64,000 nt of DNA from Patescibacteria group bacterium (GTDB lineage: Bacteria > Patescibacteriota > Minisyncoccia > Phycocordibacterales > WO2-35-19): positions 22,012 through 86,011 of the forward strand of contig JBBTSI010000001.1 of NCBI GenBank assembly GCA_038064735.1. Reading direction: 5' to 3'. Below the pieces are notes generated by a model. The model was not told where the DNA came from. It did not search any database and saw only the letters and a program-made list of their open reading frames with translations. Positions 1 through 64,000 of the stretch are shown in pieces. Made by a program: the position numbers and the translations under genes. Numbering within the stretch: position 1 is the first letter of the stretch; each line of letters opens with the position of its first letter.

Positions 1-76
1 TTATAAAAGGAGGGTTTTTGTATGAAATTATGACCTATAAAGATTTGGATGAATGGCTTAGCAAAATAATGGCAAC

Positions 77-2101
77 ATGGAAATTCACACAATGACAAAC
101 GACAAATTGATAAAATATTCTAAAATAGTAGTTTTTGTTTTGATTTTGGTTTTTTATGCTTCGTCTGTGACATACAAAATAGATTTGCCGGCTGCTCAGG
201 ATCTACCAAGAGAAATAAATAATGGGGAGATGATTTTGAAGGGGAATTATGACGTACTAACAAAAAATGTTTATTCTTATACTGAACCCAATCAACCTTT
301 TGCTAATCACCAATGGTTTTCCGGTGTGGTTTTCTTCCTTTTGTATCAAGCTGTCGGGTGGGACGGCATGGTTATTTTTAAAGTTATTTTTATTTTACTA
401 ACTTTTTGTCTGCTTTTTTATATTACAGCCAAAAGAAGTAATTTTTGGCTGGTTACTTTATTTTCTATACCAGCCATAATAATTTTATTCGGAAGAAGTG
501 CTTTGCGCCCAGAGATTTTTAGTTACTTACTCATAATTGTTTATTTTTACCTGCTTTTTGATTTTGAAAAAAATCCGGAAAGTAAAAAAATCTATTGGCT
601 TATTCCTTTGGAGCTTCTCTGGGTTAGTCTGCATTTATATTTTCCTATTGGGATTTTGATGACAGGCGGATTTTTTTTGGAAAAAATAATATTACATTTT
701 AAGAATAATCCTTTACAGCAAAATCCTTATGCTAAAAAATTATTTTTGATTTTGGTAGGAATGATTTTGGTAATTTTTATAAATCCCTATGGTCTTTCTA
801 GGGCTGTTTTTGCATTGCAAGTAAACAAAGACGCCAACTTTCCCGTTGCCAGTGCTGAACTGACTTCTTTGCCTCAATATTTCAAGACTTATCCCAAATC
901 GGATAATATTCCAGCAGTAACTTTTGAAATATTTGCTCCTATTTTGATTTTGAGTTTCATTTGGGCTTTAATTTTCCGATGGTATAAAAAACAGCCACTT
1001 CTTTCCGATAATTATATTTTCTATTTACTGGCCAGTATAGGAACAATCGGTCTTGGTTTTTATATAATAAGAGCTTTGCCGTTTTTTGCCATAATATTTT
1101 TGTTGGCCATGTCTAATAATTTAAAAGGCAGTTATTTTGAATTTAAAGAATGGATTAAAAACAAGTGGCCAAAAAGGGAAAAAATCGTCGTTTTCGCGTC
1201 TATTATTTTTTTGATAACTGTTCTTTTATATTTAATATTGCATGATCTGAAAAAAACTAATTGGGCTGATTTTGGGATAGGTATAACTTCACAATCAGAA
1301 GGCTCTGAAAAGTTTTTCAAAGAAAACAATCTTATTGGTCCTATATTTAATGATAGTGATATTGGCAGTTATCTGATTTATTATCTCTTCCCGAAAGAAA
1401 GAGTTTTTTCCGACAATCGTTTTGGTGATGCGTATTCGGCAAGTTTTTTTAGCGATACTTATTTGCCGATGATTAGATATGAAGATAAATGGCAAGAGGG
1501 TTTAAAGAAATATAGTTTTAATGTGTTGTTTATCAATCATTATAATGGAATAGGTGGTATGCGTGATTTTATTTATCGGAGGATAAATGATCCGCAGTGG
1601 GCTTGGGTTTATGCAGACGATTATGCAGTGATATTGGTAAAAAATGTTACTAAAAACCGTGCAGTTATCGAAAAATATCAGATAACTTGGGATAATATAG
1701 AAAGTAGATTAAGTTATCTAAGTGAATCCGAAAATCTTGATGAACAGCTCGCTTATGCAGATTTATTAAATTTGTCGGGACATCAATATTTGGCCATGAA
1801 CTCGTATATGAAATTTTTATCAGAGAGACCTTACGCAGGTAAAGTGTGGTATGCATTAGGAAGCACCGAATTAAATTTATATGATTTGTCGTACTCAAAT
1901 CCTAGTAGAGCGATAATTTATTTAAATGAAGCTCTTACTAATGGGTGGAAAGCACCAGAAACTTATAGTTATTTGGCTCTGGCATATTTTAGATTAGGAG
2001 AATATGACAAAGCCAGAGAAGCAGTTAATGAAGAAATAAAAATTAATCCAGATAGTGAAGATGTTCAAAAATGGTTGGATACATTTTCTGGAATGAAATA
2101 A
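77..2101 (+). CDS. Multi-span integral membrane protein with C-terminal TPR repeats; possible glycan polymerase or glycosyltransferase-like
   Basis: 674-aa ORF with many hydrophobic segments followed by TPR-like repeats in the last ~150 aa (YLALAYFRLGEYDKAREA...). No catalytic motif recognised. Confidence 0.4.
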   Translation: MEIHTMTNDKLIKYSKIVVFVLILVFYASSVTYKIDLPAAQDLPREINNGEMILKGNYDVLTKNVYSYTEPNQPFANHQWFSGVVFFLLYQAVGWDGMVIFKVIFILLTFCLLFYITAKRSNFWLVTLFSIPAIIILFGRSALRPEIFSYLLIIVYFYLLFDFEKNPESKKIYWLIPLELLWVSLHLYFPIGILMTGGFFLEKIILHFKNNPLQQNPYAKKLFLILVGMILVIFINPYGLSRAVFALQVNKDANFPVASAELTSLPQYFKTYPKSDNIPAVTFEIFAPILILSFIWALIFRWYKKQPLLSDNYIFYLLASIGTIGLGFYIIRALPFFAIIFLLAMSNNLKGSYFEFKEWIKNKWPKREKIVVFASIIFLITVLLYLILHDLKKTNWADFGIGITSQSEGSEKFFKENNLIGPIFNDSDIGSYLIYYLFPKERVFSDNRFGDAYSASFFSDTYLPMIRYEDKWQEGLKKYSFNVLFINHYNGIGGMRDFIYRRINDPQWAWVYADDYAVILVKNVTKNRAVIEKYQITWDNIESRLSYLSESENLDEQLAYADLLNLSGHQYLAMNSYMKFLSERPYAGKVWYALGSTELNLYDLSYSNPSRAIIYLNEALTNGWKAPETYSYLALAYFRLGEYDKAREAVNEEIKINPDSEDVQKWLDTFSGMK

Positions 2102-2104
2102 AAT

Positions 2105-2851
2105 ATGGAAACTCAAAATAACAAACCGAAAGTCATCGGTATAATACTGGCCTATAAACACGCCAAGTATTTGGAGGAACTTTATAAAAGTTTACCAAAG
2201 GAAGCTTTCGACGAAATAATTATTTCCAATGATGAGACTGGTGATGGAATTGAAAAGATTGCAGAGAGACTTGGTATAAAATGTTTTTCTCATCCACGTG
2301 GACACTATGGTGGCAATATGAAGTATGGTTTGAACAAAGCTATGGAGTTGGGAGGGGATATTATGGTAGAGATTCATGGCGATGGACAGTATGGCACTTC
2401 AGCTATTATTCCAGGGATTGCAAAAATGAAAGAGGGTTATGATTTTGTTATGGGTTCGAGGTTTATAAATACTTTTGAACCATTAGTGAAATATAAAATG
2501 CCGCTTATAAGATTTATGGCAAATGTTGGATTGAGTTTTATTGATAGATTAGTATTCAGGATTCCTATTTCCGAATTCCATTCAGGTTCTCGTTTTTATA
2601 GTCGCAAACAACTGGAATCAATACCACTACATCTCACTGCAAATGATCATTTGTTTAGTTTTCAGCTTATTTCTCTGACGATTTTCCATCGGCTTCGTGT
2701 CGCTGAAGTGCCGGTGATTTGTGATTACCGTAAAGAACATTCTTCTATCAAAATGAGCTGGGCGGTTAAGTATGCCTTTCAAACAATGGGAGTTTTAGTA
2801 CAATACATTTTGGCGAAACTTGGATTTAAAACAACATTATTTATTAATTAA
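2105..2851 (+). CDS. Family 2 glycosyltransferase (GT-A fold)
   Basis: N-terminal VIGIILAYKHAKYLEELYKSL...IIISNDETGDG is typical of GT2 (DPM1-like) enzymes. The stop lies 4 bp from the next gene. Confidence 0.65.
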   Translation: METQNNKPKVIGIILAYKHAKYLEELYKSLPKEAFDEIIISNDETGDGIEKIAERLGIKCFSHPRGHYGGNMKYGLNKAMELGGDIMVEIHGDGQYGTSAIIPGIAKMKEGYDFVMGSRFINTFEPLVKYKMPLIRFMANVGLSFIDRLVFRIPISEFHSGSRFYSRKQLESIPLHLTANDHLFSFQLISLTIFHRLRVAEVPVICDYRKEHSSIKMSWAVKYAFQTMGVLVQYILAKLGFKTTLFIN

Positions 2852-2855
2852 TAAG

Positions 2856-3851
2856 ATGAATTTCAATTCTATATTTAATAACAAGCGTGCTTTATGGACA
2901 ATTTGTTTTGTTGTGTTAATTGTAATTATTGCTTTTTTCTCAGGAAGATATGTAAATCATCCGGAAGCGTTTTGTAAAGAATATTCTTTTTTGAATTCAG
3001 ATACAACCTGTGGATTTCATGTGGTTATTGATAAAAAAGGATATAAAGATTTGAGATCTAAATTGATGGGTCAAATTGAAGATTATAAAAAACAAGGAAA
3101 AGTTGGGTTGGTCTCTATTTGGTTTCGCGATTTAAAATATGGTCCGACTTTAGGAATAAATGAAAGAGTTGATTTTATTCCGGCCAGTCTTTTGAAATTA
3201 CCAATGGCAATAACCTATCTCGATTTGTCAGAAGATTATTCAGAGGTGTTGAATAAAACTGTTAAATATTCTAATCCAAATCCTGCATTACCAGTTCAAA
3301 TATTTGTACCAAGCAAAAAAGTTGAAAAAAATGGAATATATTCAATTAAAGAACTGATAGAATATATGATTGTGTATTCTGACAATAACGCTGCGCAATT
3401 ACTTTTTGAATATCTGAATACTAAATATCCTGAACAAAATTTGTTAGCCAATACTTTGCGTGATTTAGGAGTTTTGGGTTCAGGTTCTGACCTTTATTTG
3501 TCCGCAGTAAACACCAAAGAATACGCTTCAATTTTTCGTCTTTTGTATAATTCATCTTACCTGAGTAGAGAAAATTCAGAGGAATTGCTCTCAATGCTGG
3601 CAGATTCAGAATTTAAAGAAGGTCTTAATGCTGGTGTACCTGAAAATATAATTGTATCCCATAAGTTCGGTGAGCGCGTCCTAGATAATGGAGAGAGGCA
3701 ACTTCACGATTGTGGGATTGTATATTATCCGGAAAATCCATACCAGCTATGTATTATGACCAGAGGTACTGATTATGATGATTTGAAAAGCGTAATTCAA
3801 GAAATTTCAAAAGAAATCTACACGGAATTTGATTCAAGAAAGATTGAATAA
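2856..3851 (+). CDS. Class A beta-lactamase-like / PBP-like serine hydrolase, membrane anchored (paralog 1)
   Basis: N-terminal TM segment, then S-x-x-K (PASLLK), S-D-N (YSDNNAA) and a KFG triad in place of KTG (HKFGER). The start is moved to the internal Met to avoid overlap with the GT2 gene. Confidence 0.55.
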   Translation: MNFNSIFNNKRALWTICFVVLIVIIAFFSGRYVNHPEAFCKEYSFLNSDTTCGFHVVIDKKGYKDLRSKLMGQIEDYKKQGKVGLVSIWFRDLKYGPTLGINERVDFIPASLLKLPMAITYLDLSEDYSEVLNKTVKYSNPNPALPVQIFVPSKKVEKNGIYSIKELIEYMIVYSDNNAAQLLFEYLNTKYPEQNLLANTLRDLGVLGSGSDLYLSAVNTKEYASIFRLLYNSSYLSRENSEELLSMLADSEFKEGLNAGVPENIIVSHKFGERVLDNGERQLHDCGIVYYPENPYQLCIMTRGTDYDDLKSVIQEISKEIYTEFDSRKIE

Positions 3852-3860
3852 AATATATTT

Positions 3861-5114
3861 CTATATAATTTTGATTTCAGGAACAGGTACGATGAATTTC
3901 ACACCTTTTTTCCTCAAGTCGCTTTCTTTGACCAATATTTCTTTGGCATAATTCCACGCCAAAATGAGAATATAATCAGGCCGTTCCTCTTTCATATATT
4001 CGGGGGGCATGATTGGGATGTGAGTACCGGGGGTAAATTTACCTTGTTTATATGGAGTGGTGTCAACGATATAATCCAACAAATCTTGTCTAATACCACA
4101 ATATTGGAGCATAGTGTTGCCTTTGGCAGCACATCCGTAGCCGATGATTTTTTTGTTTTGTTTTTTCAAATCGGCAAGCATTTTTAACAAATCACTTTTC
4201 ATTTTTTGAGGAACCAAGCCGAATTTTTTATATAATTTTGAATCGTGAAAACCGTTTTCTTTTTCTTCTTCGATCATTTTGACTACCGTTTTCTTGATTT
4301 TGTGAATTCCATTATTATGGCTGGCAAAAACTCTTAGAGATCCGCCTTGCGTATTTACTTTTATAACATCAAAAATTTGCAGTTCCCATTTTTGTAAAAG
4401 ATTTATAAGGGGTGAAAGTGAAAAATAGCAGATGTGTTCGTGATAAGTATTATCAAATTCATTTTTACCTATCAAATCGGCGAGATATTGGACTTCAAAC
4501 ACGAAAACCCCGTCTCCATCAAGGAGTTCTTTTACTCCAGCCAGTATGCCGTGTATATCATCGGTATGAGCCAAAACGTTGTTGGCGGTGACCACTCCCA
4601 TTTTGCCGTATTTTTTGGAAATTTTTTGGGCTTCATTTAAACCAAAAAAAATAGGCAGGGTAGGGATACCATTTTGGTTGGCAGTTTTGGCAATGTTTTT
4701 AGCCGGGTCCACACCTAAAATTTTTGTTCCAAATTGCTCAAAACATTTAAGTAAAAATCCGTCGTTACTACCTATGTCAAATACGTATTGCTTGGTTTGT
4801 GAAGGAAATTTTTCAAAAACATCTTCGGCATATTTTTTGAAATGCTCATGTAGAGGTTGTGAGGCTCTCGTGAAGTATCCGTAATATTCAAAAAGAGCTT
4901 TCCTGTCTACCCAGTCAGTCAGCTGGGCCAAATGGCAATTTGGGCAATAAGAGACTGAGAGTGGAAATTTTATTTCGGCTTTGTTCAAATCAACTTTGTT
5001 CAAATATGAATTGGCGGGTGCACTTTTGCCTAAATCTAAGTATTTTATGAGGCCTTTCTTTCGACAGGCGATACAAGACCGGCTTTTTTTGATTTTAATT
5101 TTGCTTTTTGGCAT
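3861..5114 (-). CDS. SAM-dependent C-methyltransferase, NDP-sugar C-methyltransferase-like (Zn-ribbon + class I MTase + C-MTase C-terminal domain)
   Basis: N-terminal Cys4 motif (CIACRKK...CPNCH), central MTase region (VFDIGSNDGFLL) and C-terminal GYGCAAKGNT...DTTPYKQGKFTPGTHIPI, which resembles the TylCIII/EryBIII-type C-methyltransferase C-terminal domain. Confidence 0.6.
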   Translation of the reverse strand: MPKSKIKIKKSRSCIACRKKGLIKYLDLGKSAPANSYLNKVDLNKAEIKFPLSVSYCPNCHLAQLTDWVDRKALFEYYGYFTRASQPLHEHFKKYAEDVFEKFPSQTKQYVFDIGSNDGFLLKCFEQFGTKILGVDPAKNIAKTANQNGIPTLPIFFGLNEAQKISKKYGKMGVVTANNVLAHTDDIHGILAGVKELLDGDGVFVFEVQYLADLIGKNEFDNTYHEHICYFSLSPLINLLQKWELQIFDVIKVNTQGGSLRVFASHNNGIHKIKKTVVKMIEEEKENGFHDSKLYKKFGLVPQKMKSDLLKMLADLKKQNKKIIGYGCAAKGNTMLQYCGIRQDLLDYIVDTTPYKQGKFTPGTHIPIMPPEYMKEERPDYILILAWNYAKEILVKESDLRKKGVKFIVPVPEIKII

Positions 5115-5192
5115 GTTAGAAGTTATACCATATAATTTAAAATTATGATAAAATAGTCGTAAATAAAATTTATAAAATTAACTTCTAAAATA

Positions 5193-5696
5193 ATGAACGA
5201 AATAAGATTTAATAATCCGATGAGACAGACAGTGCCACTAATTCAAAAAGAGCCAATGGAATTTCCTAAAGAAAAAGAACCAAAGCCAAAAACTCAGCGC
5301 TCATTCAAAAAGTTTTTTATTGTCGTTAGCATTATTTTGCTTTTGACCGCTCTAGTCGTTTTGTTTAAATTTTCCGGAGGTGTCAATTTTTTGACAACAA
5401 ATAATGGTGTCACCAATTTGACTCACAAAGCCGACCCTCTGGCTTCCGATTATTATGCCGTCTTCCTTGCCGATGATCAGGTTTATTTTGGTGAAATTGT
5501 TGAAAACAATACCAATGAAATGACCATGATCAATACTTACCGTATGCAACCTAACGGCCAGACATATTCTTTGGTCAAACTTACTGACGAAGCTTTTGGT
5601 TCCACCAATCAGATTTTCATCAACCGCAGTCAAATATTATTTTATGAACAATTGCGTAAAGACAGTCAGGTAGTTAAACTCATCGAACAGAAGTGA
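5193..5696 (+). CDS. Hypothetical membrane-anchored protein
   Basis: 167-aa ORF with a single TM after a basic N-terminus. Its stop overlaps the GTG start of the next gene (GTGA), suggesting translational coupling. Confidence 0.35.
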   Translation: MNEIRFNNPMRQTVPLIQKEPMEFPKEKEPKPKTQRSFKKFFIVVSIILLLTALVVLFKFSGGVNFLTTNNGVTNLTHKADPLASDYYAVFLADDQVYFGEIVENNTNEMTMINTYRMQPNGQTYSLVKLTDEAFGSTNQIFINRSQILFYEQLRKDSQVVKLIEQK

Positions 5697-6664
5697 AAGA
5701 AAAGATAATTAAACATCGTTATCTTATTTGCGTATTTTTGGTAGGGCTAATTTTGGGTTTGGTCATTCATTTTAGTGTGATGATGACCAAATGTTTGCAC
5801 CACTACTCTTTATTAAACCCTTTGCTCGCTTGTGGTGGAGAGCCAGTCATCAATAAAAGCAACTACACTACGTTTACTTCTTCTTTAAAAAATCAGATTG
5901 ATATTTGGCAAAAACAGGGTGATGTCAAGCGCATCGGAGTTTACTTCCGTGATTTGCAAAATGGGCCGATTTTTGGAGTAAATGAAGATGAATATTTTGT
6001 GCCCGCCAGCTTGTTTAAATTGCCGGTAGCTTTAGCTGTTTTCAAATTGGCTGAAAGTAATCCCAATATTCTTAACCAATCTTTTGTGATGGGTCAAGTA
6101 GGAGAGGAAGAATATCAATATTTCAAACCATCAAAAAAGATACAATCCGGGCAAACTTATTCTGTAAAAGAACTCATAAATTATTCTCTAATTTATTCTG
6201 ACAATTGGGCCAACGCCGCTCTCAACAAAGTCTTGCAAATACTCAACCCAAACAAAGATATCACTCACGAAACTCTGAAAGATTTGGGTCTTGATGACCC
6301 AACCAATGATTTTCAACAAAGTATCTCTGTGCGCGGTTTTTCTTCTCTTTTCCGACTGCTTTTCAACTCCTCTTATCTTTCTTCTGAATATTCTAATGAA
6401 GTTTTAAATATTTTAAGCCAGTCAACTTTTGATAAAGGTCTTGAAGCTGGCTTACCGAAAGGTATAAAAGTAACCAATAAATTTGGCGAACGCGATCTTC
6501 CCGATGGGACAGCTGAGCTTCATGATTGTGGCATTATTTATTACCCTAAAAATCCTTATCTTTTGTGTGTGATGACTTCAGGCAAAGATGATGACAAGCT
6601 AGCCTCCATCATCAGCCAAATCTCCAAAATGGTCTATGACGAAGTAAATTCCAGAGAAATATAA
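5693..6664 (+). CDS. Class A beta-lactamase-like / PBP-like serine hydrolase (paralog 2)
   Basis: Same motif set as the 2856..3851 gene: PASLFK (SxxK), YSDNWAN (SDN), NKFGERD (KFG). Confidence 0.55.
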   Translation: MKEKIIKHRYLICVFLVGLILGLVIHFSVMMTKCLHHYSLLNPLLACGGEPVINKSNYTTFTSSLKNQIDIWQKQGDVKRIGVYFRDLQNGPIFGVNEDEYFVPASLFKLPVALAVFKLAESNPNILNQSFVMGQVGEEEYQYFKPSKKIQSGQTYSVKELINYSLIYSDNWANAALNKVLQILNPNKDITHETLKDLGLDDPTNDFQQSISVRGFSSLFRLLFNSSYLSSEYSNEVLNILSQSTFDKGLEAGLPKGIKVTNKFGERDLPDGTAELHDCGIIYYPKNPYLLCVMTSGKDDDKLASIISQISKMVYDEVNSREI

Positions 6665-6860
6665 TCATTATTTAGTCTAACTCTTTTCCACACTTTTTAT
6701 TTGCTCTACTTAAATAGGGAGTTATACTTAATACAGGTTATTAAAATATTATAAACACCCTGTTTAATTGCCCTTGTTTTTAGTCAAAACATTGAGGCGA
6801 AGTCCCACGTCGCTCTAATTTCATAAGAGCTATGCGGGATAAAGGGATAAGTAAATAATT

Positions 6861-9266
6861 ATGGAACAAAACGATCAGGGTATTCAAAATACCCAAAATA
6901 GTTCGGGTCATGGTAATGTTTTGGTCAAGAAGTTGGGACTCATCCTCTCAGTCTTCGTTTTTTTGTTGCCGGTATTTTTCGTACCGGTCGCTGGTATTGG
7001 TTTGTATGTAGCTAAAATCACACTTTTGGCTACCGGTTTGGTGGCGATTTTCGCCATCTTTTTGTCGTCGGTACTTTCTACCGGCGCGATTGAGATGCCT
7101 AAAGTCAAGTATCTCATCCCTATTGGAGCTTTCGCTTTGATCGCAATTTTGTCTTCAGTCTTTTCCGGTTCTATCGCTTCGTCGGTTGCTGGTTCGGTTT
7201 TTGATCTTGGTACTTCAGGATCAATTGTAATGCTAGTGTTTCTTATGTTCATGACTGTCCTTGCGGTCAAAAGTGTCGGTGTCGTCGGTAAGATAGTGAC
7301 AGCTTTCATTTATTCAACCGTTGCTATGTCGGTTTATACTTTGTTTGCCGCTTTTGGGGCTTCTCTCATTCCAACATCGATAGCTTCCAAATTACCTATC
7401 TTTCTTTCTGGGGGTGCTATTGATACAGCTATTATTTTTGGGGCAGCCGTCATCTTGGCTCTTTGCGCCGTCAATATGTCTGAAGTGTCAAAAAAAATGC
7501 AATACATAATGTATGCACTCATAGCTTTTGCTCTTATCTTTATTGCCGCAGTCAAATTTACTCCGGTAGTCATTATCCTCGGCATTATTTCTCTGGTTTT
7601 CTTTGTATATATTTTGTCTTGGTCTGTTGGTCGTCCCACTTCCCCTGAAGATGCCCTTCAAGGGTCTCAAGATCGTAAAATTTCACTTTCTTCTCTGGCT
7701 GTCCTTATTGCTTCAGTCATTTTGCTTTTGGGTGGCACTGGTATTTCAGGTTTCTTCTCAAAAACTCTACGAATTCAAACTACCGAAATCAGACCAAATT
7801 TCCAGTCCACTATGGATTTGACTTTGTCATCTTGGAAACAAAATATCGCTCTTGGTGTCGGTCCAAACCGTTTTTCCGAGTTTTGGGCTCTGCATAAACC
7901 GGTAGAAATAAATCAAACTCAATTTTGGAATGCCGAATTTTATTCTGGTTCCGGTTTTATCCCAACTATGGCTATTACTACCGGCCTTCTTGGTCTCCTG
8001 TCCCTCCTCGCTTTCATTGTGATGTATCTTTTGACGGGTGTGAAAGCTATCTTTGCTCAGGCCAATGCCGGGCGTTCACGATATCTTTCAACGGCATCAT
8101 TTTTAGTGTCTTTGTATTTTTGGATTATGCTTTTCCTTTATACTCCAAGCATAGTGATAATGGCTTTGACTTTCATTTTTACCGGACTCTTCACTGCTAC
8201 TCTAGTCCCTCAGGGTATTATCGGTTCATGGAAGATTAATATTTTCTCAAATCCAAAAACCAATTTCTTGTCAGTACTTTCTATTGTCATCTTACTGATT
8301 ATGTCTGTGGCTGGCGGTTATTTCGTTTGGGAAAGATCGGCTGCAGCAGTTGTATTTGAAAAGAGTGTTTTGATTTACCAGCAAAATGCCAATGTAGCGG
8401 AAGCTAGGACTTCAATCGCCAAATCTTTAGGTATGGTACAAAGTGATGTTTATTGGCGAGGACTGACCGAAATTTCTCTCAATGATTTTGGCAGAGTTTT
8501 GGGTGGTGTCACCAATCAAAATCAAATGACCGATGCTATAAGGACAGAAGCCCAGGGTCTTATCGCTGATTCTGTGGAATCAGCCAAAAGAGCGGTGGCA
8601 CTTGATGGGGGCAATTTCCAAAACTGGTATGCTTTGGCGAGAGTTTATGAAGTCTTGGGTTCAAATGGAGTAGAAGGTTCTTTAGAAAATGCTCGTAGTA
8701 CTTATGTTGAAGCCGCTTTACGTTCTCCAAACAATCCTTCAGTACCACTCGCTTTGGCTCGACTTGATGCTTTGGCCGGGAGAACTGAAGAAGCTAAGGC
8801 CAATATTGTCAAAGCCCTGGAGCTCAAAAACAATTATACCGATGCTTACTTTACTTTGGCTCAGCTTCAGGTAGCTCAAAATGATATTGCTTCAGCAATA
8901 AAATCTGTTGAAGCGGCTGTGGTCGTAGAACCAAACAATACCGGTCTTTACTTCCAACTCGGCATGCTCAAATATAATCAAAAAGATTATGCTGGAGCCG
9001 CTAGTGCTCTCGAATCTGCGGTAAAGCTTGTTCCAAGTTATGCTAATGCCAAATATTTCTTGGGTATGGCTTATTACAAGATTGGTCGCAAAGACGATTC
9101 TTTGAAGCAATTTGAAGAAATCAAAGCTACCAATCCGGACAATACCGAAGTGGCTCTCATTGTAGAAAACATGAAAGCTGGCAAAGAACTCTTTGCTGAT
9201 GCTAAACCTCCGGTAGATAAAACTCCGGAAAAGAGGTCAGAACTTCCAATCAAGGAAGGGAACTAA
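6861..9266 (+). CDS. O-antigen ligase (Wzy_C)-like multi-span membrane protein with C-terminal TPR repeat domain
   Basis: 801-aa ORF, about 12 TM segments, periplasmic-loop motif NIALGVGPNRFSEFW resembling the O-antigen ligase signature, then about 250 aa of TPR repeats (NWYALARVYEVLG..., AYFTLAQLQVAQND..., AKYFLGMAYYKIGRKDD...). Confidence 0.5.
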   Translation: MEQNDQGIQNTQNSSGHGNVLVKKLGLILSVFVFLLPVFFVPVAGIGLYVAKITLLATGLVAIFAIFLSSVLSTGAIEMPKVKYLIPIGAFALIAILSSVFSGSIASSVAGSVFDLGTSGSIVMLVFLMFMTVLAVKSVGVVGKIVTAFIYSTVAMSVYTLFAAFGASLIPTSIASKLPIFLSGGAIDTAIIFGAAVILALCAVNMSEVSKKMQYIMYALIAFALIFIAAVKFTPVVIILGIISLVFFVYILSWSVGRPTSPEDALQGSQDRKISLSSLAVLIASVILLLGGTGISGFFSKTLRIQTTEIRPNFQSTMDLTLSSWKQNIALGVGPNRFSEFWALHKPVEINQTQFWNAEFYSGSGFIPTMAITTGLLGLLSLLAFIVMYLLTGVKAIFAQANAGRSRYLSTASFLVSLYFWIMLFLYTPSIVIMALTFIFTGLFTATLVPQGIIGSWKINIFSNPKTNFLSVLSIVILLIMSVAGGYFVWERSAAAVVFEKSVLIYQQNANVAEARTSIAKSLGMVQSDVYWRGLTEISLNDFGRVLGGVTNQNQMTDAIRTEAQGLIADSVESAKRAVALDGGNFQNWYALARVYEVLGSNGVEGSLENARSTYVEAALRSPNNPSVPLALARLDALAGRTEEAKANIVKALELKNNYTDAYFTLAQLQVAQNDIASAIKSVEAAVVVEPNNTGLYFQLGMLKYNQKDYAGAASALESAVKLVPSYANAKYFLGMAYYKIGRKDDSLKQFEEIKATNPDNTEVALIVENMKAGKELFADAKPPVDKTPEKRSELPIKEGN

Positions 9267-9290
9267 AAGAGATAAAGGAAATAATCTCAG

Positions 9291-9328
9291 AACGGCTCAA
9301 CGACGTTAGTCGTTGAGCCGTTTTTGTT
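9291..9328 (+). terminator. Rho-independent terminator after the O-antigen-ligase-like gene
   Basis: Perfect 13-bp stem acggctcaacgac / gtcgttgagccgt with loop gtta, followed by ttttgtt. Confidence 0.6.
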
Positions 9329-9409
9329 ATATAAGTCTTATTCGACTTATTAAACCTATAAATCTTATTTGAGCTATCAGATTTATTAATATTTTGTTAG
9401 AATAATCTT

Positions 9410-11368
9410 ATGAAAAAAATCACTCACATTATTATTTCACTGGTACTTATAATGCTTTTTTTATATTTCTCCAACATTATCCCTTCTTTTTCATATTCTC
9501 GCATTCAAGCAGTAAATGCTCTAAAAATGCAGTTGTATTCTATACCGGAGCTGGGATCTAATTATAAACAAGACGGTACGAGTTTGATATTAAATAATAT
9601 AGAAGATAAAGACTTGAGAGTCAGCATTGGTGATGCTCGTGGTAAAGAATTTAAACCCGAATTGAACCTAGACAAGTGGCAGGGTGAAGTCAAAATGAAA
9701 ATATCAGCCCCTACAGATAGTCAAGAGGTGAGTTTCGATAAAGAAAAAATAAAAATAAACACAGAAAATATCGAATACAGAATGTATGATATAAGTACCG
9801 CCGAAAATTCTGGTAAATTTGAATTGGATGCTATCGTCAAAGAAAAACCCAATACAGATGTTTTTGAATGGAATATTGAAACTGAAAATTTAGATTTTTT
9901 CTACCAAGCTCCTCTCGACGAGGAACGAGAGAGGAGTTTGTCCCGCGGAGCTTCAGCGGAGTGGGACGGCGTCACTTGCATCCCTACAGAATGTAAAAAC
10001 AAACAAGGAATACCAGTGATGCAACGTCCTGAAAATGTCGTCGGTTCTTATGCTGTTTATTACAAAGGAGGCAAGAGTGGAGACTATTCAAAAATGGGGG
10101 GCAAAAATTACAAAACTGGTAAAGCTTTCCATATTTATCGACCCCTCGTCACAGATGCGAAAGGCAAAAAAGTTTGGGGAACATTAAATGTTGACACAAA
10201 AACAAACAAGCTTTCCGTCACTATCTCCAAATCTTTTCTTAACTCCGCTACTTATCCTATTATCGTTGACCCGACATTTGGATATGAAGGGTCAGGAGAA
10301 ACTGAATTAACTAGTATTAATAACAGAGCTTATTTGTCCCTTGGTATCCCTGTAGAAGGGGGTGGAACTGTAAATACTGTAAAAATTAGTGCAAGAAAGG
10401 TACCTGCATCGATGAGTGATAGTGTTGGCAAGGGGGTAATATGGTTAAATTCTAATGGGACCATAATTACAAATGGAGTAGGGGGAACCGTTACTATAAA
10501 TAATGCAACAAAGCAATGGTGGACAATGACATATACTACTGTTCCGACAATTATTAACGGAACACCATATCTTGTTGGAGTGGTATTGGATGGGACTAAT
10601 GCAAATTTATATTATGATTCAGGTTCTTCTGGAGAAGGTGGATATGATACTAATGTTTATGCAACTCCAGAAAATTTAGATGCAGTCCCGGCTACTAACA
10701 GTACTTATAAATTTGGTATTTACGCTACCTACACTGTTACTCCTAAACCTGCTGGTTCGGTGCAAATAAAAAGCGGTGTAAAAATCAAAGGTGGTGTTGG
10801 TATTGGGGGTGCCAAAATAACTAACCCAGCATCACAATCACTAGTAGTTACTGATAATTTTAATCGTGCAGACGAAAACCCACTTGGAAATGGAAATTGG
10901 ACTGTAGCTACTGGATTTCAACCACTTAAAATTGTTAACAATCAAGTTCAACCAGCTTTCGCGTTTGGTATTACTCAAATAGAATATTGGTCAAGTAATA
11001 CATTTAATGATAACCAGTATTCACAAGCAACAATTGTTAATCTTGCTAACGCTTGTGGCCTTGCTCTTAATTTTTCGGGTAATAATGGTTACACTGCTTG
11101 GTATCATGGTTCAGATGACGTCAGACTCCAACAAGTTACTAATGGTACTCCTACTACACTCACAACTTGGGGTAGTCTTGGTATAGGTGCAGGTCAGGTC
11201 ATGAAATTGACTAATGTGGGGGGTGTTATAACTCTTTATTTAAATGGATCACAAAAAGGTACATATGATGACTCTGCCAGTCCTGTTACCGGTGGTTCTC
11301 CTGGTCTTGAGACTTATGGTACTAGTTTTGTAGCTACTTTTGATGATTGGGAGGGGGGGAATATATAA
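9410..11368 (+). CDS. Secreted or surface protein with a C-terminal jelly-roll-like domain shared with the 17591 gene
   Basis: Signal anchor at the N-terminus. The C-terminal ~185 aa (LVVTDNFNRADENPLGNGNW...NDNQYSQ...FDDWEGG) align to the C-terminus of the 17591..19966 protein. Confidence 0.45.
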   Translation: MKKITHIIISLVLIMLFLYFSNIIPSFSYSRIQAVNALKMQLYSIPELGSNYKQDGTSLILNNIEDKDLRVSIGDARGKEFKPELNLDKWQGEVKMKISAPTDSQEVSFDKEKIKINTENIEYRMYDISTAENSGKFELDAIVKEKPNTDVFEWNIETENLDFFYQAPLDEERERSLSRGASAEWDGVTCIPTECKNKQGIPVMQRPENVVGSYAVYYKGGKSGDYSKMGGKNYKTGKAFHIYRPLVTDAKGKKVWGTLNVDTKTNKLSVTISKSFLNSATYPIIVDPTFGYEGSGETELTSINNRAYLSLGIPVEGGGTVNTVKISARKVPASMSDSVGKGVIWLNSNGTIITNGVGGTVTINNATKQWWTMTYTTVPTIINGTPYLVGVVLDGTNANLYYDSGSSGEGGYDTNVYATPENLDAVPATNSTYKFGIYATYTVTPKPAGSVQIKSGVKIKGGVGIGGAKITNPASQSLVVTDNFNRADENPLGNGNWTVATGFQPLKIVNNQVQPAFAFGITQIEYWSSNTFNDNQYSQATIVNLANACGLALNFSGNNGYTAWYHGSDDVRLQQVTNGTPTTLTTWGSLGIGAGQVMKLTNVGGVITLYLNGSQKGTYDDSASPVTGGSPGLETYGTSFVATFDDWEGGNI

Positions 11369-11497
11369 TTGAGGTATCCACTTTACATTGTTTATTTTTA
11401 GTTAGATTGCGTTAAAATAGATAGTGAGTATAACAAAAATAAATAGAACAAAAAGTAAGAATTATTAATATTTTTAATATCTAAATTATTTAAATAT

Positions 11498-11965
11498 ATG
11501 GAAGAAGAAAAAATACAGTCGGTTCAAAATCCAGCACCAACACAGGTGCCGGTAGAAGCTGACAAAAAGAAAAAAATATTTCTTATGATTGCTGGGATTG
11601 TTGCAGTTTTGGTTTTAATTGCTGTTTTGTTTGTTTATCAAGTTGGTTCCAAATCTGGCAAGGCCACTGTTACTTGGAATCCAAATACCGAACCTGATCT
11701 TGCTGGTTATAAAGTTTATTATGGTACATCGGCACGCACCGGTGACTGCCCTAAAGATGGTGGTTATAAACAAAATATAGATGTAGGTAAAGTTACCGAG
11801 TATCAGTTGACTGGACTGAGAAATGACAATACTTATTATTTCTCAATGACTTCATATGATAAGAGTGGCAACGAAAGCTGTTTTTCTGCTGAAGTAAAAA
11901 AGATGATTGATAAAAATTCTGTATCGGAAAAAATAAATTTGGCCTTAGCAATTTTTGGCCTTTAA
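11498..11965 (+). CDS. Membrane-anchored single FN3-like domain protein
   Basis: N-terminal TM (IFLMIAGIVAVLVLIAVLFV), then KATVTWNPNTEPDLAGYKVYYGTSARTG...YYFSMTSYDKSGNES, an FN3-like pattern that appears to begin at strand B. Confidence 0.5.
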   Translation: MEEEKIQSVQNPAPTQVPVEADKKKKIFLMIAGIVAVLVLIAVLFVYQVGSKSGKATVTWNPNTEPDLAGYKVYYGTSARTGDCPKDGGYKQNIDVGKVTEYQLTGLRNDNTYYFSMTSYDKSGNESCFSAEVKKMIDKNSVSEKINLALAIFGL

Positions 11966-11983
11966 AAATAATCTAAAATAATA

Positions 11984-13405
11984 ATGAAATATAAATACAT
12001 ATTAATAACAGCTTTTGTCGCTATCAGTTTTTTGTCTGTAGGTCACAAAGCTTCAGCTGGTTCAGCGACTGTTAGTTGGTATGCTAATAGTGAACCAGAT
12101 TTAGCGGGCTACAGAGTTTATTATGGGACTTCAGCCAGGACGGGGACTAATCCGAATACTTGTACTTTGTGTGGGTATTCTACATACCAAACAGTTACCG
12201 GTGCAACAACATATACTTTTAACAGTTTAACTGATGGAGTATCTTATTATTTTTCAGTGGCTGCTTATGATACTACCGGTAATGTGAGTGCTTTTTCGAG
12301 TGAAGTAAGTAAAGCTATTCCAGCTGTAGGAGGGGATGTCACTGCTCCAACTGTGCCTTCAAGCCTTGCCGCATCGGCTGTTTCTTCATCACAAATCAAC
12401 CTAACATGGACGGCTTCATCCGATGCTGTAGGTGTCACGGGGTACCGAGTAGAGAGATGTTCTGGAGCCGGTTGTTCAAATTTTGCTCAAATAGCAACAC
12501 CTTCAAGCAATTCTTATAATGATACTTCGCTTTCTGCAAGTACTGCTTATAGCTATCGGATAAGAGCTCATGATGCTGTACCAAACTTATCAGGTTATTC
12601 TTCTACAGCAAGTGCTACGACTCAAGCAGCAGCTGTTACCCCAGTTACACCTCCTCCTAGTAGTAGTGGCGGTGGCGGTGGCGGTGGCGGTGGAGGTGGT
12701 GGGGGCGGAGGCGGAGGAAGTTCTAATGTTGTTACTACTACAAACATTGTGGTTGTACCAATAACTACTCGTTTAGTTTTAGGTTCAGTTGGTACCGAAG
12801 TCACATCTCTGCAAAACTTTTTGGTTAAACAAGGTTACTTAACAGCAAGCAGTGTTACTGGTTCATTTAACTTGGCAACTCAAGTTGCTGTTCAGTCATT
12901 CCAAAAAGCAAATAGCATAGTCATTTCAGGTACTCCAGATACTACTGGTTTCGGAGCAGTCGGTCCAACAACACGAGCTAAAATTAACTCTTTACTTGTA
13001 ATATCACCTGTTGGATCTGTTACAGCAGGGGTACCAGTTAATACAATAATAATTCCTCTTTCTAGAAAATTAGTTGTTGATTCTCGTGGTCCAGACGTGA
13101 TTGTTTTGCAAAATTTTTTGATAAGCAAAGGATATTTAGCTTCAGGTAATGCTTCAGGATATTTTGGTATGATGACTCGAGCCGCTGTCCAAGCTTTCCA
13201 AAGAGCAAACGGTATAGCCACTTCGGGTACTCCAGAGACGACTGGCTATGGAGCTGTAGGTCCTACAACTAGAACTAAAATAAATGCTTTGCTTGGAGGA
13301 GTTTCTTCTGTTGGTGCAACTTCAAATGTTTCCGCTCAAGCTCAACTTCAAGTTTTGCAAAAACAAGTTCAAGAACTTTTGTTGAAAATGCAAAAAACTC
13401 AATAA
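11984..13405 (+). CDS. Secreted FN3-repeat protein with poly-Gly linker and two peptidoglycan-binding (PG_binding_1-like) domains
   Basis: Signal peptide, then FN3-like units (SATVSWYANSEPDLAGYRVYYG; TAPTVPSSLAASAVSSSQINLTWTASSDAVGVTGYRVERC), an S/G17/S linker, and two repeats of LVLGSVGTEVTSLQNFLVKQGYL...GTPDTTGFGAVGPTTRAKIN resembling PG-binding domains. Confidence 0.55.
   Translation: MKYKYILITAFVAISFLSVGHKASAGSATVSWYANSEPDLAGYRVYYGTSARTGTNPNTCTLCGYSTYQTVTGATTYTFNSLTDGVSYYFSVAAYDTTGNVSAFSSEVSKAIPAVGGDVTAPTVPSSLAASAVSSSQINLTWTASSDAVGVTGYRVERCSGAGCSNFAQIATPSSNSYNDTSLSASTAYSYRIRAHDAVPNLSGYSSTASATTQAAAVTPVTPPPSSSGGGGGGGGGGGGGGGGGSSNVVTTTNIVVVPITTRLVLGSVGTEVTSLQNFLVKQGYLTASSVTGSFNLATQVAVQSFQKANSIVISGTPDTTGFGAVGPTTRAKINSLLVISPVGSVTAGVPVNTIIIPLSRKLVVDSRGPDVIVLQNFLISKGYLASGNASGYFGMMTRAAVQAFQRANGIATSGTPETTGYGAVGPTTRTKINALLGGVSSVGATSNVSAQAQLQVLQKQVQELLLKMQKTQ
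12668..12718 (+). repeat. (GGC/GGT/GGA)17 simple sequence repeat encoding a poly-glycine tract
   Basis: The direct sequence is ggcggtggcggtggcggtggcggtggaggtggtgggggcggaggcggagga. The antisense poly-Pro ORF at 12622..12804 is an artefact of this repeat. Confidence 0.8.
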
Positions 13406-13422
13406 TAAATATGTTAGTATAG

Positions 13423-15111
13423 TTGGTAATGGTCAAACGCATACTAGGCATATTTCATAAGGAGATTTCTGGTCTTCATCAAGCCGCTTATCTTTTGGGA
13501 TTCTTTGCTTTATGCAGTCAAATTTTGGCTCTGGTAAGAGACAGGATTTTGGCGTCTCAATTTGGCGCCACTAGCACGTTGGATTTGTATTATGCTGCTT
13601 TCCGGATTCCGGATTTTATTTTCATCACGGTGGGTTCTATGGTGTCGGTTTCGGTTCTTATCCCGTTTATCATTGAAAGGTCACAAAAAGATGGAGACGG
13701 TGGTAAGAAATTTATCAGCAATATTTTTTCTTTTTTCTTTCTTTTTATTGTGGCGACTTGTGCTGTGGTTTTCTTTTTTGTGCCATCACTTTGTAAATAT
13801 CTTTTCCCGGGGTTTGACCCTAGCAATCTTTCCCAAGTTATTTCTTTGACCAGAGTGCTTTTGCTTTCGCCGATTTTCTTAGGGCTTTCCAATATTTTTG
13901 GTACTTTGACTCAAGCTCGCAAAAGATTTTTCCTTTTTGCTTTGAGCCCGATATTTTATAACCTCGCTATTATCGCTGGCATAATATATTTATATCCAAA
14001 ATTTGGCCTTATCGGTTTGGTTTATGGAGTGATTTTGGGCGCTTTCTTTCATTTTGCTATACAAATTCCGTTTGTGATTCAACATGGTATCTGTCCGAAA
14101 TTTGAATTTAAATATAATTGGAGCGACATAAAAAAAGTACTTTTCATCTCTGTCCCGAGGACTTTTACTCTGGGTTCCGACAATATCTCTATGATGTTTT
14201 TGATTTCTTTTGCTTCACTTATGACTGCCGGTTCTATTGCGGTTTTTAATTTTTCTTTTAATTTGCAATCAGTGCCACTCACTATCATTGGTGTGAGTTA
14301 TTCTCTGGCTGCTTTTCCTATTCTTATTCAAACTTATCTCTCTGGTGATTTGAAAAAATTTACCGAGCAGATGATAAACTCGGCACGCCATATTATTTTT
14401 TGGTCTGTTCCGATAGTGACATTGTTTATCGTCCTCAGGGCCCAAATCGTCAGGACTATTTTGGGTGCTGGGCATTTCAATTGGTATAACACTAGGCTAA
14501 CCGCAGCGGCACTGGCTATTTTTGCGGCCTCTATTATATTTCAAAATTTAACACTTTTGTTTGTCAGAGCCTATTATGCCGCCGGCAATACCAAAAAACC
14601 TTTAATCGCCAAAGGTATAAATGCTTTGTTTACAGTGGCTCTCGGGTATGGGTTTATGGTTTTGTATACCAAGTCACCTTTGTTCAAAGACATAATGGAA
14701 ACCGCTCTGCGCGTGAAAGATATTCCTGGGACAATCATTTTAACTTTGCCTCTAGGTTGGTCTATTGGAGAATTTTTCAATATGGTGGTTTTGTGGACTC
14801 TTTTTCAAAAAGATTTTAAAGGATTTTCTAAAAAAGTTATGAAAACTTTTTTCCAAATTTTTACCGCTTCGTCTGTTATGGGATTTGTGGCGTATAATCT
14901 TTTGAATATTTTTGACAAAGTTTTTGATTTAGACACAATGTTAGGAATATTTATGCAAGGATTTCTCGCGGGTCTTGGTGGTATTTTTGCCGGAGTTTTA
15001 GTTTTGTGTCTTTTCAAAAATGAAGAACTCAAAGATGTTTGGAACACTTTGCATAAAAAAATATTTAAACCAGAGACTTCTGTTATTGGTCCTGATGCCG
15101 AAATGCAATAA
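13423..15111 (+). CDS. murJ: Lipid II flippase MurJ (MviN family)
   Basis: N-terminal LGFFALCSQILALVRDRILASQFGATSTLDLYYAAFRIPDF matches the conserved MurJ start. About 14 TM segments and a typical length (562 aa). Confidence 0.7.
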   Translation: MVMVKRILGIFHKEISGLHQAAYLLGFFALCSQILALVRDRILASQFGATSTLDLYYAAFRIPDFIFITVGSMVSVSVLIPFIIERSQKDGDGGKKFISNIFSFFFLFIVATCAVVFFFVPSLCKYLFPGFDPSNLSQVISLTRVLLLSPIFLGLSNIFGTLTQARKRFFLFALSPIFYNLAIIAGIIYLYPKFGLIGLVYGVILGAFFHFAIQIPFVIQHGICPKFEFKYNWSDIKKVLFISVPRTFTLGSDNISMMFLISFASLMTAGSIAVFNFSFNLQSVPLTIIGVSYSLAAFPILIQTYLSGDLKKFTEQMINSARHIIFWSVPIVTLFIVLRAQIVRTILGAGHFNWYNTRLTAAALAIFAASIIFQNLTLLFVRAYYAAGNTKKPLIAKGINALFTVALGYGFMVLYTKSPLFKDIMETALRVKDIPGTIILTLPLGWSIGEFFNMVVLWTLFQKDFKGFSKKVMKTFFQIFTASSVMGFVAYNLLNIFDKVFDLDTMLGIFMQGFLAGLGGIFAGVLVLCLFKNEELKDVWNTLHKKIFKPETSVIGPDAEMQ

Positions 15112-15138
15112 CTGACTCTTTGTGCTTTAATACTCTCT

Positions 15139-16911
15139 ATGATGAATATCAGAAATTTTGGCATTATAGCCCACATTGATCACGGCAAATCTACTTTGGC
15201 GGATAGGATGTTGGAGCTGACTGGTACTATAGAAGCTCGCAAAATGAAGGCTCAGGTTTTGGATAATATGGAACTTGAACGCGAGCGCGGTATCACTATC
15301 AAAATGCAACCAGTGCGAATGATTTGGAAAGATTACATTTTAAATTTGATAGATACTCCAGGGCATATAGATTTTTCATATGAAGTTTCGAGGGCACTCG
15401 GGGCGGTTGAGGGTGTTGTACTTTTAGTTGATGCTACGCAGGGTGTAGAAGCGCAGACACTTTCGGTACTTACTATGGCTAAAGATTTGGGTCTTGTTAT
15501 AGTGCCGGCACTTAGCAAAATAGATTCGCCACTTTCAAGAGTGGAGGAAATAAAAGCAGAAATAGTTTCTTTATTGGGTTGCCTAGAAGAAGATATAATA
15601 GAAACTTCCGGTAAGACAGGCGAAGGTGTTGAGGCACTTTTAGAGGCAATAATAAAAAAAGTGCCTCCACCGAAAGCAACTAAAGAAAATAATTTACAGG
15701 CATTAGTTTTTGATTTTAAATATTCTACTCATAAAGGTATTATCGTTTTCGTAAGAATTATGCAAGGTGAAGTTAGAGCCAGAGAAAACTTGATTTTCAG
15801 AGTGGCTGGACAAAAATTTGTGGCTTTGGAAGTGGGTATTTTCCATCCTGAAGAAGTGGCAGTGGAGAAACTTTCTGCTGGGGAAATTGGCTACATTGTG
15901 ACCGGTATCAAAACTCCGGGTATTGTCTCGGTTGGAGACACTATTGGTAAAGAAAAAGAAATTGCTTCCGCTCTAATGGGTTATAGCGTACCGATGCCGG
16001 TGGTTTGGGCTTCAATTTTTCCTGAAGATCAAAGTGATTTGCTTTTGCTCCGTCAATCTTTGGCCAAGCTCAAACTTACCGATTCTTCTCTGTATTATGA
16101 AGAAGAATCTTCTGGAGTTTTGGGTAAAGGTTTTCGTTGTGGTTTTCTTGGGATGCTTCATCTTGAAATTATCACCGAAAGATTAAAAAGAGAATTTAAT
16201 TTGGTATTAGTCATCACTCAGCCTTCTATTACGTATGAAGTGACTTATAAAGGAGGTAAAACAGAAAAAATTTATTCGCCAGCATTTTTCCCCGAAGATG
16301 GTTTTATAGAAAAAGTTTTGGAGCCGTGGGTTAGTGCTCATATTATTGCTCCAGCTCATTATGTTGGTAGTTTACTACCTTTGCTTTATGAACATGAAGC
16401 GGAAATACTTTCTACTGAAAGTTTTGGTGACGGCAAGACCAACATAAAAGCTTTGATGCCCCTTCGTGAACTGATGCGTGGGTTTTTTGATAAATTAAAA
16501 AGCGTCTCTCAAGGTTATGCTTCGCTTTCTTATGAAAAAGCGGAGATGCGTGAAGCCAATGTGACCAAACTTGCGATTTTAATCGGCGGTGACGAAGAGC
16601 CGGCGCTTTCTCGTGTGGTTTCAAAAAGGATTGTGGAAAAAGAAGCGGAAATTTTAGTAGAAAAATTAAAAAATCTTTTGCCTAGGCAAATGTTTGAACT
16701 CAAAATTCAAGCTCAATCGGGTGGCAGGATTCTCTCTTCCCGCACCATCTCAGCTTTCCGCAAAGATGTTACTCAGCATATGTATGGTGGCGACATTACT
16801 CGCAAAATGAAATTGCGCGAAAAGCAAAAGAAAGGCAAAAAGAAAATGAAAGCCAGAGGCAAAATCTCCATCCCTCAGGAAGTGTTTATAAAAATAATGC
16901 GTCCAGATTAA
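15139..16911 (+). CDS. lepA: Translation elongation factor 4 (LepA)
   Basis: NIRNFGIIAHIDHGKSTLADRMLELTGTI G-domain start, GITIK, DTPGHIDF, and the LepA-specific C-terminal region. 590 aa. Confidence 0.9.
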   Translation: MMNIRNFGIIAHIDHGKSTLADRMLELTGTIEARKMKAQVLDNMELERERGITIKMQPVRMIWKDYILNLIDTPGHIDFSYEVSRALGAVEGVVLLVDATQGVEAQTLSVLTMAKDLGLVIVPALSKIDSPLSRVEEIKAEIVSLLGCLEEDIIETSGKTGEGVEALLEAIIKKVPPPKATKENNLQALVFDFKYSTHKGIIVFVRIMQGEVRARENLIFRVAGQKFVALEVGIFHPEEVAVEKLSAGEIGYIVTGIKTPGIVSVGDTIGKEKEIASALMGYSVPMPVVWASIFPEDQSDLLLLRQSLAKLKLTDSSLYYEEESSGVLGKGFRCGFLGMLHLEIITERLKREFNLVLVITQPSITYEVTYKGGKTEKIYSPAFFPEDGFIEKVLEPWVSAHIIAPAHYVGSLLPLLYEHEAEILSTESFGDGKTNIKALMPLRELMRGFFDKLKSVSQGYASLSYEKAEMREANVTKLAILIGGDEEPALSRVVSKRIVEKEAEILVEKLKNLLPRQMFELKIQAQSGGRILSSRTISAFRKDVTQHMYGGDITRKMKLREKQKKGKKKMKARGKISIPQEVFIKIMRPD

Positions 16912-17055
16912 TTAATTTACCCAAGGCGTATACATGAGTATCATACCTAAGACTAGGAAAATAGATATTATGTACCACGCTACTTTTATAACTTTTCGGG
17001 CTTTTGGATTCCACAACATATTGTTATTATTATAGCATATAATAAGGATAATAAC

Positions 17056-17433
17056 ATGCGAGGTATCAAGACAAAAGATAATAATAAATGGAAAAAGATA
17101 GCGGCTGTTTCAGCCTTATTTTTGGTTTTAATTATTTTGGCCAATTCGGTGCGTAAGGTATATAACAAAAGAGTTGAATCTGAAGCAACTTTGGTCCGTA
17201 TGAAAAATGAGCTGAAAAATTTGGAAGATAGGCAAAAAAATTTGAGCGCTTCTTTAGAGAGACTCAAGACTGTAGATGGTTTGGAATTTGAAATGCGTAA
17301 GAAGCTCAATGTAGCCCAAGCTGGAGAGAGTGTGGCTATTATCGTAGACTCACCAGAGCCGACCATGACTTCTGTTGTCCAAATTTCAGGCTGGCAAAAA
17401 TTTAAGAATTTTGTGGTAGGATTGTTTAAATAA
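17056..17433 (+). CDS. FtsB/DivIC-like septum formation initiator
   Basis: 125 aa: basic N-terminus, single TM, coiled-coil (LVRMKNELKNLEDRQKNLSASLERLK) and a conserved C-terminal segment. Confidence 0.5.
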   Translation: MRGIKTKDNNKWKKIAAVSALFLVLIILANSVRKVYNKRVESEATLVRMKNELKNLEDRQKNLSASLERLKTVDGLEFEMRKKLNVAQAGESVAIIVDSPEPTMTSVVQISGWQKFKNFVVGLFK

Positions 17434-17435
17434 AT

Positions 17436-17494
17436 CCTGCTTTCGCAGGCTATCGTAGCAGGCATTGCCCGCCGTAGCCTGCTACTGCAGGCGA
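17436..17494 (+). terminator. Twin hairpins between the ftsB-like gene and tRNA-Gly (terminator or tRNA-processing structure)
   Basis: cctgc-tttc-gcagg, then tagcaggc...gcctgcta (8-bp stem), immediately 5' of the tRNA. Confidence 0.35.
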
Positions 17495-17496
17495 AG

Positions 17497-17567
17497 GCGG
17501 GTATAGTTTAGTGGTATGATGCGACCTTCCCAAGGTTGAGACGCGAGTTCGATTCTCGCTACCCGCA
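17497..17567 (+). tRNA. tRNA-Gly (anticodon CCC), CCA not encoded
   Basis: GCGGGTA acceptor stem pairs with TACCCGC. Anticodon stem CGACC/GGTTG with loop TTCCCAA gives anticodon CCC. T-arm GAGTTCGATTCTC. 71 nt. Confidence 0.85.
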
Positions 17568-17590
17568 CAATAATTTGCTAAAATTGAAAG

Positions 17591-19966
17591 ATGAAAAAAC
17601 TCACCTATACTATTGTCTTTCTCATTCTTTTAGCTACTGTTTTGTATTTATTTTCTTCAAATTTGGAAAATTCAGAGATTTTAAAACTTTCAAATGGAGA
17701 AGTTGTTAAAATTCAAAACATTGATGAAAATATTGGTGAAGATATTATCATAAAATCTGACAAATCCGAGTATAAAAGTCCGACTTCAGCTGAAATATAT
17801 TTGTCGGTTGCTGGTGGCAAAACGGACGAAACAAAATTCGTTCAATTTCTCTTTCCTATTGATGGTTCCAAGATTGAAAAAGTAGAAATAAAAAATGGTG
17901 ATGTCTGGGAACCTTTGGTAGTATCCAGTGGTTCGATTGAAAGTTCTCATTCAGACGAAATCATTGAGGCTATAAAAAAACAAAAAGGAATTCCTGAAAC
18001 ACATAGTTCAATCGGATTCGTAAGTCTCATCAATACCACCGGAACCTCAATTCTCCGACTCACTATTTCATATCCTGAAAAAACGATGGGTGAATTTTGG
18101 GTGGAAGCTTTTGGAAATAAAGGTTCCTATGGTCTCCTCGACCCCTCATATGGTTATGACCCTACTCTTGTTGGTTATTGGAAATTTGATGAAGGCTCGG
18201 GAAATGTGACCGGTGACTCATCCGGAAACAACAATACCGGCTCTATAACTGGGGCTACTTGGACGAGTGGAAAGTTGGGGAAAGCATTGAATTTTACAAG
18301 TTCGCAGAATAATTATGTGAACTTGGGTCAACCGGTGTCTTTGCAGATTACCGGCGCTATGACTATTTCTGCTTGGGTGAAGCAAGCTTCTTTGACTGAT
18401 TATAATCAGATTGTTTCAAAAGCAGCTTCCAGTGGTCAACGAGGTTGGGGACTCAGATGTTCTTCTTCTAATACAACTTGTGAATTTCATATTGCTTCTG
18501 ATACTGATACTCAAATTCATGTTGGTAGTGATACATCGGGTATATCAAAAACCGGAGTATGGATGCATCTAGTTGGTGTTTACACCCCTTCAGTTTCTCT
18601 TGAAATTTATAAAGATGGTGTTTTGGTTGAAAGAGATATTGCTAGTATTCCTGCATCTCAATTTGATCAAGCAGTAAACGCTAGTATTGGTTCGCGTTCA
18701 AATGCCAGTCTCTTTTTTGATGGATCCATTGATGATGTGCGTATCTACAACCGTGCTCTATCAGGAACAGAGGTGGTAAAATTGTATAAAAGTGGAGTTA
18801 CGAAATTGTATAAAACTGGTACGGCAAAAATAAATTCTTCCCAGGTTGGGAAGATAAAGGATGGTTTAATTGGTTATTGGACATTTGATGGAAAAGATTT
18901 AAGCGGTACCAATGCTTACGACCGCTCACCAGTTGGTACTAACACAGGCACTATCACTGGTGCAGTTACTACTATTGGTAAAGCGGGTCAGGCGCTTAAG
19001 TTTGATGGAACCTCTGCTTATGTTAGTTCTGGTAATGTCTCTAACAGTTTACGAACTATTACATTTTGGATCAAAACTCCGGGTACGGCCGATACAACTT
19101 ATTTTAAAGGTAATTTAGATGATATTCGTTTTTATAATCGCGTTCTTTCTGTTTCGGAAATCAAACAGCTTTATAATATGGTAGGGACAGCACCCGCCCT
19201 TTCTTCAGCTAGTCCGACTGCTAAGATCTTAGATTTAGATGGCGGTACTACTTATGTAGATGTTGTAAACGGCACGATTACTCCACACAATTTTTCTGGG
19301 ACTATTTATGTTGATGGCGTAGTTTCATCTACTATAGACGACAGTTGGCGTTTTGTTGTTATTACTACCGATTCAACTGTCAACGCCAGTGCTGTGGCAA
19401 TGGGGAGAGTAGGATCACCTTCTTTGGTGGTTACTGATGATTTTCTCGGAAGTGCTAACCCACTTGGTGGTGATTGGACTACTGCTGTAGGAACAAGTGC
19501 AATGAAAAAAGTCTCCAATGAGGCAGGTGGAAGTGCACCTAATGCTACTAATGCAGCTTATTGGAATGCTAATGTATTTAACAATGATCAGTATGCTCAA
19601 ATCAAAGCACTGGGTTGGGGAGGCGGTGGTTATGATAGTCCTGGAGTCATACTTCGTCACAATGGTTCTGATTTTTATACCGTTTATGTAAACTATAATG
19701 CTAGTAGAATATATTTTACTCGCTACAATGGAGGAGCTTACACAAATGTTGGGGGAACTTCGTACACCACTTATACCTTTACTGCTGGTCATACATTAAG
19801 AGCAGAAATTGTTGGAAATGTAATAACTGCTTATGATGACGGAGGCGTTATTAGTACAAGGACAGTGACTGGCGCAGATATTATATCTTCAGGTAGCCCT
19901 GGTTTGTATTGTTATTCTGGAGATACAACTATGCGTATTGATGATTTTGAAGCGGGGGATTTGTAG
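17591..19966 (+). CDS. Secreted LamG / concanavalin-A-like jelly-roll protein (two LamG_3-like modules plus a C-terminal domain shared with the 9410 gene)
   Basis: Signal anchor. GxWxHLVGVY...DGSIDDVRIYNRALSGTEV and LDDIRFYNRVLSVSEI are the hallmark ends of Laminin_G_3-type modules. The C-terminal ~185 aa (LVVTDDFLGSANPLGGDW...NNDQYAQ...IDDFEAGDL) are homologous to the 9410 protein C-terminus. Confidence 0.55.
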   Translation: MKKLTYTIVFLILLATVLYLFSSNLENSEILKLSNGEVVKIQNIDENIGEDIIIKSDKSEYKSPTSAEIYLSVAGGKTDETKFVQFLFPIDGSKIEKVEIKNGDVWEPLVVSSGSIESSHSDEIIEAIKKQKGIPETHSSIGFVSLINTTGTSILRLTISYPEKTMGEFWVEAFGNKGSYGLLDPSYGYDPTLVGYWKFDEGSGNVTGDSSGNNNTGSITGATWTSGKLGKALNFTSSQNNYVNLGQPVSLQITGAMTISAWVKQASLTDYNQIVSKAASSGQRGWGLRCSSSNTTCEFHIASDTDTQIHVGSDTSGISKTGVWMHLVGVYTPSVSLEIYKDGVLVERDIASIPASQFDQAVNASIGSRSNASLFFDGSIDDVRIYNRALSGTEVVKLYKSGVTKLYKTGTAKINSSQVGKIKDGLIGYWTFDGKDLSGTNAYDRSPVGTNTGTITGAVTTIGKAGQALKFDGTSAYVSSGNVSNSLRTITFWIKTPGTADTTYFKGNLDDIRFYNRVLSVSEIKQLYNMVGTAPALSSASPTAKILDLDGGTTYVDVVNGTITPHNFSGTIYVDGVVSSTIDDSWRFVVITTDSTVNASAVAMGRVGSPSLVVTDDFLGSANPLGGDWTTAVGTSAMKKVSNEAGGSAPNATNAAYWNANVFNNDQYAQIKALGWGGGGYDSPGVILRHNGSDFYTVYVNYNASRIYFTRYNGGAYTNVGGTSYTTYTFTAGHTLRAEIVGNVITAYDDGGVISTRTVTGADIISSGSPGLYCYSGDTTMRIDDFEAGDL

Positions 19967-20003
19967 TTTGATATGGATAATTTATTGATGATATAATAAT
20001 AAA

Positions 20004-21194
20004 ATGAAAAAACTTATTCTGATAATTATTTTTGCATTATTTGTATCAATTCCGGAAGCAAAAGCAGTGGTAGTTTTCGAAGATAGTTTTGATGAGCACA
20101 ATGATTGGGAGATGGATACTCAATTAACTTATCCTAATGCAGTTAATTGTTTTCTAGGAAATTGCCCATGGACAAACCAACCACCTTCAGGGTGGACCGT
20201 TGGTCGCATTGGTGGATATATGACTGATGGTGGGTGTTCAAATCCGGGCAACAAATTGATGTATATTGATCAATATGCTGGATACCCAACAGAAACAAAT
20301 AGTTGTAATGGTAGTTCTGGAAAGTGTTTAACTTTTTGGGCGGAATCTTGCGGATCTTCCGCTTTTGATAACTCTGATGGAGATATGGGTTTTGATTTAG
20401 GTTCACCATATCAAGAGTTGTATGTGAGATTTTATATGAAATTTAAAAATGGTTGGCTATGGGGTCAAGGTGGTCAAGGTGGAGGAGATTATCCACAAAT
20501 GAAGCTTGGCCATTATCAGTATTGGGATGGAGTGAGTAATCCTTGGGTATATTTTAATGGTGATATAAATTGGCCAGCAACAGTCCCAGGACTTCAGGGC
20601 TATGACCCAACAGACGGCCATCGTTGGACGCTCGCAGTTAGGCCTTATTGTCACGATAATCATAATTCCAATTGTCGTTATACTGGGACACCAGGTCAAA
20701 CTTGGCTTGGAGAACAAGCTGATGCTTCGGGTTTTATACAAACTGATACGAGTGGAGATTTTTATGCCAGAGGAAATTTCACAGCTTCGAATGCCGGAAT
20801 AATGGATGGTGCGTGGCATCAAGTCACTCTCCGTATAAAAACTAATACTTGGAACGGGAGTTCGTGGAATGCTGATGGAGTTTATCAATTTTGGTTAGAT
20901 GATGTTTTGCAGGTCTCGAGGAGTAATGTGATGTGGTTTGGGACAACCGCTGGTGGCACAGCCGAAAACCCACCCGTCAGAGGTTTTAGATTAATTTCTT
21001 TTGGTGGTAATACCAACAATTATTTCGCTACTTCTGGTACTAATGCTGGAGGAAATAGAGAACAATGGTATTCTTTAGACGATATTATTGTTAGCACTAC
21101 CGCTATCCCAGGTGATTATGTAATAGGTGGTGGCACTCCTCCTCCCGCTGATACCACCGCACCTTCCGCTCCCACCGGCGTTGCGGTACAATAA
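20004..21194 (+). CDS. Secreted ConA/LamG-like jelly-roll protein, paralog P1 of a 5-member tandem family, tail ...GGGTPPPADTTAPSAPTGVAVQ
   Basis: Signal peptide. Family motifs AVVVFEDSFD, CNGSSGKC, LYVRFYMKF, GAWHQVTLRIKTN, DGVYQFWLDDV, EQWYSLDDIIVSTT. Conserved C-terminal tail ends exactly at the stop. Confidence 0.5.
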   Translation: MKKLILIIIFALFVSIPEAKAVVVFEDSFDEHNDWEMDTQLTYPNAVNCFLGNCPWTNQPPSGWTVGRIGGYMTDGGCSNPGNKLMYIDQYAGYPTETNSCNGSSGKCLTFWAESCGSSAFDNSDGDMGFDLGSPYQELYVRFYMKFKNGWLWGQGGQGGGDYPQMKLGHYQYWDGVSNPWVYFNGDINWPATVPGLQGYDPTDGHRWTLAVRPYCHDNHNSNCRYTGTPGQTWLGEQADASGFIQTDTSGDFYARGNFTASNAGIMDGAWHQVTLRIKTNTWNGSSWNADGVYQFWLDDVLQVSRSNVMWFGTTAGGTAENPPVRGFRLISFGGNTNNYFATSGTNAGGNREQWYSLDDIIVSTTAIPGDYVIGGGTPPPADTTAPSAPTGVAVQ

Positions 21195-21242
21195 GATAAA
21201 GATATTTGTAATTTGTTAAATATAAAAATTAAATTAAATAAT

Positions 21243-22925
21243 ATGAAAGATAGAAAATTATTTGTGTTGATGGTAGTGGTGATAGTAACTTTTTCTTTTT
21301 GTCGAGAAGTTTATGCCGGTTCGGCGACTATTTTGTGGAACGCCAATAATGAGTCAGATTTGGTGGGTTACAGGATCTATTATGGAACATCTGCAAGAAC
21401 TGGGGTTAATCCCGGTAGAGGTTCTTATGCTCCACTACCAAAATGTGGCTCATGTGGTTATACCAGTAGCCAAACAGTTATAGGTACCACCTCGTATACT
21501 TTTAATAATTTAACTGACGGTTTGACTTATTATTTTTCTGTTTCTGCTTATGATAATGTGGGCAATGAAAGTAGCTTTTCTCCTGAAGTAAGTAAAAATA
21601 TTCCGGTGGTTGATTCAACTGCTCCAACCATCCCAACCAATCTTTCAGCTACAGCTATATCAAGTTCGGCAATCAATTTAACTTGGACAGCTTCTACCGA
21701 TGCTGTTGGTGTAAGAGAATACAGAATTTATCGTTGTCAAACTTCAAGTTGCATAGCTACGACTCAAATAGGCACCTCAAATGTTAATTCATATTTCAAT
21801 ACTGGTCTTTCTGCTAACACAATGTATAGCTATCGAATCAGGGCTTATGATGCTGTTGGTAATGTAAGTGGTTATTCTTCTGCTGCTAGTGCTACTACCC
21901 AGGCACAGGCTGATGTTACTGCTCCAACCATCCCAACCAATCTTTCAGCTACAGCTATATCTTCATCACAAATCAATCTAACTTGGACTCAATCAACAGA
22001 TAATGTAGGTGTAACAGGTTATAGGATATATAGAAATGGTTCTCAAATAAATACTTCAGCTAACAATTCATACTCTAATACTAATCTTTCTCCAGCAACT
22101 CAATATTCATACACAGTGGTAGCTTATGATGTAGTAGGAAATACTTCAGTTCAGAGCAATCCTGTATCAGCTACAACTCAGTCAGAAATAATCACACCTC
22201 CTCTATCAAATCAACCTTCAACCAAATTTGCACCAGAGCAAAGAGTTCAAACTATATCAAATCTTAATGTTAGAACTTCAGCTTCTGTTTCAGGGACTCT
22301 TTTAGGTAATCAACCTTTAGGTTCTTTGGGAACTATAGTAGGTGAGGGTCAGTTTATTGATGGATATTATTGGTGGAATGTAAATTATGATTCAGGTGTA
22401 GATGGGTGGTCAGTAGAAAATTATCTCATAGGTTATATTACACTTCCTGTTACATCTTCGGATAAATTTGATATAGGTTCAAGGGTTAATACTACAACCA
22501 AACTGAAAGTCAGACTTACTCCAACCATTAAAGGTAAATCTCTTTGTGTTCAGTATAATAATGCTCGTGGAACAGTTATAAGTGGGCCAGTAGTTTCTAA
22601 TGGATATACTTGGTGGAATATAAATTATGATGTTTTTTGTGATGGGTGGAGTGTACAGGATTATCTTTCTTTGATGCCGATTTCCGTCAGTGATTTTATA
22701 GACTATCCTTTATCTAAAGGTTCGAGAGGGGATCAAGTTGGAAATCTCCAAAAATTATTAACCAAACTTGGGTTCTTTAAAGAAGAAATTACGGGATATT
22801 TTGGACCAATTACAGAGACTGCTGTTATGAATTTTCAAGCTGCAAATAATATATCCACCGTTGGTATCGTTGGTCCAAAAACTAAAGCTTTGTTATTAAA
22901 AATGATAGAGGATATAAATTGGTAA
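21243..22925 (+). CDS. Secreted FN3 x3 - SH3b x2 - peptidoglycan-binding domain protein
   Basis: Signal peptide (start taken at MKDRKLF). FN3-like units (SATILWNANNESDLVGYRIYYG; TAPTIPTNLSATAISSS[A/Q]INLTW twice). Two SH3b-like modules (GYYWWNVNYDSGVDGWSVENYL; GYTWWNINYDVFCDGWSVQDYL). C-terminal PG-binding-like domain (GDQVGNLQKLLTKLGFF...GYFGPITETAVMNFQAANN). Two 46-bp exact internal repeats at about 21619 and 21919. Confidence 0.55.
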   Translation: MKDRKLFVLMVVVIVTFSFCREVYAGSATILWNANNESDLVGYRIYYGTSARTGVNPGRGSYAPLPKCGSCGYTSSQTVIGTTSYTFNNLTDGLTYYFSVSAYDNVGNESSFSPEVSKNIPVVDSTAPTIPTNLSATAISSSAINLTWTASTDAVGVREYRIYRCQTSSCIATTQIGTSNVNSYFNTGLSANTMYSYRIRAYDAVGNVSGYSSAASATTQAQADVTAPTIPTNLSATAISSSQINLTWTQSTDNVGVTGYRIYRNGSQINTSANNSYSNTNLSPATQYSYTVVAYDVVGNTSVQSNPVSATTQSEIITPPLSNQPSTKFAPEQRVQTISNLNVRTSASVSGTLLGNQPLGSLGTIVGEGQFIDGYYWWNVNYDSGVDGWSVENYLIGYITLPVTSSDKFDIGSRVNTTTKLKVRLTPTIKGKSLCVQYNNARGTVISGPVVSNGYTWWNINYDVFCDGWSVQDYLSLMPISVSDFIDYPLSKGSRGDQVGNLQKLLTKLGFFKEEITGYFGPITETAVMNFQAANNISTVGIVGPKTKALLLKMIEDINW

Positions 22926-22933
22926 TAACATTA

Positions 22934-23875
22934 ATGAAATTTAAAACTAAAACTAAAATTCTAATTTTTTTGCCAGTTGTCTTTTTCAGTTTTTTCTTGT
23001 TTGCCAATATTTCTTTGGCCGCAATAACTTTTACTGATGGGTTTTGGAATACTTCCTTTGTTGGTTGTACTTCAGGTGATGCCGGTTATGGAGACATTTG
23101 TGATGGTTTGCAAACTGATGATCCGGTTTATGCTTGTACTTCTGGAGGAGCTAATCTCCGTTCTCAAATTACAACTCTGGCTAACTATGCTTCTGGTGCC
23201 GGTTCACAAGGTTATAGATTTTTCCAAGGTGATACACGTAATGAAGATTCATCATCTATGTCTATCAGATTTTCTCCTGTTCAACCAGAAGTTTGGGTTC
23301 GCTATTATACTCGTTACCCCGCTGGTCAAAGTTGGGCGGGAATATTGGAGCATAAAATGATTTATGCTTTTGCTAATGGCGGAGTGGCTATGAATGTTAA
23401 TTTTCCTCAAGGTATGAATAGTATAGGAATAAATCCAAGAGGTACCATGAATAATCCTGATATTTATATAAATGGTTGGGGTTGGAATAATTTATACGGT
23501 AGTGATGTTGGCGACGGTTCTTGGCATCTTTATGAACATCATTTCAAACTAGGCAACAGCGGACAAAATAATGGAGTGTATCAATTTTGGGTTGATGGGA
23601 TAATCCGTGTAAATAGACAAGATATGGACTTTTTCAACGGTGGTGCCGCTAGTCCTACTGGTTGGGATCATATTTATATTCCTTCCAACCATAATGTTTC
23701 CACTTTGGCAGGCTGTAACGGAATTGATGTTGATGATGTGGCAATAGCAGATCCAAATTATGCGAGCTTCATACAAGATGCTGGTGGCAGAAATATGATC
23801 GGTGGGGTAAATTTGTCTCCTCCTCCCCCTGATACCACTGCACCTTCCGCTCCGACAGGTGTTGCGGTACAATAA
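22934..23875 (+). CDS. Secreted jelly-roll protein, paralog P2 (most divergent), tail ...SPPPPDTTAPSAPTGVAVQ
   Basis: Signal peptide MKFKTKTKILIF.... Shares WH...YQFWVDG and the identical C-terminal tail and stop context with P1 and P4. Confidence 0.5.
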   Translation: MKFKTKTKILIFLPVVFFSFFLFANISLAAITFTDGFWNTSFVGCTSGDAGYGDICDGLQTDDPVYACTSGGANLRSQITTLANYASGAGSQGYRFFQGDTRNEDSSSMSIRFSPVQPEVWVRYYTRYPAGQSWAGILEHKMIYAFANGGVAMNVNFPQGMNSIGINPRGTMNNPDIYINGWGWNNLYGSDVGDGSWHLYEHHFKLGNSGQNNGVYQFWVDGIIRVNRQDMDFFNGGAASPTGWDHIYIPSNHNVSTLAGCNGIDVDDVAIADPNYASFIQDAGGRNMIGGVNLSPPPPDTTAPSAPTGVAVQ

Positions 23876-23880
23876 TAACT

Positions 23881-24993
23881 ATGAAAACAAAAAATAAAAT
23901 ATTAATTTGTTTGCCGGTAATATTTTTGGGTTTTTTCTTATTTGCTAATACTTCTAAAGCAGTAGTACTTTTTGAAGATAGTTTTGATTCGCAAGCGGAT
24001 TGGACGAGAGAGCAACCTAATAGTGGGACTGAAAGTTACACTCCTCCTACTGATTGGACTGATGCGTGGCATGAGTCATCTATTTTTACAAAATCATCAA
24101 CATTGGGGACAAAGGGTGAACCTACAATGAGTATTAGAAATGGAGCAGGGTATACCTATGGTGGGACAGGGAAAGCTTTTGTTTATCATCACGAGGCAGG
24201 AGAAGATTCTTTTTGCGCGCCTTTCGAGTGGTGTTCGGATGGCCTAACGGGAAAATCGTTAGTCGGAACTAATTGGACGCAGGGTTATGATGAAATTTAT
24301 ATACGTTTCAGAATGAAATTACAACCAGGATGGCAATGGAAAACATCAACAACTGGATCAATGAAAATGTTGCATGTTAGTCATTATAGTGGTACAGGTT
24401 CGCTTCATGATTTTCATTCATTAAATGAAAATAAACCCCGAATGGTTGCGGTTTTGCAACGAGACGTTGATTGGCAAAGGGTTCGGTTAATGACTCTTGA
24501 TTCTGCTCTGCCACCTATTGCTCCTAGTGAATACTACTATGATCCATATAACCAAGTTTACACTGGAGAAGGTGATCCTGGAGATACACAAGGGTGCCAA
24601 TGGGGCACACAAAACTGTATTCAGGCAGGAGTATGGCACACATATGAATTTCGTTTGAAGATGAATAGTGCTATGGATGTAGCAGATGGTATTATGCAAT
24701 TTTGGGTTGATGGCGTAATGGAAGGATCAAAAACCAATATTAATTGGGTCAGTGAGAACAATGTAGGCGGAGATGCTAATCCAGCGAATTATAGATGGAA
24801 TTATGTTTGGCTGGGTGGCAATAATTATAACGGTTATACTTCGCGTTCTGCTTTAAGTGAACAATGGTACGCTATAGATGATTTTGTTATTTCCACCACT
24901 TATGTCGGTCCTGATTATATAATAGGTGGCGGTACTCCTCCTCCAGTTGACACCACCCCACCTTCCGCTCCCACTGGGGTTGAGGTACAATAA
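23881..24993 (+). CDS. Secreted jelly-roll protein, paralog P3, tail ...IGGGTPPPVDTTPPSAPTGVEVQ
   Basis: Signal peptide MKTKNKILICLPVIF. The first ~40 aa are near-identical to P5 at the nucleotide level. Family motifs GVWHTYEFRLKMNS, DGIMQFWVDGV, EQWYAIDDFVISTTYVGPDYIIGGG. Confidence 0.5.
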   Translation: MKTKNKILICLPVIFLGFFLFANTSKAVVLFEDSFDSQADWTREQPNSGTESYTPPTDWTDAWHESSIFTKSSTLGTKGEPTMSIRNGAGYTYGGTGKAFVYHHEAGEDSFCAPFEWCSDGLTGKSLVGTNWTQGYDEIYIRFRMKLQPGWQWKTSTTGSMKMLHVSHYSGTGSLHDFHSLNENKPRMVAVLQRDVDWQRVRLMTLDSALPPIAPSEYYYDPYNQVYTGEGDPGDTQGCQWGTQNCIQAGVWHTYEFRLKMNSAMDVADGIMQFWVDGVMEGSKTNINWVSENNVGGDANPANYRWNYVWLGGNNYNGYTSRSALSEQWYAIDDFVISTTYVGPDYIIGGGTPPPVDTTPPSAPTGVEVQ

Positions 24994-24998
24994 TAGTG

Positions 24999-26105
24999 AT
25001 GAAATCTAAAATTTTAATTTGTCTAGTTATCTTTTTTGGTTTTTTCTTTTTCGCCAAAAGTTCTTTAGCGGTGGTAATTTTTGAAGATAGTTTTGATTCG
25101 CAAGTGAATTGGACTCGTACTCAATCTCAAAGTCAGGCTTATTCTTGTTACGCCGGCAATTGCAGTTTGCCCACAGGTTGGAGCGCTATTTATGATGGGT
25201 TTACTTATTTGGCGAATAGTTTTAATAATCTTTACTTAAATACGAATGCTGGTTTTCCAAGAACTACTACCGATATTTCTTGCAATGGTGGCTCTGGCAA
25301 ATGTCTAACTTTTTTTGATGAATCAAACATTCAATGTTCACATGATTGTTCTGACGGTAATCTTGGTGTTGATTTAGGTCAGTCGTATAACGAATTATAC
25401 GTGAGATTTCATGTAGCTTTTGAACAAAATTATCAGTGGCAGGATACCAATCCGGGTGAAAAATTTTATCATCTTCAATATTGGGATGGTCCGACCGATT
25501 CGCCTTGGCATTATCACACTTGGAATTCATCTAATACCAAACCATTTGGTATAGGCGGGCTTTTATATTACGGCGGGCATTTATATTATTATGTTGGCTA
25601 CGCGTGCGAAATGAATATAGGTTGTTATGGAAATCCTTCAAGAACTTCTGATGTTCCGGGAGACGAAAACAATATGGATTATATTGATTTAGGAAGTGTA
25701 CAAAATTTGCGTTTGCCGGGGAATTTATTTGATGGGGGGTGGCATAGTTGGGAAATAAATTATAGTTTGAATTCTTCTATCGGCACTTCAGATGGCAAAC
25801 ATAGATTTTGGTTAGATGGTAATTTGATTTATGATTCCAATACTCATAATGGCGGAATTCCTTTTGGAGATGTGGGTGCTCAAGCTAGTCCAAGAAAAGG
25901 TTTTAGATTTTTTGCTCTTGGTGGTAACAATAATAATCTTTGGAATGCTAGTTGTACTGGTACTGATTGCGAACAATGGAGGGCTTTTGATGATGTGGTT
26001 ATTTCCACCACTTATGTCGGTCCTGATTATACAATAGGTGGCGGTACTCCTCCTCCAGTTGACACCACCGCACCTTCCGCTCCCACCGGTGTTGCGGTAC
26101 AATAA
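24999..26105 (+). CDS. Secreted jelly-roll protein, paralog P4, tail ...IGGGTPPPVDTTAPSAPTGVAVQ
   Basis: Signal peptide MKSKILICLVIFF. Motifs CNGGSGKCLTFF, LYVRFHVAF, GGWHSWEINYSLNS, EQWRAFDDVVISTTYVGPDYTIGGG. Confidence 0.5.
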   Translation: MKSKILICLVIFFGFFFFAKSSLAVVIFEDSFDSQVNWTRTQSQSQAYSCYAGNCSLPTGWSAIYDGFTYLANSFNNLYLNTNAGFPRTTTDISCNGGSGKCLTFFDESNIQCSHDCSDGNLGVDLGQSYNELYVRFHVAFEQNYQWQDTNPGEKFYHLQYWDGPTDSPWHYHTWNSSNTKPFGIGGLLYYGGHLYYYVGYACEMNIGCYGNPSRTSDVPGDENNMDYIDLGSVQNLRLPGNLFDGGWHSWEINYSLNSSIGTSDGKHRFWLDGNLIYDSNTHNGGIPFGDVGAQASPRKGFRFFALGGNNNNLWNASCTGTDCEQWRAFDDVVISTTYVGPDYTIGGGTPPPVDTTAPSAPTGVAVQ

Positions 26106-26110
26106 TAACT

Positions 26111-27202
26111 ATGAAAACAAAAAATAAAATATTAATTATTTCGTTCCCAATATTCATTAGTTTTTTCTTATTTGCTAATACTTCTAAAGCAGTAGTACTT
26201 TTTGAAGACAGTTTTGATTCGCAAGCAGATTGGACTTCGGCTCAATCTACAAGTGTTTCTGTTTCTGATTACAACGGTGGATTTTTTGGAAACTGGACTG
26301 GGTTTAATAATGCTTTAACACAATGTGGCGCCGGAATAACAGGCAGGCCAGGATATAATAACTTTTATGTTAGTAGCATAGCGGGCTATCCAATAGGGGC
26401 AGAAACATGCAATGGGGGTAGTGGAAAATGTTGGACTAAATGGCAGGAGGCTTGCTTAGCACCTGCTGGTAATTTTGATGATGCTGATGCAAATTTGGGA
26501 TATGATTTGGGTCAAGAATATTCAGATATTTATTTGCGCTTCTATATTAAATTTCCCACATCATTTTCCATTATAGATGGTCAGGCTTTCAAGCTTTATC
26601 ATGTGCAACATTATAATGGCGGATTTACCAATCCCTGGAACTACTTTGGTCGGGATACAAACAATCAACCTGTTGTTTCTGGAGGAATAAGACGAGATGC
26701 GGATGTAGGCCGTATTGATTTTTATACAGAAGCCAGAGGGTATTCAAATTATTATACTCACGGTTTTATGTTTTGGCCTATTTCAACTTATGAAATAGCA
26801 AAAGCTGGGGGCGGGATTTTTGATGGCGCTTGGCATTCTATAGAAATCAGGGTTAAAGCTAATAGTGTTATAAATACAGCCGATGGTTTAATTGAAGTGT
26901 GGGTAGATGGTAGTAAACTTTCACATTGGCAAGATTATCCAGCAGAAGATATCAACTTTACAAACTCTGATAATGATCTTCGGGGATTCAGATTTCTCTC
27001 GGTGGGGGGCAATAATATGTCATGGACCACTGCCTGCTCGGATGGCAGTGGAAATATGGCTGAATGTGAACAGTGGTATGCTATCGACGATGTGGTCTTT
27101 TCCACTACTTATGTTGAACATAGTTATGTAATAGGTGGTGGCACCCCTCCTCCCGCTGACACCACCCCACCTTCTGCTCCCACTGGGGTTGAGGTACAAT
27201 AG
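26111..27202 (+). CDS. Secreted jelly-roll protein, paralog P5, tail ...IGGGTPPPADTTPPSAPTGVEVQ
   Basis: The 5' end (MKTKNKILI...NTSKAVVLFEDSFDSQADWT) is nucleotide-identical to P3 over about 130 bp. Motifs CNGGSGKCWTKW, IYLRFYIKF, GAWHSIEIRVKANS, EQWYAIDDVVFSTTYVEHSYVIGGG. Confidence 0.5.
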   Translation: MKTKNKILIISFPIFISFFLFANTSKAVVLFEDSFDSQADWTSAQSTSVSVSDYNGGFFGNWTGFNNALTQCGAGITGRPGYNNFYVSSIAGYPIGAETCNGGSGKCWTKWQEACLAPAGNFDDADANLGYDLGQEYSDIYLRFYIKFPTSFSIIDGQAFKLYHVQHYNGGFTNPWNYFGRDTNNQPVVSGGIRRDADVGRIDFYTEARGYSNYYTHGFMFWPISTYEIAKAGGGIFDGAWHSIEIRVKANSVINTADGLIEVWVDGSKLSHWQDYPAEDINFTNSDNDLRGFRFLSVGGNNMSWTTACSDGSGNMAECEQWYAIDDVVFSTTYVEHSYVIGGGTPPPADTTPPSAPTGVEVQ

Positions 27203-28627
27203 TTAGTTAAAATTTTTCTTGATCAAACTTTCTCCATTTTTGTCTTCCAAAATGTAACCTTCGCGTTCGATTTCTTTTCTTAGTTCATCGCTTTTTTGGA
27301 AGTTTTTGGAAGCGCGGGCTTCATCGCGTTCTTTTTTCATTTCTAAAACATGATCAGGGATTTCCCCTAGATCAGATCTCGGGGAATTTTCGGAGATCTG
27401 ATCTAGGGATAGGCCGAGGACCTTATCGAAATCCAAAATAAGCTCTAATTTGGTTTTGGCATTCATTTCTTTATCTTTAACGATTTGCCAGACTAGGCCA
27501 ATGGATTTGGCGATGCCTAGGTCATCGGCAATGCATTCTGAAAACTTAGTTTTGTATTCGTCAAAAATTTCTTGCTCCAAAGTGTCAAAGACCGTCTTCG
27601 ACACTTCTGCTTTTAGATTAGTTGTGATCTGTTTTAGTTTGAAATAAGCAGTTTGGGCACCGGTCAAACTCTCCCAAGTGAAATTAAGACCGGTTTTGTA
27701 ATGAGTGGTCAAGATAAGGTATCGCAAAGACAGTGGATCAAAACCTTTTTCGATAAGGTCAGTTACTAAAATAGAATTGCCGAGAGATTTGCTAATTTTT
27801 TGACCGTCGAGCATAAGCCACTCATTGTGAAGCCAGAAGTTGGCAGTATGGTGACCGAAAGCGCCAAAGCCCTGAGCGACTTCGTTGGTATGGTGGACAG
27901 GGATGTGTTCTTTGCCACCGGTATGAATATCAAAAATCTCGCCTAAATATTTGGTAGACATGGCGGTGCATTCTATATGCCAGCCAGGGAAGCCGACACC
28001 CCAAGGCGACTGCCATTTCATAATATGATTGGGTTGGTTGACTATCCAAAGCAAAAAGTCCCACGGTTTTTTCTTTTCTTCATCTACTGTTACGCGACTG
28101 CCGGCATCTTGATTTTCTAAATTGAGATGGGCAAAATCAGCATAACCTGGGAATTTCTCGGTATCAAAAACCAGACCGGTTTTAGTTTTGTAAGCGAAGC
28201 CGTTTGCTTCAATCTTTTTTATCAAATCAATTTGCTCAGGGATGTGTTCGGTAGCTCGACAAAGTATATCGGGAGTACTCACGTTCAAAAATTTCAAACT
28301 CTCTTTAAACTGAGCGATATATTTGTCGGCGATATCCCAGACACTGACACCTTCTCTTTGGGCGCCTTTTTCCATTTTGTCTTCACCTTCGTCTTCATCT
28401 GAAGTAAGATGGCCGACATCGGTGAGGTTCATCACCCACTTGGTTTCAAAGTCCAAATATTTGAATGAGCGCACCAATGCATCCCATTCTACATAGGCGT
28501 ACATATGTCCAATATGTTGGTTCCAATAGACGGTTGGCCCGCAAGAATAAATACCAACTTTATTTTCGTGGATAGGTTTGAAAACTTCTTTTTTGCCAGT
28601 CAGTGTGTTGTGCAGTCTTATTTCCAT
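27203..28627 (-). CDS. cysS: Cysteinyl-tRNA synthetase
   Basis: [20 protein letters not shown] (HIGH region), KISKSLGN (KMSKS). Start chosen at [16 protein letters not shown]. About 475 aa. Confidence 0.85.
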
Positions 28628-28634
28628 AATTAGA

Positions 28635-29537
28635 TTACATCCATTTTTTAAATTTACTGTAAGCGTATGTCGTAAGTATAACAATGGCCATTATACCTAA
28701 AATAATCCAAAAAGCATTAGGTTCATTTTTGAGAGGGAAATTAGAAATACTCATACCGAAAAGTTGGCTAACGATGGTCAGAGGCAATAAGATAGAGCCA
28801 ATGACGGTCAATTGCTTCATAATCTCGTTTTGTTTGGTGCTGAGCATGGAGTTGTTGGTTTCTCTCAGTTCTATCATCAGTTCTATTTGGTTGTTGACAA
28901 CTCTCATGATGCGACGCCAATTATCTTGCAGAGTTTTGGTTTGTTCGCCAAATTCTGGACCGAATTTTTCGGTACCTGACTCTCTGAGGAATTCAAAAAC
29001 ATGACCATGAGGTTCGATTATTTTTTTGAGATTTAAAAGATTGCGACCGACATTGGAAATAGTGAAGACCATAGTTTTTTCTCGGCCTTCAAAAATATTT
29101 TTTTCTATTTCTTCCATCCAGTCTTCGGTGTAAGAAAGTTCATTTGTCAGGGATTTATAAATTTCTTGCATAATCCCAAAAAAGAGGTGGGTTTTTTTGC
29201 CTTTGTTGAGTATCTCGCTGACCTCTACTTGTTTGGCAAAAAAGTGTAAGGCGTCAATCGAGTCATAGCGTGCAGTGATAAGACTGTCTTTAGATATGAT
29301 GAAATCGATTTCTTGGACGAAACTTTCGGCACTAGAATGTTTGAAACATGGTATATGCAAAACGGCATAAATATTTTTGCCGGCATCGGATGAATATTGA
29401 GTCGGTGTTGGCAGGAGCAAATCTTGGGTGATGTTTGGATCAATCCCGTATGTCAACATTAAAGAATCAACCTCTTCTCTGGTGGGAGAATTTAAGTCAA
29501 TCCAAATTTGATCCATGAATGCACGAGTTGTGATCAT
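28635..29537 (-). CDS. CorA-like divalent cation transporter (GMS variant of the GMN motif)
   Basis: Cytoplasmic domain plus two C-terminal TM helices, with LFGMSISNFP where CorA normally has YGMNF. Confidence 0.6.
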   Translation of the reverse strand: MITTRAFMDQIWIDLNSPTREEVDSLMLTYGIDPNITQDLLLPTPTQYSSDAGKNIYAVLHIPCFKHSSAESFVQEIDFIISKDSLITARYDSIDALHFFAKQVEVSEILNKGKKTHLFFGIMQEIYKSLTNELSYTEDWMEEIEKNIFEGREKTMVFTISNVGRNLLNLKKIIEPHGHVFEFLRESGTEKFGPEFGEQTKTLQDNWRRIMRVVNNQIELMIELRETNNSMLSTKQNEIMKQLTVIGSILLPLTIVSQLFGMSISNFPLKNEPNAFWIILGIMAIVILTTYAYSKFKKWM

Positions 29538-29556
29538 ATGATATATTATATAAAAA

Positions 29557-30768
29557 ATGACAAAAGAAAGATATACACAAATTATAATATCACTTATTGT
29601 TGCAGGTTTATTGTTTGCAACTGGTTTTTATTTTGGTGAAAGTCACTCAACAAATGCATTGCCTGTCGGGGTTTTGAATGCGACCACTACCGGGGATATA
29701 GACTTGGGGCCATTTTGGGAAGCTTGGAAATTACTTGATGAAAAATTTGCTCCGGCTTCTACTACTTTGTCGGCAATCACTAATCAGCAAAAAATTTATG
29801 GAGCCATCGGAGGATTGACCAATACTTTTGGTGATCCTTACACTGTGTTTTTCCCGCCGGTAGAATCCAAATCTTTTAATGAAGAAATAAGTGGCGCTTT
29901 TGGTGGTGTCGGTATGGAAGTGGGTATCAAAGACGGTGTTTTGACAGTGGTCTCTCCGCTCAAAGGTACTCCGGCCGATAATGCAGGAGTCAAACCGGGA
30001 GACAAAATAATTTCTATTGGAGATAAATCCACTTTAAATATGTCTACTGATCAAGCGGTCAAACTCATAAGAGGGGACATAGGGACTCCGATAGTTATTA
30101 CTTTTGTGAGGGAAGGAGTGAAAGAACCGCTAGTCAAAACTTTGATCAGAGCCAATATAGACATACCAACAATAAATACCAAAATTTTGCCTGGAGACGT
30201 TTTTGTGATAGAACTTTATACTTTCACCGCTACTTCTCCAAACCTGTTTCGTGGGGCTTTGCGCGAATTTGTGAAGTCCGGTTCAGACAAACTAGTACTT
30301 GATTTGCGCAACAATCCGGGCGGTTATTTGGAAGCGGCATTGGATATGGCTAGTTGGTTTTTGCCGACCGGCAAGACAGTGGTGACTGAAAACTTTGGTG
30401 AGAAAATGGCACCGACTGTTTATAAAAGTAAAGGTTACGATATTTTTACTAATGATTTGAAGTTTGTGATTTTGATAAACGAGGGTTCCGCTTCAGCTTC
30501 GGAAATATTGGCTGGCGCTCTCAGTGAATACAAAAAAGCTGTTCTCGTCGGCACCAGATCTTTCGGGAAAGGTTCAGTCCAAGAGTTGGTGCCACTAACT
30601 TCAGATACTTCGCTCAAAATCACTGTGGCCCACTGGTTCACTCCGCTTGGCAAATCTATTTCAAATGGCGGACTTACTCCAGATATTGAAGTTAAACTTA
30701 CTCCGGAAAATACCAAAGGTGGCAAAGACCCGCAAATGGATGCGGCAGTGAAATATTTGTTGAAATAA
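29557..30768 (+). CDS. S41 family C-terminal processing peptidase with PDZ domain
   Basis: GGVGMEVGIKDGVLTVVSPLKGTPADNAGVKPGDKIISIG (PDZ), LDLRNNPGGYL, ILINEGSASASEILAGAL (catalytic Ser region), GKGSVQ. Confidence 0.8.
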   Translation: MTKERYTQIIISLIVAGLLFATGFYFGESHSTNALPVGVLNATTTGDIDLGPFWEAWKLLDEKFAPASTTLSAITNQQKIYGAIGGLTNTFGDPYTVFFPPVESKSFNEEISGAFGGVGMEVGIKDGVLTVVSPLKGTPADNAGVKPGDKIISIGDKSTLNMSTDQAVKLIRGDIGTPIVITFVREGVKEPLVKTLIRANIDIPTINTKILPGDVFVIELYTFTATSPNLFRGALREFVKSGSDKLVLDLRNNPGGYLEAALDMASWFLPTGKTVVTENFGEKMAPTVYKSKGYDIFTNDLKFVILINEGSASASEILAGALSEYKKAVLVGTRSFGKGSVQELVPLTSDTSLKITVAHWFTPLGKSISNGGLTPDIEVKLTPENTKGGKDPQMDAAVKYLLK

Positions 30769-30775
30769 AAAACAA

Positions 30776-30870
30776 AAATTGCCCAGAAAAGCTTCTCTCC
30801 CAAAAGTCCTCGGGTCTCCTTGTTGCACAGGCCAGACTTTTGTCGAGAACTTTTCTGGGCAATTTTTCTG
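30776..30870 (+). terminator. Nested-stem terminator-like structure between the S41 peptidase and rplI
   Basis: Outer ~15-bp stem attgcccagaaaag...cttttctgggcaat encloses an inner 8-bp stem caaaagtc...gacttttg, then tttttct. Confidence 0.4.
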
Positions 30871-30885
30871 TGCTATATTAGCAAT

Positions 30886-31329
30886 ATGAAAGTCATATTA
30901 AAAAAAGATATAAAAGGAGTGGGGAAGAAATATGAAGTGAAAAATGTGGCTGACGGTTATGCTGTCAATTTCCTTATACCTAACAAGTTGGCTGAATACG
31001 CTTCTCCGGAAGCAGTCAAAGCAGCCGAGCTTTTAAAAGCGACTATGACAGCAGAGATAGAAATAAGAGAGGAACTCACCAAAAAACAGATTGAAATGCT
31101 GAAAGAAGTGAAGATTGTATTGAATAAAAAAAGCAACGAAAAAGGCCATTTGTTTGAAAAAATTCACTCAGAAGAAATATCAGAAGCTCTGAAAGAACAA
31201 GCCAAAATTGAAATAACTCCAGACTTTTTGGTTATTGAAAAACCCATCAAAGAAATAGGGGAGCATATTGTCATTGCCCAAGTCGGCAAAAATAAAGCTG
31301 AGTTTAAAGTGGTGGTTGAAGCTTTCTAA
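30886..31329 (+). CDS. rplI: 50S ribosomal protein L9
   Basis: [36 protein letters not shown] is the canonical L9 N-domain. 148 aa after moving the start to the internal Met. Confidence 0.85.
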
Positions 31330-31367
31330 CTAGTTTAAAAATTCTTTCTCGTCATAAGTTTAAAAAT

Positions 31368-31426
31368 GCACGGATATTTTCTTGCTAGAAAATTCCTCGT
31401 GCTCGCTTCAGTCAAGCTCGCAAGGC
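31368..31426. repeat. 59-nt intergenic repeat element, copy 1 (second copy at 43696..43754)
   Basis: gcacggatattttcttgctagaaaattcctcgtgctcgcttcagtcaagctcgcaaggca, near-identical to the copy between mraY and ftsW. Confidence 0.6.
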
Positions 31427-31455
31427 ATTTTAAAACTTACGACCACGACGAATTT

Positions 31456-31728
31456 TTAAACTACACTAGCGACTTTTTTGGTGACGGTAGTGCCGTCGAA
31501 GTGAACTTTTCTTTTGGAAGACATTTTGACTTTGCCATCTTTGAGAGCGAAAAGGGTATAATCTCGGCCTTGTCCGACACCGTTACCTGGGATTACTTTT
31601 GAGCCTCTTTGGCGCACGATAATAGAGCCCACTTGGCAGGTGCTTCCATCTGAGAGCTTAATACCCAAGTATTTTGGATTTGAATCTCTTCCGTTTTTAG
31701 TTGTTCCGGCGGCTTTTTTATGGGCCAT
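31456..31728 (-). CDS. rpmA: 50S ribosomal protein L27
   Basis: [24 protein letters not shown]...GSIIVRQRG is the canonical L27 sequence. 90 aa. Confidence 0.9.
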
Positions 31729-31811
31729 TTAAGTAAATTAAAAACTGCTATAATTAATTGCAGGTATCTAGAGTATAAGACAAAGCTTTAAAAAATGCAA
31801 GGTTTAAATTT

Positions 31812-32258
31812 ATGGAAGAAGAATACATAAAATCAGAGGATTTTGGGGATTTAAAAGGGGAGAGTTGGAAGGCCAAGTTTGAGGCTTTTTTGAATAGTCG
31901 TTATTTTGTTGCGGTAGCACTGGTTTTGATTGCTATAATAGCTTTTTCTTTAGGTAGGATTTCGGGATTGCAAGATAAAAGGGAGCCGGTGAGAGTGATT
32001 TCTGGGGGTGGGGAAGTAAAGGGGGTTTCTGATATCGCCCCCCAGCCCCCCTCTTATGTTAAGAGGGGGGAAGAACAAGCAATCTCTCCAGTAAATTCAG
32101 GCAGTGTTGTAGCTTCAAAAAGTGGTACCAAATACCACTACCCATGGTGTGCTGGAGCCAAGCAAATTTCTCCTAAAAATCTTATTACTTTCAACTCTAT
32201 TGAAGAGGCTAGAGCCAAAGGTTACACTCCAGCCAGCAATTGCAAAGGTCTTAAGTAA
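31812..32258 (+). CDS. Hypothetical membrane-anchored protein with a C-terminal Cys-containing motif
   Basis: Single TM, then ...KYHYPWCAGAKQISPKNLITFNSIEEARAKGYTPASNCKGLK, a YHxxxC...GYxP(A)xxC pattern reminiscent of small extracytoplasmic metal- or DNA-binding domains. Domain identity uncertain. Confidence 0.3.
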   Translation: MEEEYIKSEDFGDLKGESWKAKFEAFLNSRYFVAVALVLIAIIAFSLGRISGLQDKREPVRVISGGGEVKGVSDIAPQPPSYVKRGEEQAISPVNSGSVVASKSGTKYHYPWCAGAKQISPKNLITFNSIEEARAKGYTPASNCKGLK

Positions 32259-32356
32259 TTATCCACAGAGAATATCTCTAGAGGTTTAATGTGGAGTATA
32301 ATAAATACAACTTATATAACTCAAATTATAGAATTTTAATAGTTTAAATTAAAAAA

Positions 32357-32920
32357 ATGCCACCAGAAATAAATACAAATCCACAACCTGTACCTGAATC
32401 AAAACCTCCGGTAATACCTCAAACAACACTCCCAACCAAAAATTTATTCAAAAAACCGGTTTTTCTATTATCTGTAATTCTGATCATTTTGATTGCTGTT
32501 GGTTTTGTAGGTCTTTTAAAATATAAACCTAGTGAATCTAAAAAAGAATTTGATTCAAAAAATCTCTTTGTTCGACAGGCTGAAAATGGGAAAGTTATTG
32601 AAGCTGTTCCACTTGGCTTGATAGTAGATGAAGAAGCACTAATATTAGCTTCATCAGAAAGAGCTTCTAGTCATTCAAGTTACCAAACTTTTGTTACCTC
32701 ATATAAGACTAAACTATCTCAAAAAGATTTAGAAAGTAAATATCAGGATTTTATCAAAAAAAATAATTTTAAAGTTATTAATGTTGCTACTAGTACAAAA
32801 TCTAGTTTTTCAATTTCTGCGATTTCTGAAGAGTCTAGCGAATCATTTTTTGTTAATTTGACTCGGTTGGATGATCAGCAAAATAGTATTGTTATGATTA
32901 TTTTTAATAAAAAGAAATGA
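32357..32920 (+). CDS. Hypothetical membrane-anchored protein
   Basis: Pro-rich N-terminus and a single TM. No recognisable domain. Its stop overlaps the next start (ATGA). Confidence 0.3.
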   Translation: MPPEINTNPQPVPESKPPVIPQTTLPTKNLFKKPVFLLSVILIILIAVGFVGLLKYKPSESKKEFDSKNLFVRQAENGKVIEAVPLGLIVDEEALILASSERASSHSSYQTFVTSYKTKLSQKDLESKYQDFIKKNNFKVINVATSTKSSFSISAISEESSESFFVNLTRLDDQQNSIVMIIFNKKK

Positions 32921-34542
32921 AAAAATCACTATTAATTATATTTTCTCTCATAATTTTGTTCAGTTTTATCTCCAAAGTTGAAGCTTTTCGTGATATTCCT
33001 GCTGTTCCTATACCTTATCCAGTTAGCTTCGAATTGGAAGCGAATTGTACTTCTGGTTTTGAACCTACTTGTTTTGCTCTATTTGATTCACTGAATATAG
33101 CTTTTTCTTCTACCTTCAGTTTATATGAAGACATATTTGGTAAAGAATATGTTTCTTCTAATTCTATACCATTGCCAGTACCTTCTCCGTTTATATACGT
33201 TTACGGTAGTGATATTGTTCCCTCTGGATTTGGATATTACACTGATCAGTATAACGTTTTTATGTCATTTGATGCTGCTGAAAATGATTATGGCAATACT
33301 ACTCCTATGACAATATATTCACCAAAGACTACCTCTCAAGATATAGGAAATCTGAATTGTTGGAATGAATGCACCGGATTTCCTTCAAATAGTAAATATT
33401 GCGGTTCACCAAGTACTTGGCAAGTTTATTCAAGGACAGTTTCGTCTCCTCCTTCTCGACAAATATCCTGTAGTTATTTAAATGGTGGTGTTGGTTATGG
33501 GTTCCTTGATACTGTTACTAGTAATGTTCTTGTTACTCTTTGTGAATTCGGTGTCCCTCTTGGCAATCAACGTTGCCCTGATTTTCCAAGTATAACTGCT
33601 CCAGTTTCGGTAACCACAGGCACTGCTGCTAATATTTCTTGGGCTGTTCAAAATACTAGATTGCCAGGTGATTTATCAGACTTTATCTCTAGTTGCAAAG
33701 TAACTTCTTCACCGAATGTTGGAGAATGGACAGCTCTTTCTGGTAGCGCTGCTCCAGTTTTAAATGCTGATACAACCTTTACTCTAACTTGTACTAACAA
33801 GTTCGGGAGAGATTTTCTTCCTAAACCTACTAGGACGGTGACGGTGACAGCACCTGTTGCAATAAATGGTTCTTGTGGTGCCACCGAAAATCTTTGTACT
33901 GCTGGCACTCCTAATGATATAGCTGATAATGCTACACATTATTTATGGCAGTGTTTGGGTGAAAACGGTGGTATTGGTGCCAGTTGTAGTTTGGTTAAAC
34001 CTGTTCCTCCTCCTATTACTTATGATCTTAGGGTCACTTCTTCAGTATCTAGCAATGTCCCTATGGTGGTCGTGCCTGGCAATGACGGTTCTACTACATT
34101 TACTAATACTTATAACAACAATACCCCTGTTGTTGTAACTGCTCCCGCTACAGCTTCGGGTAACAACTTTTCTAATTGGAACGGTTGCATTTCTTCTTTT
34201 GGGACAACTTGCAACGTAACTATGGATTCTAACAAAACCATTACGGCTGTTTATACTCCTCCAAATGTCAGTGTTTCAGTGGTTGTGAAGACGGCATACG
34301 GAGTAGTCAAAAGTGATATTGGTGGTATAGATTGCGGGACCACTTGTAGTGCTTCGTATCCTCCCGGCACTGTTATCACACTTACCGAATATCCTAATCC
34401 AAAAAGAATATTTAAAGAATGGAGTGGAGTCACATGTAGTGGCTTAGGGGAGACCCAAAGAACTCCAAAATGCACATTTACAGTCAATGGCCAAACTGTC
34501 TATGCTGACTTTACCATAGACCCAAGTTATGTAGAGTTTTAA
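32917..34542 (+). CDS. Large secreted Cys-rich protein, paralog A, with C-terminal InlB-B-repeat-like (GxDCGxxCxxxYxxGTxVxLT...W.G..C) domain
   Basis: Signal peptide MKKSLLIIFSLIILFSFISKVEAF. Central CEFGVPLGNQRCPDFPSITAPVSVTTGTAANISW. C-terminal SDIGGIDCGTTCSASYPPGTVITLTEYPNPKRIFKEWSGVTC...VYADF. Confidence 0.5.
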   Translation: MKKSLLIIFSLIILFSFISKVEAFRDIPAVPIPYPVSFELEANCTSGFEPTCFALFDSLNIAFSSTFSLYEDIFGKEYVSSNSIPLPVPSPFIYVYGSDIVPSGFGYYTDQYNVFMSFDAAENDYGNTTPMTIYSPKTTSQDIGNLNCWNECTGFPSNSKYCGSPSTWQVYSRTVSSPPSRQISCSYLNGGVGYGFLDTVTSNVLVTLCEFGVPLGNQRCPDFPSITAPVSVTTGTAANISWAVQNTRLPGDLSDFISSCKVTSSPNVGEWTALSGSAAPVLNADTTFTLTCTNKFGRDFLPKPTRTVTVTAPVAINGSCGATENLCTAGTPNDIADNATHYLWQCLGENGGIGASCSLVKPVPPPITYDLRVTSSVSSNVPMVVVPGNDGSTTFTNTYNNNTPVVVTAPATASGNNFSNWNGCISSFGTTCNVTMDSNKTITAVYTPPNVSVSVVVKTAYGVVKSDIGGIDCGTTCSASYPPGTVITLTEYPNPKRIFKEWSGVTCSGLGETQRTPKCTFTVNGQTVYADFTIDPSYVEF

Positions 34543-34583
34543 TTATTAATTGGAGTGACTGATCTGATTAAAATCTGGACAAA

Positions 34584-37235
34584 ATGAAAAAAACTCTTCT
34601 AATTATATTTTGTCTCATAATTTTATTAGGCTTCATACCTAAAGCCGAAGCCTTTTATACCGTATCAAATGGAGCTATTGAATATCCTGCAGATTTAGAT
34701 TTATCAGACCCAAGTGCAATGGATCAAGTGATTAGATTTTTATCTTGTGCTTCTGGTTTTGAAAGTGTATGTCTTTCTTTACAGCAGGATTTATTTAGTG
34801 CAGTGTTGAATAGGTTTAATCAATATTATGATATTTTCTACAATTTTGGGAGAGGATATTGGACTGATAGGTACTATGTTATGAGGTCATTTGATGCTGC
34901 TGATGCTGATATCGGTAATCCGACTGTAATGGATCCTTATTCCTCAGAAGCTTTAATGACACCTACAAGTTGTAGTCAGGGTAGTGAATGTAGTAATTTA
35001 CCTTATTTAGGTAATGCTTGTGGTTCTTGGCCTAATCAATCTCTGGGATTTACAAGAATACCTGGTCTTACCAGAAGTATGGATTGTACAACTCTTGGTG
35101 GTGGTGTTGGTCATGCCATGACTGATGTTTATATAGGAATGGTTCCCGTTACCACTTGTGAATTTGGTGTACCTTTAGGTAACAGAAGATGCCCTAATTT
35201 ACCAGATATAAATGGTCCAGCTTCAGTGCCTTCTGGTACTACTGCAACTATTTCTTGGACTACTGAAGATAGTTTTCTGCCAGATAGTTTATTAAGATTT
35301 ATTAATAATTGTACCGTTACTTCTTCTCCTTTTGTTGGGAATTGGTCTGGACTTTCAGGAACTCAATCACCAGTTTTAAATGCTAATACAACCTTCACTT
35401 TAACTTGTACCAGTAATCTTCCAAGTGGAACTCCTTTTATAAAATCTAAAACGGTAAATGTCACCGCTCCCGTCACCGTCTCTGTCACCGCCACCACTCC
35501 ATACAACACCACTCCTAGTACCAATGTGCTATTTGCATATGTACCCACTACCAATACCGGTACAACTGAATGCAGACTTTTGGACAATGTTTCCTCTCCT
35601 TTAACCGCATATCAAGCTGGCAGTCCAATCACATATTCTTCACCTAGTGCAGTGGGTTCATATGGATATTATGTGCAGTGTCGGAATACAGTGACCACTT
35701 CAGCTATTGGAACTTCAAATTTAATTACGGTGAATACAGCTTGTTTAGCTGGTAGTGATTTTGTAGCCGGAGCTTGTCGAGTGAGACCAACTATCACTGC
35801 TTCAACAGGGGCCAATGGATCAGTGATTCCAAGTGGAGTATCAACTGTAGTTTATGGTTCCAATCTAACATATACCATTACTCCAAGTGCCGGATATCAA
35901 GTGGCTAATGTTTTAGTTGACGGCAGTTCAGTGGGCACAGTGGGCACATATACTTTTTCTAATATTATCGCTAACCATACAATCAGCGCTACCTTCACAG
36001 CTTCAGCTTGTGCTAACGGAGCCACTAACCCTCCAACTTGTACCACTTGTGTAGCTGGTTCAGCCATAATCGCGGGGATATGTACTCCCGTCACCGTCTC
36101 TGTCACCGCCACCACTCCATACAACACCACTCCTAGTACCAATGTGCTATTTGCATATGTACCCACTACCAATACCGGTACAACTGAATGCAGACTTTTG
36201 GACAATGTTTCCTCTCCTTTAACCGCATATCAAGCTGGCAGTCCAATCACATATTCTTCACCTAGTGCAGTGGGTTCATATGGATATTATGTGCAGTGTC
36301 GGAATACTACTTATACAACTATTACAGGGAATTCTGGATTGATTACTGTTAATGTTGCTTTAGCTCCAGTTGCCCCTTCTGTCACCGATTCCCCAGCTAC
36401 TTCCATAACAACTTCTAGTGCTGTTTTAAATGCTGAAGTCACTTCTCTTGGAGTTCCTGCTTCTTCCATCTCAGCTCGAGGTATTTGTTACAGCACCAGT
36501 CCTTCTCCAAGTTTACTTAATGGAGCTAACTGTAATATTAATGGGGCGGTAACCCTAGGAGCATTTACTAGAGCTATAGCTGGTCTGACTTCTGGTACTA
36601 CTTATTATTATCGTGGATATGCTACTAATGGAACTGGTACTGGATATTCTGCAGGTGGATCGTTTACTTCTAATGTAGCTGTTACTACATACAATCTTCA
36701 AATTAATTCTCTTACTCCTGGTTCTGGTGTTTCTATGACTGTTGTACCTGTTGATAGAATTGGTAATGCTGATGGCTCTACCGCATTTACTCGCACCTAT
36801 AACAATAATACTTCTGTTTTTGTCACAGCTCCTGCCACTGCTCCTGGGGGTAATAATTTCTCTAATTGGGGTGTTACTGATTGTAATTCTATTACGGGTA
36901 CTTATACTTGTGAAGTTATTATGAATGGTCCCAAAATTATTAGAGCTGTTTATGCTTCTCCTAATGTTTCTCTAAATGTTGTCGTAAAAACGGCACACGG
37001 AAGAGTAACAAGCGATAGTGGTGGCATAGATTGTGGGACCACTTGTGTTGCTTCATATCCTCCTAATACTGTTGTTATACTTACCGAAACACCAAACGCC
37101 AATAGAAAATTTTGGAGATGGAGAGGGCCCATTTGTAATGAGGGTAATCAAACATCAACAACTTGCACGTTTATTGTTGCTGGTCAAACTGTGTATGCAG
37201 ACTTTGCTATAAGTCCTGGTTATAAAGAGTTCTAG
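34584..37235 (+). CDS. Large secreted Cys-rich protein, paralog B (883 aa), with exact internal duplication and the same C-terminal domain
   Basis: Signal peptide MKKTLLIIFCLIILLGFIPKAEAF. Shares CEFGVPLGNRRCPNLPDINGPASVPSGTTATISW and the C-terminal SDSGGIDCGTTCVASYPPNTVVILTETPNANRKFWRWRGPIC...VYADF domain with paralog A. Confidence 0.5.
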   Translation: MKKTLLIIFCLIILLGFIPKAEAFYTVSNGAIEYPADLDLSDPSAMDQVIRFLSCASGFESVCLSLQQDLFSAVLNRFNQYYDIFYNFGRGYWTDRYYVMRSFDAADADIGNPTVMDPYSSEALMTPTSCSQGSECSNLPYLGNACGSWPNQSLGFTRIPGLTRSMDCTTLGGGVGHAMTDVYIGMVPVTTCEFGVPLGNRRCPNLPDINGPASVPSGTTATISWTTEDSFLPDSLLRFINNCTVTSSPFVGNWSGLSGTQSPVLNANTTFTLTCTSNLPSGTPFIKSKTVNVTAPVTVSVTATTPYNTTPSTNVLFAYVPTTNTGTTECRLLDNVSSPLTAYQAGSPITYSSPSAVGSYGYYVQCRNTVTTSAIGTSNLITVNTACLAGSDFVAGACRVRPTITASTGANGSVIPSGVSTVVYGSNLTYTITPSAGYQVANVLVDGSSVGTVGTYTFSNIIANHTISATFTASACANGATNPPTCTTCVAGSAIIAGICTPVTVSVTATTPYNTTPSTNVLFAYVPTTNTGTTECRLLDNVSSPLTAYQAGSPITYSSPSAVGSYGYYVQCRNTTYTTITGNSGLITVNVALAPVAPSVTDSPATSITTSSAVLNAEVTSLGVPASSISARGICYSTSPSPSLLNGANCNINGAVTLGAFTRAIAGLTSGTTYYYRGYATNGTGTGYSAGGSFTSNVAVTTYNLQINSLTPGSGVSMTVVPVDRIGNADGSTAFTRTYNNNTSVFVTAPATAPGGNNFSNWGVTDCNSITGTYTCEVIMNGPKIIRAVYASPNVSLNVVVKTAHGRVTSDSGGIDCGTTCVASYPPNTVVILTETPNANRKFWRWRGPICNEGNQTSTTCTFIVAGQTVYADFAISPGYKEF
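35467..35689 (+). repeat. 223-bp exact in-frame direct repeat, copy 1 (copy 2 at 36085..36307)
   Basis: The nucleotide string ctcccgtcaccgtctctgtcaccgccaccactccatacaac...gtgcagtgtcggaatac is identical at both positions. It encodes PVTVSVTATTPYNTTPSTNVLFAYVPTTNTGTTECRLLDNVSSPLTAYQAGSPITYSSPSAVGSYGYYVQCRNT twice. Confidence 0.85.
36085..36307 (+). repeat. 223-bp exact in-frame direct repeat, copy 2
   Basis: Identical to 35467..35689, offset 618 bp. Confidence 0.85.
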
Positions 37236-37267
37236 GATTTGGAAAATAAAAATACTAAAAATTATTT

Positions 37268-37308
37268 AAAAATTATCAAAAAATGGCTTGATTGAGCCGT
37301 TTTTTGAT
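37268..37308 (+). terminator. Terminator hairpin after the 34584 gene
   Basis: aattatcaaaaaa-tggcttgattgagccg-ttttttgataatt: a 13-bp stem with U-rich 3' arm. Confidence 0.45.
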
Positions 37309-37330
37309 AATTAGACTACACCACACTTTG

Positions 37331-37360
37331 CTATTGACGGCAAGTGTAAAATATGCTACT
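37331..37360 (+). promoter_or_regulatory. Candidate sigma70-type promoter (TTGACG - 17 bp - TACTAT) driving a ~220-nt structured leader
   Basis: ctattgacggcaagtgtaaaatatgctactattaag: -35/-10-like hexamers with 17-bp spacing. Confidence 0.3.
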
Positions 37361-37584
37361 ATTAAGTAAATCCGGTAAATGCTGGATTTTGTGTTTTTAA
37401 GGGTTTGCTGCGTTAAAGCAGAGTAAAAATTTAAAAGGTTCGCACTCTGATTCTTTCGTCCGCAAGCCCCTCGATTGTCACTTTAAAAAATTTAAAATTT
37501 TCTCCCTTGAAAGGGAATAGGTGACAGGCGAGATTAAAATTAAACCATTGGCTTATTTTCCAAACTACTGCTTTAGGATTTGTT

Positions 37585-38055
37585 ATGTTGGCTTCGAGTG
37601 TTACCGGTTTTAACGGGGCATCATTTGCTCCTTATGTGACCGCTGAGGCTATGGAAGCTGGAGAGACTTCTCCAATTGAAAATAAAAAAGTTTCAAATGA
37701 TTCAATTGAGAAAAGTATGAACATAGAAAAATATGTGAGAAATTATTTTTCTGACATACCGGTCATGATTGAAATCGCCAAGTGTGAGTCCCATTTTCGT
37801 CAAAAAGACAAAGATGGTGATGTGCTTCGCGGAGAAGTAAATAACCTTGATAGAGGTGTGATGCAAATCAACGAATACTATCACAATGAAAATTCTGAGA
37901 AGTTAGGATTTGATATTCTAACCTTAGAAGGGAACACAGCTTATGCTAGGTACCTTTTCGACAAGTATGGTGTCAAACCATGGCAGTCCTCTTCCAAGTG
38001 TTGGGGTAGGACAGTGGCTTACTCTGAATACAAAGAGTTGGCAATCAATAGATAA
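37585..38055 (+). CDS. Small lysozyme-like / lytic-transglycosylase (SLT)-like protein
   Basis: IAKCESHFRQ...DRGVMQINEYYH...NTAYARYLF fits the E-S ... G-[LV]-M-Q-I ... AY signature of SLT or transglycosylase-like domains. Confidence 0.45.
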   Translation: MLASSVTGFNGASFAPYVTAEAMEAGETSPIENKKVSNDSIEKSMNIEKYVRNYFSDIPVMIEIAKCESHFRQKDKDGDVLRGEVNNLDRGVMQINEYYHNENSEKLGFDILTLEGNTAYARYLFDKYGVKPWQSSSKCWGRTVAYSEYKELAINR

Positions 38056-38073
38056 TAAATAAAAGTTAAAAAT

Positions 38074-38112
38074 AAAATCCTCTTGCTCACTAAGCAGGGG
38101 ATTTTGTTTTTT
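38074..38112 (+). terminator. Rho-independent terminator after the SLT-like gene
   Basis: aaaatcctct-tgctcactaagc-aggggatttt followed by gtttttt. Confidence 0.6.
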
Positions 38113-38180
38113 GTATATTTTAATGTTCGTCGTCAAGTCTTTCCTTAGAGGGAGCTCTCTGGTAGGAACGTCGCACAATA

Positions 38181-38340
38181 TATCTTTGTGGTAGTTATTG
38201 TGGAGCAATAACTACCACAAAGATAGCGCATGTTTTACAACGTTGCGATGCAACATCGTAAAACATGCTTCTCCCCCACTACTGGAATTATTTTTTAGAG
38301 ATGGGAATTAAAATAAAAATATTTTGTTATTTTAATTCCC
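38181..38340. repeat. Cluster of three strong palindromic hairpins in a convergent intergenic region
   Basis: (1) 38181..38225: perfect 20-bp stem tatctttgtggtagttattg / caataactaccacaaagata, loop tggag. (2) 38228..38268: gcatgttttac...gtaaaacatgc with inner gttgc-gat-gcaac. (3) 38303..38340: gggaattaaaataa / ttattttaattccc, 14-bp stem. Confidence 0.6.
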
Positions 38341-38358
38341 CCACATGTGCAGATAGTT

Positions 38359-38631
38359 TTATTTTAGTTTGACCAGTATATTCTTTATAAAACTAACGAA
38401 GTAGTTCCAGATGGTAATCATGATATTATCGTATTTTTCCCAGCCTCTGGTTGCTAAGCTGTAAAACTGATCTAGGAGCTCTTTTGGCTTGCCAGTGGTC
38501 AAAAAGCCGACTACATCTACGTTATAGACGTACTTGAGAAGCACTAAAGCGCCCACTATAAGCAAAATTAGTTGGATAAATCCTGCCTCTCGACTTCCCT
38601 TTCTATTTTTTTTAAAATTTGGAAATTGCAT
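38359..38631 (-). CDS. Small hypothetical membrane protein
   Basis: 90 aa, one strong TM (FIQLILLIVGALVLL), no recognisable domain. Confidence 0.3.
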   Translation of the reverse strand: MQFPNFKKNRKGSREAGFIQLILLIVGALVLLKYVYNVDVVGFLTTGKPKELLDQFYSLATRGWEKYDNIMITIWNYFVSFIKNILVKLK

Positions 38632-38658
38632 TATTGTTTGAAATTTATTTTATAAAAA

Positions 38659-39933
38659 TTAAAGTTTAGGTAAATAAAGCATTGGGTCAAGATAAGCTCT
38701 GACATCAGCTACCGGAATGGTCACATTTTTGCAGTTTATACTCGAAGAGTATTTTTGAACTTCCACACCTTGACTAGCGTAGACAGTCAAGTGAAGATGT
38801 GGTCCAGTAGAATAGCCTGTATTACCACTGTAACCTATCACTTCATTTTGGCCGACCTGTTGTCCCGATGACACCTTTATCAAATCCAAATGGCCATAGA
38901 GGGTGGATAGGCCGTTTGGATGCTCCACAAGGATCCATTTACCATAAGAGTAACAGCCTTTTTGAGCATCGGTGTTGCCAGTGCCCTTGACTATACCGTC
39001 AAGCACCGCTTTGACTGGTGTGCCTCGGCTAGCTCCAAAATCGACACCGTTGTGAGTGCCGGAAGAATAAAGCCTCCCCGAGTCAGCAGTTCTGCCAAAA
39101 TATTGTGTTAAGCGCACAGTATCTAGTGGCCACGAAAAAATACCCTTACCACTTGATGGGAAACTGTTTGGATCGATGGCTCTTTTGAGTTGGGATTCGA
39201 AATCAAAAAGCTCTTTTTCGAATCTGTCTTTTTCGGCTTGCCTTTGGGCTAGTATCTTTTTATATTCAGTTTCTTTGTTTTTGGTGGCGACGAGGAGGGT
39301 GGTTTTCTCTTTTTTGTTTGAAGCCAAAATTTGATTTTGATCACTCAAGTCCGATTTCAGAGAAACCAAATTTTTCTTCTGCCCTTCCGAGGCTGATTTT
39401 TTATCAGATAAATCTTTTTCATAAGCGAGCAGTTCTTGTGTTTTTTCCCGCACTTTTTGCTGGAACTGGTTCATCACTTCATATTCATTGAAAACGTCAG
39501 CCAAGCTTTTGTCGGTGAGGAAACTTTCTATCAGCGTCTTATCGTCATTTTGTTGAATACTACTTATGATTTTTGTTATAGCTTCTACGTTGGCCGAAAT
39601 CCTTTTTTCGGTGTCACCAATCTCATCACTCAATTGTTCAATAGTGAGATTGGTCTTTTGGATATTGGTTTCAGTTTTTTTTATCTCGGTACCAACTTTT
39701 TTTTGATTTATATCGAGCACTTTCACGGCGCTTTGCAGAGTTTGGGCCTGGCCGTTTGTCACTTCTATTTGTTTTTCATAAGTTTTTATTTCTTGTTCTA
39801 ATTGTTTTATTTTGTCGGTGTGGCTGTCGATGTTTTGTTTCAGTTGATCAACAGATTGAGCAGAAGACACACTTGATATGCCAAGTGTCAAAATTGTTAT
39901 CAATATAGTTGTAAATAATTTTTTATTTAACAT
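38659..39933 (-). CDS. M23 family peptidoglycan DD-metalloendopeptidase with N-terminal coiled-coil (EnvC-like architecture)
   Basis: Signal peptide, about 250 aa of heptad-rich coiled-coil, then HNGVDFGASRGTPVKAVLDGIV...GHLDLIKV...GYSGNTGYSTGPHLHLTVY, the M23 HxxxD / HxH motifs. Confidence 0.8.
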   Translation of the reverse strand: MLNKKLFTTILITILTLGISSVSSAQSVDQLKQNIDSHTDKIKQLEQEIKTYEKQIEVTNGQAQTLQSAVKVLDINQKKVGTEIKKTETNIQKTNLTIEQLSDEIGDTEKRISANVEAITKIISSIQQNDDKTLIESFLTDKSLADVFNEYEVMNQFQQKVREKTQELLAYEKDLSDKKSASEGQKKNLVSLKSDLSDQNQILASNKKEKTTLLVATKNKETEYKKILAQRQAEKDRFEKELFDFESQLKRAIDPNSFPSSGKGIFSWPLDTVRLTQYFGRTADSGRLYSSGTHNGVDFGASRGTPVKAVLDGIVKGTGNTDAQKGCYSYGKWILVEHPNGLSTLYGHLDLIKVSSGQQVGQNEVIGYSGNTGYSTGPHLHLTVYASQGVEVQKYSSSINCKNVTIPVADVRAYLDPMLYLPKL

Positions 39934-40032
39934 TATTTAAATCAAAATTAAAAAATCAAAATGCAAAATAACAGTTAAAAATAAATAATTTTAAATTTTG
40001 CATTGTAATTTTTATTTTTGATATTTACATTT

Positions 40033-41367
40033 TCAATTTATTAAAACTTCTACCGCTTTCTTAATTCTATCCCTGCTTTCTTCTGTACCTAAAATATCAA
40101 TCAGAGTAAAAGGGTCTGGAGATTTTTCTTTTCCCGATAGGGCATAGCGTAATGGCCAGAGCACTTCCCCCTTCCCTGTTTCTTCGGCCAGACTCATAAT
40201 TTTGTCTGGTGTGTCAATTATTTCTAAAACTTTTTCCAAATTTTCTTTTGCATTTTCTGGTGTTTGTGTTTTCCAAACTATTTTTTCTTTTTCTAAATGA
40301 GGTTTATCAAATAAATAATCATACTCATTTGTTTCTAGTAACTCAGCAACTTCTCCCCATCGGTGTATTCTGTCCAGCAAAATTTTCATAAGTTTCGTCA
40401 TAAACTCTTCGTTTTTCATTTTCTCACTTCCCTTCCATTTTGTTTTTTCAATTTGGTTTTTGAAATTTGAAATTTTAAATTCGTGCGGAGCACGCATTAT
40501 GTATTCTCTATTTAACCAATTCAGTTTTTCTATATTAAACAGAGCACCCTTTTTTTGGACTTTAGTTAGATCAAAGGTTTTTATAAGTTCTTCCATGCTG
40601 AAAATTTCCTGATCTGTACCCGGGTTCCAACCTATCATTGCCAAGAAGTTGATAACCGCTTCGGGCAAATATCCAGCTTTTTTGTAAAAAGAAACAGAGA
40701 CTTTCTCGCCGTGATTTCTTTTGGAAAGTTTGGTTTTATCTTCAGCTAATATCATCGGTAAATGAGCGTAAATAGGTCGAGGCGCGCCAATAGCTTCTTG
40801 AATAAGTATTTGTCTTGGAGTATTAGAAATACCGTCATCACCCCTCACGACATGAGTGACACCCATTTCGAAATCATCTATCACGACCGCCAAGTGATAA
40901 ATAGGTTCACTTAAACTTTTGGCAATCACGAAATCGTGAAGTTCGGTAGTATCAAATTCTATCTCGCCCCTTATCAAATCATGGAAAGCTATTTTTTTGT
41001 TTGGATTTCTGAATCTTATAACCTCATCCCTTTGACCTTCTTCTTTTACTTCTTCTTTGGATATATAAGCTTTATCTTCGTTTATCAATTTTTGCAAATA
41101 TTTGGTGTAAATTTCACTTCTTTCGGATTGTTTTACAGTTGTGGAAAAATCTGGTTCAATCCCGAGCCATTTTAGGTTTTCAACGATATCATTCGCATAT
41201 TCTTGTTTAGACCTTTCTTTATCGGTGTCTTCTAGCCTGAAGACGATTTGACCTTTATTTTGTTTGGCAAAAAGGTAGTTAAAAAGAAAGGTTCTAGCGT
41301 TGCCTATGTGGAAAAGGCCTGTAGGAGACGGCGGAAAACGCACTATGACTTTTTGATTGTCTGGCAT
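40033..41367 (-). CDS. gltX: Glutamyl-tRNA synthetase
   Basis: VIVRFPPSPTGLFHIGNARTFLFNY (HIGH), KLSKR (KMSKS), 444 aa. Confidence 0.85.
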   Translation of the reverse strand: MPDNQKVIVRFPPSPTGLFHIGNARTFLFNYLFAKQNKGQIVFRLEDTDKERSKQEYANDIVENLKWLGIEPDFSTTVKQSERSEIYTKYLQKLINEDKAYISKEEVKEEGQRDEVIRFRNPNKKIAFHDLIRGEIEFDTTELHDFVIAKSLSEPIYHLAVVIDDFEMGVTHVVRGDDGISNTPRQILIQEAIGAPRPIYAHLPMILAEDKTKLSKRNHGEKVSVSFYKKAGYLPEAVINFLAMIGWNPGTDQEIFSMEELIKTFDLTKVQKKGALFNIEKLNWLNREYIMRAPHEFKISNFKNQIEKTKWKGSEKMKNEEFMTKLMKILLDRIHRWGEVAELLETNEYDYLFDKPHLEKEKIVWKTQTPENAKENLEKVLEIIDTPDKIMSLAEETGKGEVLWPLRYALSGKEKSPDPFTLIDILGTEESRDRIKKAVEVLIN

Positions 41368-41384
41368 GAGCTTATTATAGCAAA

Positions 41385-42518
41385 TTATTCCAAATTTTCG
41401 TGAGAATAGACAATAGCGAGAAGTTCACGAGCTATGGTGTTAGCGGCGCCGGGTTTGAAGAAATCTTTGGCTCCGGCCTGCATTTTTTCACTGAGTTCTT
41501 TGCTCTCTATTATTCTTTTTATTTCGGAGAGGAATATGTGGGATTTCAGATTTTCCTCTTGCAAGACGCTACAAGCACCACTCCCGGCATAAGCGAAAGC
41601 GTTTTTGACCTGATGATCGGCATTTGAATCGGTTATAGGGATTATGATAGAAGGTTTTTGCCAAGAAGCGATTTCAAATATAGTTGAACCGCCTCGGCTT
41701 ATCACTAGAGAGGCGATACCGGCTGCCATCCTCATTTCTAAGCTATTTAAATATCCGAAAGTTTTGTAGCGTTTTTTGTACGGGTTTTCGAGAAGTACAG
41801 CATCGGCAGATTCTTCCATTACTTTTTTATTTAATGGACCCGTTTGGTGTATGATTTGAAAATTTTTCACTAACTCCGGCAAAATATCCAACACAGCATT
41901 GTTTATGAGTTCTGCTCCTTGCGAACCACCCATTATAAATATAGTTGGAATACTGGTATCAAAACCAAAAAACTCTCCAGCTTCGTTTGTGATAGGAGTT
42001 AATCTTTCTTCTAATATCGGTTGCCCAGTATGGACTACTTTGTTAGCTGGAAAATAAGTAGCCGCTTCTTCATAAGAGACAGCTACTCGAGTGGCAAATT
42101 TGCCGGCCCATTTGTTGACTCTCCCAGGGGCAGAATCAGACTCATGGACGAATACTGGGATACGCAAAAGACGAGCGGCCAAAACCACGGGGAAACTGCC
42201 GTATCCTCCTTTGCTGAAAACTACATCGGGGAATATATCAAAAACATCAAATAAAGCACCCAAACAACCCCAAGCCATTTTGAAAAAGTCGGTAAAATTT
42301 AAAAGAGAAAAATATCGGCGCATTTTCCCGGCGGTAATTTTTTTGAAGGTTATATTGTGGTCATAAAGCAAACCCTGGTTGTATGGTGATGGAGCACAAA
42401 AAAACATTTCTGGACTCAAAAGTTTTTTCTCTTTTGAAATTTTTTGGATTGATTCGACTACGGCAATGATTGGATAAAAGTGTCCACCCGTTACTCCGCC
42501 CGTAAATATTATTTTCAT
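41385..42518 (-). CDS. murG: UDP-GlcNAc:lipid I N-acetylglucosaminyltransferase MurG
   Basis: MKIIFTGGVTGGHFYPIIAV N-terminus, GT28 two-domain pattern, GGSQGA. Follows ftsW as in dcw clusters. Confidence 0.85.
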   Translation of the reverse strand: MKIIFTGGVTGGHFYPIIAVVESIQKISKEKKLLSPEMFFCAPSPYNQGLLYDHNITFKKITAGKMRRYFSLLNFTDFFKMAWGCLGALFDVFDIFPDVVFSKGGYGSFPVVLAARLLRIPVFVHESDSAPGRVNKWAGKFATRVAVSYEEAATYFPANKVVHTGQPILEERLTPITNEAGEFFGFDTSIPTIFIMGGSQGAELINNAVLDILPELVKNFQIIHQTGPLNKKVMEESADAVLLENPYKKRYKTFGYLNSLEMRMAAGIASLVISRGGSTIFEIASWQKPSIIIPITDSNADHQVKNAFAYAGSGACSVLQEENLKSHIFLSEIKRIIESKELSEKMQAGAKDFFKPGAANTIARELLAIVYSHENLE

Positions 42519-42527
42519 TTATTTAAT

Positions 42528-43649
42528 TTAACTCTTAGCTTTTAACCTTTTACTGTTTCTCGATATACTCATCACTATGCCGGCTTCAATCAAGGTGATG
42601 AATAGGGCCGTACCACCATGACTGACGAATGGCAGGGGGATGCCAGTTAACGGCAGGATTCCTATCATACCCCCAATATTCACAAATGCTTGTGACACTA
42701 TAAGTATAACAATTCCTAAAGACACAAGTCTACCAAAGTCATCACCAGCCCTCAGGGATATTTTGAGACCTTCCAAACCAAACATGACGAAAATAGCCAT
42801 TATAATAAATGCTCCAAAAAAACCGAATTCTTCTGCAGCCACTGCGAAGACCGAGTCGCCAATGGGCTCTGGTAGGTAGTGAAATTTTTGAATACTTTGG
42901 CCGAATCCCCTGCCCCAAATTTGCCCGGAACCTACTGCTATAAGTGATTGGTTGAGCTGGTAACCGCTGGTTTGATCATTGGCTACTGGGTGGAGCATAA
43001 TATCTATTCTTTGTTTTATATAAGGTCTGGTTAAATAAAGTACGGCTAAAACCGCTATGCCGGCAATAATTATGGCTCCTATGTGCCGCCATTTTGCTCC
43101 CGAAACTATGTACATTGAAAGAGCTGCGAAAATGATAACAGCGAAAGTATCAGTATCGGGTTGGGCTAGAAGTATGGCTCCCAATATTCCAGAAAATATA
43201 GTAAAAGGTAAAAGACCCCAAGAAAAAGTACCAACTTTGTCTTTGATACTTGATAGCCAAGCGGCGAAATACATTATAAAAGCAATTTTAAGAATTTCTG
43301 CAGGTTGGAAAGATGGCAAAGGACCTAAGTCGATCCAACGTTTGGCGCCGCCGTGTTCCATGCCAATGCCGGGCACGAAAACTAAAAGAGTGAGTATGAC
43401 AGAACCGATGAAAAAAAAGAAAGAATATTTTTTCCAAACATGGTAATCAATTTTGGCGAAAAATATGCAAGCAATAGATCCGAAAAACAGGCCATAAAAA
43501 ATCTGGTTGAAAGCGACGCTGGAAAATTCAACTTCATTTCGGGCCAACAGTCCGAGCGATGCCGAGCTGAAAATGAAAAATCCGCCAACAACCAAAACAA
43601 TAGTCCAAAACAAAAATATCCTGTTTATTTTACCAAGTTTGGCCGCCAT
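42528..43649 (-). CDS. ftsW: SEDS family peptidoglycan glycosyltransferase FtsW/RodA
   Basis: About 10 TM helices, conserved NPGTDQ-like loop and GGTA...G motif. Sits between mraY and murG. Confidence 0.8.
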   Translation of the reverse strand: MAAKLGKINRIFLFWTIVLVVGGFFIFSSASLGLLARNEVEFSSVAFNQIFYGLFFGSIACIFFAKIDYHVWKKYSFFFFIGSVILTLLVFVPGIGMEHGGAKRWIDLGPLPSFQPAEILKIAFIMYFAAWLSSIKDKVGTFSWGLLPFTIFSGILGAILLAQPDTDTFAVIIFAALSMYIVSGAKWRHIGAIIIAGIAVLAVLYLTRPYIKQRIDIMLHPVANDQTSGYQLNQSLIAVGSGQIWGRGFGQSIQKFHYLPEPIGDSVFAVAAEEFGFFGAFIIMAIFVMFGLEGLKISLRAGDDFGRLVSLGIVILIVSQAFVNIGGMIGILPLTGIPLPFVSHGGTALFITLIEAGIVMSISRNSKRLKAKS

Positions 43650-43695
43650 GGTTTTATTTTAACATAACAAAACATAAAATAGCTTCTTTCGCTTT

Positions 43696-43754
43696 GCACG
43701 GATATTTTTCTGCTGAAAAATTCCTCGTGCTCGCTTCAGTCAAGCTCGCAAGGC
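43696..43754. repeat. 59-nt intergenic repeat element, copy 2 (between mraY stop and ftsW start, where murD would normally lie)
   Basis: gcacggatatttttctgctgaaaaattcctcgtgctcgcttcagtcaagctcgcaaggca: differs from copy 1 only by small indels and substitutions in the 5' half. Confidence 0.6.
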
Positions 43755-43777
43755 ACACTCAAGAACTATTTTATGTT

Positions 43778-44857
43778 CTATCCAATCAAGGCCAAAGTAA
43801 TACCAATCACAGCGCACACTAAAGAAATAATCCAATAACGCATAGTGACTTTGTAGGCAGGCCAGCCGATGGCTTCAAAATGATGGTGCAAAGGAGCCAC
43901 AAGAAAGACTTTTTTGCCTCTGAATTTTTTGGAAAGAACTTGAATAAGGTCTGAAAGTACGGTGATAACTAAAGGTAAAGCAATAACAGGTAAAACCAAA
44001 AATCCATATCCTTCACCCAATCTGTCTGTCATGAAAGCAACAACGGTCAAAGTAAGAGTTAGTCCCATGGTGCCGGTCTCGGTCATATAAAATCTGGCTG
44101 GCGGTATGTTAAACCAAAGGAAAGCCAAGATACCCCCAGCTATAGTGGCACAGAAAGCAGCCAAGTTTATTTGTTGTTGATAAAAAGCAATGCCTGCGTA
44201 AGCGGTAAATATAGTAGCAAAGACTCCACCCGAAAGTCCGTCAATACCATCTATGACTCCGCTGGCATATATAAAAAGAGAGGTAAGCAAAAACAGTATT
44301 ACAAATAGTGGTCCTAGATAAAATTCTCCGAGCCCAAAGGGCAAACCTATTCCTGTCACATCCAATTTCATATAAAACCACAAAGCACAAGCTAGGGATA
44401 TGACAAAAACAATAGACAGACGAATCTTGAGTGAAAGTCCGCCGTTTTTGCCGTCGGTTCTCTCAGATCTTTTTATTTCTAAATAATCATCTACAAGCCC
44501 GGCAAAAGCTCCAAGCAGGAGTGTGCCGAGAGGAACCCAAGTTTGGCTTCGAGAAAGGAAATCTAATTTACTTATGAGGTCTCCTGGGAAAATTTTTGCC
44601 AAAATCCAAATACCGATGATGATGACAGCCGAACTAAACCAAATAATGATACCGCCCATTCTTGGCGTGTTCACTTCTTTCTCTCTGTGGAGCCCGTTGA
44701 AAACTTCGGCGGTGGAGCCATCAAGAGCTATTTTGCCGCTTTTCTTTTTCCACATTTTGTGGGAGTAAAGATAGTTGGTGAGTATTGGCGTCACCAAAAT
44801 CCCTAGGATAAACGCTCCCACTGCTGGCAAAAAAACTTTTACGATATCTAATATCAT
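43778..44857 (-). CDS. mraY: Phospho-N-acetylmuramoyl-pentapeptide transferase MraY
   Basis: GTLLLGAFAGLVDDYLEIK and LVAPLHHHFE motifs, 10 TM, 359 aa. Confidence 0.9.
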   Translation of the reverse strand: MILDIVKVFLPAVGAFILGILVTPILTNYLYSHKMWKKKSGKIALDGSTAEVFNGLHREKEVNTPRMGGIIIWFSSAVIIIGIWILAKIFPGDLISKLDFLSRSQTWVPLGTLLLGAFAGLVDDYLEIKRSERTDGKNGGLSLKIRLSIVFVISLACALWFYMKLDVTGIGLPFGLGEFYLGPLFVILFLLTSLFIYASGVIDGIDGLSGGVFATIFTAYAGIAFYQQQINLAAFCATIAGGILAFLWFNIPPARFYMTETGTMGLTLTLTVVAFMTDRLGEGYGFLVLPVIALPLVITVLSDLIQVLSKKFRGKKVFLVAPLHHHFEAIGWPAYKVTMRYWIISLVCAVIGITLALIG

Positions 44858-44874
44858 GATTATAATAATAACAT

Positions 44875-45834
44875 TTATTGGCTCACATATTTCAAACTGG
44901 CATCTACAAGCTTTTGAACGTCGGTGAACCGGCCAGCTTCAGTAGAGCCGAGTACGGATATGATTATAGGCCTGCCGAGACCGGCGTCAAAGGCGATGAT
45001 CAGGTTGCCTCCAGCGAGGAGAGTGTATCCAGTTTTGGAAGCGATGAGGTTTGGAATTTTATCTACTAAAATATTCGTATTTTCGGCGGAATAGGTTTTT
45101 TGGCCACTTGCAAATTGTAAGTTTTTATAACGAGTGGCTTCCAAAATTTCTGGATAATTTTTCAAAGTGTATTCAAAAAGGGTGGCCATGTCTTTGGCTG
45201 AGCCATAAGCGCCACCTTTATTTATGTCTATATCCAGACCATGTTCGTTGAAAAATTTACTATTCGTTAGGCCTATCTTTGAAGCGGTCTCGTTCATTTT
45301 TTTTATGAAGTCGGCCTGGACATCGGTGCTGCTACTTACTTTGATCGGCGGATTGATTTTGGTTCCGATGACTGATGCTAAAGCAAAAGCACCATCATTT
45401 GAAGAGGTAATCAAAGTGAAATCTCGCAAGTCACGAGCCTTCCAGGTATCTCCGACCACTAGCCCCGAATCCCCTTCTGGTGATAGGTCAGCCTGAGTTA
45501 TTTTTATTTGTTCACTATTATTAAATTTCCCATCCGTAGTGACTGCTGTCATGACTTTGGTGAGGGACGCGAGAGGCAATGGCTCATTGGGATTTTTGGA
45601 AAATAATTCCTTTTCATTCACAACATCCCAAACTATGGCACCTTTGGCTTCCAAATCTACTTTAGCAAAAATGTTTGGGACTTCGACAGGAACAGGTTTT
45701 TTATTTAAAACCCTCATACCTATTATTAAAAGACTAAAAATTATGACTGAAATAAAAAAAAGACAAGCCAAAAAATGCGGAAAATATTTTGTCCTCGTCT
45801 CTATATCAAACCATTTTTTTAATTTATCATTCAT
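44875..45834 (-). CDS. Serine-type D-Ala-D-Ala carboxypeptidase (S11 / PBP5-like)
   Basis: SxxK (ASLTKVMTA), SxN (SSNDGAFALA), KTG (SKTGYT). N-terminal signal anchor. Confidence 0.75.
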   Translation of the reverse strand: MNDKLKKWFDIETRTKYFPHFLACLFFISVIIFSLLIIGMRVLNKKPVPVEVPNIFAKVDLEAKGAIVWDVVNEKELFSKNPNEPLPLASLTKVMTAVTTDGKFNNSEQIKITQADLSPEGDSGLVVGDTWKARDLRDFTLITSSNDGAFALASVIGTKINPPIKVSSSTDVQADFIKKMNETASKIGLTNSKFFNEHGLDIDINKGGAYGSAKDMATLFEYTLKNYPEILEATRYKNLQFASGQKTYSAENTNILVDKIPNLIASKTGYTLLAGGNLIIAFDAGLGRPIIISVLGSTEAGRFTDVQKLVDASLKYVSQ

Positions 45835-46375
45835 TATTTTCTTTTTCTTCCATTATGTTTTTTGAGTTATCAATTTGTTCTTTGAAATTTTGAAATTCTG
45901 GTAAGTCTTCAATTTTCCTCAAGCCCAAATGAGTCAACAGAGATAAACTACCTTTATATTTCAAAACCCTCTGATCTTTGGTATCAGTCTCTTTTTCAAC
46001 AAGTCCACGTATACAAAGATTTCGGAGTATGAAGGTAGAATTAACCCCCCTCACATAATCGATTTCTCTACGGGACACAGGCCCATTATAGAGTATTATA
46101 GACAAGGTTTCTAGGCCTGCTTTGCCTATTTCTCGGCTCATTTCATCTTTGGCGATTTGCTCAATAAAATCTTTCATATCGGGCGCGGTGGCGAGGCTGA
46201 CTTCATCCTTTGTTTCTACCAAACAAACGCCTCTATTTTCAAGTAATACAGCCAAATTTTTTAAAGCTTCTCTTGTCTCACTTTCACTTATATTCAAAAT
46301 TTTTGAGATTTTTTTAATCTCTAACGGTTCGTTTTTGTAAAACAGCAGAGCTTCTATTTTGTTTTCTAGATTCAT
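45827..46375 (-). CDS. scpB: Segregation and condensation protein B
   Basis: ALLFYKNEPLEIKKISKILNISESETREALKNLAVLLENRGVCLVE: ScpB winged-helix pattern. Adjacent to scpA. Confidence 0.8.
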   Translation of the reverse strand: MNLENKIEALLFYKNEPLEIKKISKILNISESETREALKNLAVLLENRGVCLVETKDEVSLATAPDMKDFIEQIAKDEMSREIGKAGLETLSIILYNGPVSRREIDYVRGVNSTFILRNLCIRGLVEKETDTKDQRVLKYKGSLSLLTHLGLRKIEDLPEFQNFKEQIDNSKNIMEEKENNE

Positions 46376-46424
46376 TTTTGTTTTTTTATTTCCCCCTTAA
46401 TGTAAGGGGGATTAAGGGGGTTAT

Positions 46425-47168
46425 TTAATAATAAATTGGCACTCCCGCATTCTCTCCTTCAATCTGTATATCTTCAAAGTGTTGGTTTTGGCTGACACGT
46501 ACAGACCCTTGTTTGACCAATTCTAACATAGCGAGGAAGCTCACTATCACATTCACTTTTTCTACTTTGCCCATACCAGAAAAATCGCGGAAGCTGGTCC
46601 GAAGGCTTGTCTGGATTCTTGCTGTCAGTTTATCTACCATATCTTCTAAACTTATTATTTTATCAATGGTGATTTTTGGCAAAGGCTCTGTTCTTTTAGG
46701 TACCTTTTTTAGGGCTTCTTCGAGAGCGGTTTTGAGAGATGTGAGAGTGATATCCGGAGTCGGTGAAAAAACCACATGCATCTCTTTACTCTCGTTTGCA
46801 AAATAAAGAAAATTACCAAACATCTTTTGAATATTGGTGGCGAGCTCTTTGTATTTTTTGTAACTGGCTAGTCGGTTCTCCAAATCTTCAATACTCCCCT
46901 GCTCTTCTGGAGTCAAATCTAAATTTGGCAAAAGTGATTTTGATTTGATGAGAAGTAGTGTTGACGCCACCAAAATAAAATCAGCCGAATCGGACATCGG
47001 GAATTCTTCAAAAGATTTTATGTATTCAATGAATTCATCTGCTACTTGAGAAAGCGAGACGTCGCTTATGTGGAGTTTCCTTTTTTCGATCAAGTCCAAA
47101 ATAAGCTCTAACGGCCCCTCCACCTCCCCTATTTTGACCTTAAAATTATCCTTCAAAACCTCTTCCAT
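46425..47168 (-). CDS. scpA: Segregation and condensation protein A
   Basis: FKVKIGEVEGPLELILDLIEKRKLHISDVSLSQVADEFIEYI is the canonical ScpA N-terminus. Confidence 0.8.
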   Translation of the reverse strand: MEEVLKDNFKVKIGEVEGPLELILDLIEKRKLHISDVSLSQVADEFIEYIKSFEEFPMSDSADFILVASTLLLIKSKSLLPNLDLTPEEQGSIEDLENRLASYKKYKELATNIQKMFGNFLYFANESKEMHVVFSPTPDITLTSLKTALEEALKKVPKRTEPLPKITIDKIISLEDMVDKLTARIQTSLRTSFRDFSGMGKVEKVNVIVSFLAMLELVKQGSVRVSQNQHFEDIQIEGENAGVPIYY

Positions 47169-47201
47169 TCCTTATATTCTAACAGATTTTTGGTTTTTTT
47201 C

Positions 47202-48554
47202 TTAGTATCCTTCTTCGCTCAGTTTTTCGTCTATGCGGTTCATGTCGCGTGGGAAAATGCAGGCTTCACGGATATTTTTTAGCCCCAACAGTTGCATTGT
47301 TATACGTTCTGCTCCAAAGGCAAAACCACCTTCTGGTGGTACTCCGTATTTGAAAGCTTCAAGAAACATTTTTATTTTCTTTGGGTCCATTTTCCAAATT
47401 TCCACATGTTCTTTAAGTTGATTGTAATCATTTATCCTTCTTCCACCTGAAAGCCATTCAACCCCTCGGCAAATAAGGTCCATACCCTCGTTGAATTCCG
47501 GTTCTTCTGGATTTGGATAAACATAGAATGGTTTCTTGCGAGTCGGGTATCCGTATATAAAGACGAAATCTGAACCCGTTTCTTTTTTTATTATTTCACA
47601 GATATCTTTTTCATCTTGAGGATTGGTATCTTTTTCACCTCTGACATCACGACCAAAAGTTTCAAAAATCTTTTGTTGAACTTCTCTCAAAGAAAGGGTT
47701 GGAGTTTTTTCAATCATTACTGGAAGTTTGGTTTCAAATAGTTTTAGATGTTCGGCGTTTTTGGTTTCTATTTGTTTTAAAATAAATCTAACGGTTTCTT
47801 CTGCCATATCGCGGACATCTTTCCATGAATCAATGAATGACATTTCAGCATCCAAAGAAACTACTTCAGTCAAATGTCTAGTAGTGGATGATGGTTCAGC
47901 TCGGAAAATCTTGTTTACAGAAAAACATCTTTCAAAAGCTGACATTACTATTTGCTTATAAAGTTGAGGTGATTGGCTTAAGAATGCTTTTTTATCAAAA
48001 TAATTTACTTGAAAAACTTCAGCTCCACCTTCTGCAACTGCTGGTGTTATTGAGGGTGCTTGGAATTCAAAAAACATATTCTTTTTCATGAATTCTCGAA
48101 ATGAATCGATAACGGTTTCTTCTATCTTGAAAATCGCTTGTATTTTTGGATGTCTTAGCACCAATGCTCTGTTGTCGAGTTCGGTAGTTAATTCTACTTT
48201 GTAACCATCAAGAGACATATCAAAAGGTAAAACTTCAGCTTTTGCTAAAACCTCAATTTTTTTTATTTCGATTTCAATGTCGCCGTTTAAAACTTCAGGG
48301 TTCACATTTTTTTCTGGTCTTTTATTTACTATACCTGTTACTGTTAAAACCCACTCGACTCTAAATTCTTTTGCGGTTTCAATAGCTTCGCTTTTGGGCA
48401 AGACGACACACTGGACGAGTCCGGTCATATCACGGATATCAACGAAAACCATTTTGCCCTGGTCGCGTCTGATATTGACCCAACCTTTGATGATTACTTC
48501 CTCCCCTATTTTATCCTTCAAATCTTTTATATATGTTCTTTGCATATTTCCCAT
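47202..48554 (-). CDS. Class IIb aspartyl/asparaginyl-tRNA synthetase (short, archaeal/AsnRS-type)
   Basis: N-terminal OB-fold (VRGWVNIRRDQGKMVFVDIRD), motif 2 FRAEPSSTTRHLTEVVSLDAEMSF, motif 3 GGFAFGAERI. 450 aa, so not a long bacterial AspRS. Asp vs Asn specificity cannot be settled from sequence reading. Confidence 0.75.
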   Translation of the reverse strand: MGNMQRTYIKDLKDKIGEEVIIKGWVNIRRDQGKMVFVDIRDMTGLVQCVVLPKSEAIETAKEFRVEWVLTVTGIVNKRPEKNVNPEVLNGDIEIEIKKIEVLAKAEVLPFDMSLDGYKVELTTELDNRALVLRHPKIQAIFKIEETVIDSFREFMKKNMFFEFQAPSITPAVAEGGAEVFQVNYFDKKAFLSQSPQLYKQIVMSAFERCFSVNKIFRAEPSSTTRHLTEVVSLDAEMSFIDSWKDVRDMAEETVRFILKQIETKNAEHLKLFETKLPVMIEKTPTLSLREVQQKIFETFGRDVRGEKDTNPQDEKDICEIIKKETGSDFVFIYGYPTRKKPFYVYPNPEEPEFNEGMDLICRGVEWLSGGRRINDYNQLKEHVEIWKMDPKKIKMFLEAFKYGVPPEGGFAFGAERITMQLLGLKNIREACIFPRDMNRIDEKLSEEGY

Positions 48555-48585
48555 ATTATCAAAATTCTGTTAAAATATCCATATT

Positions 48586-49593
48586 ATGAAAGATGGTACA
48601 AATATTGTATTAACTGGGGACAGACCAACAGGAAAGCTTCATTTGGGTCATTTTGTGGGTTCTTTACAAAACAGACTTAAACTTCAAAATGAATATGAAA
48701 ACTGTTTTTATATGGTCGCAGATATACAAGCTCTTACAGACAATGCTGACAATCCGGAAAAAGTTAGAAATAATGTTAAGGAAGTTGTTTTGGATAACTT
48801 GGCTGTTGGTTTATCGCCGGAAAAAACTACTTTTTTTATTCAATCTCAAATTCCAGAAATTGCAGAATTGACTGTTTTATTCCTTAATCTTGTGACCCTG
48901 GCAAGACTCCGAAGAAATCCTACCGTCAAAGATGAAATGAAACAAAAAGGTTTTGGCGAAAATGTGCCAGCTGGTTTTTTGGTTTATCCTGTCAGCCAAG
49001 CCGCGGACATTCTTTTTTGTGGTAGTAATATAATTCCAGTTGGTGAAGATCAATTGCCGGTTATTGAACAAGCTAATGAAATTGTAGACAAATTCAATTC
49101 TGTTTATGGAGAAACTTTCAAAAAGATTAAACCCATTCTTTCCGATACACCTAGATTAGTTGGGATTGATGGAGGTTCTAAAGCTGGCAAATCATTAGGA
49201 AATGCTATTTATCTATCCGATAACTATGAAGAGATAAAGAAAAAAGTAATGATGATGTATACTGATCCGAATCATATCAGCGCGAATGATCCTGGAAAAG
49301 TTGAGGGCAATGTTGTTTTCGCCTATCTTGATGCTTTTGATTCTGATAAAGATGAAGTTAAAAAATTAAAAGAAAGATATGAGAAAGGTGGTTTGGGTGA
49401 TGTTGAAATTAAAAAATATCTTACTGAAGTTTTGGAGAATCTTATAAAACCAATTAGAGAAAAAAGAGAAGAATTTGCTAAAAACTCAGCATATATTGAA
49501 GAAGTTCTTAAAAAAGGTACAGAAAAAGCAAGAGTGGCTGCAAGAGAAACAATGGAAAAAGTCAGAAAAGCAGTCAAAATTGATTATTTTTGA
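48586..49593 (+). CDS. trpS: Tryptophanyl-tRNA synthetase
   Basis: IVLTGDRPTGKLHLGHFVG (HIGH-like TGKLHLGH), GEDQ, KAGKSLGN (KMSKS variant), 335 aa, typical TrpRS size. Confidence 0.75.
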   Translation: MKDGTNIVLTGDRPTGKLHLGHFVGSLQNRLKLQNEYENCFYMVADIQALTDNADNPEKVRNNVKEVVLDNLAVGLSPEKTTFFIQSQIPEIAELTVLFLNLVTLARLRRNPTVKDEMKQKGFGENVPAGFLVYPVSQAADILFCGSNIIPVGEDQLPVIEQANEIVDKFNSVYGETFKKIKPILSDTPRLVGIDGGSKAGKSLGNAIYLSDNYEEIKKKVMMMYTDPNHISANDPGKVEGNVVFAYLDAFDSDKDEVKKLKERYEKGGLGDVEIKKYLTEVLENLIKPIREKREEFAKNSAYIEEVLKKGTEKARVAARETMEKVRKAVKIDYF

Positions 49594-49681
49594 ATCTTCA
49601 TGACACACTCCTAAAATTGATGCAATTCCCAAAATAATAAGTTATACTCAGAAGCGGATTTCGGTACATTGAAATCTGTTG

Positions 49682-49726
49682 TATAATGTTACATTATGAC
49701 TAACCTTATCGACTAAGGAGAAATTT
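49682..49726 (+). promoter_or_regulatory. -10 box (tataat) and Shine-Dalgarno (aaggag, 7 nt before ATG) for the 49727 gene
   Basis: ttgtataatgtt...ctaaggagaaatttATG. No well-spaced -35 was found. Confidence 0.3.
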
Positions 49727-50248
49727 ATGAAGAAACGCCTGTTTATTTACCTGCCGATTTTGCTTTTAGCAAGCGTTGTTTTTTTGGGTTGCAGTCTATT
49801 TTCCAATAAAGGAAACAACACTGGCGGTACCGGAAATAACCCGAACAATCCTACCAAACCAAACACTTATGATGGCTTTGGTTATGATGACAATGCTAAT
49901 AAAGTTTGGGATGATCTTGACAGATATATTGCAAATCGATATCCCAACGATATAAATAAGCAATCCGCGTTGAATCAAATGGCCAAAGCTTTACAAACGG
50001 CTGTGAAGGCCGGAAACTCCGGAGACGATAGCGCTGCTCAAAGTGCTAGAGCCGCTCTCAGTAAAGCCAATTATTGTCTGCTTGAAAAAATGGGTAATGC
50101 TGAGGCTATGAATAGAGAAGGTTCACTTTTGGATGTGGAAATGCTCAAAGGTGACTCTAATCGTGGCAAAGCTTACCAAGAGTTCAATGCTCTGCTAAGT
50201 GGCGGATTTTACGGTTCGGACCAGAGAGAAAACCCTTGCGAACAATAA
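49727..50248 (+). CDS. Probable lipoprotein, hypothetical
   Basis: Signal peptide ending FLGC-S (lipobox-like), then a G/N/P-rich linker and a small alpha-helical domain. Confidence 0.4.
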   Translation: MKKRLFIYLPILLLASVVFLGCSLFSNKGNNTGGTGNNPNNPTKPNTYDGFGYDDNANKVWDDLDRYIANRYPNDINKQSALNQMAKALQTAVKAGNSGDDSAAQSARAALSKANYCLLEKMGNAEAMNREGSLLDVEMLKGDSNRGKAYQEFNALLSGGFYGSDQRENPCEQ

Positions 50249-50269
50249 AAATAGAAAGGCGGTGCGACA

Positions 50270-51535
50270 GTGAAAGTTAAACTTCTTTGTAGCGTTATCG
50301 CGTTTGTTTTGTTAATTATTTGTTCCAGCAATGGGCAGTCAGCGGATTATTGCTCTGATGCCAAAACTACCGCTATCTACTTCGTTAATGGAGTGTGGAA
50401 TGAGGAAGCGGCAGCAGATAGAAGTAGAATTGCGATTGAAGAAGCATACAGACAAGCACTCGAAAGCGCTTACCCAAATCAAACTTTTGAGTTCAAACTA
50501 GCTTACAACTACCATGTAGACGAGGTGCGGGATGTTATCGAAGTTATTGGGCAAAAGATGGCTGAGATGAATAACTCTCAGGTTTCGCAAACTTCGGCCG
50601 AAGTTTATTTTGCAATGTATATGAATTTGCAAAACTTCGACAGCCTAATACCAATCGCGGCTCAACCAATAACTATCACCATTGAGGAATATTTAGCCTC
50701 AAGGATCACTGCCGAAGTTAACTCCTCGGCAATCATACAAAAATTTGAGAGTGACCTCTTGGAAGGCAAACCAGTCTTGATATTTGCTCATAGTCAGGGC
50801 AATATGTTTGCCACTGATGCGATGATGGCTCTTTCAGGTGAATTTCCTCAAAGTATCGGATTGATCGGAGTGGCAATGACTGCGAAATCACTGTATGGTG
50901 ATAGTACTTATTACACCGCTCATGACGATCGGATAATTGATGGACTTAGGCTTTTGTTTCCTGTGCTCGCTTCCAATGTTGATAATGATCCGGGACTTTT
51001 TGGCGATAACAGAGATTTTTCCAATCACCAGTTCATGGAATCTTATTTTTCAAGTGAACTGGTAAGCAGAGATTTGATTGATCAAGATTTTGCCATTAAG
51101 ATTTCAAATCTGGTTTTCCCTTACACCTATCTTGGCAGTGGAGCCATCACGGTCTCGCTCACATGGGGGTCTGAACCAGATGTTGATTTGCATATCCTTG
51201 AACCTGATGGTAATCATGTGTATTACCAAAATATGCTTGGTTCCTTTGGGTATCTGGATTTAGACGATGTAGATAGCTATGGTCCCGAGCATTATTACGT
51301 CCCCTGTGGAGGCACTGGAGTGGGGAGGTATAAAGTAGGGGTCAACTATTATTATGGATACAATCCGGAAACAGCTCAGATACAAATCAGTACATCTGAT
51401 GGCAAAACCAGAACTTTCACTCAAGATCTGGCTACAAGTAATGGCACCCTTGGAAATAGTAGCCCAATCACGGTGGCTATTATTGATGTTACCGTAGATT
51501 CAAACGGAAATCGTGTCTATGATGTCCATCAGTGA
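50270..51535 (+). CDS. Secreted alpha/beta-hydrolase-like protein (AHSQG nucleophile elbow) with a C-terminal DLH...GPE beta-rich domain
   Basis: GTG start, signal peptide, LIFAHSQGNMF (GxSxG-type lipase/esterase elbow), C-terminal LTWGSEPDVDLHILEPDGNHVYY...DSYGPEHYYV. Confidence 0.4.
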   Translation: MKVKLLCSVIAFVLLIICSSNGQSADYCSDAKTTAIYFVNGVWNEEAAADRSRIAIEEAYRQALESAYPNQTFEFKLAYNYHVDEVRDVIEVIGQKMAEMNNSQVSQTSAEVYFAMYMNLQNFDSLIPIAAQPITITIEEYLASRITAEVNSSAIIQKFESDLLEGKPVLIFAHSQGNMFATDAMMALSGEFPQSIGLIGVAMTAKSLYGDSTYYTAHDDRIIDGLRLLFPVLASNVDNDPGLFGDNRDFSNHQFMESYFSSELVSRDLIDQDFAIKISNLVFPYTYLGSGAITVSLTWGSEPDVDLHILEPDGNHVYYQNMLGSFGYLDLDDVDSYGPEHYYVPCGGTGVGRYKVGVNYYYGYNPETAQIQISTSDGKTRTFTQDLATSNGTLGNSSPITVAIIDVTVDSNGNRVYDVHQ

Positions 51536-51560
51536 TTTACTGAATAAAGGTAAAAAATCC

Positions 51561-51606
51561 AAAGGCCCAAAACAAACTATAGAAGTTTGTTTTGGGCCTT
51601 TTTTAT
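51561..51606. terminator. Bidirectional rho-independent terminator between convergent genes
   Basis: aaaggcccaaaacaaac-tatagaa-gtttgttttgggccttt: a 17-bp stem flanked by an A-run 5' and a T-run 3'. Confidence 0.7.
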
Positions 51607-51611
51607 TTATT

Positions 51612-52532
51612 TTATTTCTGCCACAAAGCGAAAATGGACATGGGTAATAATTTTTCTGAACCCTCAGTTTTTATAGCGAGTTCTCCGGGTTCGATATTTC
51701 CATTTAAATCTTTGGTTATTTCGGAAAGTAGGTTGGCGACGGAGATTGAAGAAAGTTCGGTGGAGTACATATTGAAAATGATAAACAAAGGTTGGTCGCT
51801 CAAAATTTCTTTAACAGATTTTAAAAGTTCCGGCAGTTGCTCTTCTATTTTCCAAACTTCACCCTTGGGGCCTTTGCCGTAGCTTGGCGGGTCCATTATT
51901 ATTGCATCATATTTTCTTCCTTCGCCCGCCGAAGCTTTAGCGAAGGAGGGTCTGCTTTTTTCTTTTTTTATAAATTTAACCACATCGTCAACTATCCATC
52001 TGATCGGCGCGTCTTCTAATCCCGAAAGTTTTTGATTTTCTCTAGCCCAATCTACTGATTGTTTGGAGGCATCTACGTGAGTGACTTTCGCCTCCCACTT
52101 CGCTGAAGCTTCGCGGGACAAGCCTGCTTTCGCAGCCACCAAACTTGCAATGCCCGTGTAGCCAAATAAATTTAAAACATTAATTTCCCTATTTGGAATT
52201 TGGAATTTGATATTTGAAATTTTCTTCGCTATCCATTTCCATTGCTCTACTTGTTCTGGGAAAAACCCAATATGTTTAGAAGTTTTTTTGTATTTTATTT
52301 TGGCTTTGATGCCGTCAATTCCAATATCAATAACTGTCTCAAACAATTCGCTATTTTTGGCGAATGATTCTGAAGTTTTCCACTCCTCTTTTGAAAGTTC
52401 TGGTTTCCACCAAGCACGAGGTTCGTTCCTTACGATTTTAACACCCCCAATTTCTTCAAGTTTTTTGCCGTCTCCTGAATCCAATAGTTTGTAATCCCCT
52501 ATTTCCCCTGCCCAAATTTTGATGTTTTCCAT
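51612..52532 (-). CDS. Class I SAM-dependent RNA methyltransferase (RlmI/RlmK-like, DPPS motif)
   Basis: FGYTGIASLVAAKAG (SAM-binding glycine loop), KYDAIIMDPPSYGKGPKG (the DPP[SF] motif of rRNA m5C/m2G MTases). Confidence 0.6.
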   Translation of the reverse strand: MENIKIWAGEIGDYKLLDSGDGKKLEEIGGVKIVRNEPRAWWKPELSKEEWKTSESFAKNSELFETVIDIGIDGIKAKIKYKKTSKHIGFFPEQVEQWKWIAKKISNIKFQIPNREINVLNLFGYTGIASLVAAKAGLSREASAKWEAKVTHVDASKQSVDWARENQKLSGLEDAPIRWIVDDVVKFIKKEKSRPSFAKASAGEGRKYDAIIMDPPSYGKGPKGEVWKIEEQLPELLKSVKEILSDQPLFIIFNMYSTELSSISVANLLSEITKDLNGNIEPGELAIKTEGSEKLLPMSIFALWQK

Positions 52533-52547
52533 GTGATTAAAGATAGC

Positions 52548-52590
52548 AAAAATCCCACCATCTGTCTCCAGTTGGTGGGATTTTGATTTT
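52548..52590 (-). terminator. Terminator hairpin downstream of the GNAT gene
   Basis: aaaaatcccacca-tctgtctccagt-tggtgggatttt: the reverse complement has a T-run after the stem. Confidence 0.5.
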
Positions 52591-52614
52591 CACACATGAT
52601 CTGTTTTATCTACT

Positions 52615-53193
52615 TTAGGTTTTTTGATGTTTTTCCCAAAATGGTAACCATTCTTCTTTGAAGAGACCAAGATCGATTTCATCCCAATACTCTCCGTTTT
52701 TAAAAAACTGTTTTCTTTTGCGACCTTCAATTATATAGCCACAATGCAGACTATATCTCAGACTGCGTTCGTTGTAAGCAATAACACTCGAACAAACTTT
52801 CTGGAGATTGAGTGTATTGAAGGCATAGTTAAGAACCTGCATTTTTGCATCAGTTCCATAACCTTGACCCCAGTACTCTTTCTCTCCAATAATGGCTCCG
52901 GTTGTGGTAGTGCGATATACATAATTGATTTTATGCATACCCATGCTACCAATGAGAATACCGTCTTTGGTTTCGATGGCTAAAACAATATTGTTAGCAT
53001 CAGAACCAAGTTTGTTTACCCACTCTTCTTCTTGTTTTTCGGTTTGAGGAAAAGTTGCACTAATGAACTCTCTTACTTCCGGATCATTGATCCAGCGAGT
53101 TATGGTTGGAACGTCCTCTTTAGAAAAAGGACGCAGGTTTACTTTCTTACCTTCAAGGAAAATTACTCTTTTTACTTGATTGTTTTCTGACAT
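52615..53193 (-). CDS. GNAT family N-acetyltransferase (RimJ/RimL-like)
   Basis: Start taken at MSENNQVKRV. Acetyl-CoA-binding region WGQGYGTDA... within a GNAT fold. About 192 aa. Confidence 0.65.
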   Translation of the reverse strand: MSENNQVKRVIFLEGKKVNLRPFSKEDVPTITRWINDPEVREFISATFPQTEKQEEEWVNKLGSDANNIVLAIETKDGILIGSMGMHKINYVYRTTTTGAIIGEKEYWGQGYGTDAKMQVLNYAFNTLNLQKVCSSVIAYNERSLRYSLHCGYIIEGRKRKQFFKNGEYWDEIDLGLFKEEWLPFWEKHQKT

Positions 53194-53477
53194 GGTAACC
53201 TCTTTTTGTGTGAAATTGTGAAAGAACAAAGAACTAAAACACCGCTTTAGCGCGGTGTTGTAAGTTTTCAAATTTTGATTTTAGTTAAATACTTAAAACA
53301 CAGCGCAAGGCTCCTGATTTATCAGAAGTAGGCAAAATATTAGCAACGTTAAAAGCGCCCCAATATTCCCTATTCATTTTTTGCACATGTTTTATCATGA
53401 TGTATATATAATACACTATATTAAATATCTGTCAAACTGACAATGGGCGCCCTTGTAAATTTTAAAATGTGGTGTAA

Positions 53478-55145
53478 TTACATAAACAACCTTACCAAAC
53501 GGATGTCTTCGTAGGAGTATTTGGGGCCGAGGAGGTCTTTGGCTGGAGCGAGCTTGTACATTTCACCTTCGCTGACGCCGACTTTGCGAAAAGCGTTATA
53601 AATTTCTTTGAATTTATTTTTGGTGATGCCGTCGCGGAGATTGTAAATATTGTAGTTTGGATTTTTCTCTTTTATTTTTTCTATATGATCCAAGATGGTG
53701 CCGAGCTTGAGTCCCCTTTCTTTAGCAATGTCTTTAATGTTGAGCCCTTCATCCAGCATCTTTTTGGTTTCGCTGACTGTGTCCAACTTTTTTTCTTTGG
53801 GTTTCTCTCCCCTCACCTTCTCGGCAAAATCTTCGTGCATTTTGGAAAGCTTTTCTTCACCCATAGTCCTTATCTGAAAAGCGTTGGTCTTGGAGAGGTC
53901 TTTGAATTTATTATCAATTTCTAAAACTTCTTCATTTACTTTCATAGCCAAGTGGTTTAACCCTTTGATAGAAAGTCCGGAGAGCGAGCGTACTCTTGAG
54001 AGGGCTACGTAGCCCATACCCTTTTCAAACGACCCTGAGAGGTCAACTTCTGCAGCGTCGAGTGACATCCCCTGGCTTTTGTGGACGGTGATGGCCCAAG
54101 CCAAACGCAGTGGGTATTGGATTATTTCGGCTTTGGTTTTGCCGTCTTCTTCTATGCGCCAATCTTCCCTCTCTACATCTATGATTTTGCCCGAAAGAGT
54201 CTGAACTTGGATTTCTTCAAAACCACATTTGACTACAGTGCCCAAGGTGCCGTTGACGAAACCTTCTTCGGGATTATTTTTGATGAACATAACTTTGGCG
54301 CCCACTTTGAGGCGTAAGATTTCCGGCGCGAGGCAACTTTTTTTCAGAGCATCTACAAGCGACTGCCTGCCTCTCTCTTGCATTTCGTATTCATGAGTTC
54401 TGCCAGAAATTTTTGAAAGCTCGGTTTCATTTTCACTATTGACGTCTTTGTTGTGGGAATAAAGTTTGGTTTGCTCGGTCTCCGCTTTTTGATTAAATCG
54501 TTGTTTCAAAACTTCCATTATTTCTTCAGAAACAGTATCCTCTCTTATGGAATTTAAGATTTTCAAATATTCCAAATCACTTTGCCTGTGCTGTTCGGAA
54601 AGATAGCAGATTTTGAGTTTGAGGTTTTTCCATGCTTCGCTGTGGAAAGCAAAAGAAGATTCTCCCCGCCCGACTGAACAGTCGTTCGGGCGGGCCTCCC
54701 CCGCTCTCCTCACCGGTGGCAATTGGAAAAAGTCTCCGCAAAAAACCACTTGCATGCCTCCAAACGGCTCATCGGAATTTTTTATTTCCCTTGTGACTTT
54801 GTCTATAAGGTCAAGGCGAAAGTGGTGAAGCATTGAGATTTCGTCTATTACCAAAACTGAAGCTTTGGCCACTTTCTTTTTCACATGGCTTTTTTCAGCG
54901 ATTTCAGCAAGCTCGCTTTTGGAGAGGCTGTCTTTGATACCGATACCGCTCCAAGAATGAATAGTGATACCGCCCATGTGAGTAGCCGCGATGCCGGTAG
55001 AAGCGGTGATGCCGATATGGGCGTCTAAATTTTTTAGGTAGTCAATATATTCTCGCAAAACGTAAGTTTTGCCACTGCCAGCGGCACCAGTGAGGAAGAC
55101 ATTGCGTCCGGTTTTTAAAATATCCAAAGCTTCTTTTTGAGTCAT
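53478..55145 (-). CDS. PIF1/RecD-family SF1 DNA helicase with C-terminal helix-turn-helix region
   Basis: NVFLTGAAGSGKTYVL (Walker A), VLVIDEISML (Walker B), QLPPV, and the C-terminal GVSEGEMYKL... HTH-like tail common in bacterial PIF1-like proteins. Confidence 0.7.
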   Translation of the reverse strand: MTQKEALDILKTGRNVFLTGAAGSGKTYVLREYIDYLKNLDAHIGITASTGIAATHMGGITIHSWSGIGIKDSLSKSELAEIAEKSHVKKKVAKASVLVIDEISMLHHFRLDLIDKVTREIKNSDEPFGGMQVVFCGDFFQLPPVRRAGEARPNDCSVGRGESSFAFHSEAWKNLKLKICYLSEQHRQSDLEYLKILNSIREDTVSEEIMEVLKQRFNQKAETEQTKLYSHNKDVNSENETELSKISGRTHEYEMQERGRQSLVDALKKSCLAPEILRLKVGAKVMFIKNNPEEGFVNGTLGTVVKCGFEEIQVQTLSGKIIDVEREDWRIEEDGKTKAEIIQYPLRLAWAITVHKSQGMSLDAAEVDLSGSFEKGMGYVALSRVRSLSGLSIKGLNHLAMKVNEEVLEIDNKFKDLSKTNAFQIRTMGEEKLSKMHEDFAEKVRGEKPKEKKLDTVSETKKMLDEGLNIKDIAKERGLKLGTILDHIEKIKEKNPNYNIYNLRDGITKNKFKEIYNAFRKVGVSEGEMYKLAPAKDLLGPKYSYEDIRLVRLFM

Positions 55146-55154
55146 TGGTGTATT

Positions 55155-55373
55155 CTAGCAGATTTCAAAAACTTTTTGGCGGGAGGAGAATCCGGAAAGC
55201 ATTTTCACTTGGAAAATAGGTACTTTGAAATAATTAGCCAGGGCTCTATTAATAGCTGTATTGGCCTTGCCCTGTACTGGTGGTTCTTTGACGGACACAA
55301 TGTAATTAGTCTCATCAATTTTCTCCACCTTTTCTTCCCTCGCCGACGGCTTAGCTTTGACGTTTATTTTCAT
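55155..55373 (-). CDS. DUF167 (YggU-like) small protein
   Basis: MKINVKAKPSAREEKVEKIDETNYIVSVKEPPVQGKANTAINRALANYF matches the UPF0235/DUF167 pattern. Confidence 0.55.
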   Translation of the reverse strand: MKINVKAKPSAREEKVEKIDETNYIVSVKEPPVQGKANTAINRALANYFKVPIFQVKMLSGFSSRQKVFEIC

Positions 55374-56593
55374 CCTATTAAAACACGCATGTAATTTTTC
55401 TTGCCTTGGCGGAGGAGGAGAGAGCCGTCGGTCAAATCTTTTTCAGTGATAACTGTTTCGGCAGAGGCGACACGTTCATCATTTATATATGCACCACCTT
55501 GTTCAATGAGTTTTCGTGATGCAGTTTTGCTTCCAGCCAGCCCTGCCATATGGAATAAATCAACAACTGAGATGCCCGATTCAATCAATTTGGCTTCAAT
55601 TTTAACACTAGGAATATTTTCATGATTTTTTGCATCCGAACCAAAAAGTGATTTTGAAGCTTCCATAGCTTTGGTTGCCTCTGCTTCGCCATGAGTGATC
55701 ACGGTAGCTTCAAATGCCAATTTACTTTTAGCTTCGCGGATGTCGCCCGTACAAATTTCAGCAATTTCTTCCAAAGGTAGGAAGGTAAAAAGCTTCAAGA
55801 ATTTTTCAACATCGCGGTCATCAACATTTATCCAGTATTGATAAAATTCATAAGGCGAAACCTTTTCCGGGTCAAGCCAAAGCGCTCCGGATTCAGTTTT
55901 ACCCATTTTTTGCCCAGAGGCAGTGGCGAGTAGTGGGAATGTCAGAGCAAAAACTGGCTTTTGTTCAACTTTTCTTACCAAATCAACTCCGGCCAAAATA
56001 TTGCTCCACTGATCATCGCCACCCATTTGGAGCTCGCAACCTTTTTCTCGGAAAAGGACCAAAAAATCGTAAGCTTGTAAAAGCTGGTAATTAAGTTCAA
56101 GGAAAGATAATCCGTCTTCCCTCTCCATACGCATTTCGTAACCTCTCGCTTTGATCATTTCATTAACTCGGAAATGTTTGGCGATGTCACGCAAAAATTC
56201 AATGTAGTTGAGAGGTAGGAGCCACTTAGCATTATTGATAAGCAGAGCTTTATCACCACTAAAATCGATATAATTTTTAAATTGTTCTAGCAATTTTTTG
56301 CCATTGGCTTCTATTTCTTCTTGAGGCATAATTCGGCGAGTTTCGGTTTTGCCACTCGGGTCGCCGATCATAGTTGTTCCGCCACCCAAAAGGCAAATTG
56401 GTAAATGGCCGTCTTTTTGAAGATGAGCCATGGCCATAAGGGAAACGACATGGCCGATATGCAAACTGTCAGCGGTAGCGTCAAACCCAACATAAAAAGT
56501 TGTCGGCCCCTGCGATAATTTATCACGCAAAGCATCAATGTTTGAGCATTGTTTCAAAAATCCCCTATCCTGTAAATTTTTTAATGAGTCCAT
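55370..56593 (-). CDS. tyrS: Tyrosyl-tRNA synthetase
   Basis: FYVGFDATADSLHIGHVVSL (HIGH), KMGKTESGALWLD (KMSKS), C-terminal S4-like domain (LRQGKKNYMRVLIG). Confidence 0.9.
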   Translation of the reverse strand: MDSLKNLQDRGFLKQCSNIDALRDKLSQGPTTFYVGFDATADSLHIGHVVSLMAMAHLQKDGHLPICLLGGGTTMIGDPSGKTETRRIMPQEEIEANGKKLLEQFKNYIDFSGDKALLINNAKWLLPLNYIEFLRDIAKHFRVNEMIKARGYEMRMEREDGLSFLELNYQLLQAYDFLVLFREKGCELQMGGDDQWSNILAGVDLVRKVEQKPVFALTFPLLATASGQKMGKTESGALWLDPEKVSPYEFYQYWINVDDRDVEKFLKLFTFLPLEEIAEICTGDIREAKSKLAFEATVITHGEAEATKAMEASKSLFGSDAKNHENIPSVKIEAKLIESGISVVDLFHMAGLAGSKTASRKLIEQGGAYINDERVASAETVITEKDLTDGSLLLRQGKKNYMRVLIG

Positions 56594-56632
56594 ATTGTTT
56601 GTCTATCATACTCACACAAGCTTCATTATGTG

Positions 56633-57148
56633 TCAATTTAAACTGGGAACTTTATTTAAAATCAAATCTGAATAAGAAAAAGCTTCCGTTTTCTTCAATT
56701 CAATTCCAAGTTTGCTTACAACTTCATTAAACTCATCAAGAGCTTGATTTTTTGATATATCTTTCACAACAGTTTCTAGTTCCATAAATTCGCCTAAATC
56801 TGTAACGTTATCTATATGGATTCTTGTGTGCTTGTATACCCAAAGTTGTCTGGTTTTGTCTACTGAACATAGTAGTGGTTTTTTTTCAAATAATGAATCT
56901 TTCTCTTCTCTTGATAGAGTTTTTATAATATAGTTTGAATCTTTTCTACCATTTTGTTCAAGTCTCTTATAAGAGATTAAATATATTTCTTGATTGTTTA
57001 TTTCCCTTATCTTGGTTTTTTCAGTACCAATCTGAAAATAGTAATCAATCTGGTTCATTGTTTCCTTGTGCACAGCTCCGATATTAATCATTTTTTCAAT
57101 AATTTTTTCATAATCTGATATTCTTGCTTTTAATTCAAAATTAAGCAT
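56633..57148 (-). CDS. CYTH-domain protein (class IV adenylate cyclase / triphosphate tunnel metalloenzyme family)
   Basis: MLNFELKARISDYEKI... start with the ExExK-type motif. 171 aa, typical CYTH size. Confidence 0.55.
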   Translation of the reverse strand: MLNFELKARISDYEKIIEKMINIGAVHKETMNQIDYYFQIGTEKTKIREINNQEIYLISYKRLEQNGRKDSNYIIKTLSREEKDSLFEKKPLLCSVDKTRQLWVYKHTRIHIDNVTDLGEFMELETVVKDISKNQALDEFNEVVSKLGIELKKTEAFSYSDLILNKVPSLN

Positions 57149-57980
57149 TTTTATTTTTTCTCAAAAATTCTATTCCTTGGGCTGCCCCATCAAAGAATTC
57201 TTTATTGTATGACATAACTTTGTTGTGTAAATGTTCCATAAGTTTTGGGTTTTCAATCTTTATGAATTTATTTCCCTTTAACATCCAGTTTGGCTCAATT
57301 TCATCAAAAACACAACCTAATTCTGTTAATTCATTTTCTGATAAAAGCCCATTATTAAAGCTTTTTATATATAAAGGCCCAGAATAATATCCAAAAACGT
57401 AAGGATTAGTTAAATCAATGATTTTATCGATTTCAGATTCTTCGAGATTAGGGATTAATGGTCTTATAGCAACCATAGAATTAATGCCGGCATCAGAAAC
57501 TCTTTTTAGTGTATCTATTCTTTTCTCTACCTTAGGAACTTTTGGTTCCCATTTATTACTAGATTCAAAGCACGGAATGGATACTGAAAAAGTAATAAAA
57601 TTATTCTTTTTATTCATTTCATTTGAAACATCTTTCAAATTTTTTACAAATTCATCATCTAGAACTAATTTTGTTATTATTGAAATATCCTTACCGGAAT
57701 CAGAAAGTTTCCTTAGAACATCCAATGCTTCATTTTTATTTTGAAAAAATTCCGTGTCACAACCAAGCATTATTGTTTTGATTTCTTCTGGTAAATCTTT
57801 CAGTAATTCAAATTGTTCTTCTGATAAATATGCACTGTTGCTACTTTGAGTATTGTTTAAATCCTCCGAAAAACAATATTTACAATCTAATGGACAAATT
57901 AATTTTGAATAACTCAAAACTCTATCTTTTTCTATTACTAAATTTGCCTTTTCAAATTTCTCCAAATTTAGCCGTTCCAT
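57141..57980 (-). CDS. Radical SAM protein (SplB / DNA-repair-photolyase-like CxxxCxYC subtype)
   Basis: CPLDCKYCFS cluster near the N-terminus. 279 aa. Overlaps the CYTH gene by 8 bp. Confidence 0.55.
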   Translation of the reverse strand: MERLNLEKFEKANLVIEKDRVLSYSKLICPLDCKYCFSEDLNNTQSSNSAYLSEEQFELLKDLPEEIKTIMLGCDTEFFQNKNEALDVLRKLSDSGKDISIITKLVLDDEFVKNLKDVSNEMNKKNNFITFSVSIPCFESSNKWEPKVPKVEKRIDTLKRVSDAGINSMVAIRPLIPNLEESEIDKIIDLTNPYVFGYYSGPLYIKSFNNGLLSENELTELGCVFDEIEPNWMLKGNKFIKIENPKLMEHLHNKVMSYNKEFFDGAAQGIEFLRKNKNA

Positions 57981-57985
57981 ATTTT

Positions 57986-59653
57986 TTATTTATACAAAGG
58001 CAGTTCGATGGTGAAAGTGGTGCCGAGGCCGAGGCCTTCAGAATGCACTTTGATGTCGCCGTGATGAGCTTCGGCCATTTTCTTGGCAATGTAGAGACCG
58101 AGGCCGGTGCCGATGACGTTGGTTTTGTTGGCATCTTTGGTGCGTGAGAATTTGCTGAACAGTTTATTAGTTTCGCTTGGGTCAATGCCAACACCGCTAT
58201 CTTTGATGGTTATTTTGACTTCCGCGCTTTCTTTGAAAATCGAAACTTTGATACTGCCTTTGACTGTGTATTTGATAGCGTTGTCTATGATGTTGCCTAT
58301 CACCTGCTTTATCTTGCTTCTGTCGGCATTAACTTTGGCTGAGAAATTTTCAGGTACTTCAACTTCCATAGATAAACCGGCATTTTCAACATTAGGTTTA
58401 AGTTCATTTGCCGATTCTTTGACCAACTCCCCTATTTCAAAAACTGTTTTATCATAAACCATCCTCCCCTGCTCAATACGTGAAATGTTCAAAAAGTCTC
58501 CGACAATGTTGATGAGGTTTTGGCAGGATTTCAAAATGGTTTGGATTGAGTCGGTAGCCTTCTGTGGCAAAACTCCAAAGTCGCCGTCTAAAAGCATTGA
58601 CGAATAGCCTTTGATGGCGGTCAGTGGCGCGCGTATCTGATGTGTGGCTAGCGAAAGGAACTCGGATTTCATCTGGTCCAACTCTTTCAACTTCTCATTA
58701 GCCCTCTCCAAATCCCCCGCCAACTTTTCAATATGTTCGCGTTGCTCTACTTCGCGTTTAACACTTTTGGTTAGGAAATAACCCAAACTCATAACCAACA
58801 ATAAAGTTATGACCATAATGATTTCTGAAGAAAAAGGGTCTTCAACAAAAAAAGTTGATGCAATAAGTATTACCAGAGTTATTACCAGCACTTGTGTACC
58901 GATTAGTTTTATGTTGAATGTATGATAGCGAACAATGAGATACGAAAGGAAGGCTAAAAATACTACCATACCAATAGGTCCTATCAGGTTTACTTCATAA
59001 AGTTTTGTTAACTCACCATAAAGATTTGTAATAGCAAAAATCATAAGAAAAAATACAGAACCAATACCAAGGAAAAGAGCTTCCTTCTTTTTTTGTTCGG
59101 TATTGGTAGTTTCTCTATATTTTCTGAAGCAAAGATAACCAACCCAAAAAGCACTTATAATTTCAAATGTGTAAACATAATCATAAAAATTTCCAAAAAC
59201 ACCTTCACAATTCATTAAATCAAAAGAGGTCACATTATAATTAGTTGGTAACAGAAGACACATTGCAACATAAGGAATAGATAAAAGGATTTTAAATCCA
59301 AACGGTAAATCTCTTTTATTTAAAAATACATAAACAAAATAAATTGAGATTATTGGGATACTTATTTCCAATAGTGGGGTTGTTTGCCAAAAAAAATGAT
59401 CATACGATACGTATACAGAAATCCACTGAATAGTTAGATCTAAAATCCATAATGAAAATATACTGGAAAGTAAAAATAATAATTTTCCTTGTAGTGATTT
59501 TTTGTCTTTCAAAAAAACAAACAAACCAAAAAATAATGAAATCAAAATAATAGGTATGTAAGCATAAAAAAGTAAAGCAGGAGCAACACTCGTGTCAAAA
59601 AAATTTAAAAAAGTAGGGAGCGAATCCGGGCAAGTTAAAAGTTCTGATAACAT
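57986..59653 (-). CDS. Multi-span sensor histidine kinase (no response regulator adjacent)
   Basis: About 8 N-terminal TM helices, H-box EFLSLATHQIRAPLTAIKGY, N/G1/G2 boxes (GNIIDNAIKYT, DSGVGI, GTGLGLYIAKKM). Confidence 0.8.
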   Translation of the reverse strand: MLSELLTCPDSLPTFLNFFDTSVAPALLFYAYIPIILISLFFGLFVFLKDKKSLQGKLLFLLSSIFSLWILDLTIQWISVYVSYDHFFWQTTPLLEISIPIISIYFVYVFLNKRDLPFGFKILLSIPYVAMCLLLPTNYNVTSFDLMNCEGVFGNFYDYVYTFEIISAFWVGYLCFRKYRETTNTEQKKKEALFLGIGSVFFLMIFAITNLYGELTKLYEVNLIGPIGMVVFLAFLSYLIVRYHTFNIKLIGTQVLVITLVILIASTFFVEDPFSSEIIMVITLLLVMSLGYFLTKSVKREVEQREHIEKLAGDLERANEKLKELDQMKSEFLSLATHQIRAPLTAIKGYSSMLLDGDFGVLPQKATDSIQTILKSCQNLINIVGDFLNISRIEQGRMVYDKTVFEIGELVKESANELKPNVENAGLSMEVEVPENFSAKVNADRSKIKQVIGNIIDNAIKYTVKGSIKVSIFKESAEVKITIKDSGVGIDPSETNKLFSKFSRTKDANKTNVIGTGLGLYIAKKMAEAHHGDIKVHSEGLGLGTTFTIELPLYK

Positions 59654-60061
59654 AATTATTTATTCTTCCTGGTTAATTATTTGAAAATCTTCTTTCACTA
59701 CTGAATTATAGAAAGATAACCCTAAAGAAGCAATAGTTAAAACAATAAGGAATACAAATAAAATTTTATATGATTTATTCATTTTAATTAACAAAAAACG
59801 CCCATAAAAGAAGCGTTTTTAAATTGATTATTTTTAATTGTGGAAACTGTTTCTAAATCCATCAAAACATTTATTTCACTCTCATAAAATGAGGGTTCGT
59901 GGTCTTTCTCAAATTCTCTTAAATTTGCGATGTATTCGGTCATTAGATAAATTATACAACAGTACACATATTCAAAGCAAATTTTATTAATGAAAAAACT
60001 AAACTAGTTGATTTAAGGTTGATTTAGTTGTATTGTATAAATAATTAAAATAACAACAATT

Positions 60062-61375
60062 ATGAAAATACTATTTGTATCTGAAGATTTGGTTGCTGGA
60101 GACTTAGCACGTTTATTGAAGGAAGAAGGCCATGATGTAAAGCTTTATATCAAAGATAAAGGGAGGAGGGGTAATTTTGATAATATGGTTGAAAAGATCA
60201 ATTCTTGGCAGAAAGAATTAAAGTGGGTTGGAAAAGAAGGTTTAATAATATTTGATGGATGTGATTCTGGTCTTATTCAAGATAAACTAAGGGCTAGAGG
60301 ATTCTCAGTAGTTGGAAGTTCTGCATTGGGAAACAAACTTGAGAATGATCGCGAATATGGCAATGAAATACTAAAAAAATATAAGCTTTCAACGGTTCCT
60401 CAGATTAATTTTGATTCTATTGATAAAACAATTTCTTTTGTAGAAAAAAATAAAAGAAAATGGGTTATTAAACAAAATAGTTCTGGTACAAGTTTGAAAG
60501 GTTTCAATTATGTGGGGATGAAAAATAACGCTGATGATGTTATTGATGTTCTGACAAATTACAAAACAGAATATAAAGATGCTGTTATAACTCTCCAAGA
60601 AAAAATAGAAGGTGTAGAAATTGGAGTTGGCAGATATTTTAATGGGACAGATTGGGTGGGACCAATAGAGATTAATTTGGAACACAAAAAATATTTTCCT
60701 GGTGATCTTGGACCAACCACTAGCGAAATGGGTACTTTAGCTTGGTATGATAGTGATGAGAATAATAAAATTTTCAAATTAACTTTAGACAAAATAAAAC
60801 CTCACTTGAAAGAGATTGGTTTTAAAGGAGATATGGAAATTAATTGTATTGTGAACGAAAAAGGATCATTTCCACTTGAGGCTACTCCACGTTTTGGTTC
60901 TCCTATTGTTCATTTGCAAGGAGAAATCCAAACAACTCCTTGGGCCCCAATGTTAAAAGCCATGGCTCTTGGAGAAAAGTTTAAAGTGAAATGGAAAAAA
61001 GGATACGGAATCGTAATAGTAGTAACTGTGCCTACTAGTCAACCCTTCCCCTTTACCAAAGCTGACCACTATATTTCACCAAAAGGTCTTAAGATATATT
61101 TTGATGAAGTGGCTAAGAAAAATATGGAACACATCCATTTTGAAGATGTTTCTATGAGAAAAGTTAATGGGAATGAAGAATATTACATCTCTGACGATCG
61201 CGGTTATGTTCTCTATGTGACGGCTGTGGGAAAAACAGTGGAAAAAGCTCGAGAAAAAGCTTACGGGCTGCTAAAACACATCCACATTCCAAAAATGTTT
61301 TATCGCAACGATATAGGCCTAAAATTTATCGAGAAAGACCAAGCTTTACTCAAAAAATGGGGCTATATTAAATAA
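60062..61375 (+). CDS. ATP-grasp enzyme, PurD (phosphoribosylamine-glycine ligase)-like
   Basis: EHKKYFPGDLGPTTSEMGTLAWY resembles PurD QDHKR..GD.GPNTGGMGAYSP. EINCIVNEKGSFPLEATPRFGSP resembles PurD IEFNCRFGDPE. Divergent N-domain. Confidence 0.45.
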   Translation: MKILFVSEDLVAGDLARLLKEEGHDVKLYIKDKGRRGNFDNMVEKINSWQKELKWVGKEGLIIFDGCDSGLIQDKLRARGFSVVGSSALGNKLENDREYGNEILKKYKLSTVPQINFDSIDKTISFVEKNKRKWVIKQNSSGTSLKGFNYVGMKNNADDVIDVLTNYKTEYKDAVITLQEKIEGVEIGVGRYFNGTDWVGPIEINLEHKKYFPGDLGPTTSEMGTLAWYDSDENNKIFKLTLDKIKPHLKEIGFKGDMEINCIVNEKGSFPLEATPRFGSPIVHLQGEIQTTPWAPMLKAMALGEKFKVKWKKGYGIVIVVTVPTSQPFPFTKADHYISPKGLKIYFDEVAKKNMEHIHFEDVSMRKVNGNEEYYISDDRGYVLYVTAVGKTVEKAREKAYGLLKHIHIPKMFYRNDIGLKFIEKDQALLKKWGYIK

Positions 61376-62525
61376 TAATATAATCCGGTTTTTTCAGAGA
61401 AAGAAAGTCAGAGTAGAAAGAGTAAGCTCCTGCATGGAGGAAAACTATGTTGTCCCCGCTGTTTAAGCCTGGCAGACTGGAGCATTTGGAAAATACGTCT
61501 AACGAATCTGGTGTACTACCTCTTAGTACATAATTTTCCATATTTTTGTTGTCTCCTCCGATTTTCTTGGCCGCAAGTTTTAAATTGACGATCAAAGTGT
61601 CCATAGATGTGGTATAAACCGAGCAATTTAATATAGCAATATTATTATCCAAAAACTTTTTCTTGTGAACGACTTGGCCGATCAAAGAAATAGATTCGCC
61701 CACAACCTTCCTTCCTGGTTCAAAAATAAAATGAATATGAGGATAAATGGTTTTTATTTCTTTGGTTGTTTTGACAATAAGCTTTGAAATTTCATCTAAA
61801 CTTGGTATTGGAGATGAATACTCTACCGGGTAACCTCCACCAAAGTCAGCAATATCGAGTTTTATTTTATTCTTTTTAAGTTCTTTTACGAAATTACTGA
61901 TAGTGCTTAAATTCTTTTTCCATAAACCCTTATAAGTATTTTGGGAAAGTAAGTGGTTGTGAACTCCCAAAGTTATCAAATCTTGGTTTCTTAAATTACT
62001 TAAGTGTTCAAAAACTTTCATCGCCTCTTTGATTGGGAAACCGAGAAATGAGTCGGAACTATAAGTAAGTTCTGGGTTATTTACCTTTACTCCGGTATTG
62101 ATACGCACTAGCAATTGAGGTTTTTGTGAGAATTCTCCAAGAGAAGAAGTTATAAGCTCTAGCTGTTTCCAAGAATCAATCACAAATCTATGAACCCCAA
62201 GCAGTTTAACTTTTTTGAATTGTTTATCAGTCAGACTGGGAGATTGGAAGAGTATTTTCTTTGGGTCTATACCATAATGGTTAACTAATTTATAAACCTC
62301 TTCCATTGATGAAAGCAAAAAGCCGCATTTTTTGGAGGAAACCGTTTTAATAATAAAAGGATAATTGTTTGTTTTGAGAGAGTATAAAATTTCACCCGGG
62401 AGTAGTCTTTTTATATCTTCCAGAGTGTCGGATAGCTGGTTTTTATTGATAACAAAACAAGGTGTGTTGTTTACCCATTTTTTCTTATGTTCGCAAAGAA
62501 ATTCTGAACAATCGTGTTTTTTCAT
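61368..62525 (-). CDS. Fold-type III PLP-dependent decarboxylase (Orn/DAP/Arg decarboxylase family)
   Basis: ILYSLKTNNYPFII (PLP-lysine region, lysine after a beta-strand), FGGGYPVEY glycine-rich motif, TIM-barrel plus C-terminal beta domain. Its 3' end overlaps the ATP-grasp gene 3' end by 8 bp. Confidence 0.6.
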   Translation of the reverse strand: MKKHDCSEFLCEHKKKWVNNTPCFVINKNQLSDTLEDIKRLLPGEILYSLKTNNYPFIIKTVSSKKCGFLLSSMEEVYKLVNHYGIDPKKILFQSPSLTDKQFKKVKLLGVHRFVIDSWKQLELITSSLGEFSQKPQLLVRINTGVKVNNPELTYSSDSFLGFPIKEAMKVFEHLSNLRNQDLITLGVHNHLLSQNTYKGLWKKNLSTISNFVKELKKNKIKLDIADFGGGYPVEYSSPIPSLDEISKLIVKTTKEIKTIYPHIHFIFEPGRKVVGESISLIGQVVHKKKFLDNNIAILNCSVYTTSMDTLIVNLKLAAKKIGGDNKNMENYVLRGSTPDSLDVFSKCSSLPGLNSGDNIVFLHAGAYSFYSDFLSLKKPDYIII

Positions 62526-62583
62526 GTGATTTTTCGATTTTAAATACTTATATTAATCGTATAATCTATAATACCATTTATAT

Positions 62584-63489
62584 TTATAAAAAGCAACTCC
62601 CTATAAGCATAATCAGTATAGCACCTATTTTTTGAATCAAATGCTTTTTTTGTATCTTTTCCTGGCTTATATGAGGGAAAAACAAGGTTAAACCAAGCCC
62701 AATGACAAAAACAAACAATGGCTGGAAACCATTAACCATAAGAACGAGAGCAACTGGGGCCAAAAGGATGGCATATTGTACAGTCATATCTGCTACTATT
62801 GTCAGCGTTTCGTTCATAGAATTCAATGCCAAAATCTTTCCTTTGGCTTCTTTAATTAGGAGAAAAAATTCACTGCGGTAAGAAGAAATAAAAATCAAGA
62901 AGATAATACCTATGAGCACTTTACCAACTAAAGTCCAAAAAGTAGAAACCCAAAATCCTCTTTCAATAGCTACAAATTTGAATAAAACATCGCTCATTGC
63001 ATAAAAGAACGAGGCTACAGACATAAGTAATACAACTTTCTTTTTAAAACGGATTTTTTTGTCTTGAATATCAAAAGAAAGAATTAAAGCACCAAGCAGA
63101 ATGGCAAGTGAAGCAATTATTTGTGTTTTAGTTAAAGTTTCTCCCAAAATAAAATAAGCTAAAATAAACCCAAAAATTGGTATCATTTGGTAGAAAGGTA
63201 CTACAAAAGTAGCCTCATCAAATTGCAAAGCATATAAATAACAAAGGATACTAAGTACTACTAAAACTCCAATAATCATTAGTATTATCCCCTGCCCCAA
63301 TGATACCCCTAGTACCAAAGGATTGATTATTAAAATGATAGGTAAAGCAAAGACTCCAAAAAGAGCCGAAAAGATAATAAGAGCCCCAACTTTATTGTCG
63401 TGAATGTATTTGGAAATGAGATATTTATCCGTATGATTGGATATGGCGTATAGAAGTGGGGCGACTAAAGCTATAAAAAACCAGTTCAT
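62584..63489 (-). CDS. EamA/DMT-family transporter
   Basis: 301 aa, 10 TM helices in two five-helix repeats. Confidence 0.65.
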   Translation of the reverse strand: MNWFFIALVAPLLYAISNHTDKYLISKYIHDNKVGALIIFSALFGVFALPIILIINPLVLGVSLGQGIILMIIGVLVVLSILCYLYALQFDEATFVVPFYQMIPIFGFILAYFILGETLTKTQIIASLAILLGALILSFDIQDKKIRFKKKVVLLMSVASFFYAMSDVLFKFVAIERGFWVSTFWTLVGKVLIGIIFLIFISSYRSEFFLLIKEAKGKILALNSMNETLTIVADMTVQYAILLAPVALVLMVNGFQPLFVFVIGLGLTLFFPHISQEKIQKKHLIQKIGAILIMLIGSCFL

Positions 63490-63492
63490 ATA

Positions 63493-64000
63493 TTAATTTT
63501 CTAAAAAATTAGGGGCTAAAGACGGGTCAACATCGCTATAAAAATTCCTCTCCCAAGAATGATTTCTCAGTTCGTCCATGAGTTTTGGTGATAATTTCCC
63601 CTTGTCTGAAAATGAAGTATTTTTTTCAACATTTTTAATTTTTCTCATGCCGGGAATTACTGATGAAATTTCATTAAACGATAAAATATAACGAAGAGAT
63701 AATTCTGCCAATGTTTCCGTTTCACCGGCCATGATCTTTTTGAGAGAATCTGTTCGTCTGACAAGTTCAGGTAATCTTTCACCTTCAAAATAAGATTTGC
63801 GCAAATCACCTTCTTCAAATTGGGTATCAGAAGTGAAATTTCCAGCCAAACCTCCTTCATCTAGAGGCACTCTGGCGATTAGTCCGATATTGTTCTCTTT
63901 TGCGTACGGCAAAAGTTTTTCTGTGGGTTTTTGGTGGAAAATATTAAAAATAAATTGAATAGTAGAAATAAGTCCGGTATCCAAAGTTTCCAGACAATTG
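63493..64000 (-). CDS. Aldo/keto reductase, C-terminal part (gene continues past the window edge)
   Basis: NNIGLIARVPLDEGGLAGNF...LSLRYILSFNEISSVIPGMRKIKNVEKN matches AKR C-terminal consensus. No start codon within the window. Confidence 0.6.
   Translation of the reverse strand, partial: NCLETLDTGLISTIQFIFNIFHQKPTEKLLPYAKENNIGLIARVPLDEGGLAGNFTSDTQFEEGDLRKSYFEGERLPELVRRTDSLKKIMAGETETLAELSLRYILSFNEISSVIPGMRKIKNVEKNTSFSDKGKLSPKLMDELRNHSWERNFYSDVDPSLAPNFLEN

What the first reader, a model, noticed from the sequence alone, without database searches (positions are those of the whole stretch)
20004..27202. Tandem array of five secreted jelly-roll paralogs with homogenised ends and diversified cores (two-gene duplication unit)
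Five genes share a signal peptide, a ConA/LamG-like jelly-roll pattern (CNGxSGKC, LY[VI]RF, GxWHxxxxxxKxN, DGxxxFWxDG, EQW[YR]xxDDxxxSTT) and an identical C-terminal tail, but their central ~250 aa have diverged strongly.

At the DNA level the junctions are near-identical over about 150-200 bp:
- the 3' end plus stop plus taact plus the 5' end of the next gene at about 23830-24000;
- the same again at about 26050-26222.

End types alternate (GVAVQ, GVAVQ, GVEVQ, GVAVQ, GVEVQ), and P3 and P5 share both ends. This implies duplication of a two-gene unit [P3, P4], with gene conversion keeping the termini uniform while the cores diversify.

Conserved recombinogenic ends with variable middles is the layout of cassette-based surface-variation systems. 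Expansion by unequal crossing-over is also likely. The products are plausible host- or glycan-interaction proteins for an episymbiotic CPR cell.
Basis: seen in the sequence. Interest (0 to 1): 0.7.

Follow-up and report, generated by a model that had tools for sequence, protein, structure and literature searches.

The report
Secreted lyase-like enzymes sharing a tag
A tiny episymbiotic (Patescibacteria) bacterium carries an operon of five old, very different secreted sugar-cutting-type enzymes that all share the same export signal and the same short C-terminal tag, probably an address label for the cell surface and not an antigen-switching system.

Summary
The five paralogs are real: P1 20004-21194, P2 22934-23875, P3 23881-24993, P4 24996-26105, P5 26111-27202. 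They are not strictly tandem, because a 560-aa FN3/peptidoglycan-binding gene separates P1 from P2.

The cores did not diversify in place. Each core is closer to proteins of other organisms (43-65% identity) than to its neighbours (19-38%). Only the signal peptide and the 19-aa tail TPPPxDTTxPSAPTGVxVQ are genome-specific.

DNA supports gene conversion:
- Two tracts are mapped, one with 32/32 identical codons.
- The tails are mosaic and 46-53/57 nt identical.

Nothing supports a two-gene duplication unit or a cassette-variation system.

In other genomes, unrelated secreted enzymes carry the same kind of tail, so it behaves as a portable tag. It looks like strand A of an FN3 domain. The window encodes three surface-anchored FN3 proteins that start at strand B. 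Docking by a split FN3 domain is therefore possible but unproven.

The parts
19968..19997 (+). Promoter-like site (TTGATA-18 nt-TATAAT with TG), 6 nt upstream of the P1 start. Probable operon promoter.
   Evidence: best match in the region, 11 of 12. A consensus match only.
20004..21194 (+). P1, 396 aa. Secreted jelly-roll protein of the PL14/PL20-like family, ending TPPPADTTAPSAPTGVAVQ.
   Evidence: Family HMM E = 5e-100. Nearest core relative outside the genome is P0007, 43%.
21243..22925 (+). 560-aa secreted protein. The first FN3 begins at strand B directly after the signal peptide (AGSATILWNANNESDLVGYRIYYG). It is followed by two complete FN3 domains, two SH3-like repeats and a C-terminal PG_binding_1 domain. 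Candidate wall-anchored scaffold.
22934..23875 (+). P2, 313 aa (the ORF is open from TTG at 22919). The most divergent paralog: it lacks the FEDSFD and EQW motifs but keeps K, WH, N and DD, and has the same tail.
   Evidence: Family HMM E = 4e-31.
23881..24993 (+). P3, 370 aa. Core 65% identical to P0020, which sits in an EPS gene cluster of another organism.
24996..26105 (+). P4, 369 aa (GTG start; ATG at 24999). Core 56% identical to P0002.
26111..27202 (+). P5, 363 aa. Core 61-64% identical to P0012 and P0014; whole-protein identity is 66-70% to P0168, P0159 and P0173. This is the paralog that was modelled.
23817..24025 (+). Junction tract A (P2 tail + 5-nt spacer + P3 signal peptide and N-terminus). 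Its copy lies at 26047-26255 (P4 tail + spacer + P5 5' end), 86% identical.
   Evidence: D3; blastn, 89% over 192 nt; 29/31 same codons.
26047..26255 (+). Second copy of junction tract A.
24859..25018 (+). Conversion tract B (3' 135 nt of P3 + spacer + start of P4). Its copy lies at 25971-26130 (3' end of P4 + start of P5), 88% identical.
   Evidence: D1; 32/32 same codons over 24859-24972 vs 25971-26084, p = 2e-4.
25971..26130 (+). Second copy of conversion tract B.
21135..21191 (+). P1 tail coding region (19 codons). The equivalent tails are at 23816-23872, 24934-24990, 26046-26102 and 27143-27199. GC is 0.60-0.65 against 0.37-0.41 in the cores, and the copies are mosaic.
11498..11965 (+). 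155-aa protein: N-terminal membrane anchor followed by an FN3 that starts at strand B (SGKATVTWNPNTEPDLAGYKVYYG). Candidate membrane-anchored receptor for the tail.
   Evidence: (the fn3 match starts at profile position 13).
11984..13405 (+). 473-aa secreted protein: an FN3 lacking strand A at the mature N-terminus, one complete FN3, a poly-Gly linker and two PG_binding_1 domains.
17591..19966 (+). 791-aa secreted LamG (Laminin_G_3) protein immediately upstream. It belongs to the same surface-protein island but has no tail.

Best explanation
**What it is**

The region is one operon of a Patescibacteria (CPR) genome, probably transcribed from about 19970. It encodes five secreted members of a large, unannotated beta-jelly-roll family, plus a peptidoglycan-anchored FN3 protein.

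The fold of the family is closest to the PL20 and PL14 polysaccharide lyases. In other bacteria, family members sit singly inside exopolysaccharide biosynthesis clusters or in a phage tail module. The five proteins are therefore most likely polysaccharide-cleaving (lyase-type) or polysaccharide-binding enzymes with five different specificities, used on host or environmental glycans.

**How the pattern arose**

The five cores are old lineages. Each has closer relatives in other organisms than in its own operon.

What the five share is a pair of modules:
- a characteristic Sec signal peptide (MKTKNKILI..FLFANTSKA);
- a 19-aa Pro-rich C-terminal tag (TPPPxDTTxPSAPTGVxVQ-stop).

These modules are specific to this genome and are kept alike by short-tract gene conversion between neighbouring genes.

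The tag is portable. In other genomes it ends unrelated secreted enzymes of the same array. Its sequence and position are those of the linker plus strand A of an FN3 domain.

**Status of each step**
- Shown: the paralogy, the fold, the age of the cores, the concerted evolution of the ends, and the portability of the tag.
- Inferred: lyase activity, and the tag acting as a retention or docking signal for the cell surface.
- The specific split-FN3 mechanism is given in the section on the most novel reading.
For: **Source**
- MAG, 'Patescibacteria group bacterium', locus tags AAB446_00155-00180.

**Family size and naming**
- 3965 cluster representatives at E <= 1e-3 and 248 at E <= 1e-30.
- Every source name is 'hypothetical protein', apart from one JGI 'chitinase'.
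- No NCBIfam model matches, and no PDB sequence relative exists.

**Fold**
- AlphaFold2 model of P5: pLDDT 90.2, pTM 0.88.
- Foldseek gives the same neighbours.
- Weak Pfam matches among 97 family members: PF14099 in 20 and PF21294 in 14.

**Context of relatives**
- EPS clusters with GT2, GT4, CapK, Wzx, Wzy and UDP-Glc/GDP-Man dehydrogenase.
- A phage-like contig.

**Old cores, young ends**

| Segment | To proteins of other organisms | Within the genome |
|---|---|---|
| Core | 43-65% (nearest relative of P1, P3, P4, P5) | 19-38% |
| Signal peptide | 0-33% | 42-77% among P2-P5 |
| Tail | 5-47% | 79-95% |

**DNA evidence for gene conversion**
- Tracts at 23817-24025 / 26047-26255 and 24859-25018 / 25971-26130.
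- Same-codon runs of 32/32 (p = 2e-4) and 29/31 (p = 0.04).
- All ten tail pairs share more codons than codon usage predicts (P from 5e-6 to 0.03). All four combinations of two tail variants occur, which indicates recombination within the tail.

**Portability of the tag**
- Ca. Wolfebacteria array L019, and L010, L038, L042, L066 and L120: beta-helix, CBM-containing and unclassified proteins share the same tail type with jelly-roll members. In the CPR-type arrays (L019, L010, L038, L042) they also share the signal peptide.
- About 35 of the top 150 family representatives end in the same way.

**Operon**
- Promoter-like site before P1.
- Gaps between the genes of 2 to 48 nt.
Against: - No enzymatic or structural experiment exists.
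- The window's five proteins do not reach the Pfam gathering score of any lyase family. P5 scores 18.3 bits against a cut-off of 29.9; the others show nothing.
- I could not map catalytic residues onto PL14 or PL20. The family has no invariant Tyr. Invariant positions are K161, W241, G259, N301 and D326, and H242 is nearly invariant. GH131, GH16, Cip1 and lectins have the same fold, so a hydrolase or a pure binding role is not excluded.
- The run test for gene conversion is significant for only two of ten pairs. The tail is short (57 nt).
- Protein-level selection together with unusual codon choice could contribute to the tail similarity.
- No partner of the tag has been shown.
Confidence: 0.65

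Rival explanations
1. The array is a cassette-type surface-variation system. Conserved recombinogenic ends let variable cores be shuffled or expanded (two-gene duplication unit, unequal crossing-over) to vary the cell surface.
For: - Conserved DNA at the gene ends with mapped conversion tracts and mosaic tails.
- Direct repeats of about 200 nt, spaced 1.1 and 2.2 kb apart, could mediate unequal crossing-over.
Against: - All five genes are complete and in one operon. There are no silent or truncated cassettes.
- The cores are 19-38% identical and each has a closer relative in other organisms, so they are not variants generated in place.
- The same ends sit on unrelated enzyme families in other genomes.
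- The repeats are only 86-89% identical.
- The second assembly is identical.
- No recombinase or invertase was seen next to the array.
Confidence: 0.05
2. An ordinary paralog cluster. The tail is a functionless remnant (linker plus first strand) of an FN3 domain lost from an ancestral enzyme-FN3 fusion. The similarity of the ends is a neutral by-product of gene conversion between adjacent genes.
For: - Fused jelly-roll-FN3 homologs exist: P0053, P0101, P0112, P0121, P0123.
- AlphaFold2 leaves the tail disordered.
- Gene conversion is demonstrated.
Against: - The tail ends at the same point (about 4-6 residues after G-L/V) in dozens of distant family representatives.
- It occurs on unrelated folds (beta-helix, CBM-containing and others) across several phyla. 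This requires repeated acquisition and retention.
- It is conserved as protein while the DNA differs between genomes.
Confidence: 0.2
3. The nucleotide conservation of the tails reflects an RNA- or DNA-level element, not a protein feature. Candidates are a ribosome-binding or translational-coupling site for the next gene, an mRNA processing hairpin, or a recombination site.
For: - The tails lie 2-5 nt before the next start codon for P2, P3 and P4.
- GAGG lies 11-14 nt upstream of the P4 start.
- The tails are GC-rich islands.
Against: - The P1 and P5 tails are not followed by a paralog start, yet they are equally conserved.
- No significant RNA structure: z from -1.2 to +0.5 for all five.
- P2 and P4 tails carry GCGG instead of GAGG.
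- The tail is conserved at the protein level across phyla, with different DNA.
Confidence: 0.03

Closest known systems
PL20 endo-beta-1,4-glucuronan lyase (T. reesei, 2zzj), PL14 alginate/glucuronan lyases (Aplysia AkAly 5gmt, Chlorella virus vAL-1 3a0n) and PL36 Aly36B (6kcv); Pfam PF14099 and PF21294
   Same: - Some family members give weak PF14099 or PF21294 matches.
- Relatives sit in clusters that make uronic-acid sugars (UDP-Glc/GDP-Man dehydrogenase) and in a phage tail module.
   Different: - Sequence identity is 11-15%.
- The window proteins are below the Pfam gathering scores.
- They are about 100 residues larger, with long insertions.
- The catalytic residues could not be matched.
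- No activity is known.
Cohesin-dockerin assembly of secreted glycan-degrading enzymes (cellulosomes)
   Same: - Many different catalytic modules of one genome carry one species-specific C-terminal module, while the catalytic parts are closer to orthologs elsewhere.
- Seven of 97 family members carry a real Dockerin_1 domain at exactly the position of the tail.
- The L038 array is followed by an FN3-dockerin-like protein and a Cohesin protein.
   Different: - The window's tag is only 19 aa, has no Ca-binding repeats, and matches no dockerin model.
- There is no cohesin in the window.
- The proposed receptor is an incomplete FN3 domain.
Donor-strand complementation (chaperone-usher and type V pili) and engineered split Ig-like domains (SpyTag/SpyCatcher)
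   Same: A short terminal beta-strand on one polypeptide would complete an Ig-like domain that lacks that strand on another polypeptide.
   Different: - Here the incomplete domain would be an FN3 lacking N-terminal strand A, and the donor a C-terminal tail of an enzyme.
- No chaperone, usher or isopeptide chemistry is indicated.
- The interaction is not demonstrated.
Concerted evolution of paralog termini by gene conversion (for example in tandem surface-protein gene families)
   Same: - Short conversion tracts across gene junctions.
- Mosaic ends.
- Diverged middles.
   Different: The middles are not variants of one sequence. They are anciently separated subfamilies, and the converted parts coincide with functional modules (signal peptide and tag).

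Membership tests
Beta-jelly-roll polysaccharide lyases (PL14 / PL20 / PL36; Pfam PF14099, PF21294) | Beta-jelly-roll fold superposable on solved family members | tested here: met
   [not shown]
Beta-jelly-roll polysaccharide lyases (PL14 / PL20 / PL36; Pfam PF14099, PF21294) | Sequence match above the curated family threshold | tested here: not met
   P5: PF14099 18.3 bits against a cut-off of 29.9. P1-P4: no match. Only 20 and 14 of 97 relatives match at E <= 0.01. No PDB sequence hit.
Beta-jelly-roll polysaccharide lyases (PL14 / PL20 / PL36; Pfam PF14099, PF21294) | Conserved catalytic base/acid and charge neutraliser in the cleft (Lys/Tyr/Arg/Gln/His, depending on the family) | tested here: inconclusive
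   Invariant in the family: K161, W241, G259, N301, D326. Nearly invariant: H242, E113, D126, D238, E320, Q321, W322. No residue-level superposition was available, so equivalence to catalytic residues is unknown.
Beta-jelly-roll polysaccharide lyases (PL14 / PL20 / PL36; Pfam PF14099, PF21294) | Beta-elimination activity on a uronic-acid polysaccharide | not testable with these tools
   Only contextual evidence: relatives lie next to UDP-Glc/GDP-Man dehydrogenase and EPS genes.
Cassette-based antigenic / phase variation loci (pilE/pilS, vlsE, msp2 type) | One expression site plus promoterless, truncated silent cassettes | tested here: not met
   All five genes have a start codon, signal peptide, full-length domain and stop, and sit 2-8 nt apart in one operon.
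Cassette-based antigenic / phase variation loci (pilE/pilS, vlsE, msp2 type) | Variable segments are closely related alternatives flanked by conserved repeats | tested here: not met
   Flanks are conserved, but cores are 19-38% identical and each is nearer to proteins of other organisms.
Cassette-based antigenic / phase variation loci (pilE/pilS, vlsE, msp2 type) | Chimeric or rearranged variants within populations | not testable with these tools
   The only other assembly (GCA_964366995.1) is 100% identical over 21,092 nt. No read data were available.
Cohesin-dockerin system | Dockerin domain on the enzymes and cohesin domain on a scaffold | tested here: not met
   No Dockerin_1 or Cohesin match in the window proteins that were scanned. 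Dockerin_1 occurs in 7 of 97 homologs. A Cohesin protein occurs in L038.
Split-FN3 / donor-strand docking (proposed here, not an established family) | The tail corresponds to the linker plus strand A of an FN3 domain | tested here: met
   In fused homologs the same position reads PPPKP-VSVAAQ-(loop)-SVRVSW...GYRVYYGT. The window tails read PPPxDTTAPSAPTGVAVQ-stop.
Split-FN3 / donor-strand docking (proposed here, not an established family) | A partner FN3 that lacks strand A at its mature N-terminus and is surface-anchored | tested here: met
   Three window proteins start at strand B right after the signal peptide or TM segment. For the 155-aa protein the Pfam fn3 match begins at profile position 13. 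Anchors are PG_binding_1 or a TM segment. The L038 171-aa protein starts at fn3 position 16.
Split-FN3 / donor-strand docking (proposed here, not an established family) | Tail-bearing genes and strand-A-less FN3 genes co-occur | tested here: inconclusive
   They are adjacent in the window, L038, L042 and L066. Enrichment is 7/161 vs 0-1/146, Fisher one-sided 0.01-0.045. Within 10 kb of the arrays in L019, L010 and L120 there is none.
Split-FN3 / donor-strand docking (proposed here, not an established family) | A physical complex in which the tail pairs with strand B of the partner | not testable with these tools
Sortase / exosortase-type C-terminal sorting signals (LPXTG, PEP-CTERM and others) | A motif followed by a hydrophobic transmembrane segment and a basic tail | tested here: not met
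   The proteins end 4 residues after PTG (GVAVQ-stop). There is no hydrophobic segment and no LPXTG or PEP motif.

The most novel reading that the evidence does not exclude
The C-terminal tag is one half of a naturally split FN3 domain. The tail (linker plus strand A, ...APSAPTGVAVQ-COOH) of each secreted enzyme would insert next to strand B of an FN3 domain that begins at strand B immediately after signal-peptide cleavage (NH2-GSATILWNAN...). That FN3 is carried by peptidoglycan-bound (21243-22925, 11984-13405) or membrane-anchored (11498-11965) proteins.

This would be a minimal, dockerin-like system that holds a changeable set of glycan-degrading enzymes on the surface of CPR and other bacteria. 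A genome-specific tag would explain why tails, and not cores, evolve in concert.

Proteins that carry both halves (L054 10700-12637, L059 848-2149) could polymerise head to tail.
Probability: 0.3. Interest if true: 0.85.

Novelty: new variant of a known kind. Interest (0 to 1): 0.6.

Why it matters
Patescibacteria have tiny genomes and few secreted proteins, yet this one devotes an operon to five different enzymes of one uncharacterised, lyase-like family. These are good candidates for the tools it uses on the capsule or matrix of its host.

The family has about 4000 cluster representatives across many phyla and no annotation, so naming its fold and context is useful for annotation.

The shared tag has the wider implication. 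A 19-aa C-terminal label shared by unrelated secreted enzymes and homogenised within genomes suggests an unrecognised retention or docking mechanism. If it works by completing a split FN3 domain, it would be:
- a new natural protein-assembly principle;
- a ready-made peptide/domain pair for protein engineering;
- a way to predict the surface enzyme repertoire of uncultivated bacteria from sequence.

Tried and rejected
- **Shallow-alignment model.** The first AlphaFold2 run, with only 8 sequences, gave pLDDT 56.6 and was not used.
- **Sequence searches.** Searches against the PDB with 5- and 97-sequence profiles found nothing meaningful. NCBIfam found nothing for the enzymes.
- **Locus search.** A cleaner alignment, A5, worked.
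- **AFDB.** The afdb50 fold library was not available.
- **Population variation.** The only other contig with these genes is 100% identical.
- **RNA structure in the tail regions.** None.
- **Tail as ribosome-binding site.** Rejected because the P1 and P5 tails precede no paralog and because P2 and P4 lack GAGG.
- **Sortase or other known sorting signals.** Rejected because there is no hydrophobic segment.
- **Recent tandem duplication.** Rejected because the cores have closer relatives in other organisms.
- **Literature.** Searches on Patescibacteria and polysaccharide lyases, CPR and concanavalin, X122, and strand complementation with FN3 found no description of this family or tag.
- **Diversity-generating retroelement.** Considered only from the pattern: divergence is spread over the whole core and includes indels. 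It was not searched for.

Full report
**1. What is in the sequence**

Window 20004-27202 holds six + strand genes:

| Gene | Coordinates | Length |
|---|---|---|
| P1 | 20004-21194 | 396 aa |
| FN3 protein | 21243-22925 | 560 aa |
| P2 | 22934-23875 | 313 aa (ORF open from TTG 22919) |
| P3 | 23881-24993 | 370 aa |
| P4 | 24996-26105 | 369 aa |
| P5 | 26111-27202 | 363 aa |

- The FN3 protein has three FN3 domains, SH3-like repeats and a C-terminal PG_binding_1 domain.
- Gaps between these genes are 2-48 nt.
- The best promoter-like site of the region (TTGATA-18-TATAAT) lies at 19968-19997. One operon is therefore likely.
- The array is four tandem genes plus one separated copy, not five in tandem.
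- tblastn finds no further copy in the window.
- The source is a MAG named 'Patescibacteria group bacterium', locus tags AAB446_00155-00180.
- A second assembly (GCA_964366995.1) is 100% identical over 21,092 nt.

**2. Check of the observation**

Overall pairwise identity of the five proteins is 26-38%. Identity by segment is as follows:

| Segment | Identity among the five |
|---|---|
| Core | 19-38% |
| Last 19 aa (TPPPxDTTxPSAPTGVxVQ) | 79-95% |
| Signal peptide, P2-P5 only | 42-77% |

At the DNA level there are two long repeats across gene junctions:
- 23817-24025 vs 26047-26255: 86% over 209 nt.
- 24859-25018 vs 25971-26130: 88% over 160 nt.

Synonymous sites were tested directly. At positions with the same amino acid, I asked whether the codon is also the same.
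- In the cores the same-codon fraction is 0.32-0.56.
- P3 and P4 share 32 of 32 codons over 24859-24972 / 25971-26084 (permutation p = 2e-4).
- P3 and P5 share 29 of 31 codons over 23884-23994 / 26114-26224 (p = 0.04).
- In the tails, every one of the ten pairs shares 9-15 codons where window codon usage predicts 5-6.5 (P from 5e-6 to 0.03).
- The tails are 46-53/57 nt identical. Their GC is 0.60-0.65 against 0.37-0.41 in the cores.
- The tails are mosaics: CCAGTT or CCCGCT combines with GCA or CCA in all four ways.

The ends therefore share recent DNA ancestry, and short-tract gene conversion is the simplest cause.

**3. What the proteins are**

- Pfam gives nothing above threshold. Only P5 matches weakly, to PF14099 (Polysacc_lyase) and PF06439.
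- A word-indexed search found only 7 relatives. An exhaustive profile search found 3965 cluster representatives, 248 of them at E <= 1e-30.
- With a 97-sequence alignment, AlphaFold2 gives a confident model of P5 (pLDDT 90.2, pTM 0.88). The last 24 or so residues are unstructured.
  - PL14 alginate lyase 5gmt: 16.8
  - PL36 Aly36B 6kcv: 16.5
  - TtX122A 8q28: 16.3
  - PL14 vAL-1 3a0n: 16.1
  - Cip1: 15.6
  - GH131: 14
  - Heparinase I: 13.5
- Of 97 family members, 20 match PF14099 and 14 match PF21294 weakly. Seven carry a C-terminal Dockerin_1 domain.
- The family occurs in Nitrospira, anammox bacteria, Geobacter, Bdellovibrionales, Elusimicrobia, Saprospiraceae, Wolfebacteria, Gracilibacteria and others.
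- In non-CPR genomes it is typically a single gene inside exopolysaccharide clusters. These hold GT2, GT4, CapK-like ligase, Asn-synthase-like protein, Wzx, Wzy and UDP-Glc/GDP-Man dehydrogenase.
- One P5-like copy sits in a phage-like contig, downstream of a large Pect-lyase_RHGA_epim protein and an SU10-adaptor-like gene, with a DNA polymerase A gene further along.
- Sources call all of these 'hypothetical protein'. NCBIfam has no model.

A polysaccharide-cleaving role of the lyase type is the best inference. It is not shown, and the catalytic residues could not be mapped.

**4. Old cores, young ends**

BLAST of each paralog against the retrieved relatives and segment-wise identities show that each core is closer to proteins of other organisms than to its neighbours:

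| Paralog | Closest outside relative | Core identity |
|---|---|---|
| P3 | P0020 | 65% |
| P4 | P0002 | 56% |
| P5 | P0012 / P0014 | 64% / 61% |
| P1 | P0007 | 43% |
| Any pair within the genome | - | 19-38% |

- The same outside relatives have unrelated signal peptides (0-33% identity) and different tails (5-47%).
- The mature N-terminal strand and the C-terminal strand (EQW...IGGG) are about equally similar to outside relatives and to in-genome paralogs. These are family-wide motifs under purifying selection.
- The picture is therefore the reverse of 'duplicate, then diversify the core'. Anciently separate subfamilies, some perhaps acquired horizontally, carry a genome-specific signal peptide and tail.
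- P3 and P5 share both ends but have the least similar cores (25%). This excludes duplication of a [P3, P4] unit.

**5. The ends are portable modules**

- In Ca. Wolfebacteria GW2011_GWB1_47_1 (L019), at least 13 consecutive secreted genes share the signal peptide MQKQILKIFFLLAIFFMLPNFANA and the ending D(V/I)(T/I)AP(A/S)(A/S)P(T/S)GL(S/G)V(E/M/I/Q)-stop.
  - They include jelly-roll members, a roughly 470-aa family, a beta-helix protein and two proteins without any Pfam match.
- The same pattern holds in other loci:
  - L010.
  - L038: six proteins of different families.
  - L042 and L066.
  - L120, a non-CPR operon with a beta-helix protein plus three jelly-roll paralogs.
- The junction-repeat layout recurs in the DNA of L019 and L010.
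- About 35 of the 150 best family representatives end in the same way.
- Signal peptide and tail therefore behave as tags shared by the secreted glycan-active enzymes of a genome. This explains why they, and not the cores, are kept uniform.
- It also argues against a vestigial tail and against a nucleotide-level function. RNA folding of the five tail regions is unremarkable, with z from -1.2 to +0.5.

**6. What the tag might do (inference)**

- The tail has the sequence of an FN3 linker plus strand A.
- In homologs where a complete FN3 follows the jelly roll (P0053, P0101, P0112, P0121, P0123), the same position reads PPPKP-VSVAAQ-loop-SVRVSW...GYRVYYGT.
- The window encodes three proteins whose first FN3 starts at strand B directly after the signal peptide or membrane anchor (G(S/K)AT(V/I)xW.(A/P)N.E.DL.GY.(V/I)YYGTSARTG):
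  - One is inside the operon and ends in PG_binding_1.
  - One has two PG_binding_1 domains.
  - One is membrane-anchored.
- These FN3 domains are 30-38% identical to the FN3 fused to the jelly roll in other organisms. The alignments begin at strand B. This is a fusion/fission ('Rosetta-stone') link, with the break in the A-B loop.
- Tail-bearing enzymes lie next to strand-A-less FN3 genes in L038, L042 and L066. In L038 the 171-aa FN3 protein starts at fn3 profile position 16 and is followed by a Cohesin protein.
- Among 80 metagenome loci selected with the strand-A-less FN3, 7 non-family secreted ORFs end in the tail, against 0-1 in control loci (Fisher one-sided 0.01-0.045).
- Two proteins carry both halves (L054, L059).
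- Against the idea: L019, L010 and L120 have no such FN3 within 10 kb, the statistics are modest, and no complex could be modelled.

I give split-FN3 docking about 0.3.

**7. Verdict**

The gene-conversion inference is supported. The two-gene duplication unit and the cassette-variation reading are not.

What is there is an operon of anciently diverged, secreted, PL14/PL20-like enzymes of an unannotated family. They carry a genome-specific signal peptide and a portable C-terminal tag that resembles FN3 strand A, and they are encoded together with surface-anchored FN3 proteins that lack that strand. The enzyme family is a new member of a known structural kind. The tag and its possible split-domain docking are the novel part.

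Noticed in passing
window 35467-35689 and 36085-36307: A 223-nt direct repeat, 100% identical and 618 nt apart, inside the 883-aa ORF 34584-37235. This suggests an internal protein repeat or a recent duplication.
   Followed up: no
L019 11411-11493, 13611-13693, 19251-19333; L010 9818-9910, 11040-11132: A conserved intergenic element directly after the tail stop codon (ACTCAAGTATAAAGTATTTGGTATTATGTATGATGTATAAATACAAAA). It is shared between genes and between two different CPR assemblies, and may be a promoter or regulatory element of these arrays.
   Followed up: no
L054 10700-12637; L059 848-2149: Single proteins with an FN3 lacking strand A at the mature N-terminus and the strand-A-like tail at the C-terminus. 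If the docking idea is right, they could form head-to-tail polymers.
   Followed up: partly
L037 (Logan SRR29243428_94599), gene 10001-11305: A 434-aa protein 70% identical to P5 sits in a phage-like contig with DNA polymerase A, an SU10-adaptor-like gene and a 1691-aa pectate-lyase-type protein. The same enzyme core thus appears to be used as a phage depolymerase and to move horizontally.
   Followed up: partly
L038 14918-16178; L039 10001-10525; L045 2719-3216: Small CPR-type proteins that combine a strand-A-less FN3 with a dockerin-like C-terminus (ADINQDGYVNTQDFSIMLSQW). In L038 a Cohesin-domain protein lies next to it. This hints at cellulosome-like surface assemblies in Patescibacteria.
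   Followed up: partly
window 21192-21242: P1 and the following FN3 ORF are in the same reading frame, separated by a single TAA and 16 codons before the FN3 protein's own signal peptide. This is probably coincidence (1 in 3), but it fits an ancestral enzyme-FN3 fusion.
   Followed up: no
window 2820-3851 and 5693-6664: Two paralogous Beta-lactamase2 (PF13354) genes flank a sugar C-methyltransferase gene (3861-5114, - strand).
   Followed up: no
window 10832-11365 vs 19415-19963: The C-terminal roughly 180 aa of the 652-aa secreted protein (9410-11368) and of the 791-aa LamG protein are paralogous (31% identity). This is another shared module among the surface proteins of this island. The 473-aa FN3 protein also contains a run of about 17 glycines.
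   Followed up: no
window 29557-30768: An S41 C-terminal processing peptidase with PDZ domains lies three genes downstream of P5. PDZ domains read C-terminal tails, but no such gene is near the arrays in L019, L010 or L038, so the link is weak.
   Followed up: no
signal peptides: window P2-P5; L038, L042, L066, L019: The signal peptides of tail-bearing proteins are similar between different genomes as well (..IFF(G)(L/I)F(G/S)LA(N/K)(N/T)S.A). This is more conserved than usual for Sec signals and may mark a specialised export or processing route.
   Followed up: no

Follow-up and report, generated by a model that had tools for sequence, protein, structure and literature searches.

The stretch of Patescibacteria DNA analysed here (the window, 64,000 nt in full length) carries a pair of 61-nt repeats, at 31367-31427 and 43695-43755, which are identical at 57 of 61 positions (93%) and form repeat family D17 of the window. 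Copy 1 lies in the gap between the convergent genes rplI and rpmA, and copy 2 lies between mraY and ftsW (Table 1). Gene names at both copies were taken from the Pfam labels of syntenic relatives. These are the two contexts given in a first-pass annotation, made from the sequence alone, which had reported a 59-nt sequence present twice. The repeat is slightly longer than described there, and its 3' half, called invariant, is a segment of 33 nt that is identical in both copies. This segment has exactly two matches in the window at up to three mismatches, and none was obtained in 100 shuffles.

The two copies are equal in length and differ by four substitutions (31381, 31382, 31387, and 31388), through which C-G and U-A pairs are replaced by U-A and C-G pairs inside one stem, P3. 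The compensatory change that had been claimed for a hairpin (ggaatttt-loop-aaaatatcc) is thus present as two compensatory pair swaps, and the minus-strand hairpin in question is P3; the extra T matched by an extra A that was part of the claim is absent. The loops, which had been described as different (cagcag and ctagcaag), are the same 4-nt loop AGCA (minus strand) in both copies. The earlier reading had overlooked the long inverted repeat around each copy. Each 61-nt repeat is the apex of a longer hairpin of 115-135 nt, and the arms of the two hairpins are unrelated to each other. At copy 1, the inverted repeat (I1) has arms of 39 nt at 31331-31369 and 31425-31463 that are 85% complementary, and the unit occupies the whole gap between the stop codons of rplI and rpmA. 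The minus strand of copy 1 folds at -53.4 kcal/mol (z = -7.8), compared with -41.2 kcal/mol for the plus strand; the corresponding values for copy 2 are -41.2 and -31.7 kcal/mol, and the z-scores of the window copies range from -5 to -8. Both copies are in sense orientation at the 3' ends of minus-strand genes.

A covariance model (CM) built from 90 copies of the family found only these two copies in the window, and its next-best matches (up to 15 bits) were plain terminator-like hairpins. Plain 14-bp hairpins followed by a T-run were seen at 9291-9324 and 51563-51601, where they match the P1 part of the model weakly. They are probably the ordinary terminators of this genome, resembling P1 stems without the core.

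Table 1. Coordinates of the repeat units, their structural parts and the flanking genes in the window
Feature	Position	Strand	Description
rplI	ends 31329, stop 31327-31329	+	convergent with rpmA, flanks copy 1
rpmA	ends 31456, stop 31456-31458	-	convergent with rplI, flanks copy 1
Copy 1, whole unit (P1 + core)	31331..31463	-	inverted repeat I1, fold, CM 95.3 bits
Copy 1, P1 5' arm	31426..31463	-	overlaps last codons and stop of rpmA
Copy 1, three-way-junction core	31369..31425	-	5'-CCUUG CGAGC..GCGAGCA CGA GGAAUUUU..AAAAUAUCC GUG-3'
Copy 1, P2	31400..31422	-	UGC / tandem G.A / GCUU - loop GACUG - AAGC / G.A / GCA
Copy 1, P3	31372..31396	-	GGA-AUUUUCU-AGCA-AGAAAAU-[A]-UCC, bulged A; contains the four variable positions
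Copy 1, P1 3' arm	31331..31368	-	subfamily-B internal-loop motif GAGAAA opposite GUCGUG
ftsW	42528-43649	-	flanks copy 2
Copy 2, whole unit	~43666-43782	-	subfamily A arms AAAUAGUUCUUGAG... / ...GAAAGAAGCUAUUUU; includes mraY stop; CM 75.4 bits
Copy 2, core	43697..43753	-	P3 43700-43724, P2 43728-43750
mraY	43778-44857, stop codon 43778-43780	-	flanks copy 2

Other repeats were noted in the same window. A second, different palindromic element is located at 30772-30866, between an S41 peptidase gene and rplI, with 500 nt separating it from copy 1; both strands of this ~95-nt hairpin fold (-48 to -50 kcal/mol). Its core, GUCCUCGGGU-hairpin-CCAGAC, occurs twice in locus L040 and makes up the TsaD-site insert of locus L139. 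With this second core, the window genome holds at least two families of such palindromic elements. A perfect direct repeat of 223 nt (35467-35689 and 36085-36307) lies in an 883-aa ORF (34584-37235) that has no Pfam match, and the ORF at 32917-34542 has an N-terminus in common with it (families D15 and D16). A tandem array of four to five paralogous ~370-aa genes, also with no Pfam match, extends over 20004-27202 (D1, D3, D6, and D10-D14), and two paralogous proteins with fn3 and PG_binding_1 domains are encoded 9.3 kb apart (11984-13405 and 21213-22925). A Pif1-like helicase with a C-terminal HTH_40 domain is encoded at 53478-55145 (-).

Structure, covariation and distribution of the family

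Units of the family are ~85-180 nt long and consist of a long stem, P1, whose sequence is subfamily- or copy-specific, and a conserved apex of ~57 nt that forms the three-way junction P1/P2/P3. In P2, U-G-C and a tandem G.A lie below an apical stem of 4 bp with the loop GAC(U)G; P3 is a 10-bp stem in which one A is bulged and which ends in the loop AGCA. The junction has fixed nucleotides: P1 and P2 are joined by U, P2 and P3 by CGA, and P3 and P1 by G(U)G. None of the 90 sequences varies at C43, G44, A45, A67, U72, or G73. Within subfamilies A and B, too, the outer arms differ from copy to copy, and conservation peaks at the centre. The idea that the two subfamilies represent orthologous loci was ruled out, as L103, a member of subfamily B, sits upstream of mraY.

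Covariation was assessed in two alignments. In the alignment of 90 sequences (A1), in which P3 was fixed by the search pattern, standard pairs were present in 95.5% of cells versus 72.9% in shuffles, and the covariation score was 0.608 versus 0.168 in shuffles and at most 0.145 in slid controls. Double changes affected 14 of 15 pairs of P1 and all four apical pairs of P2, which are 99% paired. The closing pair of P2, U-A, alternates with A-U (16/90 sequences), and its tandem G.A / A.G is kept in 87/90 and 85/90. In the CM alignment (A2), which includes divergent members and, being fitted to the model, leans towards structure, double changes were found at all 32 pairs, and all ten pairs of P3 covary with 99.3% paired. 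In one member the whole P3 stem is exchanged for a G+C-rich one that retains the bulged A and the AGCA loop. The view that the changes between the two window copies are those of a selected structure was strongly reinforced by these alignments of the family.

Several known motifs were considered for the core and rejected. A resemblance of GAGCACG...CGUGC to group II domain V was ruled out, and the U-A/A-U covariation supports P2 instead. A K-turn reading of the G.A pairs lacks the 3-nt bulge, leaving a plain tandem G.A only, and hammerhead and other ribozyme cores gave no fit either by eye or with Rfam.

The fold is specific to one strand. Mismatches in P1 comprise 62 G.U versus 15 A.C and 52 G.A/A.G versus 5 C.U/U.C, and when P1 was evaluated alone, the folding strand of the core was the more stable one in 87 of 112 copies (p = 1.6e-8). 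At 55 of 83 loci the folding strand is the one richer in C, so that the mismatch bias opposes the local base composition. Selection therefore acts on one particular strand in its single-stranded form, and the data fit RNA and ssDNA alike; strong covariation by itself does not identify an RNA gene.

The prospect of further copies in relatives was borne out by pattern searches, which themselves favour copies with conserved cores. Thirteen loci matched a 21-mer from P2; they are spread over six Patescibacteria MAGs (Wildermuthbacteria, Zambryskibacteria, and unclassified), with up to five per genome, and the 21-mer also matched Erythrobacter once, by chance. A P3-anchored pattern matched no fewer than 120 loci in metagenomes, whose sources were groundwater, peat, and lake sediments; five gut matches were unrelated and were left out. 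In total, more than 130 relatives were collected, all of them from Patescibacteria MAGs or environmental metagenomes, and the covariance model, run over the 650 kb of loci that were fetched, yielded 126 matches, many of them diverged types, at a density of as many as five in 13 kb. The closest named relatives of the window genome are Zambryskibacteria. No match to the element was obtained among viral contigs (searched with two patterns) or by phage and plasmid BLAST, and there is thus no sign of a phage or plasmid origin. The Rfam models at gathering threshold identified one tRNA in the whole window and no family at either copy; at E <= 10, region 31300-31500 gave only spurious miRNA/sRNA hairpin matches of up to 19 bits, and no family of Rfam release 15 was matched there (including terminators, riboswitches, hammerhead, twister, pistol, hatchet, HDV-like, and group I/II introns). 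A tRNA/tmRNA scan found nothing at the two sites, and no description of this element was found in the literature searched. The family is widespread in CPR bacteria and apparently undescribed. Seven metagenome or MAG contigs begin or end inside an element (L013, L014, L033, L074, L094, L099, and L126), which suggests that it breaks short-read assemblies.

Insertion sites within genes and at gene junctions

At least 19 copies lie in frame in 11 Pfam-confirmed gene families, namely TsaD, Fmt, IscS-like desulfurase, PheT, MnmA, Dus, KsgA, RsmE, UvrD, MPG, and PMT_2 glycosyltransferase (loci L005, L011, L016, L031, L053, L059, L066, L072, L080, L086, L089, L097, L104, L113, and L129 among them). 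All are stop-free, the frame is kept open in 19 of 19, and four reading frames are used, with 12 copies in sense and seven antisense to the host mRNA (e.g., L005, L053, L066, L086, and L137). In TsaD, Fmt, and IscS, one and the same site holds copies of opposite orientation in different organisms. Of 22 pairs of co-directional genes next to a copy, none proved to be a split gene. The insert lengthens annotated proteins, TsaD, Fmt, and PheT among them, by 28-45 residues; in an AlphaFold model of TsaD with the insert, the overall pLDDT was 84 and that of the insert 40-53, as expected if the predicted peptide is a tolerated surface excursion. Most of these hosts handle tRNA or rRNA (TsaD, MnmA, Dus, Fmt, PheT, KsgA, RsmE, and IscS), UvrD and MPG also bind nucleic acid, and the PMT_2 glycosyltransferase is the exception; this skew may reflect only the gene content of small CPR genomes. 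The fmt insert of L011 is far longer than the others and has the repeated peptide blocks NFDRSSLKGSH ... NFDSSSLKGSH around the core, a sequence pattern that suggests nested or stepwise-extended palindromes.

One copy (L036, 5767-5853, +) is located within a 23S rRNA gene (2807-6471, -) and is antisense to the rRNA. It forms part of a hairpin of ~190 nt in the apical loop of helix 25, at position 583/584 of the Rfam LSU model, in a gene that is ~740 nt longer overall than the model. The helix-25 loop is the classic site of intervening sequences (IVS) in 23S rRNA.

The state of individual sites was compared between relatives. In the TsaD loop, 120 homologues include empty, full, inverted, 5'- or 3'-truncated, and decayed alleles, the decayed ones carrying substitutions and in-frame indels; truncated copies remain in frame, and unrelated palindromic inserts also occupy the loop. 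The TsaD insert is a unit of 84 nt that consists of 14-nt arms (AGTG.../...CACT) and the core, is flanked by AAAAT and ATTTC, and has no direct repeat; its orthologous copies show arm covariation inside the coding sequence.

At the two window sites, the relatives have either a short spacer or overlapping genes, which makes both copies lineage-specific states of otherwise conserved gene junctions. The mraY-ftsW spacer is 128 nt here versus 17-46 nt in relatives whose MraY is 83-89% identical and whose gene order is the same (ScpA-ScpB-PBP5-MraY-FtsW-MurG-GltX), and the covariance model found no element at the relatives' mraY-ftsW loci. One relative (L140) retains only a homologue of the 3' arm, a remnant that fits an ancient insertion with later loss equally well as a recent gain. 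The first-pass annotation had pointed out that copy 2 sits where murD lies in canonical clusters; this is a coincidence, for relatives with 83-89% identical MraY have neither murD nor the element. The order PBP5-like - mraY - ftsW - murG - gltX, with no murD between mraY and ftsW, was observed both in the window (41385-45834) and in the relatives L140-L142, and no Mur-ligase ORF was present among the 30 large window ORFs scanned. The genes rplI and rpmA overlap tail to tail in two relatives, by 4 and 26 nt, and their stops are 126 nt apart here; the formerly overlapping ends are now separate, and TTTAAA is found at both ends of the unit, although TTTAAA is itself palindromic.

Intergenic copies occur with all four arrangements of neighbouring genes relative to the folding strand: (-,-) 31, (+,-) 19, (-,+) 15, and (+,+) 14. 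The folding strand is antisense to adjoining genes in a ratio of ~1.6:1. Many copies start within ~30-40 nt of a gene end, some lie between tRNA genes, and 2.55 of six frames are open in intergenic copies versus 1.34 in shuffles. Five adjacent pairs of different subtypes, 21-42 nt apart, are all arranged head-to-head (L049, L056, L068, L081, and L082), typically between convergent genes, each copy being antisense to the gene whose 3' end adjoins it. The orientation bias and the head-to-head pairs hint at an interaction with transcription. A replication-strand cause of the orientation was also considered, but the trends are opposite: among intergenic copies 14 are sense and 31 antisense, and among copies in coding sequence 12 are sense and 7 antisense. 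A linked enzyme was sought by clustering 718 flanking ORFs, which returned housekeeping families only and no recurrent partner or transposase-like neighbour, and Pfam analysis of 30 large window ORFs gave no transposase, reverse transcriptase, integrase, or MurD. No conserved promoter-like flank or promoter signature accompanies the copies, and their flanks are unrelated to each other.

A probable selfish palindromic repeat and the alternatives

The two segments are probably the cores of a non-autonomous, dispersed palindromic repeat of Patescibacteria (CPR) that is selfish DNA of the kind represented by the Rickettsia palindromic elements (RPE). The features of that class were found here, with a dispersed multi-copy palindrome of ~100-150 nt and in-frame, stop-free insertions at tolerant sites. 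We infer mobility from the dispersal of copies at unrelated sites, their presence or absence at orthologous sites, the occurrence of subfamilies across unrelated loci, and the decay series. A single-stranded intermediate is implied by the strand-specific fold, and the element would spread, or have spread, through it, ssDNA being favoured and an RNA intermediate being possible. The junction would be the module recognised by an enzyme that acts in trans and has its gene elsewhere in the genome, and the long inverted arms would let the unit flip in place. Such flipping would be the simplest explanation of both orientations at one site, the alternative being repeated site-specific insertion. Copies inside genes would sit in loops of essential proteins and be translated, and effects on neighbouring genes would be a by-product. 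By analogy, P3 with its extrahelical base and fixed flanks recalls the substrates of HUH/Y1 transposases, which may serve as a lead. No transposition event, clear target-site duplication, or partner enzyme was identified in the 64-kb window and the locus fragments of up to 15 kb.

What is new is the host group and the architecture, in which a conserved branched apex is carried on variable or covarying arms. RPEs, reportedly described by Ogata et al. in 2000 and 2002, are said to be hairpin-forming repeats of ~100-150 nt in a reduced genome, which reportedly occur both in intergenic regions and in frame in essential protein genes and RNA genes and are translated as surface insertions; we know of no linked transposase or mechanism of spread for them. 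The present element is likewise ~100-150 nt, palindromic, dispersed, and found both between genes and in frame in essential genes. The likeness is one of class; the hosts belong to another phylum, and none of the matches listed came from Rickettsia. In RPEs the whole unit is the consensus, whereas here only the apex is conserved and the arms covary or are copy-specific; in addition, one-strand asymmetry and same-site flipping are documented for the CPR element.

Bacterial MITEs (Correia/NEMIS, ERIC, RUP, BOX, and others) are recognised by terminal inverted repeats that are conserved, by target-site duplications, and by a parent IS. The element resembles them in being short, non-autonomous, multi-copy, and hairpin-forming, often located at gene ends and sometimes fused to ORFs. 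It differs from them in that its termini are the least conserved part, no clear target-site duplication was seen, and no parent element was found among 718 flanking and 30 window ORFs. A conserved centre with variable ends is the opposite of ordinary MITEs, and we know of no established mechanism for such a layout. Elements of the REP/REPIN-RAYT type and those derived from IS200/IS605 have a one-strand hairpin with an extrahelical base and a single-copy HUH/Y1 enzyme acting in trans; REPs are 20-40 nt, G+C-rich, and marked by a GTAG or CGTC tag. Of the three readings offered at first, a REP-like element came closest, in that this is a dispersed multi-copy palindromic repeat with a strand-specific hairpin, an extrahelical base, and fixed flanking nucleotides. 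It is not of REP size and lacks the GTAG/CGTC tag, the module being 57 nt long, branched, and set in a long A+T-rich stem, and no RAYT or TnpA was identified. In integron attC and CTX-phi attP sites, the structure of the stem is conserved rather than its sequence, one strand is used, and extrahelical bases matter; all of this is shared with the element. The attC sites have a variable apex and conserved R/L boxes at the base, whereas the element is reversed, with a conserved apex, and has no integrase or cassette context. One member lies in a ~190-nt helix-25 hairpin like the IVSs of 23S helices 25 and 45, although this is one context among many for the element and the core is antisense to the rRNA. 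In-frame long inverted repeats in protein-coding genes, with both arms translated, are described for Nematomorpha mitochondrial genes (PMC6649704). That system differs in being organellar and eukaryotic, and the abstract of that paper reports no conserved apical module.

The presence of only two copies in the 64-kb window would agree with a chance or local duplication of a 61-nt segment, the outcome that the first-pass annotation had tied to the existence of two copies only and their lack in relatives. Half of this was found, since close relatives are empty at these sites, yet more than 130 covarying copies occur in other organisms and none is expected by chance; the duplication is refuted, and empty sites combined with more than 130 copies elsewhere are the pattern of a mobile repeat. 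A host cis-acting RNA, co-transcribed with its neighbouring gene as a terminator, attenuator, mRNA stabiliser, or RNase III site, would suit the very stable, covarying hairpins right after stop codons, many of them within ~30-40 nt of the gene end, and the sense position of both window copies at minus-strand 3' ends; long duplexes are also substrates of RNase III. It is nevertheless distinctly improbable, given the use of all four neighbour orientations with the folding strand more often antisense, the copies within ORFs in both orientations at one site, the antisense copy in 23S rRNA, and the close relatives that have the same gene junctions without the element. Compared with an intrinsic terminator, the window hairpins are long (115-135 nt), A+T-rich, and topped by a 57-nt branched apex, and the canonical signature of a short G+C-rich hairpin with a T-run is present at neither copy; the shared terminator or attenuator of the initial proposal founders on these same points. 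In favour of a family of small RNA genes (~90-140 nt), each transcribed independently, one might cite the covarying three-way junction, whose loops and junction bases are conserved as they are in many functional RNAs, and a folding strand that is often antisense to flanking genes and would need its own promoter. No conserved promoter-like flank accompanies the copies, the flanks are unrelated, no Rfam family matches, many copies lie within ORFs and one in rRNA, and up to five copies of several diverged types occur in 13 kb. The small RNA, the third of the initial proposals, is therefore very improbable, with its contexts arguing against it as they do for the terminator.

Removal from RNA, either as a mini-intron or as an IVS excised by RNase III, would use P1 for joining the flanks, which it does bring together, and would agree with the one copy placed exactly in the helix-25 loop and with a junction conserved enough to be catalytic or protein-bound. 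Introns removed from RNA impose no constraint on frame or stop codons. The in-gene copies are open in frame in 19 of 19, no gene is split by an out-of-frame copy, the truncated TsaD copies remain in frame, some copies are antisense, and no ribozyme or intron model matches at E <= 10. With no split genes and with in-frame truncated copies, the intron is excluded, and the explanation as a whole is scarcely credible. A DNA site domesticated by the host for chromosome organisation, replication/repair, recombination, or DNA uptake has a slim chance of being correct; such roles have been proposed for REP elements. The extreme conservation of the core and of unpaired nucleotides (six invariant in 90/90), the high copy density, the orientation bias with local GC skew, and a strand-specific fold compatible with ssDNA would all be in keeping with it. 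Against it stand the copies that decay and vanish freely at orthologous sites, their absence from close relatives, the lack of regularity in their positions, and the insertion in essential coding sequence, which is hard to square with host design. The core is near-invariant across lineages with host proteins only 60-80% identical, which could reflect purifying selection at the host level rather than recent spread. This near-invariance, the conserved centre, the copy-specific stems, the antisense bias, and the head-to-head pairs are not explained by selfish spread and keep host-function readings alive.

It is also possible, if unlikely, that a new class of structure-dependent elements has this junction as its functional module, or that the fold has been domesticated by the host for a genome-wide function. 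As such a module, the junction would be recognised, or even be catalytic, only as a folded single strand, and it would target palindrome centres and hairpin loops, namely hairpins at gene ends, the loop of helix 25, and copies of itself that were already in place. Its stem would grow as the flanks are copied in inverted form, and this would account for the conserved centre and the copy-specific ends. A candidate for templated inverted copying of host flanks at copy 1 (TAGTTTAA/TTAAACTA, including the rpmA stop) was suggestive and weak, because TTTAAA is palindromic.

Under the preferred reading, that of an RPE-like selfish palindromic repeat, the finding bears on how repeats of the RPE type invade the essential genes of reduced genomes, for which, to our knowledge, no explanation has emerged in 25 years. 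The question becomes tractable with hundreds of copies that share a sharply defined, covarying, strand-specific module and with a natural series of empty, full, inverted, and decayed alleles. The partner enzyme could be revealed by co-occurrence profiling, and at 57 nt the junction is of a size that suits biochemistry. In CPR genomics, the consequences of the element are broken assemblies, longer annotated proteins, and a contribution to unusual rRNA insertions.

Follow-up and report, generated by a model that had tools for sequence, protein, structure and literature searches.

Why should one gene of a little-known bacterium carry two long stretches of DNA that agree to the last base, and does such identity mark a young duplication or an old pair kept alike? 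The question arises from a 64-kb window (the whole stretch of DNA analysed here), whose source is an uncultured groundwater Patescibacteria bacterium. The two tracts, the sole long exact repeat within the window, match at 223 of 223 positions, and extension by even one base fails at either end. They start 618 nt (206 codons) apart, both in frame in the same open reading frame, and encode residues 295-369 and 501-575 of an 883-aa product (Table 1), bearing out both the exact in-frame repeat and the Thr/Ser-rich module that an earlier note had read from the DNA. Chance is excluded as the source of the identity, as a perfect 223-nt run has a probability of 1e-36 to 1e-49 at the 60-69% nucleotide identity typical of module pairs in related proteins. 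Searches of the region for short tandem repeats, promoters and terminators returned nothing notable, nor was there a match to Rfam. Our best explanation, to which as a whole we give a probability of roughly 0.7, is that the gene encodes a putative secreted, stalk-like chain of predicted beta-sandwich domains preceded by an N-terminal domain specific to the lineage, and that recent intragenic gene conversion acted on an old module pair rather than a segment having been freshly duplicated.

Table 1. Features of the repeat-bearing gene and its upstream neighbour (window coordinates)
Feature	Coordinates	Strand	Basis
Upstream paralog, 541 aa, without module	32917..34542	+	ORF list, Pfam, BLASTP
Host gene, 883 aa, putative secreted multidomain protein	34584..37235	+	ORF list; NCBI MEK7634852.1 'hypothetical protein', Patescibacteria group bacterium MAG
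Putative signal peptide MKKTLLIIFCLIILLGFIPKAEA, common to paralog	34584..34652	+	read from sequence
Cys-rich N-terminal orphan domain, ends in CEFGVPLGNRRCP	34653..35198	+	without Pfam hit; AF2 pLDDT below 50
First Ig-like domain ('Ig0'), also in paralog and P0203	35199..35471	+	alignment; AF2 beta-sandwich, pLDDT ~90 here
Identical tract copy 1, first 74 residues of module A1	35467..35689	+	sequence comparison
'tail1' VTTSAIGTSNLITVNTA, diverged last strand of A1	35690..35741	+	module HMM and last strand of AF2 model
Cys-linker 1 CLAGSDFVAGAC	35742..35777	+	conserved in L006, L007, L011, P0116
Spacer domain, divergent InlB B-repeat (Flg_new_2)	35778..36002	+	PF18998, E 2.7e-5
Cys-linker 2 SACANGATNPPTCTTCVAGSAIIAGICT	36003..36086	+	ahead of modules in P0116, L006, L007, L011, L003, L014
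Identical tract copy 2, first 74 residues of module A2	36085..36307	+	sequence comparison
'tail2' TYTTITGNSGLITVNVA, diverged last strand of A2	36308..36359	+	tail2-FN3 junction orthologous to L003, L014
FN3-like domain (...TTYYYRGYATNGTGTGYS...)	36360..36671	+	after module also in L003/P0120, L014; weak Pfam hint
C-terminal region, two B-repeat-like domains, end YKEF	36672..37235	+	BLASTP, 60% identical to paralog; PF18998 in paralog's aligned part

The protein that carries the repeat occurs in identical form on several contigs from NCBI and ENA assemblies, including the GenBank MAG named in Table 1 and GCA_964366995.1. Its N-terminal orphan domain has matches among 5.8 billion clusters only in the paralog and in one JGI protein (P0203), and the AF2 model built from these three sequences is of low confidence (pLDDT <50). 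Ig0 adjoins the first module copy without a linker, and no anchor motif was recognised at the C-terminus (...PGYKEF). Alignment with the upstream paralog upholds the suggested kinship of the two genes: they have in common the signal peptide, the motif CEFGVPLGN[QR]RCP within an N-terminal part of ~300 aa (40% identical by BLASTP), and a C-terminal part of 184 aa (60%). The longer gene does look like the shorter one with inserted modules, as its residues 297-696 hold two modules, the spacer between them and the FN3-like domain, in place of a Cys-rich segment of ~50 aa in the shorter gene. The spacer scores 24.5 bits against PF18998 when scanned as a segment (cut-off 23.6), and the C-terminal half of the paralog 32.6 bits, above the Pfam threshold. 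Whole-protein homology searches are dominated by hundreds of B-repeat-rich proteins at 8-10% query coverage. The likeness to PF18998 (Flg_new_2) concerns the spacer and, through the paralog, the C-terminal region; the duplicated module does not belong to the B-repeats.

The repeated module (A) is an Ig/FN3-like domain of ~91 aa, the first 74 residues of which are covered by the identical tract. Fold prediction, a check proposed in the earlier note, gave a confident Ig/FN3-like beta-sandwich of nine strands (AF2 pLDDT 90), and Foldseek against the PDB returned FN3 and Ig domains at TM 0.55-0.65. These include the B1 domain of CelAly (9kvu) and the FN3-like modules of CbhA (3pdd), Ig-like or FN3-like modules of the kind known from carbohydrate-active enzymes and adhesins, which are alike in fold (TM 0.59-0.65); sequence identity to them is merely 12-19% and the matches are generic, so that no function can be transferred. 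Two Cys residues are invariant across 67 module sequences. Pfam gave no hit to the module at E<=10, and its profile found no relative among PDB sequences. A word-index search recovered one fragment only, and a scan of genome contigs with the whole protein found nothing; a scan with a 10-sequence alignment was successful. The family amounts to ~79 clusters at 50% identity among 1.84 billion representative proteins and, in the collections searched, is confined to Patescibacteria-type contigs, where distant homologs carry 1, 2 or 4 copies in many architectures. The module represents a rare and previously uncatalogued family.

The identical tract does not coincide with this domain. Matches of the module HMM run past the end of the tract in both copies (residues 297-385 and 503-591), and the last strands of the AF2 model, at model residues 83-85 and 89-93, lie beyond the identical part. 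Just outside the tract, identity drops to ~25% on the 5' side and to 49% on the 3' side, where 25 of the next 51 nt match and tail1 and tail2 agree at 9 of 17 amino acids. Mismatches thus number 0/223 inside the tract and 26/51 in the homologous last strand (Fisher p = 1.4e-22), which is the mosaic pattern expected of gene conversion, with abrupt boundaries inside homologous sequence.

Comparison with related proteins places both copies in older surroundings. The layout of module, Cys-linker, InlB B-repeat, Cys-linker and module recurs in four other lineages. In the window the spacer (B; both linkers and the B-repeat) amounts to 115 aa, and 117 residues separate the HMM envelopes of the two modules in the window, P0131/L006, P0125/L007 and P0116 alike. 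The context A-tail1-Cys-linker-B-repeat is also present in L006, L007, L011 and P0116, and the context Cys-linker-A-tail2-FN3 in L003 and L014. Because the surroundings of both positions have orthologs in other lineages, the module pair is old. An identity matrix and nearest-neighbour analysis revealed that in the window, L006, L007 and L011 the modules of one protein share 90-100% identity (matrix values 91, 94 and 90%), as against 45-64% between lineages, the window included; spacers are 57-72% identical between lineages. In P0116 the two modules have diverged (57% at the protein level). The extent of the homogenised tract differs as well. It spans ~375 nt in L006 (module core ~97%, linker ~75%, tail ~91%) and ~420-530 nt at 92-96% in L007, which is arranged A-B-A-B', while L011 has a B-A-B-A tandem with 620 nt at 100%, a perfect 2.0-unit array with the same 618-nt period as in the window, where the repeating part comprises 1.36 units. 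Tract boundaries are not the same among these four. Module pairs that stand directly in tandem in other proteins share 38-68% identity, are never homogenised and keep position-specific orthology, first copies grouping with the first copies of other proteins; homogenisation therefore belongs to the spaced pair and not to the family.

These observations bear directly on the claim of the earlier note that perfect identity means a very recent duplication, in other words that a 223-bp segment was newly doubled within the gene and has not yet diverged. Perfect identity and in-frame spacing agree with that account, and the true perfect tandem of a whole 618-nt unit in L011 demonstrates that duplications do occur in the family. 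It conflicts with a tract that ends inside a domain whose last strands are homologous yet diverged, and with the age of both positions. A tandem of period 618 must repeat 618 nt (A-B-A-B), whereas here 223 nt alone are repeated (A-B-A-C). A fresh copy would also have needed to land exactly before the diverged tail2 and behind a linker that normally precedes modules, and the A-B-A layout is common to lineages with no more than 57-72% identity between their spacers. We consider a fresh duplication improbable. Independent re-duplication in each lineage would be less parsimonious than conversion and keeps a residual probability.

On our reading the A-B-A arrangement is old and its homogenisation recent. 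Non-reciprocal homologous recombination, either intragenic gene conversion or a comparable event of repair or template switching, has probably replaced one module by the sequence of the other between the 5' limit of module homology and a point just past ...QCRNT, erasing differences over 223 nt and leaving the last strand of each domain unconverted. Related proteins would have been homogenised independently, so that the module pair evolves in concert. At the divergence seen in P0116 homologous recombination would be inefficient, which counts against the model in that it then requires recurrent conversion. Gene conversion, presumably RecA-dependent, is the mechanism that we infer, together with any functional benefit of homogenisation. 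No close ortholog (>75% identity) that could reveal the pre-conversion state of this gene was present in the collections searched. The repeat in the window is real but ordinary concerted evolution in a repeat-bearing, presumably surface-located protein, and entails no new mechanism.

A related possibility is a crossover between genes, in which an array-type gene (...A-B-A...) recombined inside the module with a gene carrying A-tail2-FN3, the end of identity marking the crossover point in the resulting hybrid. Domain shuffling is evident from the many architectures and the variable copy number of the module, and Cys-linkers recur at the junctions, matching the boundary of the repeat unit in L011. 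Against this, tblastn found no third module copy in the 64-kb window, and the donor would already have to be a homogeneous A-B-A gene, which adds a step and does not replace conversion; we hold such a hybrid to be very improbable. With present data an intergenic crossover and intragenic conversion are indistinguishable.

Diversity-generating retroelements are common in genomes of the candidate phyla radiation, and the length of the repeat falls within their general range, which raises the idea that the copies are the template and variable repeat of such an element or of another targeted-variation system. This candidate is effectively refuted: the copies are identical and lie, both in frame, within one gene encoding beta-sandwiches, the module has an Ig/FN3-like fold, and the 92% identical copies in relatives show no adenine bias in their mismatches. 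No reverse-transcriptase domain is listed among the precomputed Pfam hits for neighbouring genes, several of which are without any Pfam hit.

The exact identity and the copy number rest on assemblies, probably of short reads, and an array of the form (A-B)n-A might have been collapsed to n=1, or copies of ~97-99% identity smoothed to identical ones. A repeat of 223 nt exceeds the usual k-mers and reads, and the order X-A-B-A-C forms a loop in a de Bruijn graph, in which any array of identical units would come out as n=1; likewise, ~98-99% identity could become 100% through bubble-popping. The contig names of the source assemblies are SPAdes- and MEGAHIT-style, and the contigs of L011 and L014 begin within or beside their own repeated regions. 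An independently built Logan contig (ERR3858118_7630), 100% identical to window positions 31401-35496, stops at the repeat, exactly 30 nt inside copy 1, which is where a k=31 de Bruijn graph should branch at a genuine repeat boundary. The A-B-A order itself appears sound, as a graph with X->A, A->B->A and A->C would leave no chimeric option with B outside the gene, and the 883-aa product is found in at least two deposited assemblies. The 92-97% identical copies in L006 and L007 cannot be collapse artefacts, so the phenomenon is biological. We regard an assembly effect on the locus as unlikely; it is compatible with concerted evolution and would alter only copy number or exactness. As the earlier note proposed, the repeat is a plausible substrate for recombination. 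Identical DNA would allow unequal recombination to add or remove 618-nt (206-aa) units, and such expansion or contraction is plausible in light of the 2.0-unit tandem of L011 and the A-B-A-B' of L007. The predicted length variants did not appear: exact look-up in a collection of 15 billion proteins found neither a deletion form (677 aa) nor a three-copy form (1089 aa), a weak negative for an organism that is rare in public data.

For the candidate phyla radiation, whose members are believed to grow attached to the cells of a host, cell-surface biology is almost unknown. The locus documents concerted evolution in a candidate surface-protein gene of this group and defines a rare Ig-like module together with a recurring module-plus-spacer unit of 206 aa, nearly identical inside single genes of four lineages. 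It is also flagged as one where the true copy number lies beyond short-read assemblies.

Several known systems resemble this arrangement in part. In SasG, identical G5 domains alternate with E spacers, much as identical modules and a B-repeat do here. SasG/Aap with their G5-E repeats, Rib, and Sgo_0707 with its SHIRT repeats are counted among the Periscope Proteins (Whelan et al. 2021, PMC8201768), which, like the protein described here, are secreted and combine an N-terminal non-repeat domain with a chain of small folded domains; the perfect two-unit array of L011 may be comparable to theirs. The gene in the window differs from them in having two module copies with identity over 1.36 units only, in the absence of demonstrated length variation between strains or of a recognised C-terminal wall anchor, in its uncultured patescibacterial host, and in a module that is not among the described stalk domains. 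If unit number were found to vary in populations, the Periscope idea would extend to Patescibacteria. A bolder proposal, which we offer tentatively and think rather doubtful, is that module, B-repeat and module form a Patescibacteria-specific, Periscope-like cassette of variable length or valency. Selection for bivalent identical sites or variable stalk length on episymbiotic cells would keep the modules identical, the B-repeat would prevent misfolding, and unit number would vary in the population, (A-B)n-A having been collapsed to n=1.

The pattern also recalls the concerted ('horizontal') evolution of protein repeats as set out by Persi, Wolf & Koonin (2016, PMC5120217), where repeats within a protein resemble one another more closely than they do their orthologs in other lineages. 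In contrast, here the non-adjacent pair alone is homogenised while adjacent tandem copies are not, and the boundary falls inside a domain. This distribution is in keeping with the rule, quoted in PMC8201768 from Borgia et al. (2015, PMC4660218), that adjacent homologous domains share <50% identity, which is thought to limit misfolding: adjacent modules of the present family are 38-68% identical and near-identical pairs are split by another domain, a likeness that is one of correlation only.

The two copies of a 223-nt segment seen in the gene for an 883-aa secreted protein are real and were correctly recognised as in frame: they agree at 223/223 positions, share one reading frame, are not one base longer on either side and are spaced by 618 nt (206 codons). 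The 64-kb window holds no other long exact repeat, and tblastn found no third module copy within it. Sliding identity at an offset of 618 is ~25% upstream, 100% in the tract and 36–63% over the ~50 nt after it, followed by background; mismatches number 0/223 in the tract versus 26/51 after it (Fisher p = 1.4e-22), statistics which rule out a chance origin. The repeat is shorter than the whole domain matched by a profile built from relatives (modules A1 and A2). Its identical part ends ...YGYYVQCRNT, followed by VTTSAIGTSNLITVNTA in copy 1 and TYTTITGNSGLITVNVA in copy 2, with identities of 9/17 aa and 25/51 nt. Fold prediction, as the earlier note suggested, gave a nine-strand beta-sandwich (AlphaFold2 on a 67-sequence alignment; mean pLDDT 90) with the last two strands beyond the identical tract. 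Foldseek against the PDB returned generic FN3 and Ig-like modules only (TM 0.55–0.65, 12–19% identity). The module alignment contains two invariant cysteines; there is no Pfam match, even at E<=10, and searching the PDB by sequence gave no relative. Searched exhaustively with phmmer, 1.84 billion representatives yielded 79 module-bearing proteins at E<=1e-3, none more than 74% identical, and 6/6 genome loci recovered with the module are Patescibacteria MAGs (labelled Saccharibacteria, Paceibacterota, WWE3, Nomurabacteria and 'Patescibacteria group').

Features of the window and homogenised tracts in related contigs (window coordinates unless residues are named; protein domains in N- to C-terminal order)
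Feature	Position	Remarks
61-nt intergenic repeat	31367-31427; 43695-43755	93% identical; exact 39-nt core 31389-31427 / 43717-43755
Five-gene array	20004-27202	
187-aa ORF	32357-32920	
Paralog (541 aa)	32917-34542	C-terminal motif 34528-34542
883-aa ORF	34584-37235	C-terminal motif 37221-37235
Signal peptide		first part of 883-aa protein
Cys-rich N-terminal orphan domain		after signal peptide; matched only by paralog and one JGI protein in 5.8 billion clusters; three-sequence folding unsuccessful
Ig-like domain Ig0		after orphan domain
Module A1	residues 297-385	after Ig0
Copy 1 of repeat	35467-35689	residues 295-369
Cys-linker 1	35742-35777	after A1
Divergent InlB B-repeat (spacer B)		between Cys-linkers; PF18998, 24.5 bits vs 23.6 cut-off
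Cys-linker 2	36003-36086	after B-repeat
Module A2	residues 503-591	after Cys-linker 2
Copy 2 of repeat	36085-36307	residues 501-575
FN3-like domain		after A2
Two B-repeat-like domains		C-terminal, ending YKEF
Tract, window		223 nt; 100%
Tract, contig L011		620 nt (2.0 units exactly, with the window's period of 618 nt); 100%
Tract, contig L006		~375 nt; module core ~97%, linker ~75%, tail ~91%
Tract, contig L007		~420-530 nt, into second B-repeat (A-B-A-B'); 92-96%

Alignment bears out the proposed paralogous pair with common termini and extra modules in the longer gene: the N-terminal ~300 aa are 40% and the C-terminal 184 aa 60% identical, and a short Cys-rich segment of the paralog stands at the place of A-B-A-FN3. 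Both proteins and a distant homolog, P0116, end in ...ADF.....Y[KVQ]EF-COOH, and the giant module-bearing proteins of contigs L003–L005 and L011 end in ...[IVF][KNI]E[NQ]-COOH. Neither a transmembrane segment nor a known sorting motif follows these termini, and the shared C-terminus may be an unrecognised Patescibacteria signal. The 187-aa ORF has a single hydrophobic segment and shares 4 nt (ATGA) with the beginning of the paralog; on the contig of the JGI protein P0203, a small gene is likewise paired with one for a large secreted protein in two consecutive instances (185+387 aa, followed by 187+979 aa), which points to a functional two-gene unit.

The window lies on contig CAYIVZ010000002.1 (245,939 bp; GCA_964366995.1), and the 883-aa protein also appears in NCBI as MEK7634852.1 ('hypothetical protein, Patescibacteria group bacterium'). 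ENA contig Hain_H43_02um_R3, presumably of groundwater source from its name, is 100% identical to window 32236-35261. Logan contig L009 (run ERR3858118) is identical to window 31401-35496, its last base being precisely nucleotide 30 of copy 1. This is where a de Bruijn graph with k=31 is interrupted if the next k-mer has two predecessors, so an independent raw-read assembly shows the same repeat boundary. The start of L009 lies inside copy 1 of the 61-nt repeat. With X and C denoting the sequences before A1 and after A2, X-A-B-A-C forms a loop in a short-read graph, in which identical units arrayed as (A-B)n-A would come out as n=1; the true module number may thus exceed two, and small copy differences could have been smoothed by assembly. 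A chimera with spacer B belonging to another locus would be excluded by the graph topology.

The very recent duplication proposed in the earlier note is not borne out. A fresh tandem of period 618 would repeat 618 nt to give A-B-A-B, whereas here only 223 nt are repeated, in an A-B-A-C layout; copy 2 is also followed by the domain's own last strand, homologous to that of copy 1 but diverged, and an insertion would have had to land exactly before it. Moreover, both module positions have orthologous contexts in other lineages. The diverged last strand of A1 (tail1) occurs as A-tail1-CxxGSDFVxGxC-B-repeat-linker2 in P0131 (on L006), P0125 (on L007), L011 and P0116, and that of A2 as linker2-A-tail2-FN3 in P0120 (on L003) and L014. 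Spacers of these lineages are 57–72% identical, and the module/spacer arrangement is thus older than their split. A1 and A2 are nevertheless 91% identical within the window's protein, 94% in P0131, and 90% in P0125 but 57% in P0116; modules of different lineages are only 45–64% identical, and the homogenised DNA tracts vary among lineages in extent and age. In P0125 (1972 aa), a third copy 3.6 kb upstream (L007 490-789 vs 4132-4431) has 82% nucleotide identity to the homogenised pair, and a fourth, located between, is only 58–62% identical in amino acids, so that exchange seems to extend over kilobases within one gene. Adjacent tandem pairs in at least 15 other proteins are 38–68% identical, the nearest neighbour of each copy being the same-position copy in another protein. 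Paralogs more alike than orthologs, an older common scaffold and mosaic boundaries together make the pattern characteristic of gene conversion acting repeatedly within a gene, an already well-known mechanism. The best explanation of the 223-nt identity is that two long-standing copies of an Ig-like module, itself uncatalogued, recently underwent gene conversion, which would be the most recent of these events. A diversity-generating retroelement was rejected, as mismatches in the 92% pairs lack adenine bias.

The module family shows recurrent homogenisation with occasional unit duplication. The length variants anticipated in the earlier note seem plausible as expansion or contraction of the 206-aa unit, and relatives display unit multiplication (a perfect two-unit tandem in L011, A-B-A-B' in L007). 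No alleles of the 883-aa gene with one or three modules were found, which says little since the collections searched hold no close relative. Cys-bounded linkers of the forms C-x2-G-[ST]-[DN]-[FW]-x-[GS]-x2-C and SAC-x-NGATNPPTC-x2-C...C (also in L011, 52-1289) recur at domain junctions across the module-bearing family, and the perfect 618-nt tandem of L011 has its unit boundary inside such a linker (...C-A-[SA]-G); these linkers may be joints for domain shuffling.

Elsewhere in the window, copy 1 of the 61-nt repeat lies between rplI and rpmA and folds with its flanks into a stable hairpin (z = -4.06), copy 2 lies in a gap between two minus-strand cell-wall genes, and the repeat has no Rfam match. 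The tandem array comprises five paralogous secreted-protein genes (313–396 aa, all ending DTT[AP]PSAPTGV[AE]VQ) with common DNA tracts at 73–88% identity, and constitutes another, older multigene family. A giant module-bearing surface-protein gene lies directly upstream of tuf in four unrelated contigs from metagenomes (L003–L006), and in L003, L005 and L006 the beginning of the S10 ribosomal-protein operon is also present downstream; this conserved tuf synteny is not shared by the window's module gene.

In SasG, identical G5 domains alternate with E spacers. The closest concept to the 883-aa protein is that of Periscope Proteins, surface proteins whose stalk is a folded-domain array with high DNA-level identity permitting recombinational length variation (PMC8201768); the 883-aa protein, with only two module copies and no recognised anchor, is at most a candidate member of this class. 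As a correlation only, the module family, whose spaced copies are homogenised and whose adjacent copies are diverged, fits the known tendency for neighbouring domains that are homologous to share less than 50% identity (PMC4660218).
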